This document shows positions 1 through 64,000 of a DNA stretch of 64,000 bases, piece by piece. The position numbers were made by a program, and so were the translations under genes. Location of the stretch: positions 21,142,001 to 21,206,000 of the forward strand of contig NW_027362774.1 in NCBI RefSeq assembly GCF_046119375.1, read 5' to 3'. The DNA is from Phyllobates terribilis. Lineage: Eukaryota. Position 1 is the first letter of the stretch; the number at the start of each line of letters is the position of its first letter. Below the pieces are notes generated by a model. It was not told the origin of the DNA. It saw only the letters and a program-made list of their open reading frames with translations, and made no database searches.

Positions 1-550
1 CAGTGTAGCTGTGAATCTACCACTAGGTCAAGACAAATCGCTTACTGAAAAGCTGCAGCATGGAGGACACTATACAGCACTACTGAGCAATGTATCTGTG
101 AATCCTGTACTAAGGTGAGATAAATCACATCCTAAAAAGATGCAGCATGTAGGACACTATACAGCAGTACTGAGCAGTGTAGCTGTGAATCTACCACTAG
201 GTCAAGACAAATCGCTTACTGAAAAGCTGCAGCATGGAGGACACTATACAGCACTACTGAGCAGTGTATCTGTGAATCCTGCACTAAAGTGAGATAAATC
301 ACATCCTAAAAAGCTGCAGCATGTAGGACACTATACAGCAGTACTGAGCAGTGTAGCTGTGAATCCAGCACTAGAGTCAGATAAATCACTTAGTAAAAAG
401 CTGCAGCACGGAGGACACTATACAACAGCACAGAGCAGCGTAACTGTGAATCCAGCACTAGGACGAGACAAATCACTTACTAAAAAGCTGCATTATGGAG
501 GACATTATAAAGAAGTACTGAGCAGTGTAACTGTGAATCCAACACCGGAG
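1..550. repeat. ~87-bp tandem satellite with A/B (175-bp dimer) alternation, truncated by the window edge
   Basis: GCAGCATG(G/T)AGGACACTATACAGCA...CAGTGTA(G/T)CTGTGAATC recurs about every 87 nt. Confidence 0.85.
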
Positions 551-1356
551 TGAGATGCACAAACTATATAGCAGCAGCATTTTTGTTTGTGTGTGTCCCT
601 CCATCTCTACCCTTTTAGACACATTTGAGTACTTTATATTGGATAGCCTGGTGATTTCGATGACGTGAATAATGTATTTGACAGCACTATTCTTACAGGA
701 AAAGCATTATATGTTAATAGGATCCATCAGTTTTCTATGGAAGTGCATGGAATTAGCTCAGTGGGTAGGGTTAGGGTCTCAGAAGCTGGACCCCAATTAC
801 ACTGTGACTAAGTGATATACTGTATGCAGTCCATGAGATGATCCATTTAAGATGTGATAACTGCAATGCAAGAATAGTCTGTAGTTCAAGTGCTAAGGAA
901 ACAGAACGTCACCATCTGCAAAATTTCACAGCCGCTCTTTGCTGCGGCGCAGAGAAATTTTGTTCCCGACGTCTGAAATCTTTCCAAAAAACTAAATAAA
1001 TCTTTTTTTTTTATTTTACTCTGTCGAAATACTAGTTCACAGCTCAGCCTTCCGATTAAGGAGGAAAATTGACTCTGAAATGTTCTTAAGTCTGGAGCGA
1101 TGTCCCACGGGGGAGACCGGAGCGGGATCAGCTGTCAGAAGGAATCAGAAGGTGGCGCGGTGACGTGCGCGGCTTACAGCTCCAGAAGTCTCAATCACAG
1201 TTCACCGAGCTTCATCAGTCACAGAGAGATGGGAAGACGTCTTGAAAGCAAGACTCCTGCGCCGACGACTTAAGTAACAACTCGCCGCCTAATTTAGTGC
1301 TTATTTTTATTTAATCTGTCAAGTGAATTAAAGCACAAGCCACATACAAACACATA

Positions 1357-2878
<1,522 letters not shown>

Positions 2879-3475
2879 TATGAAATTTAATTAAAAATAA
2901 TAGTAAAAAAAAAAAATATATATATATTTGTTTTAAAAAAAAAACAACACAGTTTTTATAATCAACCCCCTCCATTCAAAGTTTATAGCGCTAACCATAC
3001 GAAGATAGTCGATAGCCAAGTAATACTCCATGGAGCCACCATCTTCACCATCGAGCTCCTCCTGGACGCAGACTTGTTCTTCTGCTATTTTTTTGGGGGT
3101 GACAAGTCCCCTGTTCTGAAAAATTGGTGTAGGTCCCAGCAGGTATCCAATTGGAAGGTGTGAATTTATGTAGACTGGAATACCCCTTAAAATACCTTCC
3201 ATCTCCGCAGTCCTTGCTAATATGAGGCTGGTATGATAAATGGGGTTAAGATACTGATTGCTGGGGTTGCAACCCCCAAAAGCGTCTTGAACGGCACTAC
3301 ATTCAAGAAGGGACTATCCCTTTAGTTCTTTGCCCCATTTATACCAAAAAAAAAGTATCCCTTTTTACCATTTTCTTAGCATCAGTGCTAATCTGGTCAT
3401 TGCCTTGCGACACTTCTCCATTCTAGGACTACAACACCCAAAAAGACATTGAACCATTTGGGTGTCATTTATTGA

Positions 3476-3836
3476 AGGGGTATTCCCATCTCCAATGTCC
3501 TATCCCAATATGTAGTAGGTGTAATAATAATAATATCATCAAATTCCTCCAATTAAAAATGTAGAATAGTTCTTCTGATTCATTATGTTGCTTACCCCAT
3601 TTGCAGGGCATTGCAGTAGCTTAGGTATCCATGGTGACGACCAATAAAATCTAAACTGTCACTATATGAGCGGTCGTAACCATGGATACCGAAGCAACTG
3701 CTGTGCGCTGCATGGAGGAAGAGACATAGCTAATCAGAAGAACTATACTACATTTCTAATTGGAGGGATTTGACAATATTATTATTATTATTCCTACTAC
3801 ATATTGGGATATGATCTTGGAGATGGAAATACCCCT
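3476..3836. mobile_element. Palindromic MITE, T2/Kolobok-like (AGGGG...CCCCT, TTAA-type TSD)
   Basis: Long inverted arms (GGGGTATTCCCATCTCC / GGAGATGGAAATACCCC); flanks TTGA and TTAA. Confidence 0.75.
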
Positions 3837-4768
3837 TTAAACTATTTTTTTTAGCCCAAAATATAAGCATTTAAGTAAAAAAAAAAATAATAATACACTG
3901 TCTGTGAAGGCGTCCTTATCCTTTAAGGCTAGTGCATCTTACTCTACCCATTTATGAGCTATGGTATAGAAGGCTCGTAATTAATGGGAGCATTCGATTC
4001 TGTGGTTCGGAGCTGCAGGTTTCTCCCTGGTTGTATTTACACTGTTGGTATAAAAGAGTTTCTGCATTATTCATGGCTGCAAACCGCTGCACGGGGGAAG
4101 AGCGGCCAGCAAGCAGCAGGAGCTAAGCGCTGGGCCGGCACGGGAGCACCGACACCGTACCTCCTTCAGCCTGCTCCTAAATGTCACTTCTAAGATACAA
4201 AAAAAAATCAAAATCAGCGGAGGCAGTGTGACCAGGAGGAAAATGATCACGACCGAAGTGAAATTTATTAGGGCAGAAAAGTTTTTTTTTTTTCCCAGTA
4301 GGATTAATTCAGGATTAGAAAAGTTACAGCTACGATCGACCTCGATAATTTCATTAGTCGCGGGATTTGTGCTGGGATGATGAGCGCAATGATGAAAGCT
4401 GGCGGCACGCACGTCTGATGGCGCTGGAGAGGATCTCTGCATATATCACTTACTCGTGGCATTTAGTTTCAGGCCACGGCCTTTAATATAGTCTCTTATG
4501 TAGAGGAGCATCGTTTTTAACCCACTAACCACATTTGTATATGAGCAGTATATCTGCAATAGTGGAGTATGGCAGATACGACCCCCTGCACTATACGTTC
4601 TTACCTCCCGACTTTGCAGGGGTCATCCAGGTTTCTAAAATTGAAAGTTTTTCCCTTCTAGTGAATGGGACAAAGATGCAATACCAAGCACATCAGATAC
4701 AGGACATGACGGTGTTGTGCAGCGCGGGGCGATGTAAGCTATGAAGGTCACTGACCTTTGGCCATGGG

Positions 4769-5327
4769 TGTCACGGGTGTGTCAGAAGTGACAGACAGTC
4801 GTCCTACAGTTGGTTGCAGGAGATCTCTTTGTTTGGCATTACAGACACCTTCTTAGAAGCTGTCTCTCTAGGACTCAGCGGCTACCTTCCTCTTGCTAAT
4901 TAACACCCTGGCCTGTGTGTGTAAATACCTGCTGTTTGCTAGAGGGAGGTGACGGCGATATTCACATGATCCCTTGTGAAGGCTCGGAGCAAGTGCACTA
5001 GTTCCTCTCTGGTGCTAAAGAGGACATGTGTTCATCTCTCTGAAGCTGACTAAAGATAAGCTATTCTCCCTTGTTGTCTTTAGTTGTCATTGGGGATCGA
5101 CTAGCGCTCATCCCTTCCCTTCCCTAGCCAGGGTCAAACGCCAGGGAATGACAGGGTGAGGTTCCTGTGCAGCGATTGGTGCGGAACCAATATACGGACG
5201 TTAGGCGAGACAGGGTGATATAAGGTCAGCCTAGGAGGTCTTCACTACCCCCTTTCCCTAGAGTCTGGGCCCCCTTTTCCCCCATCCCTTTCTGTTGCAC
5301 TTTGTCTTTCCTACACCTTGTGTGACA
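4769..5327. mobile_element. Probable solo LTR (559 bp)
   Basis: TGTCAC...GTGACA termini, flanks ATGGG/GTGGG (near 5-bp TSD), no coding motifs. Confidence 0.45.
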
Positions 5328-5503
5328 GTGGGGCTGCAGATAACCCTGGCTGGCTTCATCCTGTTCTGCTGAAGTTGATTGACAGGTTTCTTCCATGTCT
5401 TACAAAGTGACTTATTAGTCAAATGGAAAAGGTCAACACAGGCCGGCCGGTCAGGAACCATTAACGAACTAGTCAGGTCTCATTATATAGTCGACGGCCG
5501 GCT

Positions 5504-7750
5504 TGTCAAAGTCTGCAAAGTTTCAGAGAAAAACACACTTTAAAAGTGTAACATATCTGGCGGCGTCCTTGCATAGTGGTCCATCTCCCACTGTGCAAGA
5601 GCGCGCACTTGATCTCCAGTCCAGTCTGCTAGCCTGGCTTCTCTCCATGCTGTCTGTTTGCTTCTCTTTCTGCTGCTTAAGGGCGGCGCCCGATCACTTC
5701 CTGCTTTTTGTACCTGCTGCAGACACACCCCTTGTGTGTCCTCAGCCTATTGCTGTCTGTCACCTGGTATTTAAACCAGCTGCTCCAATTAACCCATGCC
5801 TGAGCATTGTCTTCTTTCAGTTGGCTTCTGGTCACTGATATGCCAGGTCCCGTTTATGTTTCCTGCCTTAAGTATCAGTTCCCGTGTCTGAACTGTGTCC
5901 TGTCTGTATGATCTTCTAGCCTGTTGTCTTCTGCCTATCCTGGAGGCTGTATTTCCAGGCCTGTGTGAACTCGCTTCTGCCTGTTCCTCCCGCCTTCTAG
6001 GGGCCGAAAACCTAGACCTGCTCCTGTATCTTGCTGCTGTGTCTGTTCTTGTCTGAATACTCTCCTAGCCTGTTTTGTTTTTCTCTATGTCCGTACCTTC
6101 CCTTTTTCTGCAGAGTCTGAACTCGTACCTAACTCCTGCTCGTTGTCACTGTACTTCCGTTTGTGAGTTTGTGGTCCACTCGCTACATCTCTGCAAGTAC
6201 CCTGTGGGTATCAGGTTCTGCCTTTCCCTTCCTGTCTGTTCCGTGTGAACAGAGCCCTGTCCCCTCCGCTCTGCCTTGCTTGCCGTTTCGGCGGTTCTTG
6301 CTTGCTCAGCTCTGTCCACCGCGTCTGCGGTCTCGCTTTGCTCAGCCCTGTCCACAGTGTCTGCGGTTTCGCTTTGCTCAGCCCTGTCCACCGCGTCTGC
6401 GGTTTCGAATTTGTCTCCCAGTCTGTACTGGACCCTACCCAGCCTGCGCTCTAGTCTGCCTGTTCCTGTATTCCCCGGTGTGGGTCAACAGCCGTGTCCA
6501 AAGTCTGACCTGGAGTAGACCCTGGTCCCTCTGCTCGGTTCCTCCCTGGTGCACTGGCGTCGTTAGCCGTCGTGCGACCTTGGTCGGATCGGGCAGATAC
6601 TTAGTTACGCCCCTCCAGGCACTCTCCGGTTCATGGCACAGTGGAATCACTACATACACACGCACACACACACGCCACTCAGCCCGGGCGTGTGCATTAC
6701 AAAAAGCTGCTGGGGACCGAGCCGCACAGCAGACTAGTCAGACAGGTGGGTCACCAGCGGCTTCTCCCCACTCTCCTTGAGTGAAAAGTCACTCCCAATA
6801 CACTCAAGGGGAGTGGGGAGAAGCCGCTGGGGGCCAGCCTGGCCAAATAGTCTCCAGTGCAGACCAGTCCCCAGTGGCTTTTAAATTACGTTTTTCTCTG
6901 AAAAGCAGCAAACATACACAGTTACAGTGTGATACATGCAGCCCATGGATCAGGCGGCATATATCAGCTGCCAGGTTTCCTTTGAAGTGCTAGCCCATGT
7001 CAAGGTTTCACTAGGTGAGATGGATCCTTGAAGCCCAAGGTCCAAGTGGGTACACGGACAATGAGTGTAAGTGCAGCAGGCAGTTGATGCACACAGGAAA
7101 CGCAGACAGGTAGCAGAGATACTGAAAGCCGCAGCAGACAGATGTCCTGGAGACCGCAGACAGGTTGCAGAGGTCCTGAAAGATCAGGAACAAGTAGCAG
7201 AGTTCTTCGAAGTCGCAGGCAGACGGGAGACTTCCTGGAGACTGCAGACAAGTTGCAGAGGTACTGGAAGCTACACGTGGGAAGGAGACCGCAGACAAGT
7301 TGCAGAGGTACTGGAAGCTACACGTGGGAATGAGACGTCCTGGAGACCGCAGACAGGTTGTAGAGGTACTGGAAGCCGCAAGAGGACAGGAGATGTCCTG
7401 GGACCAGCAGGCGGACACGTAGCAGAAATCCTGGAAGACTGGAAACAAGTAGCAGAGGTACTGGAAGCCTCAGACAAACCAGAGAAGTCCATGAGACCGT
7501 AGCCAAGTAACTGGGGGACTGGATGCCACAGGCAGCCAGTAGACGTCCTAGAGACTGCAGAAAGGAACTGTGCACAGACAAACTAAAAGTCTTAATACCA
7601 TGACCTACTGTAGATGTGTGTCTTGGTAGGCCTTATGTAGGCCTAGGAAGTTCAACACATGGAAGCACACCGGGCTACTTGCAAAGCCTGACTTGGAGCA
7701 CAAGAAAGTTTAGTGGACCAGGCATAGGGAGCCGAGACAAGTGTGTAACA
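5504..7750. mobile_element. LTR-like repeat remnants with internal short tandem repeats
   Basis: TGTCA starts at 5504 and 6998, a TAACA end at 7750, ~39-bp repeats at 6290-6400 and degenerate repeats at 7100-7560. No TSD confirmed. Confidence 0.3.
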
Positions 7751-8033
7751 CTACCGCATTGCACATTTAGGGTATATCACAGGATACGTCAGATTCAAGT
7801 GATCTGAATGGCAACAACAGAATGCAATTGTACAAAAGTGACAAATAATCAGCTGTAATTAAAAAAAAATAAAAATGAAAATAAAAAAAAAGGGACTTTA
7901 AACCAAAGCATCTATTTAGCTTATGTGACGTGGGACTGTTCATGTACATCCTCACTAAGAAAACTGGGAGGGATGGTTTTTGAGAAGAGACTTCATTATG
8001 GTTTTTTGAATATTGTTTGTATATTTTAACCTA

Positions 8034-21167
<13,134 letters not shown>

Positions 21168-21169
21168 GC

Positions 21170-21499
21170 TGCCGGCTCCCGGGGCCGCCGCTCACTCCCC
21201 GGCACTTCTACACACCAGCCGCCCCAGTCGCTCCAACGGCCGCTTCCTCAGGAACACCCCGTCATTATCGCCGCCTCTCATTGGCCAGCTTTGCCGTTTT
21301 AACCAATCAGCGTGTGGGACACTGTTGTCCCTGGCAACGCGACGCGTCGCTGACGGAGGAAAAGTTTGTCCTGCAAAACTAATCGGGGGTAGAAAAAGCC
21401 TCGCCCCTTAGAACACTGATTGGTTAAATCAGTGTGAGTGACAGTTGGTTGTCCAATCAGCTTTAAGACTGTGATATTGGCGGAAGTTTATCGCTGGTG
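21170..21499. promoter_or_regulatory. CEP89/FAAP24 bidirectional CpG-rich promoter and probable non-coding FAAP24 exon 1 (donor GTAAGT at 21500)
   Basis: CCAAT/ATTGG motifs at 21280, 21303, 21419, 21453 and 21476; ETS-type GGCGGAAGT at 21479-21487; CpG-rich; lies between divergent start codons. Confidence 0.75.
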
Positions 21500-21728
21500 G
21501 TAAGTGCAGTGTCTGTACTGGACCCAGATGTGCAGTGCCCAGTTCAGCCGGGACAACATGGTGGCAGATTACACCTAGAAAACTTTTTCTAAAACTTTTC
21601 CCCCAGGTTTTTCTATCACCCCTATGGCTGAGCCGCTGTCCGGGCGCCGTCCTTTATGATGTCCGCAGTGTCAGTGACTCCCCAGAGCCGCAGGTGACGG
21701 ATTTCATCTGCTCCTGTCCTGCACAGTG

Positions 21729-21840
21729 ATGTCTGTTTCCCAGAACACGCCGGTCCGGGCCGGGGCCTCCGCGGTTCCGTATGGACACGTCATCGGGAGC
21801 GAAAAATGGAGAGGAACCGAACTGGCCCAGTTATTACAGG
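21729..21840 (+). CDS. FAAP24: FAAP24 first coding exon (MSVSQNTPVRAGASAVPYGHVIGSEKWRGTELAQLLQ)
   Basis: CAG acceptor at 21724-21726, ATG at 21729, GTATGA donor at 21841. Confidence 0.9.
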
Positions 21841-24800
21841 GTATGAATGGAAGTAGTGCTGAGGGGGCGTCCGGGTGCTGAGCGCAATCCACAGGCCAGC
21901 AGCCCCCTATGATGCACCCGCCTAGGGTCTACCAGGGCACGGTGGTGTCCTCCAGGGTCGGGTAGGGTCTACCAGGGCACAGTGGGGTCCGCCAGGGCCA
22001 CCTAGGGTCTACCAGGGCACGGTGGTGTCCTCCAGGGCTGGGTAGGGTCTACCAGGGCACAGTGGTGTCCTCCAGGGTCGGGTAGGGTCTACCAGGGCAC
22101 AGTGGGGTCCGCCAGGGCCACCTAGGGTCTACCAGGGCACGGTGGTGTCCTCCAGGGCTGGGTAGGGTCTACCAGGGCACAGTGGTGTCCTCTAGGGTCT
22201 ACCAGGGCACAGTGGGGTCCGCCAGGGCCAGGTAGGGTCTACCAGGGCACAGTGGTGTCCTCCAGGGCCGCCTAGGGTCTACCAGGGCACGGTGGTGTCC
22301 TCCAGGGCCGGGTAGGGTCTACCAGGGCACGGTGGTGTCCTCCAGGGCCGGGTAGCGTCTACCAGGGCACGGTGGTGTCCTCCAGGGCCGGGTAAGGTCT
22401 ACCAGGGCACGGTGGTGTCCTCCAGGGCCGGGTAGGGTCTACCAGGGCACGGTGGTGTCCTCCAGGGCCGGGTAGGGTCTACCAGGGCACGGTGGTGTCC
22501 TCCAGGGCTGGGTAGGGTCTACCAGGGCACGGTGGTGTCCTCCAGGGCCGGGTAGGGTCTACCAGGGCACGGTGGTGTCCTTCAGGGCCGGGTAGGGTCT
22601 GCCAGGGCACGGTGGTGTCCTCCAGGGCCGGGTAGGGTCTGCCAGGGCACGGTGGTGTCCTCCAGGGCCGGGTAGGGTCTGCCAGGGCACGGTGGTGTCT
22701 TCTAGGGCCGGGTAGGGTCTGCCACGGCATGGTGGTGTCCTCCAGGGCCGGGTAGGGTCTGCCACGGCATGGTGGTGTCCTCCAGGGGCGGGTAGGGTCT
22801 GCCAGGGCACGGTGGGGTCCGCCAGGGCCAGGTAGGCTCTGCCAGGGCACGGTGGGGTCCGCCAGGGCCAGGTAGGCTCTGCCAGGGCACGGTGGGGTCC
22901 GCCAGGGCCTGGTAGGGTCCACTTACGATCTGCCTGGGCACGGTGGGGTCTGCCAGGGCCAGGTAGGCTCTGCCAGGGCACGGTGGGGTCCGCCAGGGCC
23001 AGGTAGGCTCTGCCAGGGCACGGTGGGGTCCGCCAGTGCCAGGTAGGCTCTGCCAGGGCACGGTGGGGTCCGCCAGGGCCAGGTAGGCTCTGCCAGGGCA
23101 CGGTGGGGTCCGCCAGGGCCGGGTAGGGTCCACTTATGATCTGCCTGGGCACGGTGGGGTCTGCCAGGGCACGGTGGGGTCCGCCAGGGCCGGGTAGGGT
23201 CCGTCTAGGCTCTGCCAGGGCATGGTGGGGTCCGCCAGGGCCTGGTAGGCTCTGCCAGGGCACGGTGGGGTCCGCCAGGGCTGGGTAGGCTCTGCCAGGG
23301 CACATTGTGGTTTGCCAAGGCACGGTGTGGTCTGCCAGGGCACTGTGGAGTCCTCGGTCGGCCAGGGCCGGGTAGGGTCTGCCAGGGCATGGTGGGGTCC
23401 ACCAACGCCGGGTAGGGTTAGCCACAATGGTGCCATTTGCAATCAGTTTTTTTTCCCATACCTGTGCCAGGATCCATCCTCCTCATCCTCACATCAGTGC
23501 TGCAGGCCGTCCGTCCCCCTATCCTCAACCAACAGTCACTGAAAATGTGAATCTTCCGCCTTTAGGGAAGGTGAAGTTGCTGTTTGAAGACGGCCTGGGA
23601 CTGGTAGACTTCCATCTGTCGCACCGTGCCTGCGTCCTGTACATCTCGGAGTCTGACCTGGTGTCCGGGAACGCTTTCAAGAGAAGACTTGTGCGATTTC
23701 GAAAGGTAAATCATTGCGGCTATGTGCTCACAGAGCAGATTCCACACTGATTCTGCCGTGCTGTCCACGTGTATCGATGTGGGTAAATCTGTGTGTGGAT
23801 CCGCAGCAGAAATCAGGCCTGGATCTATGTCCTGGAATCTCTTGCAGATCTGTCACACACTATGGCCTCGACACATGTTGCACTGGCAACACTCGCTACG
23901 TTGCAGCACAATACAAGTGGGTTGCACGACAAGGTGCTCCGACTGCAACTTGCTTATCATGGTTGCAGCAGCCTCTGGGTCACAATGTGAACTCCATTCG
24001 TTTGTATTGTGCTGCGATGTAGCAGCGACACGTAGGAGCAAGCTTTGCCGGTGCAACTAGGGTTCTGGCCAAAGTCGCCTTTGCATTTTTATCACAAAAC
24101 CTGATGGATTTCCTAGTCCCTGCAAAATCCATGATATTCCCGAAGTCTCACACGTTGCTTATTTTTTTTACTTGTTAATTATGTCAGATTTTACCCATTC
24201 TACTGAGTGAAGAAAAATCTGCAGCAAAAAATGCATGCAAAAAACTCTGCGTTTTTCCTGCCAAGAGATGCAGAAATTTCTGCAGCAAATACTTGATGTG
24301 CGCATATACCCTTACACTCCTGTCTAATTAAAAAAAGAAAATATATTTATAAATATATATCTCTATATCTCTATAGATAGATAGATAGATATAGTACAGA
24401 CCAAAAGTTTGGACACACCTTCTCATTTAAAGATTTTTCTGTATTTTCATAGACTATGAAAATTGTACATTCACACTGAAGGCATCAAAACTATGAATTA
24501 ACACATGTGGAATTATATACTTAACAAAAAAGTGTGAAACAGCTGAAAATATGTCTTATATTCTAGGTTCTTCAAAGTAGCCACCTTTTTCTTTGATGAC
24601 TGCTCTGCACACTCTTGGCATTCTCTTGATGAGCTTCAAGAGGTAGTCACCGGAAATGGTCTTCACTTCACAGGTGTGCCCTGTCAGGTTTAATAAGTGG
24701 GATTTCTTGCCTTATAAATGGGGTTGGGACCATCAGTTGTGTTGTGCAGAAGTCAGGTGGATACACAGCTGATAGTCCTACTGAATAGACTGTTAGAATT

Positions 24801-27518
24801 TGTATTATGAAAAGAAAAAGCAGCTAAGTAAAGAAAAACGAGTGGCCATCATTACTTTAAGAAATGAAGGTCAGTCAGTCTGAAAAATTGGGAAAACTTT
24901 GAAAGTGTCCCCAAGTGCAGTTGCAAAAACCATCAAGCGCTACAAAGAAACTGGCTCACATGAGGACCGCCCCAGGAAAGGAAGACCAAGAGTCACCTCT
25001 GCTTCTGAGGATAAGTTTATCCGAGTCACCAGCCTCAGAAATCGCTGGTTAACAGCAGCTCAGATTAGAGACCAGGTCAATGCCACACAGAGTTCTAGCA
25101 GCAGACACATCTCTACAACAACTGTTAAGAGGAGACTTTGTGCAGCAGGCCTTCATGGTAAAATAGCTGCTAGGAAACCACTGCTAAGGACAGGCAACAA
25201 GCAGGAGAGACTTGTTTGGGCTAAAGAACACAAGGAATGGACATTAGACCAGTGGAAATCTGTGCTTTGGTCTGATGAGTCCAAATTTGAGATCTTTGGT
25301 TCCAACCACCGTGTCTTTGTGTGACGCAGAAAAGGTGAACGGATGGACTCTACATGCCTGGTTCCCACCGTGAAGCATGGAGGAGGAGGTGTGATGGTGT
25401 GGGGTTGCTTTGCTGGTGACACTGTTGGGGATTTATTCAAAATTGAAGGCATCCTGAACCAGCATGGCTACCACAGCATCTTGCAGCGGCATGCTATTCC
25501 ATCCGGTTTGCGTTTAGTTGGACCATCATTTATTTTCCAACAGGACAATGACCCCAAACACACCTCCAGGCTGTGTAAGGGCTATTTGACCAAGAAGGAG
25601 AATGATGGGGGGCTACGCCAGATGACCTGGCCTCCAGTCACCAGACCTGAACCCAATCGAGATGGTTTGGGGTGAGCTGGACCGCAGAGTGAAGGCAAAA
25701 GGGCCAACAAGTGCTAAGCATCTCTGGGAACTCCTTCGAGATTGTTGGAAGACCATTTCCGGTGACTACCTCTTGAAGCTCATCAAGAGAATGCCAAGAG
25801 TGTGCAAAGCAGTCATCAAAGCAAAAGGTGGCTACTTTGAAGATCCTAGAATATAAGACATATTTTCAGTTGTTTCACACTTTTTTGTTAAGTATATAAT
25901 TCCACATGTGTTAATTCATAGTTTTGATGCCTTCAGTGTGAATGTACAATATTCATAGTCATGAAAATACAGAAAATTCTTTAAATGAGGTGTGTCCAAA
26001 CTTTTGGTCTGTACTGTATATAATATATATTTATTTATTTAATGATAAAAAAATATTTATAATATATATTTCAAAATATATTTTTTATTTCAATAAATAT
26101 ATTTTATTAATAATAATCAATATATATGCATTTTATTTTTTTTAAAGGCCAGCAACTTAAAGGGCGTTATTATAGCAGAGAGGACGCGGCTTAGTGATCA
26201 GTACTTTCCTCCGGTGCAGAACTTTGTGGCACTGGAACTCGGCATGGCGTTACTCCCCGTTACTAGTCAGAGCGAAGCGGCTCAGCTAATATGTCATTTA
26301 GTAAGTAAATAGGTATTATAATAGCATTATAATTATTATTATATTTTTTATTTTATATTTTTTTTTTTATTAATAAATTATATTTTTATTTTATTTTTTC
26401 ATTATTATCATACCACTCATTGCAGGAGGGTAAAGTGCATCTCACTTTTCAGAATAAGCTGTCATATGTGTGTACATGACAAATAACACTATTTCTGGTC
26501 ATTATATGGCTTGTATCCTGGATTTTTCACCAGTTTTCCCCTCTGCAGCCTCTATCTCTAAATTTCAGTTGTCTCTGAGCTAGTGGGTGCAGACTAGCTG
26601 CCATGATGTCTCCCATGCACAGACATGAGGGATTCCTGCTCTTATTTCTCTATAGTAACAAGCAGCAGCAGCATGGAGGATATAATACAGCAGTGTTGCT
26701 GTGAATCCAGACCTGGGTTGACAAACACTAGAAAGCAGCAGCCCCATCTGTGTGTCTATTCCACTCCTGCTTCTCCCTTTATTCTATCTATCTATCTATC
26801 TATCTATCTTAGTTGTAATCTGATCCCTCAGTGACCTTGAACAGGAGATATTTTTAGCAATATTATAAGTAAATGATAAGTTCAAACTAGAGAAGAAGTG
26901 GAGAAAGAAGCATATTTCTCTGGTAAGAAATACTACAACTTTTCTTTTATTTGCATGTAATATTAATTTATGCAAAGTTTGTCCAATTAATTACTAACCT
27001 TCTGCCACCACTAGAGGGAGCTTGCAGTATACGGATTTTTAAAGCAATGGCAGCTGTAGAAATCTGCATGCGGTGAGCTCCCCCTAATGGTAGGAAAGTG
27101 GTAAAAAGAGCAACGAATTAAGAGTCACATTCGGACGACTTGATCTCATTTTATTATTAGGCTTAGGGCCTTTCTTTTATAGTTGAAGTGCATTAAATAC
27201 CAAATCACATAAAAATGTCATGAAATGTAGCTAAAACCAAAATTAAATATCCTCCCCTATCCCCCCCCACAGGTGCAAGAGCGAAGCAGAGAAGGGGGCA
27301 GCAACCCTTTTATTGGCAAGAAGCGCGGCCATCTTTGTGAAGCCGGCGTCCTGCAGACCGTACAGAGGATCCCGGGGGTCGGCCGGGTGAAGGCTCTTCA
27401 GCTCCTTCAGTATTTTCCCAGCATTCAGCAACTTTCCAACGCGTCTCTGAAGGAGCTGGAGGCCGTGGTGGGACGAGGAATCGCCAGCAACATCCATTCT
27501 TTCTTTACACAAACTTGA
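21729..27518 (+). CDS. FAAP24: FAAP24 (Fanconi anemia core complex-associated protein 24), complete, 216 aa
   Basis: Exons 21729-21840, 23566-23705, 26148-26300 and 27273-27518 give 651 nt in frame. ERCC4-like region (GHVIGSEKWRG, FEDGLG.VDF) and HhH motif (QRIPGVGRVKA...FPSIQQLSNAS) match recalled human FAAP24. Confidence 0.95.
21920..23420. repeat. 40-bp G-rich VNTR (~37 units) in FAAP24 intron 2
   Basis: Unit TAGGGTCTACCAGGGCACGGTGGTGTCCTCCAGGGCCGGG, drifting along the array. Confidence 0.95.
23566..23705 (+). CDS. FAAP24: FAAP24 exon 3 (GKVKLLFEDGLGLVDFHLSHRACVLYISESDLVSGNAFKRRLVRFRK)
   Basis: TTTAG/GTAAAT boundaries, conserved peptide. Confidence 0.93.
24394..26016 (+). mobile_element. 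DD38E Tc1-like element in FAAP24 intron 3 (left boundary of the triplication)
   Basis: TIRs present; ORF pieces 24899-25324, 25343-25675 and 25662-25856, with stops and a frameshift. Confidence 0.95.
26148..26300 (+). CDS. FAAP24: FAAP24 exon 4, copy 1 (ASNLKGVIIAERTRLSDQYFPPVQNFVALELGMALLPV...)
   Basis: AAAG/GTAAGT boundaries, 153 nt, phase 0-0. Confidence 0.92.
27273..27518 (+). CDS. FAAP24: FAAP24 terminal exon, copy 1 (HhH domain)
   Basis: CACAG acceptor, 81 codons plus TGA. Confidence 0.93.
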   Translation: MQERSREGGSNPFIGKKRGHLCEAGVLQTVQRIPGVGRVKALQLLQYFPSIQQLSNASLKELEAVVGRGIASNIHSFFTQT

Positions 27519-27717
27519 TAACACTAATGTATCTGCAGGAAAAACTCAGGGTGCATAAGAAGAAGAGGGCAGCAAGCTGTGCCATTCACACACTAGTCCC
27601 CTTAGGGGACTGATTTCCCCTGCGGAGATCCAGCTAGTGCAGGAAGCAATGGTGCATCGCTTATATTTTTTTTTAACCCAATCCAAGCACTTGACCCTTT
27701 GCTTTAAAAAAAAAAAA

Positions 27718-27968
27718 AAAAAAAACTGCATTACTCACCCTCCCCTGGTCCAGCTCTCTGTCTCTGCCGCTGCCCCCGGTGTCTGTTTTTATATTCTGCA
27801 TCCAATCAGTGGCTCGTACTGTCAGCTTGGGCAGAGCCGCTGAGATTTATTGATTGGCTGCAGAGCTGTCGACGTGACTTCAGCACTGCAAAAGCAATGA
27901 CAGACACCGGGGGTCAGCAGCGGAGACTCGGCGCTGGACCTGGGAATAGTGAGTAATGCAGTTTTTTT
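27718..27968. mobile_element. Hairpin MITE downstream of the FAAP24 stop (repeated in copies 2 and 3)
   Basis: AAAAACTGCATTACTCAC / GTGAGTAATGCAGTTTTT ends and nested complementary arms. Confidence 0.7.
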
Positions 27969-28276
27969 AGTAGGGGAGTTTCAAAACCAGAAATCCCCTT
28001 TAAGTAATCCATTGATTTATATAATGTGGTGTAACCCCCCCCCCCCTACTGAAGTGTATGCTGCTGCCCCCTGGTAGTAATGTGCTATAACCTTATGGAT
28101 AAAGACAGCGGTGAGGTGAGAGATGCTGCGGGCATGATGTTGTGGGGTAGATTATATAGGAAGCATAATAAATAGCAAGCCGCCAACAGACGTCACCTCT
28201 CAAGATTGGAAGGGGGGGATGCCGGATGACCCCTCTAAATTAGTAACAAAAAAAACCACCAAACTTTGCACTATGT

Positions 28277-28294
28277 AATAAATGTCATTTTATT
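28277..28294. terminator. Face-to-face polyadenylation signals (AATAAA on plus, AATAAA on minus); also at 32660-32677 and 37045-37062
   Basis: Sequence AATAAA-TGTCAT-TTTATT between the convergent stop codons. Confidence 0.45.
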
Positions 28295-29441
28295 CCTCAT
28301 GGACAGATTATTTCCTGCCGCCCGTCAGACATTATTTCCGCAATCGCCATTATATTTCTGATAAAACTCAATATTGCACAATGTACGGTAATCTCAACCA
28401 GTAAAAGTGGATATTTGCTGCCGGCACCAGGGTCCTTTTATTAAATGGCAATCTCTTGCTTTTCTGTGGCGGCGATCAGGAAACCTGCGTCCTCTTAAAT
28501 ACACTTAAATATATACAATCTTATATAAACCCTAAAAATGAAGAAACAAATCTATATTTAACAGATATTTACAAATCTTTCCCTTATAATAGGGGAATCG
28601 TGGTGTCGGAGATCAGCAGAAAACAACATTTTTAACCTTTGTTCCTTTTTAAATCGCATCTACGAAGAGAAAGGATAAAAAAAATGCAATAATCACACGG
28701 AGAAATGACAGCGATCTGCACCCGGCTCTTGATACTACAACTCCCAGCATGGAGGAACCGGAGACGTGCGGACCACCGACCTACAGTAACCATCGTGTGC
28801 AGATAATAATACCGTATAAACAACACATATAGAAAGAAAACATCCATGCGATACAATACGTCCAGCTTTGTACCAGATAGGGGTTGTAGTCACTGACTGC
28901 AGTGAACACCGTCTATAGCAGCATCTGGAGGAAAGTTGGGGTAGTCTATCCCGTCTACGTCTTTGGTCCATGTGTCAAAATAATAGCAATATTATACGGA
29001 AAAAAAATATATAGAATTTCCTACTTACGCGATTTTTTTTTTTATTATTTCGATTTTTTTTTTTTTGATTTTTTTTTTAATATAAAAAAAAATTAAGTTG
29101 TGAAGAAGGATGCACTACCTGACTATGACCTGCAGGTGGCAGCATTTAACCTACTAAAAGTTTTCTTGCTCTCCTGTAATATTTCCCCAGCGTTTTCTGC
29201 AGTAATCGGCAAGTTAAAAATGGCTACTAATTTCATTGCAATCTAAAAACAGATAGCGAAAAAATTAAGAAAAACGGTATTTTTTTTTTAACTATTTAAG
29301 AACAGATCCAACTTTACCAATATGGAGGAGAAGGTAAAAAAAAAAAAATCCTGTTCAATGAGAAAATGTATAAATTAATTGTCACAGCTCTCGGGATTGT
29401 CACAGTTGTCTCTAGGAGTCTCTTTTTGGGACAGGAGGGGG

Positions 29442-29696
29442 TCAGTACATGGCACTGTCACATGCCCGGTTGTCGTAGGGTGAGAGGAAAAGTTTGCTGC
29501 TTTGGGGCTTGGCGGTGGCGGGGGAAGCGAGGCACAAGGTGCTTGCTGCTTTCTGGCGGTTTCTGAATCCCCAGCTGAGGAAGGATAATTTTTTTGTTGC
29601 TTTTTGAATTTTGGGGTTCTTGTCATCGTCCATTGTTAGACAGATCAGGGAGTAGGTCTTCTGCATCCCGGCTGAGTATGTGGCGCTCTTGTTGTG
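29442..29696 (-). other. RHPN2: Duplicated RHPN2 terminal exon, copy 1
   Basis: Same translation and acceptor. Confidence 0.9.
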
Positions 29697-29894
29697 CTGT
29701 ATAAGCAAAGAGAAGAATGGGATATTATCTCCAATTATAGAAGTCATAGACAGCTGTCCGAGATCGGAACGCGGTGCACGGATCTGACGGCGGCGCTCCC
29801 GACCTGCGTTCCAATGGTTAACAATACAACACAATTAAAAAGAAGAAGAAATTAGGTTGTACAATTTAAAAAAAAGTGTATATATATATATACA

Positions 29895-30401
29895 CAGTAC
29901 AGACCACCTTCTCATTTAAAGATTTTTCTGTATTTTCATGACTATGAAAATTGTACATTCACACTGAAGGCATCAAAACTATGAATTACCACATGTGGAA
30001 TTATATACTTAACAAAAAAGTGTGAAACAACTGAAAATATGTCTTATATTCTAGGTTCTTCAAAGTAGCCACCTTTTGCTTTGATGACTGCTTTGCACAC
30101 TCTTGGCATTCTCTTGATGAGCTTCAAGAGGTAGTCACCGGAAATGGTCTTCACTTCACAGGTGTGACCTGTCAGGTTTAATAAGTGTGCAAAGCAGTCA
30201 TCAATGCAAAAGGTGGCTACTTTGAAGAACCTAGAATATAAGACATATTTTCAGCTGTTTCACTTTTTTTTGTTAAGTATATAATTCCACATGTGGTAAT
30301 TCATAGTTTTGATGCCTTCAGTGTGAATGTACAATTTTCATACTGGAGAAAATACGGAAAATTCTTTAAATGAGGTGTGTCCAAACTTTTGGTCTGTACT
30401 G
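29895..30401 (+). mobile_element. Internally deleted (507 bp) hybrid DD38E element, triplication junction 1
   Basis: Left TIR plus ~30 bp fused at AGTG (30184-30187) to the distal right TIR. Confidence 0.92.
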
Positions 30402-30536
30402 TATATATATATATTTATTTATTTATTTAATGATAAAAAAATATTTATAATATATATTTCAAAATATATTTTTTATTTCAATAAATATATTTTATTAATA
30501 ATAATCAATATATATGCATTTTATTTTTTTTTAAAG

Positions 30537-30689
30537 GCCAGCAACTTAAAGGGCGTTATTATAGCAGAGAGGACGCGGCTTAGTGATCAGTACTTTCCTC
30601 CGGTGCAGAACTTTGTGGCGCTGGAACTCGGCATGGCGTTACTCCCCGTTACTAGTCAGAGCGAAGCGGCTCAGCTAATATGTCATTTA
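30537..30689 (+). other. FAAP24: Duplicated FAAP24 exon 4, copy 2
   Basis: Matches copy 1 except synonymous GCA>GCG at 30620; splice sites intact. Confidence 0.9.
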
Positions 30690-31656
30690 GTAAGTAAATA
30701 GGTCATAAAGCATTATAATTATTATTATATTTTTTATTTTATAATTTTTTTTTTTTATTAATAAATTATATTTTTACTTTATTTTTTCATTATTATCATA
30801 CCACTCATTGCAGGAGGGTAAAGTGCATCTCACTTTTCAGAATAAGCTGTCATATGTGTGTACATGACAAATAACACTATTTCTGGTCATTATATGGCTT
30901 GTATCCTGGATTTTTCACCAGTTTTCCCCTCTGCAGCCTCTATCTCTAAATTTCAGTTGTCTCTGAGCTAGTGGGTGCAGACTAGCTGCCATGATGTCTC
31001 CCATGCACAGACATGAGGGATTCCTGCTCTTATTTCTCTATAGTAACAAGCAGCAGCAGCATGGAGGATATAATACAGCAGTGTTGCTGTGAATCCAGAC
31101 CTGGGTTGACAAACACTAGAAAGCAGCAGCCCCATCTGTGTGTCTATTCCACTCCTGCTTCTCCCTTTATTCTATCTATCTATCTATCTATCTTAGTTGT
31201 AATCTGATCCCTCAGTGACCTTGAACAGGAGATATTTTTAGCAATATTATAAGTAAATGATAAGTTCAAACTAGAGAAGAAGTGGAGAAAGAAGCATATT
31301 TCTCTGGTAAGAAATACTACAACTTTTCTTTTATTTGCATGTAATATTAATTTATGCAAAGTTTGTCCAATTAATTACTAACCTTCTGCCACCACTAGAG
31401 GGAGCTTGCAGTATACGGATTTTTAAAGCAATGGCAGCTGTAGAAATCTGCATGCGGTGAGCTCCCCCTAATGGTAGGAAAGTGGTAAAAAGAGCAACGA
31501 ATTAAGAGTCACATTCGGACGACTTGATCTCATTTTATTATTAGGCTTAGGGCCTTTCTTTTATAGTTGAAGTGCATTAAATACCAAATCACATAAAAAT
31601 GTCATGAAATGTAGCTAAAACCAAAATTAAATATCCTCCCCTATCCCCCCCCACAG

Positions 31657-31902
31657 GTGCAAGAGCGAAGCAGAGAAGGGGGCAGCAACCCTTTTATTGG
31701 CAAGAAGCGCGGCCATCTTTGTGAAGCCGGCGTCCTGCAGACCGTACAGAGGATCCCGGGGGTCGGCCGGGTGAAGGCTCTTCAGCTCCTTCAGTATTTT
31801 CCCAGCATTCAGCAACTTTCCAACGCGTCTCTGAAGGAGCTGGAGGCCGTGGTGGGACGAGGAATCGCCAGCAACATCCATTCTTTCTTTACACAAACTT
31901 GA
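31657..31902 (+). other. FAAP24: Duplicated FAAP24 terminal exon, copy 2
   Basis: Same 81-aa translation, acceptor intact. Confidence 0.9.
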
Positions 31903-33824
31903 TAACACTAATGTATCTGCAGGAAAAACTCAGGGTGCATAAGAAGAAGAGGGCAGCAAGCTGTGCCATTCACACACTAGTCCCCTTAGGGGACTGATTT
32001 CCCCTGCGGAGATCCAGCTAGTGCAGGAAGCAATGGTGCATCGCTTATATTTTTTTTTAACCCAATCCAAGCACTTGACCCTTTGCTTTAAAAAAAAAAA
32101 AAAAAAAAACTGCATTACTCACCCTCCCCTGGTCCAGCTCTCTGTCTCTGCCGCTGCCCCCGGTGTCTGTTTTTATATTCTGCATCCAATCAGTGGCTCG
32201 TACTGTCAGCTTGGGCAGAGCCGCTGAGATTTATTGATTGGCTGCAGAGCTGTCGACGTGACTTCAGCACTGCAAAAGCAATGACAGACACCGGGGGTCA
32301 GCAGCGGAGACTCGGCGCTGGACCTGGGAATAGTGAGTAATGCAGTTTTTTTAGTAGGGGAGTTTCAAAACCAGAAATCCCCTTTAAGTAATCCATTGAT
32401 TTATATAATGTGGTGTAACCCCCCCCCCCTACTGAAGTGTATGCTGCTGCCCCCTGGTAGTAATGTGCTATAACCTTATGGATAAAGACAGCGGTGAGGT
32501 GAGAGATGCTGCGGGCATGATGTTGTGGGGTAGATTATATAGGAAGCATAATAAATAGCAAGCCGCCAACAGACGTCACCTCTCAAGATTGGAAGGGGGG
32601 GATGCCGGATGACCCCTCTAAATTAGTAACAAAAAAAACCACCAAACTTTGCACTATGTAATAAATGTCATTTTATTCCTCATGGACAGATTATTTCCTG
32701 CCGCCCGTCAGACATTATTTCCGCAATCGCCATTATATTTCTGATAAAACTCAATATTGCACAATGTACGGTAATCTCAACCAGTAAAAGTGGATATTTG
32801 CTGCCGGCACCAGGGTCCTTTTATTAAATGGCAATCTCTTGCTTTTCTGTGGCGGCGATCAGGAAACCTGCGTCCTCTTAAATACACTTAAATATATACA
32901 ATCTTATATAAACCCTAAAAATGAAGAAACAAATCTATATTTAACAGATATTTACAAATCTTTCCCTTATAATAGGGGAATCGTGGTGTCGGAGATCAGC
33001 AGAAAACAACATTTTTAACCTTTGTTCCTTTTTAAATCGCATCTACGAAGAGAAAGGATAAAAAAAATGCAATAATCACACGGAGAAATGACAGCGATCT
33101 GCACCCGGCTCTTGATACTACAACTCCCAGCATGGAGGAACCGGAGACGTGCGGACCACCGACCTACAGTAACCATCGTGTGCAGATAATAATACCGTAT
33201 AAACAACACATATAGAAAGAAAACATCCATGCGATACAATACGTCCAGCTTTGTACCAGATAGGGGTTGTAGTCACTGACTGCAGTGAACACCGTCTATA
33301 GCAGCATCTGGAGGAAAGTTGGGGTAGTCTATCCCGTCTACGTCTTTGGTCCATGTGTCAAAATAATAGCAATATTATACGGAAAAAAAATATATAGAAT
33401 TTCCTACTTACGCGATTTTTTTTTTTATTATTTCGATTTTTTTTTTTTTGATTTTTTTTTTAATATAAAAAAAAATTAAGTTGTGAAGAAGGATGCACTA
33501 CCTGACTATGACCTGCAGGTGGCAGCATTTAACCTACTAAAAGTTTTCTTGCTCTCCTGTAATATTTCCCCAGCGTTTTCTGCAGTAATCGGCAAGTTAA
33601 AAATGGCTACTAATTTCATTGCAATCTAAAAACAGATAGCGAAAAAATTAAGAAAAACGGTATTTTTTTTTTAACTATTTAAGAACAGATCCAACTTTAC
33701 CAATATGGAGGAGAAGGTAAAAAAAAAAAAATCCTGTTCAATGAGAAAATGTATAAATTAATTGTCACAGCTCTCGGGATTGTCACAGTTGTCTCTAGGA
33801 GTCTCTTTTTGGGACAGGAGGGGG

Positions 33825-34079
33825 TCAGTACATGGCACTGTCACATGCCCGGTTGTCGTAGGGTGAGAGGAAAAGTTTGCTGCTTTGGGGCTTGGCGGTG
33901 GCGGGGGAAGCGAGGCACAAGGTGCTTGCTGCTTTCTGGCGGTTTCTGAATCCCCAGCTGAGGAAGGATAATTTTTTTGTTGCTTTTTGAATTTTGGGGT
34001 TCTTGTCATCGTCCATTGTTAGACAGATCAGGGAGTAGGTCTTCTGCATCCCGGCTGAGTATGTGGCGCTCTTGTTGTG
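33825..34079 (-). other. RHPN2: Duplicated RHPN2 terminal exon, copy 2
   Basis: Same translation and acceptor as the copy at 38210-38464. Confidence 0.88.
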
Positions 34080-34277
34080 CTGTATAAGCAAAGAGAAGAA
34101 TGGGATATTATCTCCAATTATAGAAGTCATAGACAGCTGTCCGAGATCGGAACGCGGTGCACGGATCTGACGGCGGCGCTCCCGACCTGCGTTCCAATGG
34201 TTAACAATACAACACAATTAAAAAGAAGAAGAAATTAGGTTGTACAATTTAAAAAAAAGTGTATATATATATATACA

Positions 34278-34784
34278 CAGTACAGACCACCTTCTCATTT
34301 AAAGATTTTTCTGTATTTTCATGACTATGAAAATTGTACATTCACACTGAAGGCATCAAAACTATGAATTACCACATGTGGAATTATATACTTAACAAAA
34401 AAGTGTGAAACAACTGAAAATATGTCTTATATTCTAGGTTCTTCAAAGTAGCCACCTTTTGCTTTGATGACTGCTTTGCACACTCTTGGCATTCTCTTGA
34501 TGAGCTTCAAGAGGTAGTCACCGGAAATGGTCTTCACTTCACAGGTGTGACCTGTCAGGTTTAATAAGTGTGCAAAGCAGTCATCAATGCAAAAGGTGGC
34601 TACTTTGAAGAACCTAGAATATAAGACATATTTTCAGCTGTTTCACTTTTTTTTGTTAAGTATATAATTCCACATGTGGTAATTCATAGTTTTGATGCCT
34701 TCAGTGTGAATGTACAATTTTCATACTGGAGAAAATACGGAAAATTCTTTAAATGAGGTGTGTCCAAACTTTTGGTCTGTACTG
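34278..34784 (+). mobile_element. Internally deleted hybrid DD38E element, triplication junction 2
   Basis: Same as 29895-30401; junction AGTG at 34567-34570. Confidence 0.92.
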
Positions 34785-34919
34785 TATATATATATATTTA
34801 TTTATTTATTTAATGATAAAAAAATATTTATAATATATATTTCAAAATATATTTTTTATTTCAATAAATATATTTTATTAATAATAATCAATATATATGC
34901 ATTTTATTTTTTTTTAAAG

Positions 34920-35072
34920 GCCAGCAACTTAAAGGGCGTTATTATAGCAGAGAGGACGCGGCTTAGTGATCAGTACTTTCCTCCGGTGCAGAACTTTGTG
35001 GCGCTGGAACTCGGCATGGCGTTACTCCCCGTTACTAGTCAGAGCGAAGCGGCTCAGCTAATATGTCATTTA
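34920..35072 (+). other. FAAP24: Duplicated FAAP24 exon 4, copy 3
   Basis: Same as copy 2 (GCG at 35003). Confidence 0.88.
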
Positions 35073-36039
35073 GTAAGTAAATAGGTCATAAAGCATTATA
35101 ATTATTATTATATTTTTTATTTTATAATTTTTTTTTTTTATTAATAAATTATATTTTTACTTTATTTTTTCATTATTATCATACCACTCATTGCAGGAGG
35201 GTAAAGTGCATCTCACTTTTCAGAATAAGCTGTCATATGTGTGTACATGACAAATAACACTATTTCTGGTCATTATATGGCTTGTATCCTGGATTTTTCA
35301 CCAGTTTTCCCCTCTGCAGCCTCTATCTCTAAATTTCAGTTGTCTCTGAGCTAGTGGGTGCAGACTAGCTGCCATGATGTCTCCCATGCACAGACATGAG
35401 GGATTCCTGCTCTTATTTCTCTATAGTAACAAGCAGCAGCAGCATGGAGGATATAATACAGCAGTGTTGCTGTGAATCCAGACCTGGGTTGACAAACACT
35501 AGAAAGCAGCAGCCCCATCTGTGTGTCTATTCCACTCCTGCTTCTCCCTTTATTCTATCTATCTATCTATCTATCTTAGTTGTAATCTGATCCCTCAGTG
35601 ACCTTGAACAGGAGATATTTTTAGCAATATTATAAGTAAATGATAAGTTCAAACTAGAGAAGAAGTGGAGAAAGAAGCATATTTCTCTGGTAAGAAATAC
35701 TACAACTTTTCTTTTATTTGCATGTAATATTAATTTATGCAAAGTTTGTCCAATTAATTACTAACCTTCTGCCACCACTAGAGGGAGCTTGCAGTATACG
35801 GATTTTTAAAGCAATGGCAGCTGTAGAAATCTGCATGCGGTGAGCTCCCCCTAATGGTAGGAAAGTGGTAAAAAGAGCAACGAATTAAGAGTCACATTCG
35901 GACGACTTGATCTCATTTTATTATTAGGCTTAGGGCCTTTCTTTTATAGTTGAAGTGCATTAAATACCAAATCACATAAAAATGTCATGAAATGTAGCTA
36001 AAACCAAAATTAAATATCCTCCCCTATCCCCCCCCACAG

Positions 36040-36285
36040 GTGCAAGAGCGAAGCAGAGAAGGGGGCAGCAACCCTTTTATTGGCAAGAAGCGCGGCCATC
36101 TTTGTGAAGCCGGCGTCCTGCAGACCGTACAGAGGATCCCGGGGGTCGGCCGGGTGAAGGCTCTTCAGCTCCTTCAGTATTTTCCCAGCATTCAGCAACT
36201 TTCCAACGCGTCTCTGAAGGAGCTGGAGGCCGTGGTGGGACGAGGAATCGCCAGCAACATCCATTCTTTCTTTACACAAACTTGA
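36040..36285 (+). other. FAAP24: Duplicated FAAP24 terminal exon, copy 3
   Basis: Same 81-aa translation. Confidence 0.88.
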
Positions 36286-38209
36286 TAACACTAATGTATC
36301 TGCAGGAAAAACTCAGGGTGCATAAGAAGAAGAGGGCAGCAAGCTGTGCCATTCACACACTAGTCCCCTTAGGGGACTGATTTCCCCTGCGGAGATCCAG
36401 CTAGTGCAGGAAGCAATGGTGCATCGCTTATATTTTTTTTTAACCCAATCCAAGCACTTGACCCTTTGCTTTAAAAAAAAAAAAAAAAAAAACTGCATTA
36501 CTCACCCTCCCCTGGTCCAGCTCTCTGTCTCTGCCGCTGCCCCCGGTGTCTGTTTTTATATTCTGCATCCAATCAGTGGCTCGTACTGTCAGCTTGGGCA
36601 GAGCCGCTGAGATTTATTGATTGGCTGCAGAGCTGTCGACGTGACTTCAGCACTGCAAAAGCAATGACAGACACCGGGGGTCAGCAGCGGAGACTCGGCG
36701 CTGGACCTGGGAATAGTGAGTAATGCAGTTTTTTTAGTAGGGGAGTTTCAAAACCAGAAATCCCCTTTAAGTAATCCATTGATTTATATAATGTGGTGTA
36801 ACCCCCCCCCCCCCTACTGAAGTGTATGCTGCTGCCCCCTGGTAGTAATGTGCTATAACCTTATGGATAAAGACAGCGGTGAGGTGAGAGATGCTGCGGG
36901 CATGATGTTGTGGGGTAGATTATATAGGAAGCATAATAAATAGCAAGCCGCCAACAGACGTCACCTCTCAAGATTGGAAGGGGGGGATGCCGGATGACCC
37001 CTCTAAATTAGTAACAAAAAAAACCACCAAACTTTGCACTATGTAATAAATGTCATTTTATTCCTCATGGACAGATTATTTCCTGCCGCCCGTCAGACAT
37101 TATTTCCGCAATCGCCATTATATTTCTGATAAAACTCAATATTGCACAATGTACGGTAATCTCAACCAGTAAAAGTGGATATTTGCTGCCGGCACCAGGG
37201 TCCTTTTATTAAATGGCAATCTCTTGCTTTTCTGTGGCGGCGATCAGGAAACCTGCGTCCTCTTAAATACACTTAAATATATACAATCTTATATAAACCC
37301 TAAAAATGAAGAAACAAATCTATATTTAACAGATATTTACAAATCTTTCCCTTATAATAGGGGAATCGTGGTGTCGGAGATCAGCAGAAAACAACATTTT
37401 TAACCTTTGTTCCTTTTTAAATCGCATCTACGAAGAGAAAGGATAAAAAAAATGCAATAATCACACGGAGAAATGACAGCGATCTGCACCCGGCTCTTGA
37501 TACTACAACTCCCAGCATGGAGGAACCGGAGACGTGCGGACCACCGACCTACAGTAACCATCGTGTGCAGATAATAATACCGTATAAACAACACATATAG
37601 AAAGAAAACATCCATGCGATACAATACGTCCAGCTTTGTACCAGATAGGGGTTGTAGTCACTGACTGCAGTGAACACCGTCTATAGCAGCATCTGGAGGA
37701 AAGTTGGGGTAGTCTATCCCGTCTACGTCTTTGGTCCATGTGTCAAAATAATAGCAATATTATACGGAAAAAAAATATATAGAATTTCCTACTTACGCGA
37801 TTTTTTTTTTTATTATTTCGATTTTTTTTTTTTTGATTTTTTTTTTAATATAAAAAAAAATTAAGTTGTGAAGAAGGATGCACTACCTGACTATGACCTG
37901 CAGGTGGCAGCATTTAACCTACTAAAAGTTTTCTTGCTCTCCTGTAATATTTCCCCAGCGTTTTCTGCAGTAATCGGCAAGTTAAAAATGGCTACTAATT
38001 TCATTGCAATCTAAAAACAGATAGCGAAAAAATTAAGAAAAACGGTATTTTTTTTTTAACTATTTAAGAACAGATCCAACTTTACCAATATGGAGGAGAA
38101 GGTAAAAAAAAAAAAATCCTGTTCAATGAGAAAATGTATAAATTAATTGTCACAGCTCTCGGGATTGTCACAGTTGTCTCTAGGAGTCTCTTTTTGGGAC
38201 AGGAGGGGG

Positions 38210-38464
38210 TCAGTACATGGCACTGTCACATGCCCGGTTGTCGTAGGGTGAGAGGAAAAGTTTGCTGCTTTGGGGCTTGGCGGTGGCGGGGGAAGCGAGG
38301 CACAAGGTGCTTGCTGCTTTCTGGCGGTTTCTGAATCCCCAGCTGAGGAAGGATAATTTTTTTGTTGCTTTTTGAATTTTGGGGTTCTTGTCATCGTCCA
38401 TTGTTAGACAGATCAGGGAGTAGGTCTTCTGCATCCCGGCTGAGTATGTGGCGCTCTTGTTGTG
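38210..38464 (-). CDS. RHPN2: RHPN2 terminal coding exon (proximal copy, copy 3)
   Basis: ACAG acceptor, HNKSATY...DSAMY-stop. Confidence 0.92.
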   Translation of the reverse strand, partial: HNKSATYSAGMQKTYSLICLTMDDDKNPKIQKATKKLSFLSWGFRNRQKAASTLCLASPATAKPQSSKLFLSPYDNRACDSAMY

Positions 38465-41400
38465 CTGTATAAGCAAAGAGAAGAATGGGATATTATCTCC
38501 AATTATAGAAGTCATAGACAGCTGTCCGAGATCGGAACGCGGTGCACGGATCTGACGGCGGCGCTCCCGACCTGCGTTCCAATGGTTAACAATACAACAC
38601 AATTAAAAAGAAGAAGAAATTAGGTTGTACAATTTAAAAAAAAGTGTATATATATATATACACAGTACAGACCACCTTCTCATTTAAAGATTTTTCTGTA
38701 TTTTCATGACTATGAAAATTGTACATTCACACTGAAGGCATCAAAACTATGAATTACCACATGTGGAATTATATACTTAACAAAAAAGTATGAAACAACT
38801 GAAAATATGTCTTATATTCTAGGTTCTTCAAAGTAGCCACCTTTTGCTTTGATGACTGCTTTGCACACTCTTGGCATTCTCTTCATGAGCTTCAAGAGGT
38901 AGTCACCAGAAATGGTTTTCACTTCACAGGTGTGCCCTGTCAGGTTTAATAAGTGGGATTTCTTCCTCTATAAATGGGGTTGGGACCATCAGTTGTTGTG
39001 TTGTGCAGAAGTCTGGTGGATACACAGCTGATAGTCCTACTGAATAGACTGTTAGAATTTGTATTATGGCAAGAAAAAAGCAAAGTAAAGAAAAACGAGT
39101 GGCCATCATTAAGAAATGAAGGTCAGTCAGTCTGAAAAATTGGGAAAACTTTGAAAGTGTCTCCAAGTGCAGTTGCAAAAACCATCAAGTGCTACAAAGA
39201 AACTGGCTCACATGAGGACCGCCCCAGGAAAGGAAGACCAAGAGTCACCTCTGCTTCTGAGGATAAGTTTATCCGAGTCACCAGCCTCAGAAATCGCAGG
39301 TTAACAGCAGCTCAGATTAGAGACCAGGTCAATGCCACACAGAGTTCTAGCAGCAGACACATCTCTTCAACAACTGTTAAGAGGAGACTTTGTGCAGCAG
39401 GCCTTCATGGTAAAATAGCTGCTAGGAAACCACTGCTAAGGACAGGCAACAAGCAGAAGAGACTTGTTTGGGCTAAAGAACACAAGGAATGGACATTAGA
39501 CCAGTGGAAATCTGTGCTTTGGTCTGATGAGTCCAAATTTGAGATCTTTGGTTCCAACCACCGTGTCTTTGTGCGACGCAGAAAAGGTGAACGGATGGAC
39601 TCTACATGCCTGGTTCCCACCGTGAAGCATGGAGGAGGAGGTGTGATGGTGTGGGGGGCTTTGCTGGTGACACTGTTGGGGATTTATTCAAAATTGAAGG
39701 CGTACTGAACCAGCATGGCTACCACAGCATCTTGCAGCGGCATGCTATTTCATCCGGTTTGCGTTTAGTTGGACCATCATTCATTTTTCAACAGGACAAT
39801 GACCCCAAACACACCTCCAGGCTGTGTAAGGGCTATTTGACCAAGAAGAAGAGTGATGGGGTGCTACGCCAGATGACCTGGCCTCCACAGTCACCAGACC
39901 TGAACCCAATCGAGATGGTTTGGGGTGAGCTGGACCACAGAGTGAAGGCAAAAGGGCCAACAAGTGCTAAGCATCTCTGGGAACTCCTTCAAGATTGTTG
40001 GAAGACCATTTCCGGTGACTACCTCTTGAAGCTCATCAAGAGAATGCCAAGAGTGTGCAAAGCAGTCATCAAAGCAAAAGGTGGCTACTTTGAAGAACCT
40101 AGAATATAAGACATATTTTCAGTTGTTTCACACTTTTTTGTTAAGTATATAATTCTACATGTGTTAATTCATAGTTTTGATGCCTTCAGTGTGAATGTAC
40201 AATTTTCATAGTCATGAAAATACAGAAAAATCTTTAAATGAGAAGGTGTGTCCAAACTTTTGGTCTGTACTGTATATATATATATATATATATATATTAT
40301 ATTTATTCCACGGCGATAATTTAAAAACTAATTATTATTATTATAGCGCCATTTATTCCATGGCGCTTTTTCTTCCAAAAAACAGCGCCATTCCTGTCCA
40401 TCGGTTGCAGCTTTAATGGAGCAGACCCATCTCATAGATACACGTGGTCCTGTCGGTGTGCATGGATTCTACTGCTAATATCAGGGATCAGCCATAATAT
40501 TTCCGCGTGCACTCACCATACTGGACGTCTGGTCCTGGATACTGATCACCTTGATCTCTTTCCCTTCTTCCCTTATTCCGTTCAGCATGCCCATGACTTC
40601 ATTTATCGAGCACCATTTGCAATCTTTGCCTTCCACCGCCACGATGTAATCTCCTTCCTTTACGCCTTCTCGCTGGAACGTGAAAAAGGCAAAATATTAC
40701 TAAATCTACTAAGCAAAAAAAAAAAAAAATAGGATTTGGTAGTTATTGGCTAAATCCGCCAATTTCCACTGACCCCACTCGATGGACGAAAACGTGCGGC
40801 ATTGACCCTTTCTCATTGCTGATTTAGTTCCCTGCAAATTCTAATTATTCTGTCTTCTGTAATGTAAAGTTGCTCTCAATGCACCGACTTACTAATGATC
40901 TTATATACTTTTACAGCAGCAGTGTAAAACATGGGGGAGAAGTTATGTAGAGGCAATCAGTTTCCTAGGAAAGGAGTGCACGCTCGCAAGCTCTTTGTTA
41001 TAAGCCCCTGTGTTCCTCCCAAGCTGTACAACACACAGTTAGACTTTGGATCGACCATGTTCCTGGTCCGAACTGTCAATCTTCAGGAGTGTACCGCCCC
41101 TGGCAAGCAGAGAAGCGGTGCGCTCCTGAAGGAAGAACAGTAGACATCCCCTTTTAATGCATTCTGCCGTCACAATCTTCCCTTTGTACTTACTGCGGCC
41201 GGACAGAGCGGATCCAGCGAGGTTATCTGTACGGGACAGTCTCCCTTTAAGATGAACCCTATCTCTCCATCTTCTAGAGTCAGGAGGACCTTTCTTGGCG
41301 CCGACCACCTCTGTTTTGCTGAGAATACTGACAGCGGACCCTAAAAAAAAAAAAAAAAAAAAAAAAAAAGGTGCAAAGTGAGAAAACCTCGGACTTTCTC

Positions 41401-44400
41401 CACTTAGTTTGCACAGTCGGAGTATTGTTTTTGCAGCAGGAATGTGGATGTCACGGTCTGGTATTATGTGAACATAGGAAGAAGTTATCTGAAGATCAGG
41501 GGATAGGGGCGCTGGGGGCACTTTCTGCTTCTGTAGTTTATGCACTGTGACGAGAGGTTGGTAAGGACAATGCCAGTCTGCTGCTCGTAAGCCCTTTACA
41601 TTTGAGGAATAATTGAGATTATTGTTCACATCATATAAAAGTATCTATGGATCTACAGAGACAACACAGGCATTTTACAGCTTAAATCTCTGTGTGGCGT
41701 GGCGGTACGTACCAGTCGTTGAAAGAAATCAATCACTTTCACCCTGGAGAGCGGAGGAGGAATCATCTCTGCTTTGTACTCTGTTTTACCTGGGGAGGAT
41801 CAGAAGACTTAATTGTGTATACATTCCAGCAAAACATGAAAAATACGCCCCGCTTATCTGTGTAATCTGCCCGTCCAGAGACAGGTCGCACATTCTCCGG
41901 CACAGCTGCACTTTACAGTCTGAGGGATACTGAGATACCATCTTTTTTTTTTTTATTTATTTAGCTTTTAGTTACTTATTATTATAAATTTTATTATNNN
42001 NNNNNNNNNNNNNNNNNNNNNNNNNNNNNNNNNNNNNNNNNNNNNNNNNNNNNNNNNNNNNNNNNNNNNNNNNNNNNNNNNNNNNNNNNNNNNNNNNNNN
42101 NNNNNNNNNNNNNNNNNNNNNNNNNNNNNNNNNNNNNNNNNNNNNNNNNNNNNNNNNNNNNNNNNNNNNNNNNNNNNNNNNNNNNNNNNNNNNNNTTCTT
42201 TCCGCCCTTTTTTAATTTCCATATTTAAAAAGCCATTTTGGGGGTACATATAATGAACTAACCGTTTAGATTCCGCGATCAGCACTGACTGTGGCATCTA
42301 AAGGGGTTATATGGCTAGATTTGGAGTTAGCAATGGGGCCAATTGCTGGAAAGGTACTAAGGACCTTTTGAGGTCCATGAACCTTTTAGAAACCATCTTT
42401 CCCCTCTAGCACCAATGAAATGCAGTAGGAGTCCAACCTGCTCTTCCCAATTATAAATTCTAGGACTAGTAATTTAGCAGTAACATTCTCATTTTCCTCA
42501 CACTTACAGACTATTTCGGGGGCCACCAAAATGCCGAGGAACTCTTCTTCTTTTTTGTAATAGGAGTCTTTCAGCAGCGCCCTCTTGTGGAAAGCGGACA
42601 GTATCTCCTGCAGGATATCGATCTGCTTGAGTTGGCTGCACAGATTCGATAACCTCAGGGCTTCTTCGTGACACATGATTGCTTTGGATAAATGCGCCTT
42701 TCCTACGGATGCACGAGACAAAGAAAAAAAAAGAAAACAACGCTCAAGAAACACAATAATTTGTATGAGAAGAGGCTGAGACGCGACACGGCTGTATACA
42801 CAATGCACAATGGAAGCTGGGTGAGGACTGGCAGACGGTCACGACGTTTATTGACCATTTTACAGGGATGTTTTTCTATTGTCCCCGAGTACAGAGGAAT
42901 GTGAACTATGTCCTGTGTAGCCGGGTGCGGCCAGGAGCGAGGGTGGTGCCAACAAGTGTTATGGAACTTTACTGTAACTTTACAACGTGGTGCATGGCCT
43001 GGACGATATCTCCATATCACATACAAATACTTGTCCGACAGGACACCGTGTCACCGACGTGTGATCTCCTCAACAAGAGCCTGAGTGCCACATGAAAGGC
43101 TTATATTGAGTTTATCCCAACTTCACATTTTGCTGAGAAGCTAAGAATAAAAAACCCATCTGTCTATCATTATCTTTCACATTATTATACTTCAGAGCTG
43201 CACTCACTATTCTGCTAGTGCAGTCACTGTGTACATACAATACATTACTGATCCTGAGTTACATCCTGTATTCTACCCCAGAGCTGCACTCACTATTCTG
43301 CTGGTGGAGTCACTATGTACATACATTACATTACTGATCCTGAGTTACATCCTGTATTATACTCCAGAGCTGCACTCACTATTCTGCTGGTGCAGTCACT
43401 GTGTACATACAATACATTACTGATCCTGAGTTACATCCTGTATTCTACCCCAGAGCTGCACTCACTATTCTGCTGGTGGAGTCACTATGTACATACATTA
43501 CATTACTGATCCTGAGTTACATCCTGTATTATACTCCAGAGCTGCACTCACTATTCTGCTGGTGCAGTCACTGTGTACATACAATACATTACTGATCCTG
43601 AGTTACATCCTGTATTCTACCCCAGAGCTGCACTCACTATTCTGCTGGTGGAGTCACTATGTACATACATTACATTACTGATCCTGAGTTACATTCTGTA
43701 TTATACTCCACAGCTGCACTCACTATTCTGCTGGTGCAGTCACTGTGTACATACATTACATTACTGATCCTGAGTTATATCCTGTATTATACTCCAGAGC
43801 TGCACTCACTATTCTGCTGGTGGAGTCACTATGTACATACATTACATTACTGATCCTGAGTTACATCCTGTATTATACTCCAGAGCTGCACTCACTATTC
43901 TGCTTGTGCAGTCACTGTGTACATACATTACATTACTGATCCTGAGTTACATCCTGTATTCTACCCCAGAGCTGCACTCACTATTCTGCTGGTGCAGTCA
44001 CTGTGTACATACATTACATTACTGATCCTGAGTTACATCCTGTATTATACTCCAGAGCTGCACTCACTATTCTGCTGGTGGAGTCACTATGTACATACAT
44101 TACATTACTGATCCTGAGTTACATCCTGTATTATACTCCAGAGCTGCACTCACTATTCTGCTTGTGCAGTCACTGTGTACATACATTACATTACTTATCC
44201 TGAGTTACATCCTGTATTATACTCCAGAGCTGCACTCACTATTCTGCTGGTGCAGTCACTGTGTACATACATTACATTACTGACCCTGAGTTACATCCTG
44301 TATTATACTCCAGAGCTGCACTCACTATTCTGCTGGTGCAGTCACTGTGTACATACATTACATTACTGATCCTGAGTTACATCTGTATTATACTCCAGAG

Positions 44401-47400
44401 CTGCACTCACTATTCTGCTGGTGCAGTCACTGTGTACATACATTACATTACTGATCCTGAGTTATATCCTGTATTATACTCCAGAGCTGCACTCACTATT
44501 CTGCTGGTGGAGTCACTGTGTACATACATTACATTACTGATCCTGAGTGACATCCTGTATTATACTCCAGAGCTGCACTCACTATTCTGCTGGTGCAGTC
44601 ACTGTGTACATACATTACATTACTGATCCTGAGTTACCTCCTGTATTATACTCCAGAGCTGCACTCACTATTCTGCTGGTGCAGTCACTGTGTACATACA
44701 TTACATTACTGATCCTGAGTTACCTCCTGTATTATACTCCAGAGCTGCACTCACTATTCTGCTGGTGCAGTCACTGTGTACATACATTACATTACTGATC
44801 CTGAGTTACATCTGTATTATACTCCAGAGCTGCACTCACTATTCTGCTGGTGCAGTCACTGTGTACATACATTACATTACTGATCCTGAGTTATATCCTG
44901 TATTATACTCCAGAGCTGCACTCACTATTCTGCTGGTGGAGTCACTGTGTACATACATTACATTACTGATCCTGAGTGACATCCTGTATTATACTCCAGA
45001 GCTGCACTCACTATTCTGCTGGTGCAGTCACTGTGTACATACATTACATTACTGATCCTGAGTTACCTCCTGTATTATACTCCAGAGCTGCACTCACTAT
45101 TCTGCTGGTGGAGTCACTGTGTACATACATTACATTACTGATCCTGAGTGACATCCTGTATTATACTCCAGAGCTGCACTCACTATTCTGCTGGTGCAGT
45201 CACTGTGTACATACATTACATTACTGATCCTGTACTGATCCTGAGTTACATCCTGTATTATACTCCAGAGCTGCACTCACTATTCTGCTGGTGCAGTCAC
45301 TGTGTACATACATTACATTACTGATCCTGTACTGATCCTGAGTTACATCCTATATTATACTCCAGAGCTGCACTCACTATTCTGCTAGTGCAGTCACTGT
45401 GCACATACATTACATTACTGATCCTGAGTTACCTCCTGTATTATACTCCAGAGCTGCACTCACTATTCTGCTGGTGCAGTCACTGTGTACATACATTACA
45501 TTACTGATCCTGAGTTACATCCTGTATTATACCCCAGAGCTGCACTCACTATTCTGCTGGTGCAGTCACTGTGTACATACATTACATTACTGATCCTGAG
45601 TTACATCCTGTATTATACCCCAGAGCTGCACTCACTATTCTCCTGGTGGAGTCACTGTGTACATACATTACATTACTGATCCTGTACTGATCCTGAGTTA
45701 CATCCTGTATTATACTCCAGAGCTGCACTCACTATTCTGCTTGTGCAGTCACTGTGTACATACATTACATTACTGATCCTGAGTTACATCCTGTATTATA
45801 CTCCAGAGCTGCACTCACTATTCTGCTTGTGCAGTCACTGTGTACATACAGTCCTGGCCAAAAGTATTGAGAATGAGACAAATAGTAATTTTTCCAAAGT
45901 TTACTGCTTCATTTTTTGTAATGGCAATTTGCATATACTCCTGAATGTCAAAGAGTGATCAGCTTAACAGCAATTACTGTACTTGCAAAGTCAATATTTG
46001 CCCAGAAAATGAACTTTAACCCCCAAAACACATTTCAACATCATTGCAGTCCTGCCTTAAAAGTAGCAGCTAACATCGTTTTAGTGATTGATCCATTAAC
46101 ACAGGTGTGGGTGTTGATGAGGACAGGGCTGGCGATCAATCAGTCATGATTAAGTAAGAATGACATCACTGGACACTTTAAAAGGAGGCTGGTTCTTGGG
46201 ATCATTGTTTCTCTTCAGTTAACCATGGTTATCTCTAAAGAAACACGTGCAGCCATCATTGCACTGCACAAAAATGGCCTAACAGGGAAGAGTATCGCAG
46301 CTACAAAGATTGCACCTCAGTCAACAATCTATCGCATCATCAAGAACTTCAAGGAGAGAGCTTCCATTGTTGTCAAAAAGGCTCCAGGGCGCCCAAGAAA
46401 GACCAGCAAGCGCCAGGACCGTATCTTAAAACTGTTTCAGCTGCGGGATCGGACTACCAGCAGTGCCGAGCTTGCTCAGGAATGGCAGCAGGCTGGTGTG
46501 AGTGCTTCTGCACGCACTGTGAGGCGGAGACTCTTTGAGCAAGGGCTGGTTTCAAGGAGGGCAGCAAAGAAGCCATTTCTCTCCAGAAAAAACATCAGGG
46601 ACCGACTGATATTCTGCAAAAGGTACAGGGAGTGGACTGCTGAGGACTGGGGCAAAGTCATTTTCTCTGATGAATCCCCTTTTCGATTGTTCGGGACATC
46701 TGGAAAACAGCTTATTCGGAGAAGAAGAGGTGAGCGCTGCCACCAGTCTTGTCTCATGCCAACTGTAAAGCATCCTGAAACCATTCATGTGTGGGGTTGC
46801 TTCTCAGCCAAGGGAATCGGCTCACTCACAGTCTTGCCTAAAAACACAGCCATGAATAAAGAATGGTACCAGAATGTCCTCCAAGAGCAACTTCTCCCAA
46901 CCGTCCAAGAGCAGTTTGGCGCCCAACAATGCCTTTTCCAGCATGATGGAGCACCTTGCCATAAAGCAAAGGTGATAACTAAATGGCTCATGGAACAAAA
47001 CATAGAGATTTTGGGTCCATGGCCTGGAAACTCCCCAGATCTTAATCCCATTGAGAACTTGTGGTCAATCATCAAGAGACGGGTGGACAAACAAAAACCA
47101 ACAAATTCTGGCAAAATGCAAGCATTGATTATGCAAGAATGGACTGCTATCAGTCAGGATTTGGTCCAAAAGTTGATTGAGAGCATGCCAGGGAGAATTA
47201 CAGAGGTCTTGAAGAAAAAGGGGCAACACTGCAAATATTGACTTGCTGCATTAACTCATTCTAACTGTCAATATAACCTATTGGTCCTCATAATATGATT
47301 GCAATTATATTTCTGTATGTGATATAAACATCAGACAAACACTAATAAAAACCAGAGGCCAGCAGATCATGTGAAAATATAATTTTGGTGTCATTCTCAA

Positions 47401-50400
47401 TACTTTTGGCCATGACTGTACATTACTGATCCTGAGTTACATCCTGTATTATACTCCAGAGCTGCACTCACAATTCAGCTGGTTATCAATGGAAACAATG
47501 ACGAGTAGGAATGATTTTACTGACGCCATGTATTCCACGTGTGATTACCTAGCAGGGTCCGCTGCTGTTTCTCCTTTAGGATCTTCATTGTGGTCATTCC
47601 TTCTGGTATGTGGTCATAGAGCTGAGATAACGCTTTCTCCTGCTTGTCTTCATCATCACGAGGGGTCACTGTCAGAAAGACTTTCCATTAATAGTTATTA
47701 GAGTTTATCTGAAAAGGAAAAGTTTTGCATACGACCCCATAAAATTGGAGTCAAGAATCGCAGCTGACGGCTCAGTGTCTGCAATGTAAGAGAAATAAAT
47801 ATGGCAGCAGGGCAGGGGCGCTCACTGCAGTGTCCTCAATCCCATCACTCCGTTAACCCTGACCGCATCTGCTGATGCCGCTGTGCCACATGGCATTTCG
47901 GCTGTGTCACGTGGCATTTCGGCTGTGTCACGTGGCATTTCGGCAGTGTCACGTGGCATTTCGGCAGTGTCACGTGGCATTTCGGCTGTGCATGACTGAT
48001 CTGGTGATAGAGTACAATATACAGACATTCTGCATTGGTGACACTTACACTGGTGATCAATGAGGGTTATTGCTGCAAAATAGTGAGCCAGGGCTTTGTA
48101 ATGTTCGGCTTTCACTTGCACCATAACACTCCAGGAATAAGGAACGTTCTCCTTGATGGGAGCCTGGTTCATGGCGGTAAACACTTGTAAGTAAACCTCG
48201 CTGACCTGCAATGAGAAATACCATTAGATTGCGATGCAACGTAGGATGATAAAACTGCAAGACGTTCTCATCATGGCCTTTAAATAGCTGATAAGATGTT
48301 GGCTCTACATAGGATATCAAAGTCCTGGACAAGCAGTAATTGATGTCATATCCTTAGGTTATAGCATCATCTAATTAACTCTGGGACCCAAACGGATCAT
48401 GAGCAAGAAGGGATCACATTGCTGATTTAGTGCTGCGCCCCTTGCAGGGGTGGACATTTCACTGGTGCAACCTATACGGACCCAAGAGGTAAGGGGACTC
48501 ATTCCTACCTCCAAAGCAGGCGCAATTTTGCATTTTCAGGAGCTCTTGGGCTGCCAAAGGGCAGCCCATATACTGTGCTTGCACAGGGGTCCTTTTCTGT
48601 CTGTGTCCGCGAGTGGTCCCTTACCCAGCGGTGCACCTGGTTATGCAAGAAACGGCAACTAACTGCACTCACCTGAATGGAGGCGCTTTTGCAGCGAGCA
48701 GCCGAGTGTGCCGCTATGCAAAGAAAAACCTGGAAAGGGGATGTAGCTCTGAATTAGCACTGCAGCCCCTTCATTCTCAGTGAGGGTCCCAGAGATCAGA
48801 CTAGGGTCGTAACCATAATCGGTGCAGGAGTTGCAATCACACCCAAGGCCTGGGTATACTGGGGCCCAAATTGCGCCTTTTGACCAATACTATTAAAGAC
48901 TTTCAATAATTAGGGGCCCAAATGGAGCTTTTGCATTGGGACCCACAAGATTCAAGTTACGCCACTGGGTCAGACCCTCATTTTTGGTTTTGCACCAAGA
49001 TCATCAGACAGTTCTGAAGCGGATTATTAATGGGGCACCCAGACTCTGAACATGAATACTGATCATTGGTCACATCAGATAAGTCATCCATATGCCTACG
49101 GGCACCTTAAGAGGCAGCAATGAAACACTCAGCATCAATCCCAGTGTTGACCTGGGCACCACCCTCTACCAATACAAGCGCCCGAATTCAATCACTTGCA
49201 AAAGTAGACAGATCTGATGACTTATACGTGTGCACATACAACAGTCGGGTTGCTGCAATATTGTTAAACACTGCGTCATTTATGGCATTCTCGCCACAGC
49301 CGGATGTGGTATCTGACGTACGGAGTAAGACGCCATGTACCTTGGCTGCTTCCTGTGCCATCCGCACCAAAGTGCAGAACTCATTCTGCACTCCTGCTAC
49401 GATCAGCTTTTCAAAATAACACTCATGGGCTTCTGCCAAAAACATCTTAATGAGGGCTCCCAACATGGCCGGACTCATGTCATAACTGGGGGTGTGGGTG
49501 AACGTCTCTTTAAGATAGCCGAGTACACCTGAAAGAAAGGAAGAAGAGACTGTCAGCAAAAAAACTGCAAATTATTAGTGCACTGGTTAACATTAGACAC
49601 TCAATGCCAAGTAGCTGCTGCAAAAGCATGTGCAATTCTAATCAAAATGGAACACATCCCAAAAATGCAAGACACAGATCGGGGTACACTGGTTAGAGAA
49701 GTTGTACTAAGTATATAATATATATTTCCTATCACTGGAAGGTCCGAACGCTGATCCCAAGAATGAGAGCCCCATCTGAATGAAGCGTAGGTTGAGCATG
49801 CACACATCCATTGATTCTCAATGTGACTGTACTCTGCAGTCCCATAAAGAGTGAATGGAGTGGAGATGAATGCATGTCCTCCGCTACATTGAGATAGGGC
49901 TCCCGTTTCAGGATTCCCAGCGGTTGGACCCCTATCGATCAACAAAAACGTTGACTGGGGTCCAGTGGTTACCAATAAACTAAAACGTCACTCAATGCCA
50001 AGCTGCAGCTGCAAAAGCAAGTCACATTTTAGAGCACATGAAATAATAGGTACGAGTAAAAGCTATAAATTTACTATAGTTTTGAATACATACATCAATC
50101 ACTAGTAAAGTAGGGCATTATTTGGATACTACCCTGAGAAGCATGTAGAAGGTTTCAAGGGTATCAGCTCACGTTGAGCAACTGCATTAATAATTCTGCT
50201 GCTTTCACTGATATCATATCTCCCTCCAGGAGTGACTCTATCCTTTCAAGGTTGTTAGTTTACCAGCAGTGTTGACTGATTTTCAATGTCACCTTGCAGA
50301 ATTGTGAATGCTGCTCTGCATGTGACGAGAGTGTAAAGATAATGTGCGCTGATTATAAACAGTCCAAAAAGAATTGCTTTATTAATCCGGTAGTATAAAG

Positions 50401-53400
50401 GGCACAAAACACAATAAATATCGGCTGCGCTCCCAGGCAACATGTTTCACACCTACACGGTCCTTTGTGGTGCATGTAGGTGTGAAACATGTTGCCTGTG
50501 AGCGCAGTGGATATTTCTTTTCTGCCTTTTTAGTTTTAGTGCTGTTGTGTTCAACTATTTTTTGTGCCTTTTATTCTACTGGATCAATAAAGCAATTCTT
50601 TAAAGAAGATGTGCGTGGCGGCTATCGTTTGGACTGTTGCTATTACTGGAGTATTTTGCCTTGCACCCGGAAGGGTGAGCTCGTTTTTCACATGAGCGAT
50701 CATCTCTGCCCTGTTGAAAAGACCAGCGCATATGCGATTATCTCCGCATATGCCAGTCTTCTGACTCTTCGTAATATAGATGTCAAACCTGATGTTCCTT
50801 TTGATGTCTCCTACGTCATCCAAAGACTTAGTCAAATCTTTGGTTGAGAAGAAGACCGGCGCCAATCTTATCGGTAATGTAGATTTCAAAAACCTGACGA
50901 CAGCTTCCCTTTAATATCTTTTAATATCTGAAAATACGTCTGATGTCAAGATACAATGCAGGATAATTGGTAGTTGTAGGTACAAATCCCATAAGACATA
51001 CCAGGCCTGTTGCTTGCATCAACATTGTAAACTATAATTCTAGGACTGGTGCATGGTTTTAAATTTTATTACATTTCCTATTTTACTGTGAAACACCTAT
51101 TTATATAGTATGCAGCCATATAACGGCCATATAGGGGGCAAAGCTGCAAAATTAAAAAGTGTGAGAGTTTTCTTGCACTCCTCGGATCTCCAACATGTTT
51201 GCACACCTCAGTTATTTCAGGCACTGACTGTAAAAACAAGGTTAACGTTCCAGGATTTGTACTGTAACCGGTCGGACTCGTTACACTAAATCAGTCCTTG
51301 ACAGAAGACTTGCAGACCCGGCTTTCTTCTATTATAAACGGCCGGCACCTCTGTGTGCACAACATCTGCTGGGATCCATTATTTACTTGTAAGATTGTTC
51401 TACTTGTACTTTAAAATCCACAAAAGAAAAACTTTCCGTTCACAGTTATTGTAAGAAAAAAAAAATGCCATTTCACCTCGTCTTAAAGGTAGCCTACGCC
51501 TACGGCAAGTTGTATGCAGAGATTTTTTTTAAGACAAGTTGAAATAAAAAAAAATTCTTACAATAACTGTAAGAAAAAAAAAATCTGCACGCCTGAACTT
51601 CACTAATGCAGCAAACAATGGTCTGGAATTTCCATCAGCTTTTGGTATTGATTGACAGGTAACTAAACGGTGTAGGAGGTTTAGATGCCTCTATGGCTTG
51701 GACTGTGTTTATCTGACAACTCTCAAGTCCTACGTGCTGCAAAATCAGAGTATTAGGCGGGGTTCACACTTTACGTATTTGGTGCAGATTTTTCACTTGA
51801 ATTTTCTACACTTAAAATTGTCTGTATTTTACAAGTATCAGCAACATTGATGAATTTTAACTAAATCTCATCCACATGGTGTTTTTTTTATTGCAGGAAT
51901 TTATTTTTTATTATTACAGGAAATTATTTATTGCAGGAAATTGTTTTTTTTTTTTTTTTAATTTACAAATTCTTGTGCAGAATCGGCGCAAATTTCACCT
52001 TTTGCAATAGAAAGGGGAAAATCTGTAACAAGATCCACAGTAAAATCTGTATGAAACACGCACAGATTCTGCAAGAAGAAGAGCTTTATACCAAGTATCA
52101 GATAATAATTGGGAGCTTCCTGACCTCCATTACTGGGATTTATAAGTCTCAGAATTAGGGTGCAGTCAGACGGCTGTATAAATGGGACTGAGATCAGGAC
52201 GCGGTGCATGGACTGGCCTGTGGCTCTACTGACCTGAGTGTGACAGCTTTATGTATTTCTATGTAGATGTCACACTCGAGTCAGGAAAGCTGCCGGCCAG
52301 TCCGTGCACTGCGTCCCGATCTCCGTCCGATTTATATGGCCGTCTGACTGTGCCCTAAATCTGCACACTTACGGCTTAGTTGCTTGTCATTTATAATAAT
52401 TCTGTCCTTGTCTGTAATTTAAATCAGCTCTTTATGGAAGGTGGCAGAGCTGCAGTGTAAAGCACGGGGGAGTGTGAGCCTCTGATGAGTAGGAAACAAG
52501 AGTCACACTGCAACAGACAATGCAACTAAGCACAGATAGTGATATAAATCATAATCTCTATGCTTTGGCAAGCTGCCCCTTGTAGATGGGCAAGTATTGA
52601 TGGGAAGTGCGTCTTTTTATACAAAACTGTTGCTAAAAGCGGAATTAAATTTTAGAAAACCGCAGCAAACTCTTCTTGGGGGCAGCGATATTAATGGTAG
52701 GAATTACAAGAATAAACAAGTCCTATTTATTCCTTCCCTAAAGGGAGAGGTGGACCAATATTAACAGCTATGGCAGCTGAAAATGCGCAGTGTTCTGCCC
52801 TAGAATTGCATGTATAGGAAAATGATGACATATTATAAGTGCACATATTATGAGACGGGTGCAATTTAAACGAAATTATTGAATACAAGACTGCAAAGGG
52901 TTAACTTAGCAGATGCTGGGTGCCCAATATAACTAGTCCTTAGCCTCCATAGCACTTCTCTCAAGCTGTATTCACACATTGCAGCTGTGGTGCTTTTTTT
53001 TATGCAACTTTTAGAATCAGTCGTTGTTTTTTGGGCTGATTTTTAAAAAAATTGCAGCAAAAATTAGCATTTTTGTCCTGGTCGCAGCAAAAAAAATAAA
53101 AAAAACGCACATGGCCACATAGTGTTTGATACAGTATTGTGTACTAGGTTAACTCTTTCTGCACATATGCGGATGCACGTTCGTTTATTTTATTTTTGCA
53201 CAGTTTTCGGCACATATTTTGCACTTAAATCCATGTAAAATCCATATGCCACGCATGCAAAAGGGTTTAGTGCAACCCCGTTCACATGGGTGGGGAATTT
53301 TCCACATGGATTTTTCTTGTCGCCATAGCAAAAAGTATCTTGCTACTAATTTTTGGTGCACTCCATGCGGAAATTGTAAGGATTAGCTGCATTGACAGAT

Positions 53401-56400
53401 AATGGAGCTGATTCTAGTGCAAATCCGCAGCAGAAATCTTGTAAAAAAAGATTTGATTTGTAACAAATTGAATTCAGTACGAATTTTCTGCAAATTTCGG
53501 ATTTATCAATATCCGAATATTTAAGGACTTAATCCATTTTCTTCAATCCTTTTTTGGGGGGGGTCCATCAGTCGGGGTCCTCCACCAGCTGTCTCATCGA
53601 TGTGCGTCAGGACCCACACGACCATTGGAGACCTAGTCAGCGCCAAAAGATCTGAAAACCGGAGAAAGTGAGCGGAGGAACCTGGCGGAGAGCTGCAGCG
53701 ACATTATAGAGGAATATAATCGTTTATCCCCCTTGTCTATGGTGACCATTAGGTGATACTCATCAGGCTTATATTCTATATCTACTGTGGACTATATAAC
53801 AGTACCCGCAGCTTTCTGGAACATGGTCACGGCCTCTTCCAGTCCGGTTTTCGTCTGTCGGTTGCTGCGGGTCCCGATCTGTGTGTATAGGGCGGCCATG
53901 TTGAATAAAATGCTGGCCTTCTCCAGTGAGATATTCGGCTGACTGACAGGAACGCCAGTAAAGGAGTCATACCTAAATATAATTTAGATTATTCGTTTTA
54001 ATTTAATCATTTAAATTAATGATAGTCTACTGCGATATCCAGTTAAAAAAACAAAAACATATACGCTTTTTTACAATGGATTCCAACAGTGACAAATCAT
54101 ATGAAGTATCAGGTTAACATGCAACTGTATATGATAAACACATAGCTAAAATGTGGTGTTGACATAGTTTGGGATCACTAAGAAATTAATAGGCCACTAG
54201 GCCTCATTTATCAAAACTGTCTTTGTTGCCCATAGCAACCAATCAAAGCTCAGCTTTCTTTTCTGAAACAGCTCTGGCAAAATGAAAGCTGCGCTGTGAT
54301 TGGTTGCTTTGGACAACAAAGAGAGTTCTTCTTTCATACGTCTCCCCCTAACCCCAGACTAAACATGGTCGCCTCAGCAGAGTGCATTATAATTCGGAAA
54401 CATATTTTTTTTAACCCTTGTTTATTAATAATGATACAATATTAATAGTTTTAATTGATCTATTTTAGTAAATAATACTCTACTGCTATATGTAGTAATA
54501 AAAAAAAATATTTTTTTTTACAGTGGATTCCTATGGCGACAGATCATATGAATCATCGTTTTAGCGTCCGAGTGTACTGCGGTGTTAACATAGAAATGAT
54601 TAGGTTACTAGGCCTCATTTATCAAAACTGTTCATTGCCCATAGCAACCAATCAGAGTTCAGCTTTCATTTCTAAAACAGCTCTGGTAACATGAAAGCTG
54701 AGCTGTGATTGGTTAGATAGTTCCTCTTTCCTATTTCTCCCCCCTAATTTCAGATTAAACATGGCCGCCTCAGTCGAGTGCATTATAAANNNNNNNNNNN
54801 NNNNNNNNNNNNNNNNNNNNNNNNNNNNNNNNNNNNNNNNNNNNNNNNNNNNNNNNNNNNNNNNNNNNNNNNNNNNNNNNNNNNNNNNNNNNNNNNNNNN
54901 NNNNNNNNNNNNNNNNNNNNNNNNNNNNNNNNNNNNNNNNNNNNNAGTAATGCAACAAGATAATTAATCTTCCCCTCCCTGGCAATTCATCACAACGTTT
55001 ATACAGGCCCGTGGGTACATGAAAGGCTTAGTCAGGCCTATAATCTAAGAATCAAAACGCAGCCGGTCATTAATGTTAAGTCTTTCCTTTTATTCTGTGC
55101 ACTCAGCAGATGCGGAGGAGGAACAGAAGCCTTCATTTGTGGCCATGTTTGCACTCATACCTGGCCGCACCACTAATTGTTTAAGGCTGAATAAACACTG
55201 GCCACTTCTGACCTATTCACATGACTTAAAGGGAATGATCAAAAAAAATGTGCCATATAATTCTTGATATTATACCAAAGGGACATATTTAAAGGGGCAA
55301 TACAGTACAGACCAAAAGTTTGGACACACCTTCTCATTTAAAGATTTTTCTGTATTTTCATGACTATGAAAATTGTACATTCACACTGAAGGCATCAAAA
55401 CTATGAATTAACACATGTGGAATTATATACTTAACAAAAAAGTGTGAAACAACTGAAAATATGTCTTATATTCTAGGTTCTTCAAAGTAGCCATCTTTTG
55501 CTTTGATGACTGCTTTGCACAGTCTTGGCATTCTCTTGATGAGCTTCAAGAGGTAGTCACCGGAAATGGTTTTCACTTCACAGGTGTGCCCTGTCAGGTT
55601 TAATAAGTGGGATTTCTTGCCTTATAAATGGGGTTGGGACCATCAGTTGTGTTGTGCAGAAGTCTGGTGGATACACAGCTGATAGTCCTACTGAATAGAC
55701 TGTTAGAATTTGTATTATGGCAAGAAAAAAGCAGCTCAGTAAAGAAAAATGAGTGGCCATCATTACCTTAAGAAATGAAGGTCAGTCAGTGCGAAAAATT
55801 GGGAAAACTTTGAAAGTGTCCCCAAGTGCAGTTGCAAAAACCATCAAGCGAAACAAAGAAGCTGGCTCACATGAGGACCGCCCCAGGAAAGGAAGACCAA
55901 GAGTCACCTCTGCTTCTGAGGATAAGTTTATCTGAGTCACCAGCCTCAGAAATCGCAGGTTAATAGCAGCTCAGATTAGAGACCAGGTCAATGCCACACA
56001 GAGTTCTAGCCGCAGACACATCTCTTCAACAACTGTTAAGAGGAGACTTTGTGCAGCAGGCCTTCATGGTAAAATAGCTGCTAGGAAACCACTGCTAAGG
56101 ACAGGCAACAAGCAGAAGAGACTTGTTTGGGTTAAAGAACACAAGGAATGGACATTAAACCAGTGGAAATCTGTGCTTTGGTCTGATGAGTCCAAACTTG
56201 AGATCTTTGGTTCCAACCACCGTGTCTTTGTGCGACGCAGAAAAGGTGAACGGATGGACTCTACATGCCTGGTTTCCACTGTGAAGCATGGAGGAGGAGG
56301 TGTGATGGTGTGGGGGTGCTTTGCTGGTGACACTGTTGGGGATTTATTCAAAATTGAAGGCATACTGAACAAGCACGGCTACCACAGCATTTTGCAGCGG

Positions 56401-59400
56401 CATGCTATTCCATCCGGTTTGCATTTAGTTGGACCATCATTTATTTTTCAACAGGACAATGACCCCAAACACACCTTCAGGCTGTGTAAGGGCTATTTGA
56501 CCAAGAAGGAGAGTGATGGGGTGCTACGCCAGATGACCTGGCTTCCACAGTCACCAGACCTGAACCCAATCGAGATGGTTTGGGGTGAGCTGGACCACAG
56601 AGTGAAGGCAAAAGGGCCAACAAGTGCTAAACATCTCTGGGAACTCCTTCAAGATTGTTGGAAGACCATTTCCAGTGACTACCTCTTGAAGCTCATCAAG
56701 AGAATGCCAAGAGTGTGCAAAGCAGTCATTAAAGCAAAAGGTGGCTACTTTGAAGAACGTAGAATATAAAACATATTTTCAGTTGTTTCACACTTTTTTG
56801 TTAAGTATATAATTCCACATGTGTTAATTCATAGTTTTGATGCCTTCAGTGTGAATGTACAATTTTCATAGTCAAGAAGATACAGAAAAATCTTTAAATG
56901 AGAAGGTGTGTCCAAACTTTTGGTCTGTACTGTATATCTAGAGCCTATCTGTAGCTTTTACCCTCTATTATCAGCCATATCGCACGTGGGAGATACCAAA
57001 TATGTTGATTTTTCTTATTTTATGTAGATTTCGCTATTTGCATTGTTACTTTGCACAGGTTGGGCTTTGTTGGAGAAGTAACATGCCAGATCGAAGGACC
57101 TTCAGTAGCCCCCCAGCTGTAATGAAAAGCCATTGGCACCCCGTGGACGAGGGGGCGATGGACGTCGGAAACGCTCCCTCCCCCCAATTCAGAGTGTCCG
57201 AAATGACAAAATCACGATTGCTAGAGGGAATCTCAGCGATTAAACTGTTGCGATTAGATTGGATGCCAGCTGTATAACACAGCAGGATGTGAGCCCACAC
57301 CGTATAGTGATGGTGTGCTTCCGCCATACATGTAAAGCAGGCGTTGTCAAGGGGTTAAAGGGTCTATTCACCACTATATTTTATATTACAAATGTGCCTA
57401 GGGCGGTTCTAAAATATATACTCATTTAGCGGACCCCCACTACTCTTTGGTACTGCTGTCAATGTCCCCCACCGGTCTCCTTGTTTCCTCTTCAGGCAGG
57501 GGATGCCACTTTAAAACACTGTGACCCTATATAGTTGATATAAAAAGCCCATCGCAATTAATCACAGCCTAGATTTCATTTTACTTTATATCAATTAAAG
57601 CTGAGCTCTGACTGATCGGTATGGGTAATAAAGATAAGGGTGGGGGACAAGTTTGACAAGTGAGGATTATTCTGTTTTGCTTTCTAGGGTTTTTGCAGCA
57701 TTTTTGGGGGTCAACAATATGCAGAATGCTCCGTGTTTGGATTTTTGGGGCATTTTTCGATAAGATTTGAAAAACGTCCAAACACCAAAAAAGATTGAAA
57801 AAAAAAAAAAAGCCAGCTACCGGTATATAAAAATACTTGAAAGTCATGGTGAGGAAACCTTAGGGTGGTCAAGAATAGGTGCTGACATCAATCTTTCTTT
57901 AGTTCTGATAGTCTTGGTGGGGTTCTGTGAGCAGGGGCCATCCTTCAAGGAGTATTCTCAAGTTTGGAAGTTATAACTTCCCAATTGTTGGGCGACCGAT
58001 TGCTAGGACCCCCACCTATCCCCAGCGGTGGTTGATTATGCCGATCTATTCATTCTTATGGGAGTGCCGAAGACCAGACGAGCGCATGTGCGGATGTGTG
58101 CATGATCGAGCACCCAGCGATCGAGAAGTTATCCCCTATCTAAAGGATAGAGGATAACTTCCAAACCTGAGAATACCCCTGTAATTCTTAAGTCCCTTTT
58201 TGCACTGGTTGATGCAGTCCCATTGTACCTGCAAATATTATCTTCTAATATAGTGCAAGGTAATAATGGCCAAATTCTCTTTTCTAGATAGCCCCGTGAC
58301 AGTTCCTCCATAATTGACTCTAAGATGTTGGTGGGCCAAGCATATTCTGATGCTCAGCAAGGCAACGGCCCTTGTTGCTTTCACAAAACTGATCAGATGA
58401 GTGTCGATATTTTTCTAAGCAAACCTGTTCTGACAACCCACACAGCATCTCCGATTACATGTTTGTGAAGTCTACAAAGCTCCCGAAGGGAAAATACTTT
58501 TAGAAAAACTCCGCCAGGGGAACACAAATTCCCCTGTCCCTCTCCCCTGTATCTAGCAGTATAGAATTACTATTTCATGGTGCCTATTCAAATACATGGC
58601 TGCATTAAGTCCTTCAGAGCAGCTGTTTGCAACCCCTCTAAGACATGGCCTAATACGTCATCTAGTAAGACAAACACTTTAATATATATATATATATTAT
58701 TTCTTACCATGTGAACAGTATCCCCATATTTCTGCTGGATGGAAAGAACCGGTTCTCCAGGAATCCAAGCTGCTGGAAATAGCTGGTTAACATCTCAAGG
58801 CCGGCTTCATCTCGGCTGGGAGTTCGGCATGCCTATAAAAAGGAAATAGTAATGCATAAAGGAGTAACTATAGGTGGTGCCGAAACTGGACCCCACTGAC
58901 TTAGGTCATTTTCCTATATATCATAAATTTTGCGTTTCTTCAACAGCATTTTTTTGGGCTGAAAATCTGCTGCATTTAACAGTTCAACCAAAGTGGATGT
59001 GATTTCATGAAAACTCCTGCCCAATGTACGCTTACTCTGTGTGTTTTTAGTACAGTTTTTTTTCCCTATAGACTTCTATGTGGAGCCTGTAAAAAAAAAT
59101 GCAATTGTGTTTTTTAAATACAGAATCTCAGTGATTCTGCGATACAAAAAAAATCGTATTTAAAACGTTGTGTCAAATCTGCACCAAAAATGCATCAAAA
59201 ATTAGGAAAATGGAATAAAAAAATGCAAAAACATAACACTCAGAAGTTTGGTATTGCAAATTTTGGTGCGGAAAACTACAGAAAAAAAAACCCTGCAGCA
59301 ATTCATAACATATCAAGGCCTTAGGGCTAATTCCACTTTTCTTGCATATGAGAAAATCGGACTATTCTGATCAGAGTGTGGTACTCCAACTTTCTCGCAC

Positions 59401-60601
59401 GGGGTGAAATGAAAAAATTCTTCACCTTCTTCGTTCTGACAGTTCATGAAAATCGGATCGCACTTGGATGTCATGCGAATGCAGTCCGATTTTTTTCACA
59501 GACCAATTCACCTGCATTGCAGATTTTGAGCCGACAAAATCGGACACGTGTCTGCGATTTTCCATGGTCCACTCCGTCCGCAAAAAATCACTGACTTGTG
59601 AATGGTACAATAGACTATTAAAGGTACGAGTGCTATCCGTGAGAAACACGGAGAGCATTTGTACGCAAAAATTGGACATCTGAATGAGCTCTTAGGGTCC
59701 CAACGACCCCTGTAGGACTACAGTGCTATAAATGTAGGTCCAGAGGCCTTAATCCTGCTGCAGATTTAGCATCATGGCTCTCGACCTTCATGGTGATCCC
59801 TTAAACTTTCCGTGTACGGCTGCAGTACATAGGTGAATATTTTTTTCATCTGTTCCTCATAGCAAAAAAGCTAATTTTTGGGTTTGAGCCACTAATTGTA
59901 CAGTATAAATGACATAAAAGTATGCCCGGCACCGGTTTGTTTGTTTTTAACCCTTGCTCTACTGCTAATCTCCAATAGTCACCAAATATACCCTTCTACA
60001 TCTTTCATATGACTAAAGTGGGCAACGGTCCAGCAGCAGCCAGCAGAATAAAAAGAGAGGGCAGGCGGCCCAGAAAATCGACTTAGATTGCACTGTATTG
60101 TAAAGTTTCAAAAAAGTTAAATTTTAACAGTTTAGAGTTGATTTAAAGGTCTCGCTTTGGTGAACCTTGGCTTTTATATCAGGGACCTGCAAGAGCGGGG
60201 GGAAGCTCTGTTGTGAGGTCCTGATAATTAACTAGGTGGGAATCTCTGCTTATAAGCGAAACTGCAGACTTGCTAAAATGTTTCCGCCACTGACCTGGTC
60301 GTAAATTTACAGATATTGCAGCTGTTTGTGTTACATCCGGATTCTGCCGAGGAATTATTGTGGATTTTACCCCTTATAACAATTGAGAGGGAGAGAGTAT
60401 AAAATCCACAGCATTTCCGCAACAGAATAAATATGCTGCACATTCAAAAATTTACTAAAAATTTTGCTCCCGATTTTGTACCCAACGACAGTATTCGGAA
60501 ACCACTCGTAATAAAGCCTCTACCTGTCTGAGGTCCATCAGATCAGCCAGCTCATTCTCATAATCAGCTCCATCTTCACTGTAATGTTCCAATATAAAGT
60601 C
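38210..60601 (-). CDS. RHPN2: RHPN2 (rhophilin-2; BRO1 and PDZ domains), last 11 coding exons; 5' exons not found in window
   Basis: Exons 60601-60524, 58832-58708, 53972-53806, 49528-49341, 48205-48049, 47668-47549, 42702-42508, 41789-41713, 41340-41194, 40672-40517 and 38464-38210 join in phase (1665 nt). The C-terminus [20 protein letters not shown]...KKLSFLSWG...QKAASTLCL matches recalled RHPN2. Confidence 0.95.
38663..40272 (+). mobile_element. DD38E Tc1-like element in the last RHPN2 intron (right boundary of the triplication)
   Basis: TIRs (left one has a 14-bp deletion); ORF pieces 39151-39708 and 39606-40109. Confidence 0.95.
40517..40672 (-). CDS. RHPN2: RHPN2 exon, PDZ ([30 protein letters not shown]...SSM)
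   Basis: CCAG/GTGAGT boundaries, 156 nt. Confidence 0.92.
41194..41340 (-). CDS. RHPN2: RHPN2 exon, PDZ start ([49 protein letters not shown])
   Basis: TTAG/GTAAGT boundaries, 147 nt. Confidence 0.92.
41713..41789 (-). CDS. RHPN2: RHPN2 exon ([25 protein letters not shown])
   Basis: CCAG/GTACGT boundaries, 77 nt. Confidence 0.88.
41998..42195. other. Assembly gap (N run)
   Basis: Run of N. Confidence 1.
42508..42702 (-). CDS. RHPN2: RHPN2 exon ([35 protein letters not shown]...APEIV)
   Basis: GTAG/GTAAGT boundaries, 195 nt. Confidence 0.9.
45849..47418 (+). mobile_element. Intact Tc1/mariner DD35E (Traveler-like) element, 1570 bp
   Basis: 28-bp TIRs CAGTC(C/A)TGGCCAAAAGTATTGAGAATGA with one mismatch, TA on both sides, uninterrupted transposase. 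Confidence 0.95.
46225..47241 (+). CDS. Tc1-family transposase, 338 aa, DD35E triad
   Basis: N-terminal HTH region with GRPRK; catalytic [13 protein letters not shown] and SPDLNPIE, with 35 residues counted between D2 and E. Confidence 0.95.
   Translation: MVISKETRAAIIALHKNGLTGKSIAATKIAPQSTIYRIIKNFKERASIVVKKAPGRPRKTSKRQDRILKLFQLRDRTTSSAELAQEWQQAGVSASARTVRRRLFEQGLVSRRAAKKPFLSRKNIRDRLIFCKRYREWTAEDWGKVIFSDESPFRLFGTSGKQLIRRRRGERCHQSCLMPTVKHPETIHVWGCFSAKGIGSLTVLPKNTAMNKEWYQNVLQEQLLPTVQEQFGAQQCLFQHDGAPCHKAKVITKWLMEQNIEILGPWPGNSPDLNPIENLWSIIKRRVDKQKPTNSGKMQALIMQEWTAISQDLVQKLIESMPGRITEVLKKKGQHCKY
47549..47668 (-). CDS. RHPN2: RHPN2 exon ([39 protein letters not shown])
   Basis: ACAG/GTAATC boundaries, 120 nt. 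Confidence 0.9.
47880..47990. repeat. 21-bp minisatellite (~5 units)
   Basis: GTCACGTGGCATTTCGGC(T/A)GT repeated. Confidence 0.9.
48049..48205 (-). CDS. RHPN2: RHPN2 exon ([52 protein letters not shown])
   Basis: GCAG/GTAAGT boundaries, 157 nt. Confidence 0.93.
49341..49528 (-). CDS. RHPN2: RHPN2 exon ([23 protein letters not shown]...AQEAAK)
   Basis: TCAG/GTACAT boundaries, 188 nt. Confidence 0.93.
53806..53972 (-). CDS. RHPN2: RHPN2 exon ([35 protein letters not shown]...)
   Basis: TTAG/GTACTG boundaries, 167 nt, BRO1 signature. Confidence 0.92.
54790..54945. other. Assembly gap (N run)
   Basis: Run of N. Confidence 1.
55303..56932 (+). mobile_element. DD38E Tc1-like element, defective
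   Basis: TA-flanked TIRs; ORF pieces 55753-55935 and 56173-56769 with stops. Confidence 0.95.
58708..58832 (-). CDS. RHPN2: RHPN2 exon ([42 protein letters not shown])
   Basis: ATAG/GTAAGA boundaries, 125 nt. Confidence 0.92.
60524..60601 (-). CDS. RHPN2: RHPN2 exon ([26 protein letters not shown])
   Basis: ATAG/GTAGAG boundaries, 78 nt. Confidence 0.92.
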
Positions 60602-61314
60602 CTATAAAAAAAAAAAAAAAAAAAACGTTAAAGGGGTTCTCCACTTCGGACAATCTCTACCTAATAGAAGCGCCCCCCTGAAAATATGCAGATCATGAAG
60701 TGTCTCCCTGCTGGGATCTCCAGTGATCGGCGTGTGAATTTTGCAGTAAATGCTTAACTACAGGGCATGTATAGAATTGCACATGAGACATTCATATCTA
60801 TGTGTCATCCGGGACAGTAGAGGTCCTCCAGAACGAGTGATGCTCTTTGCAACAATTCCCTGATAGGGTTTCAAAAAACGGATTTTCTAGACCGAACAGC
60901 CCTGTTAATGTTGCTTTACCAAGGGATGGTATTTTTGTGGTTTATCAGTGTGTACAGAGTTAATGCTCAATGACCATTTCCCAGAAACGTTTCAGCGTAA
61001 TTAGCAAAGGGCTGAAAAGGACGGAGCGTTCTATGAATAATTAACCAATGTGGCATTTTTATTACTATACAATGTTTGACCACTTTGACGCCTTCTTCAG
61101 TTTCCTATCTTTACAGCATTTCATCGTAAGTCAGGTCGTAAATTTAGGCTCCGCTCACTAATAAAATTTTAGTTTTAAGGTCCAGGGTTTCAGATTGGAC
61201 TAGGTACTGTCTACGGGACTTGCCATATAGTCCCCAAACATCATTTGCTCATTTGTTAATTTTAAAACTTGGTACAAACCCTTTGAGCAAAACAGAAACC
61301 CAAATCTGTCTAAA

Positions 61315-61723
61315 AGTGGGAATCTGCCAGCAAGTTTTTTGCTATGAAATCTGACAGCAGTATGATGTAGGGACAGATACCCTGATTCCAGCAATGTATC
61401 ACTTAGTTTACTGGGTGCAGCAGTTGTTATACAATCACAGTTTTCTCTGCTGCAGATCTAGTAGAGCTTGGAATGCTGAGCCTGTATAACCCCGCCCACA
61501 ACACTGATTGGCTGCTTTCTACTAATCAGAGATGGGGGGTTGGACCAGGAAGTAGGAGACACCTAGTCCTGTAGTGATAATCTTCTGCTGATAAAAAACT
61601 GATTGTATTGAAACAGCAAAACCAAGCCTAGTAAGTGATACATCACTGGAATCAGAGTCTCTGCCTCTACTCCATGCTGCTTTCAGATTGCATAGCAAAA
61701 AAAATTGCGGACAGATTCCCTTT
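61315..61723. mobile_element. Palindromic T2-type MITE
   Basis: GGGAATCTG...CAGATTCCCTTTAA ends; internal inverted arms. Confidence 0.6.
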
Positions 61724-63189
61724 AAGACCAACATCCATTTTATGCAGTGTGATTATCTCACCACCAAGGGTTGCCTAAAAATATTCGCTGTTTTATGCAA
61801 CCCCCTTAAAGAGGAGACGGTCAAATGTGGCCAATTTTTGCTTATTTTACTTCTCGTGCACACATGAGTATTATGGAAAAAGTCCATGAAAATTTGTGGA
61901 TTAAAAAAATAAACACTCGGTGTGTGTGCAGGAGGAGTAAACGAAGAGGAAAAACTGGTCACGTTTGACCTGGAGACAAGTCCGCTTTAAGGGTAAGATC
62001 AGTGTCTGAATGCAAACCAAAAGCAAACTGCACATGAAATGATGTCACTGGACTCGGCTCTAAATCATTTATTTTTAGTTTTAGGCGGAGTTCCACTTTA
62101 ATAAGGAACATTACTAATCATTATTATACCAGCTAATACATGAGGATGAGTAGCTCCGGAGAGGAATCCTGGGTGTATTCTGCATTAGTCACTGACAGAT
62201 CTTTCCCCGGTGGTAGTTTTGGAGGAAAGTGGTGGGTGTTGCCCACTGCGGGAGATCTGCTCTTTCACTGCTGTAAGTTTCCTCCGCTGTGGAGGGGGGG
62301 TCGGGATGATTCAGGGCACGATAATACGTGACGTATCTCTCGGGTCACATTTCAATTAACTGAACGAATGAGTCTACATTTACTTCTCTAAAAATAGACG
62401 GCGCTCGTCATCCTAAGAATAGTAACTTTCACTCTTGCTCATCTTGAGACGACAGAAGAATGATAAAAACCTCTGGAGTAATATTTGTAGGATGACTAGT
62501 CAATGGGGTCGAGTTCTCTATCATTTCATACTAAATTCCTACATTTCTTTAGGATATGTTTCATGCATGTGGTGTGGTTGGATCTAAGAGAACAGCGCCT
62601 ACGGGGGGTCTGTGGTAGTCTTAGACACGCCCCCTGTCTTATCATTGGTTGAGGCTTCTGCTCTGCCCCTCCCTCTGTAGCTCTGCCTCCTCTGAATGGC
62701 TGAGGATTGTAAACGTAAGATGTAATCTATGGCTACAGTTTAGCTGCAGGGGGTCTGGGGTAGTCTGAGACACGCCCCCTGCCTTATTATTGGTTAAGGC
62801 TGATGCTCTCTACCTCCTCCCAGTGGCATACCACCACACCACTGCTGTGGGGCCCATGAGCCAGGGGGCCCGCAGTGGGCCCTCACCGCACCGGGCCCCA
62901 CCTCCACCCGTTAGCACTCGCACGGCCCGGCCGCCCGCACATAATGATGGGGGTGGAAACGTCTGCTAATGCTCCCTCCTCCATCATCACGCTGACGGCT
63001 GGAGGGGGGGACCCAGTGCAAGCAATGATGATGGAGGAGGGAGTGTCAGCAGGCATTTCCACCCCCATCATTCTTCCTCTGCGTCTGACGTGTCGGAGCA
63101 GCGGGAGTGATGACGTCATTACAGGGCGCCCACAGCTCTGAGATGTCTGGCGCTTCACACCACACACTGAGGTGAATCAGTGACCGGTG

Positions 63190-64000
63190 GCTATAATACA
63201 GTATGGAGGGGTGCATTATACTATATGGAGGACCATGGGGGTGCATTATACTGTATGGAGGACCATGGGGGTGCATTATGCTGTATGGAGAACCTTGGGG
63301 GTGCATTATATTGTATAGAGGACCACGAAGGTGCATTATACTGTATGGAGGACCTTGGAGGAACATTATACTGTATAAAGGACCATGGAGGTGCATTATG
63401 CTGTATGGAGGACCTTGGGGGTGCATTATACTGTATGAAGGACTATGGAGGTGCATTATGCTGTATGGAGAACCTTGGGGGTGCATTATATTGTATAGAG
63501 GACCACGAAGGTGCATTATACTGTATGGAGGACCTTGGAGGAACATTATACTGTATAAAGGACCATGGAGGTGCATTATGCTGTATGGAGGACCTTGGGG
63601 GTGCATTATACTGTATGAAGGACTATGGAGGTGCATTATGCTGTATGGAGGACCTTGGAGTTGCATTATGGAGGACCATGGAGGTACATTATACTGTATG
63701 GAGGACCATGGGGGTGCATTATACTGTATGGAGGACCATGGGGTGCATTATACTGTATGGAGGGCATTGGGGTGTATTATACTGTTTTGAGGACCATGGG
63801 GGTGCATTATACTGTATGAAGGACCATGGGGAGTGCATTATACTGTATGGAGGACTATGGAGAGAGCATTATACTGTATGGAGGACCATGGGGAAAGCAT
63901 TTTATTATATGGAGGACCATGGGTAGTGCATTTTATTACATGGAGGACCATGGGGAGTGCATTATATTCTATGGAGGACCATGGGGAGAGCATTATATTC
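63190..64000. repeat. 30-bp satellite with a 180-bp higher-order duplication, running off the window
   Basis: GTGCATTATACTGTATGGAGGACCATGGGG units. Confidence 0.93.

Follow-up and report, generated by a model that had tools for sequence, protein, structure and literature searches.

The window analyzed here, a 64,000-nucleotide stretch of the golden poison frog (Phyllobates terribilis) assembly, contains the converging 3' regions of FAAP24 and RHPN2, and positions 25799-38955 consist of three head-to-tail copies of one unit, each carrying FAAP24 exons 4-5 (+) together with the RHPN2 terminal exon (-), with the splice sites and stops intact in all three (Table 1). That a 4.38-kb unit of this content occurs three times had been proposed in a preliminary description of the sequence and is borne out by self-BLAST, a three-way alignment and a comparison of the exons. 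The block is bracketed by two degenerate Tc1-like elements, E1 and E2, which are each 1.6 kb long and lie in the same orientation.

Table 1. Genes, transposon-derived elements and repeated units at the FAAP24-RHPN2 locus (positions in the window)
Feature	Position	Strand	Remarks
FAAP24 first coding exon	21729..21840	+	ATG at 21729; N-terminal motif FAAP24-like
FAAP24 exon 3, last before the repeated block	23566..23705	+	donor AAAG/gtaaat
E1, degenerate Tc1-like transposon, FAAP24 intron 3	24392..26016	+	right arm contains left breakpoint 25799
Unit copy 1	25799..30183		4385 bp
Unit copy 2	30184..34566		4383 bp
Unit copy 3	34567..38955		4385 bp + 4-bp overlap
FAAP24 exon 4, copies	26148-26300, 30537-30689, 34920-35072	+	part of pseudonuclease domain
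FAAP24 exon 5 with stop, copies	27273-27518, 31657-31902, 36040-36285	+	(HhH)2 domain
RHPN2 terminal exon with stop, copies	29442-29696, 33825-34079, 38210-38464	-	last copy nearest the rest of the gene
Junction element J1	29895..30401	+	E2-type left arm + E1-type right arm; AGTG at 30184-30187
Junction element J2	34278-34784	+	identical to J1; AGTG at 34567-34570
E2, degenerate Tc1-like transposon, last RHPN2 intron	38663..40272	+	left arm contains right breakpoint 38955
RHPN2 penultimate coding exon, PDZ domain end	40517..40672	-	tblastn; 3' end 40517/40518 splices to terminal-exon copy

Joining the first coding exon and exon 3 of FAAP24 to the copy-1 versions of exons 4 and 5 (21729-21840, 23566-23705, 26148-26300, 27273-27518) gives a coding sequence of 651 nt, i.e. 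216 codons and a single terminal stop. Exon 4 matches Pfam PND (E 3.5e-15), and exon 5 matches Pfam HHH_2 and PDB FAAP24 structures (4m6w), E 1e-25, which is the FAAP24 order of a PND followed by a C-terminal (HhH)2, at a length close to the expected ~215 aa. On the minus strand, the peptide of the terminal exon matches the C-termini of HR1/BRO1/PDZ proteins named rhophilin-2 and is identical at 84/84 positions to residues 600-683 of P. terribilis rhophilin-2, which by tblastn also matches 40672-40517 at 100% identity, with the exons further upstream following in order on the same strand, as expected of an HR1-BRO1-PDZ gene with its C-terminal exon. The three copies of FAAP24 exon 5 are identical, as are those of the RHPN2 terminal exon, and exon 4 differs by a single synonymous GCA>GCG change common to copies 2 and 3; no copy has lost an exon acceptor (..ag) or the exon-4 donor (gtaagt).

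RNA-like contigs confirm the FAAP24 splices 23705>26148 and 26300>27273 (the loose end of one such contig maps to 23672-23701 in exon 3), and another continues from the terminal-exon edge at 29697 into the exon at 40518, indicating a 40518>terminal-exon splice in RHPN2. Together with the geometry of the genes, in which copy 3 is the first to be met from the exon at 40518, this agrees with the preliminary view that FAAP24 reads into copy 1 and RHPN2 into copy 3. Each gene would thus splice and terminate in the first copy encountered, so that both mRNAs should stay normal. In the RNA-like run, depth is zero over the copies-2/3-specific interval 30500-31299 and over 29700-29899, and none of its contigs uses a spare copy of exon 4, so that the functional use of spare terminal modules suggested earlier is not supported; the four additional sets of exons are most likely carried along silently. 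Nor does the triplication create the sense/antisense overlap attributed to it, as within one unit the 1.9 kb separating the FAAP24 and RHPN2 stops is already covered by RNA contigs, and the same tail-to-tail spacing (1.9-2.4 kb) is found in single-copy relatives. No effect on the function of either gene, and no new biological question, is indicated.

Both bracketing elements have the hallmarks of Tc1/mariner transposons, i.e. long terminal inverted repeats and Tc3-type HTH and DDE transposase domains (the Pfam matches, HTH_Tnp_Tc3_2 at E 4e-13 and DDE_3 at E 1e-6, fall on broken ORFs). The terminal inverted repeats of E1 are ~290 bp long with the terminal motif CAGTACAGACC, its transposase ORFs are broken, and its inverted arms (24339-24664 / 26071-25748) are 92% identical by self-BLAST; over 1641 aligned columns, E1 and E2 share 96.5% identity. 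The family is extremely abundant, with summed word depths of ~1e6 in public contig data. Where two units meet, a shortened element is found, the left arm of which has the private 14-bp deletion of E2 and the right arm the private 3-bp deletion and T>A change of E1. The two arms share AGTG at the join (left arm ..AATAAGTG/GGATTTC, right arm ..AAGAGTG/TGCAAAG), and a 40-mer across it occurs at exactly two sites in the window, J1 and J2, so that the head-to-tail units are linked by one reproducible junction sequence, as is characteristic of tandem duplication.

The amplified segment would accordingly extend from inside the E1 right arm to inside the E2 left arm, and a first duplication may have joined the E2 left arm to the E1 right arm at the AGTG microhomology, either by end joining or a template switch during replication, or by unequal E2-E1 recombination after which the hybrid element lost part of its interior. 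An unequal crossover between the two resulting units could then have produced the third, identical copy. In-register nonallelic homologous recombination (NAHR) was considered and rejected, since it should leave a full-length hybrid and the junction element is 507 bp long, as compared with 1.6 kb for E1 and E2, with its arms out of register. The array nevertheless resembles known NAHR events between Alu, LINE or transposon copies in that same-oriented, highly similar elements flank the unit and that the left arm of the right-hand element is combined with the right arm of the left-hand one; it differs in the ~1.1 kb of missing interior and the 4-bp out-of-register join, for which an extra deletion step would be required.

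A further comparison is with non-recurrent tandem duplications and triplications that have microhomology junctions, i.e. replicative rearrangements of the FoSTeS/MMBIR type, for which the criterion applied was breakpoint microhomology of 2-15 bp with no long homology in register, and the 4-bp AGTG falls within this range. As in human cases such as PLP1 and MECP2, there is a head-to-tail gain with 4-bp microhomology and with breakpoints in elements that form inverted repeats, and point changes cluster beside the junction; unlike in such cases, no templated insertion or inverted segment is present here, and the mechanism is deduced from sequence only. BIR/MMBIR has been described as error-prone (PMC4352052). 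The cluster here comprises 31 variant columns within 1 kb to the right of the junction, although an older origin or ectopic conversion would look alike. To our knowledge, the density of junction-side changes in reported FoSTeS/MMBIR cases is far below the 5.5% over 218 bp seen in the array. The earlier remark that the arrangement was without description was overstated, tandem segmental duplication with a microhomology junction in transposon arms being a well-known class, and the array is a fresh instance of this transposon-associated type.

The copies are nearly identical, with 99.59% identity over 8780 columns between 25799-34570 and 30184-38955 and 99.23% between 25799-30187 and 34567-38955 (self-BLAST), and the three-way alignment has 38 variant columns in 4396. 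Thirty-one of these, at 25820-26786, distinguish copy 1, copies 2 and 3 being equal there; two reflect the length of a poly-C tract (12, 11 and 13 C in copies 1, 2 and 3); and the remaining five are SNVs at 38790-38935, within the last 166 bp of the array, at which copy 3 alone differs. The poly-C length aside, the differences are confined to the two outer ends of the array, and on the left they follow a gradient from 12 SNVs in 218 bp through 13 variant columns in 394 bp and one microsatellite unit to none over 3.2 kb.

Such a pattern would also be expected of an array that is millions of years old, in which unequal crossing-over and gene conversion have homogenized the interior while the outer edges, having no partner, have diverged. 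Consistent with that, the divergence is limited to the two edges and declines toward the interior, and the junction right arm is as distant from the E1 right arm as are unrelated members of the family. The private changes of these arms are, however, lopsided, with ~10 of 12 on the junction arm and ~2 on the E1 arm, where neutral divergence should be even; the array is absent from the relatives D. tinctorius, R. variabilis and R. imitator; and full-depth private SNVs in the public runs X5 and X14 are as expected of one copy, and the array is therefore probably not fixed. An old, homogenized array is quite improbable, and a young, ordinary copy-number gain that left both genes intact is the most likely account. 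It has to be noted that the 5.5% divergence of the junction right arm is much for a young event and counts against it.

Gene calls in these three dendrobatids show one FAAP24 each (216-227 aa), lying between RHPN2 and CEP89 in the order CEP89 <> FAAP24 >< RHPN2 with ~1.9-2.4 kb between the gene ends, which suggests that the extra copies are young and specific to Phyllobates. The same order and orientation are known from human 19q13.11. The array thus keeps the order and orientation of a conserved vertebrate tail-to-tail pair, the shared 3' region of which is repeated in this assembly only.

That the array represents a real tandem gain is probable, and its form as a lineage-specific amplification in P. 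terribilis with three copies of a 4.385-kb segment is the reading toward which we lean with modest confidence. A real junction is favored by the precise join of two marked arms with a 4-bp overlap, which is beyond any overlap step of an assembler. An unlikely alternative is that a single unit is present in the animal (E1 - unit - E2) and was falsely assembled as a tandem array, through a chimeric or amplified molecule, e.g. a concatemer read of a circularized 4.4-kb fragment, or through two mis-threaded haplotypes; yet the 4-bp join between marked arms of different elements must then be present in reads. The 31 columns, being the same in copies 2 and 3 over ~1 kb, suggest that the sequence linked to the junction is a molecule of its own and not a re-used copy 1, and most of them are substitutions that lead away from the family consensus, unlike raw long-read error or mis-polishing. 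The copy-1-type and copy-2/3-type variants could instead be two alleles, but the copy-2/3 set would then follow the E1 interior and not the E2 left arm. Within one scaffold, false duplications typically flank gaps (Ko et al. 2022, PMC9516828). The array is like them in its near-identical neighbors in a repeat-rich, heterozygous genome and in the extra partial gene models, and unlike them in having a defined novel junction and no gap between copies; the N runs of the window lie only at 17839-18047, 41998-42195 and 54790-54945, with none inside the block, which again favors a real gain. Minisatellite arrays of 2.6 kb with 94-97% identity are likewise resolved in the window, implying that long reads able to span 4.4-kb units were used. 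On the side of an artefact, the genome is hard to assemble, with 12.6 Gb and 88% repeats (PMC12208295, on another assembly of the species), and copies 2 and 3 are identical save for the poly-C length, as in an over-counted repeat.

The public runs (28) were available as Logan contigs (k=31). Some variants of copies 2/3 also occur in contigs of other samples, which favors a real gain: X5 has the shorter TCTA allele of these copies in a contig at 31066-31262 with 0 differences, and X1 has their base C at 30777 (noisy depths, T 25.3 vs C 5.6), copy-1-type sequence accompanying them in the same runs. A false duplication would be expected to show haploid or lower depth and haplotype-specific k-mers on the copies; both variant sets are present in X1 and X5, at noisy ratios. 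The exon-4 base G of copies 2/3 (30620/35003), in turn, is absent from all four runs compared, with X1, otherwise a perfect match to the assembly over 2.9 kb, reading A at 30620 at full contig depth, and X5 and X14 show full-depth differences to the assembly within the portion of the unit that the copies share. Both results are in line with an artefact, the fixed differences being expected of a single copy, and the simplest reading is that the X5 and X14 animals carry one copy. Contig loose ends at 30187 run into the canonical Tc1 family continuation GGATTTCTT, and the family depth of ~1e6 masks junction contigs.

The number of copies in a real array might also be mis-stated, with two units (one of copy-1 type and one of copy-2/3 type) or another number in the animal and the third, identical unit an over-count by the assembler, which is distinctly unlikely. 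All of the evidence for a real junction would apply equally, copies 2 and 3 are separable only by 11 vs 13 C and the array edge, and depths in X5 (copy-1-type ~6.3, copy-2/3-type ~10.6, shared ~13.8) fall between 1:1:2 and 1:2:3. These depths are, however, noisy figures, with one mean per contig, no single-copy flank as a baseline and contigs that break in Tc1 arms; moreover, long-read assemblers collapse near-identical tandem units more often than they expand them, and a 13-kb array should be within current long-read reach.

For the three-copy amplification, it follows from the geometry of the array, as the preliminary description had argued, that an unequal crossover rebuilds both genes. A broader scenario, in which the array is copy-number-variable in Phyllobates with both genes regenerated, the mutation cluster is a footprint of error-prone duplication and occasional read-through into the spare terminal exons couples a Fanconi-pathway gene (FAAP24) and a Rho effector (RHPN2) via antisense transcripts, is highly improbable. 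If real, the array would be a clean, well-marked case of tandem amplification of gene fragments seeded by a neighboring pair of elements from an abundant DNA transposon family in a giant, repeat-rich frog genome, and it would show that a gain cutting two genes can be harmless, since the cuts lie in introns and each gene keeps a complete first copy. The locus is also a useful test of assembly accuracy for Phyllobates terribilis, and it inflates gene counts: the GCA_046119375.1 gene calls contain two partial FAAP24 models (100 aa and 134 aa), with distances of 1925 and 4383 bp that equal those in the window, as they come from the same assembly and are not independent of it.

Comparison of window positions 20-45 kb with themselves reveals that a unit carrying FAAP24 exons 4 and 5 on the plus strand and the terminal exon of RHPN2 on the minus strand is repeated between 25799 and 38955. 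Two offset self-matches, one of 25799-34570 with 30184-38955 (99.59% identity) and the other of 25799-30187 with 34567-38955 (99.23%), mean that one unit is present three times, head to tail (4385 bp in copies 1 and 3, 4383 bp in copy 2, and a further 4-bp overlap). There are no N runs within the array, nor was overlap duplication seen at the flanks of N runs; since the N runs may be deliberate masks, their use as an indicator of assembly technology was rejected. The three-way alignment of the copies holds just 38 variant columns, 31 of which, all in 25820-26786, separate copy 1 from copies 2 and 3, these two being the same there, while five SNVs in 38790-38935 separate copy 3 from the others. 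Across 26787-30021 the copies are identical apart from a poly-C run, the sole difference within the 3.2-kb core of the array, which is 12, 11, and 13 C long in copies 1, 2, and 3 (at 28034, 32418, and 36802) and 13 C long in the contigs of X1 and the RNA-like X23, two coded public sequencing runs; this length variation reflects either fast slippage or consensus noise.

FAAP24 exon 5 (27273-27518) has hits to FAAP24 chains of known structure (E 1e-25) and to Pfam HHH_2, and the FANCM/FAAP24 pseudonuclease domain is recognised in exon 4 (26148-26300). The RHPN2 terminal exon aligns with the C-terminal ends of rhophilin-2 proteins of HR1-BRO1-PDZ architecture and is identical at 84/84 positions to the rhophilin-2 of Phyllobates terribilis, from which other dendrobatids differ; the remaining RHPN2 exons follow one another in order between 60.6 and 40.5 kb. 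Frog rhophilin-2 was found with a profile seeded by the window exons, a shark rhophilin-2 query having listed no frogs. All three exons are intact in 3/3 copies, which differ in coding sequence only by a synonymous GCA>GCG change that copies 2 and 3 carry in FAAP24 exon 4. The triplicated unit put forward in the preliminary description is correct, and its structural reading stands.

Coordinates of transposons, exons, and minisatellites around the array
Feature	Position	Strand	Context
E1, Tc1-like transposon, 1.6 kb	24392-26016		FAAP24 intron 3; right arm contains unit start
E2, Tc1-like transposon	38663-40272		last RHPN2 intron, orientation as E1; left arm contains unit end
Junction elements	29895-30401; 34278-34784		E2 left arm joined to E1 right arm
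Further Tc1-like copies (terminal motif CAGTACAGACCAAAAGTTTGGACAC)	12210; 16234-17838; 55303-56932		same family as E1/E2
FAAP24 upstream exons	21729-21840; 23566-23705	+	spliced ORF with exons 4-5 = 216 codons
RHPN2 terminal exon	29696-29445, stop 29442-29444	-	good acceptor directly before exon
Minisatellite, 33 bp x 24	9832-10620		
Minisatellite, 31 bp x 84	18352-20950		upstream of first FAAP24 coding exon
Minisatellite, 40 bp x 37	21923-23418		FAAP24 intron, coding exons 1/2
Minisatellite, 86 bp x 31	43183-45850		RHPN2 intron
Minisatellite, 30 bp x 26	63208-63997		window end

The degenerate transposons flanking the array on the left (E1) and right (E2) are 96.5% alike, with arms of ~290 bp and Tc3-HTH/DDE transposase ORFs that are broken in both. 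In the junction elements a private 14-bp deletion identifies the left arm as E2-type, and a T>A change together with a private 3-bp deletion identifies the right arm as E1-type; the arms meet at a 4-bp AGTG, ~1.1 kb of the transposon interior is absent, and no ORF crosses the array junction. Such a join could have arisen by end joining or a template switch during replication, leading from the E2 left arm back to the E1 right arm at AGTG, or else by unequal recombination of E2 with E1 followed by an internal deletion within the hybrid element; units would later have crossed over unequally to give the third, identical copy. Tandem duplications of gene parts in association with transposons are well known, and this locus is a new instance of them, so that the earlier remark that no description of the arrangement was known overstates the case.

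The divergence between copies is confined to the edges of the array, with 12 SNVs across the leftmost 218 bp, declining to none beyond 1 kb, and five in the last 166 bp at the right. Break-induced replication, which is error-prone (PMC4352052), may be the source and fits the lopsidedness of the private changes, which are mostly on the junction arm, although the density of changes is very high; an older array with a homogenised interior, or conversion from other Tc1 copies, are the alternatives. A haplotype switch alone was rejected as the source of the edge differences, since other individuals are ~0.1% from the assembly in the central 3 kb, which makes two alleles 3-5% apart solely at the edges unlikely. 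The junction right arm (30184-30401; 34567-34784) is the most divergent of the ten arms of this Tc1 family in the window, being 5-7% from every other, and carries a compact 6-change cluster (CATGAC > CTCCAG); despite this divergence it has two private markers in common with the E1 right arm. Five independent elements of the family lie within the 64-kb window, and contigs of all DNA runs accumulate on the family to summed depths of ~1e6, other arm-to-arm internal-deletion forms being common among them. The copy starting at 16234 continues into an N run at 17839.

That the array represents a real tandem gain is probable, and that the gain amounts to exactly three copies is somewhat better than an even call, whereas a complete assembly artefact appears rather unlikely. 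Two marked arms are joined at a specific 4-bp site, and linked to this junction is a 1-kb stretch with 31 variant columns relative to copy 1; most of these are substitutions that lead away from the family consensus, and copies 2 and 3 have them in common. A marked join with a linked variant set must derive from reads, and these variants resemble neither raw long-read error nor consensus-ward polishing. Same-scaffold false duplications typically have a gap between the copies (PMC9516828), contrary to what is seen here, and the resolution of minisatellites of 2.6-2.7 kb in the window indicates that long reads were used, which likewise counts for a real array. Run data were examined as Logan contigs over 25300-31299, where contigs break at the Tc1 arms and offer no single-copy flank. 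Some copy-2/3 variants are present in contigs of other samples alongside copy-1-type sequence. An artefact would, on the other hand, accommodate the indistinguishability of copies 2 and 3 and the G at 30620, which is in none of the runs, X1 reading A there and otherwise equalling the assembly over 2.9 kb; it would also agree with runs X5 and X14, each of which has two differences from the assembly at full contig depth, most simply explained if these were single-copy animals. Calibration of depth from the published library coverages (PMC12208295) was set aside, since the Nextera adaptor ends of the coded runs are compatible with both mate-pair and Hi-C libraries and the two possible assignments yield ~3x or ~1x. 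Neither of the TCTA-microsatellite ORFs, of 69 aa in copy 1 and 64 aa in copies 2/3, is on record.

One X23 contig joins 26144/8-26300 to 27273-29031 and has an upstream loose end mapping to FAAP24 exon 3, and a second covers 29095-29697 and continues into sequence at 40518; FAAP24 exon 3 is therefore spliced to an exon 4 bearing the copy-1 letter, and the penultimate RHPN2 exon to a copy of the terminal exon. X23 coverage of the 1.9 kb between the FAAP24 and RHPN2 stops is nearly complete, and the poly(A) signals of the two genes are interleaved there, which makes antisense overlap of the 3′ UTRs a property of the single unit and not, as previously proposed, a product of triplication. X23 depth is zero at 29700-29899 and at the copy-2/3-specific stretches within 30500-31299, so that nothing points to use of the spare modules, and the functional role suggested for them is unsupported.

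According to gene calls, Dendrobates tinctorius, Ranitomeya variabilis, and R. imitator each have one FAAP24 (216-227 aa), tail to tail with RHPN2 at a distance of 1.9-2.4 kb and followed by CEP89, so that the repeat is specific to the Phyllobates assembly. In GCA_046119375.1, the only genome encoding the exact rhophilin-2 protein, two partial FAAP24 models of 100 and 134 aa are called 1925 bp, and then 4383 bp more, past the RHPN2 end. These distances equal those in the window, which is thus the same assembly, and the calls are not independent support; they do exemplify how a repeat inflates gene count. No literature naming this accession was found, and the published draft, PTer_1.0 (GCA_045270155.1), is a distinct assembly. 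Both truncated FAAP24-like models are built from the spare exon pairs. With its minisatellites FAAP24 spans at least 5.8 kb here vs 2-4 kb in relatives, an expansion for which the minisatellites account.

Follow-up and report, generated by a model that had tools for sequence, protein, structure and literature searches.

The window, by which we mean the whole 64-kb stretch of DNA analysed, contains the facing 3' ends of two genes, FAAP24 on the plus strand and RHPN2 on the minus strand. Self-comparison of the window revealed that these gene ends lie in a tandem triplication with a period of ~4383 bp. Exon bounds of the plus strand gene were taken from RNA contigs together with splice sites read from the sequence, and the exons were searched separately against references. 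The public run X16 behaves as RNA, and one of its contigs splices from 26300 to 27273 across a GT..AG intron, while the 5' part of this contig matches 23672-23701. The helix-hairpin-helix domain of the last plus strand exon matches solved FAAP24 chains (E 6e-26), and an open reading frame on the minus strand (40484-40642) matches the PDZ domain of rhophilin-2 (E 8e-8), thus identifying the two genes. Each repeat unit carries the last two exons of FAAP24 and the last exon of RHPN2. The exons are arranged as follows:

Ends at ~23705, plus strand: upstream exon of FAAP24, to the left of transposon copy A
26148-26300, plus strand: penultimate exon of FAAP24 in unit 1, with copies starting at ~30537 and ~34920
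27273-27693, plus strand: last exon of FAAP24, with the helix-hairpin-helix domain and the stop codon at 27516-27518; identical copies at 31657-32077 and 36040-36460
27735-29696, minus strand: last exon of RHPN2, coding tail and 3' UTR; identical copies end at ~34079 and ~38464
Starts at ~40517, minus strand: upstream exon of RHPN2, to the right of transposon copy B and joined to the last exon in an X16 contig

The array is bounded by two copies of one transposon family, termed A and B here. Copy A lies in the FAAP24 intron between the exons at ~23705 and ~26148, and copy B in the last intron of RHPN2. A reading made beforehand from the sequence alone had placed the two elements in introns of facing genes, and the splicing seen in X16 together with the two protein matches confirms this placement. 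The outermost exon copies adjoin the upstream exons, and both FAAP24 and RHPN2 therefore stay whole. Since one complete 3' end per gene is kept at the edges of the array, the extra exon copies are probably inert. The penultimate FAAP24 exon carries A at 26231 in unit 1, and in the other two units G occupies the corresponding positions (30620 and 35003), an apparently synonymous change (GCA versus GCG).

Five full-length copies of this Tc1-like transposon, each ~1.62 kb long (range 1610-1630 bp), are present in the window:

12210-13820, plus strand: copy C1, full-length Tc1-like
16234-17838, minus strand: copy C2, interrupted by an N run
24393-26016, plus strand: copy A, 1624 bp, full-length DD38E Tc1-like element in the FAAP24 intron, left boundary of the array
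38663-40272, plus strand: copy B, 1610 bp, full-length DD38E element that bounds the array on the right, in the last intron of RHPN2
55303-56932, plus strand: copy C5, full-length Tc1-like

The five copies share a pairwise identity of ~96%, and the transposase reading frame is broken in every one of them. In the longest open reading frame, that of C5, the catalytic triad shows 89 residues between the first and the second aspartate and 38 residues between the second aspartate and the glutamate, corresponding to DD38E, and Pfam matches to HTH_Tnp_Tc3_2 and DDE_3 were obtained. The spacing and the domain matches bear out the previous description of A and B as DD38E copies in the same orientation. 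The arms, i.e., the terminal inverted repeats, pair over ~260-274 bp, and TA adjoins most copy ends. The best protein relatives of the transposase are unnamed and Tc1-like records from fish and frogs with 88-91% identity. Judged by contig depth, the family is extremely abundant in the genome, and because of this abundance transposon contigs reach just ~60-90 nt.

Intruder (IT) elements of the DD38E type measure 1.5-1.7 kb, carry a single transposase gene between terminal inverted repeats that are short or long (100-272 bp), and use a TA target (PMC7731502). The window copies resemble them in their DD38E spacing, their length of 1.6 kb, their terminal repeats of ~260 bp and their TA sites (PMC7731502), and the fish and frog proteins related to their transposase (88-91% identity) are a further point of agreement. 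They differ in that the frames of all five copies are broken, and the match to Intruder is one of similarity and structure.

Two of the remaining copies show rearrangements of their own. The right arm of C1 (13680-13700) carries a 16-bp deletion in the terminal repeat and a 4-bp deletion at its extreme end, and such damage to terminal repeats is therefore common in this set of copies. In C2, an in-place inversion, as compared with the remainder of the copy, affects 29 bp around the transposase start codon (17432-17460), and the inverted segment is bounded by the short inverted repeat TTAG/CTAA. Five tandem arrays also lie in the window (9826-10620, 18350-20951, 21918-23425, 43183-45850 and 63202-63999), with periods of ~33, 31, 40 (GC-rich), 86 and 60 bp; the array with the 31-bp period has a strong GC skew.

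Copies A and B have the same (plus) orientation and are 96.5% identical over 1.6 kb. The triplication begins inside the right arm of A and ends inside the left arm of B, and comprises three units:

25799-30187, plus strand: repeat unit 1, which departs from units 2 and 3 only within the initial ~990 bp
30184-34570, plus strand: repeat unit 2, whose only difference from unit 3 is how long a C-run is (32418/36802-3)
34567-38955, plus strand: repeat unit 3, differing from units 1 and 2 at five positions only, at 38790-38935 in the inner left arm of B

A three-way alignment of the units contains 38 differing columns, which are unevenly spread. Unit 1 has 12 substitutions within 25820-25971, the inner right arm of A, and ~11 further events (6 substitutions and 5 indels) at 26022-26786, mostly in AT-rich microsatellites or an interspersed repeat. 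The repeated unique core of 3.1 kb (26787-29894 and its copies) is free of substitutions (0/3108), and no N run occurs inside the array. Contig depth across 26376-26957 and its copies in units 2 and 3 rises to several hundred, compared to ~12 in the adjoining unique DNA, and this segment is therefore another interspersed repeat inside the unit; a TCTA microsatellite (~26773-26817) lies within the same high-depth region.

At each of the two internal joints of the array sits a short derivative of the transposon, which we refer to as M:

29895-30401, plus strand: M1, 507-bp internally deleted element at the first internal joint
34278-34784, plus strand: M2, 100% identical to M1 over 507 bp
30184-30187, plus strand: AGTG, 4-bp microhomology at the deletion joint of M1

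M1 retains both terminal repeats and has lost the interior, including any transposase open reading frame. It folds into a near-perfect hairpin (DNA dG -214.7 kcal/mol, z -36.9), as expected of any deletion derivative with long repeats. Compared to the 1610 bp of B, ~1.1 kb (positions ~294-1406) with nearly the whole transposase gene is missing from M. At the corresponding sites B reads ...AATAAGTG followed by GGATT and A reads ...CAAGAGTG followed by TGCAAAG, and M reads AATAAGTGTGCAAAG. The joint of M is thus AATAAGTG/TGCAAAG, in which ...AAGTG as found in B and GAGTG... as found in A overlap in AGTG. The reported joint at this AGTG, with ~1.1 kb and nearly all of the transposase lost, is present in the sequence. 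By a rough estimate, a microhomology of at least 4 bp would occur by chance at ~1-2% of random joints. Both AGTG sites are found in all five full-length copies, and the deletion could therefore have formed within any single copy.

The tips of M carry markers of the two bounding copies. The left end shares with B a 14-bp deletion (CAGTACAGAC followed directly by CACCTTC) and the AATTACCAC variant (ACC), both absent from the other four full-length copies. The right end shares with A the sequence AAAATTCTTTAAATGAGGTG (ATT and a 3-bp deletion), neither feature of which is found in any other window copy. These markers are private as judged on the five window copies. The sequence-only reading had reported them, describing the right-hand marker as lacking AAG, and both reports hold, as does its statement that the flanks follow the same pattern: the sequences to either side of M are co-linear with those of the left end of B and the right end of A. 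With tips and flanks paralogous to B-left and A-right, the joint of the duplication therefore lies inside the transposon.

Owing to the deletion shared with B, the left terminal repeat of M lacks bases 11-24. We take it from general Tc1/mariner knowledge that this loss probably cripples transposase binding. It is consequently less probable that transposase broke the joint element, and the break needs some other cause; the deletion also casts doubt on M as a mobile lineage. Within the 64-kb window no copies with the joint of M were found beyond M1 and M2. An exact scan of metagenome contigs gave no match to the junction word, and likewise none to a control word from the full-length element. Exact-protein look-ups gave no match to the open reading frame running from the right end of M into unit 2, and the corresponding control at the right end of A gave no match either.

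The joint element was aligned against all five full-length copies and compared in four segments around the AGTG:

29895-30021, plus strand: outer left, 127 bp, 0 differences to B; the other copies show 1-2 substitutions and indels; contains the 14-bp deletion and ACC
30022-30183, plus strand: inner left, 162 bp, 5 differences to B, compared to 3-6 to each of the other copies
30188-30356, plus strand: inner right, 169 bp, 12-13 differences to A and 12-14 to every copy
30357-30401, plus strand: outer right, 45 bp, 0 differences to A; the other copies show 1 substitution and indels; contains ATT and the 3-bp deletion

The left arm of B has five features of its own. The outer two (the 14-bp deletion and ACC) recur in M and the inner three (at 38790, 38884 and 38908) do not. 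Similarly, the outer two of the four features specific to the right arm of A (ATT and the 3-bp deletion) are present in M and the inner two (at 25844 and 25951) are missing. Both inner segments are equidistant from all five full-length copies, and the inner right segment has ten variants found in no other window copy, including a cluster at 30343-30347. The boundaries at ~30021/30022 and ~30356/30357 are sharp and resemble the limits of tracts left by repair synthesis or conversion.

The inner-arm differences are strongly enriched over those of the core, with 12/169 and 5/162 compared to 0/3108 (Fisher p 2e-16 and 2e-7, respectively), and this clustering rules out point mutation since the duplication as their cause. 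Homogenisation between the two arms of M is ruled out as well, as its own arms are 94.8% alike, compared to 98.3% between the left arm of M and the reverse complement of the right arm of A. No donor for the inner segments was found among the seven copies compared. Two family contigs from other samples, reached via protein homologues and too few to define subfamilies, likewise lack the variants specific to M. Two positions in the right arm of M mirror variants elsewhere: 30296 is the mirror image of the ACC/GGT variant at 29988 in the left arms of B and M, and 30249 that of the CAGCTG variant in the left arm of A (24536). Such mirror-image variants may be polymorphisms that the family carries in both arms, or they may reflect conversion from one arm to the other, and since the right arm of M mirrors ACC of B-left as well as CAGCTG of A-left, they may simply be common family polymorphisms.

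At the level of the alignment, then, the tips and flanks of M are shown to descend from the left end of B and the right end of A. The inner 331 bp, the AGTG joint included, are shown by the same comparison to match neither parent better than they match unrelated copies. A clean fusion of the two parents at AGTG is therefore not demonstrated. The central 331 bp are either foreign or all that is left of arms once present in A and B. For the sequence-only reading this means that M as simply B(1-293) joined to A(1407-1624) is not supported, as the inner arms share none of the three inner variants of B or the two of A. Its arm-by-arm assignment of variants to the bounding copies is borne out at the tips and breaks down over two thirds of the element. 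Likewise, the idea of a transposon-bracketed amplification of gene ends stands with respect to the amplification and the transposon-derived joint, and fails with respect to a breakpoint between the parents preserved at AGTG. The earlier interpretation is thus partly supported, being right in outline and wrong in this key detail.

We favour, with moderate confidence, an explanation in which M is a non-autonomous, internally deleted DD38E (Intruder-type) member of the Tc1 group, positioned at the internal joints of a tandem duplication mediated by the transposon, the joint having been rebuilt by repair synthesis and the third unit added by unequal crossover. A and B would have acted as direct repeats, 1.6 kb long, 96.5% alike and 3.9 kb apart, which misaligned and recombined to give A-U-[transposon]-U-B, where U denotes the segment between the two elements. 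Alternatively, a broken end in A or B repaired on the other copy could have produced the same arrangement. Repair DNA synthesis, either during that event or subsequently, would then have rebuilt the joint element. New strands may first have been copied from the tips of this element and then from other members of the family, before annealing to each other at AGTG, with the loss of 1.1 kb. A single break in the joint element could in this way yield the mosaic, the deletion and the microhomology together. A later unequal crossover between two 4.4-kb units would have added the third unit, which would explain the identity of M1 with M2 and of unit 2 with unit 3. Counting against this explanation, a faithful original M combined with later overwriting of the inner arms of A and B would leave the same pattern.

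The individual steps have precedents. Gap repair proceeds by synthesis-dependent strand annealing, and ectopic sites can be copied (reviewed in PMC3878927, citing Nassif 1994, Rubin & Levy 1997 and Fischer 2003). Repeated invasion, the use of ectopic templates and closure by microhomology are established for transposon gap repair (PMC3878927 and works cited there), Tc1/mariner elements have been miniaturised between microhomologies (PMC3814204), and template switching at transposons with terminal inverted repeats is documented in animals (PMC8277862). In a variant of repair synthesis to which we give only a minor share of probability, duplication and mosaic were one event: a single germline episode of break-induced replication that would have started in the left arm of B, hopped through at least two dispersed copies, with one hop at AGTG, and landed on the right arm of A on the sister chromatid. 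If this is true, M has preserved a series of template switches between dispersed repeats of a vertebrate genome.

A simpler origin would be a one-step event, either a microhomology-mediated template switch or end joining, which joined B at position 293 to A at position 1407 at AGTG. M would then be parental throughout, and the inner arms of A and B would later have been converted from other family copies. The AGTG microhomology and the tip markers fit such a plain fusion, and so does the CAGCTG mirror (24536 versus 30249), provided that the original A had the variant in both arms. The fusion needs, however, two separate later conversions, one in A and one in B, each with its end just within the portion that M has kept, and 9 kb of repeated core would have had to remain without any substitution over that period. 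Moreover, the ~10 variants per 169 bp in the inner right segment amount to 2-3 times the divergence among full-length copies in that region, which would be unusual for the original arm of A. We hold it to be possible and rather doubtful. The centre of M with its joint could instead have been copied by gene conversion or gap repair from a pre-existing derivative of the 507-bp type elsewhere, i.e., a MITE-like lineage. One conversion tract of ~340 bp would account for both inner segments, the family is hugely abundant, and Tc1/mariner families do spawn such derivatives (PMC3814204). Nevertheless, the 64-kb window holds no further copy with the M joint, and an inner left segment near the consensus next to a strongly diverged inner right segment suggests two donors, making such a source improbable. 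Least probable by far is alternative transposition, of the reversed-ends or hybrid-element kind, using the right end of A and the left end of B. Two nearby elements of the same family can generate tandem direct duplications in this way in maize (PMC3744419). That process, however, duplicates DNA outside the element pair and leaves whole termini and a new target-site duplication (PMC3744419), whereas at this locus it is the DNA between A and B that is duplicated, 1.1 kb is absent from the joint element, the flanks of the joint are those of A and B themselves, and the left end of B lacks 14 bp of its terminal repeat. On the structure of array and joint, reversed-ends transposition is rejected.

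The number of units was also compared with public read data, which exist as Logan contigs only; contigs this short cannot give copy number. At the one clean marker site (26231/30620), contigs of X1, X5 and the RNA data carry the unit-1 letter A only. X1 shows a single length of the C-run, and its unit-1-type contig has a depth of 12.4, equal to the depth of the core contigs expected at three copies. Just 93% of the sampled words are contained in X1, and by our own count the shortfall approximates the M-specific and unit-2-specific words. The animals behind X1 and X5 either do not have the extra units or have units that are all alike, and the array may be polymorphic or its copy number over-called. 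Part of the array might accordingly be an assembly artefact, with fewer true units because a repeat loop was traversed once too often, or with edges and interior taken from different haplotypes. All of these X1 and X5 observations speak for an artefact, including the equal depth at edge and core, as does the identity of units 2 and 3 except for a homopolymer length. On the other hand, an assembler cannot invent joints that run from the end of U through M into the start of U, or the variants specific to M; the array is uninterrupted by N runs; and X1 is possibly not the assembled animal, in addition to the silence of Logan contigs on copy number. We consider an artefact unlikely, if slightly less so than a MITE-like donor.

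Compared with known systems, the locus resembles non-allelic homologous recombination (NAHR), template switching of the Alu/Alu type and FoSTeS/MMBIR in that two copies of one repeat family in the same orientation bracket the unit, the repeat at the joint has its ends from the two bracketing copies, and a short microhomology lies at the internal joint. It differs from NAHR in that M, with its 507 bp and 1.1 kb gone, is not a full-length in-register hybrid, so that a later deletion is required. It differs from FoSTeS/MMBIR or end joining in that the sequence flanking the joint of M does not match the two parents (5/162 versus B, 12/169 versus A). As in the miniaturisation of Tc1/mariner elements (Ozma to Gnome, Elf and Goblin; PMC3814204), M keeps both terminal repeats and has lost the transposase gene, and the missing stretch is bounded by short direct microhomologies that the full-length element also contains (PMC3814204); its microhomology, however, measures 4 bp compared to 6-8 bp in the Ozma derivatives (PMC3814204). 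From a MITE, M differs in that the two copies known both sit in one tandem array, with no evidence of past transposition. In addition, the 14-bp deletion in its left terminal repeat means that the terminal transposase-binding sequence is not intact at both ends.

Further parallels come from the repair of transposon breaks. Rubin & Levy reportedly described abortive gap repair in 1997 (cited in PMC3878927), to which the points just listed for miniaturised elements also apply, and Fischer, Wienholds & Plasterk are said to have shown in 2003 that repair from ectopic templates exchanges sequence between dispersed Tc1 copies in a nematode with active Tc1. Like the elements in the latter work, M is a mosaic whose tips match their own locus and whose interior resembles other family members. 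The nematode case differs in having been shown with active Tc1, whereas the case of M is inferred from one element.

The classes of mechanism involved are already well known, and M is a fresh example of an ordinary transposon-mediated duplication. For the analysis of such joints it carries a caution: a few markers shared at the tips of repeats do not locate a rearrangement joint, as two thirds of the supposed chimera match neither parent. The locus itself clearly illustrates, in a natural setting, two transposons in adjacent introns amplifying the 3' ends shared by a convergent gene pair (FAAP24, which acts in DNA repair, and RHPN2) and leaving both genes intact. If the donors of its inner segments were found, M would document that dispersed copies of the Tc1 type exchange sequence in a vertebrate genome.
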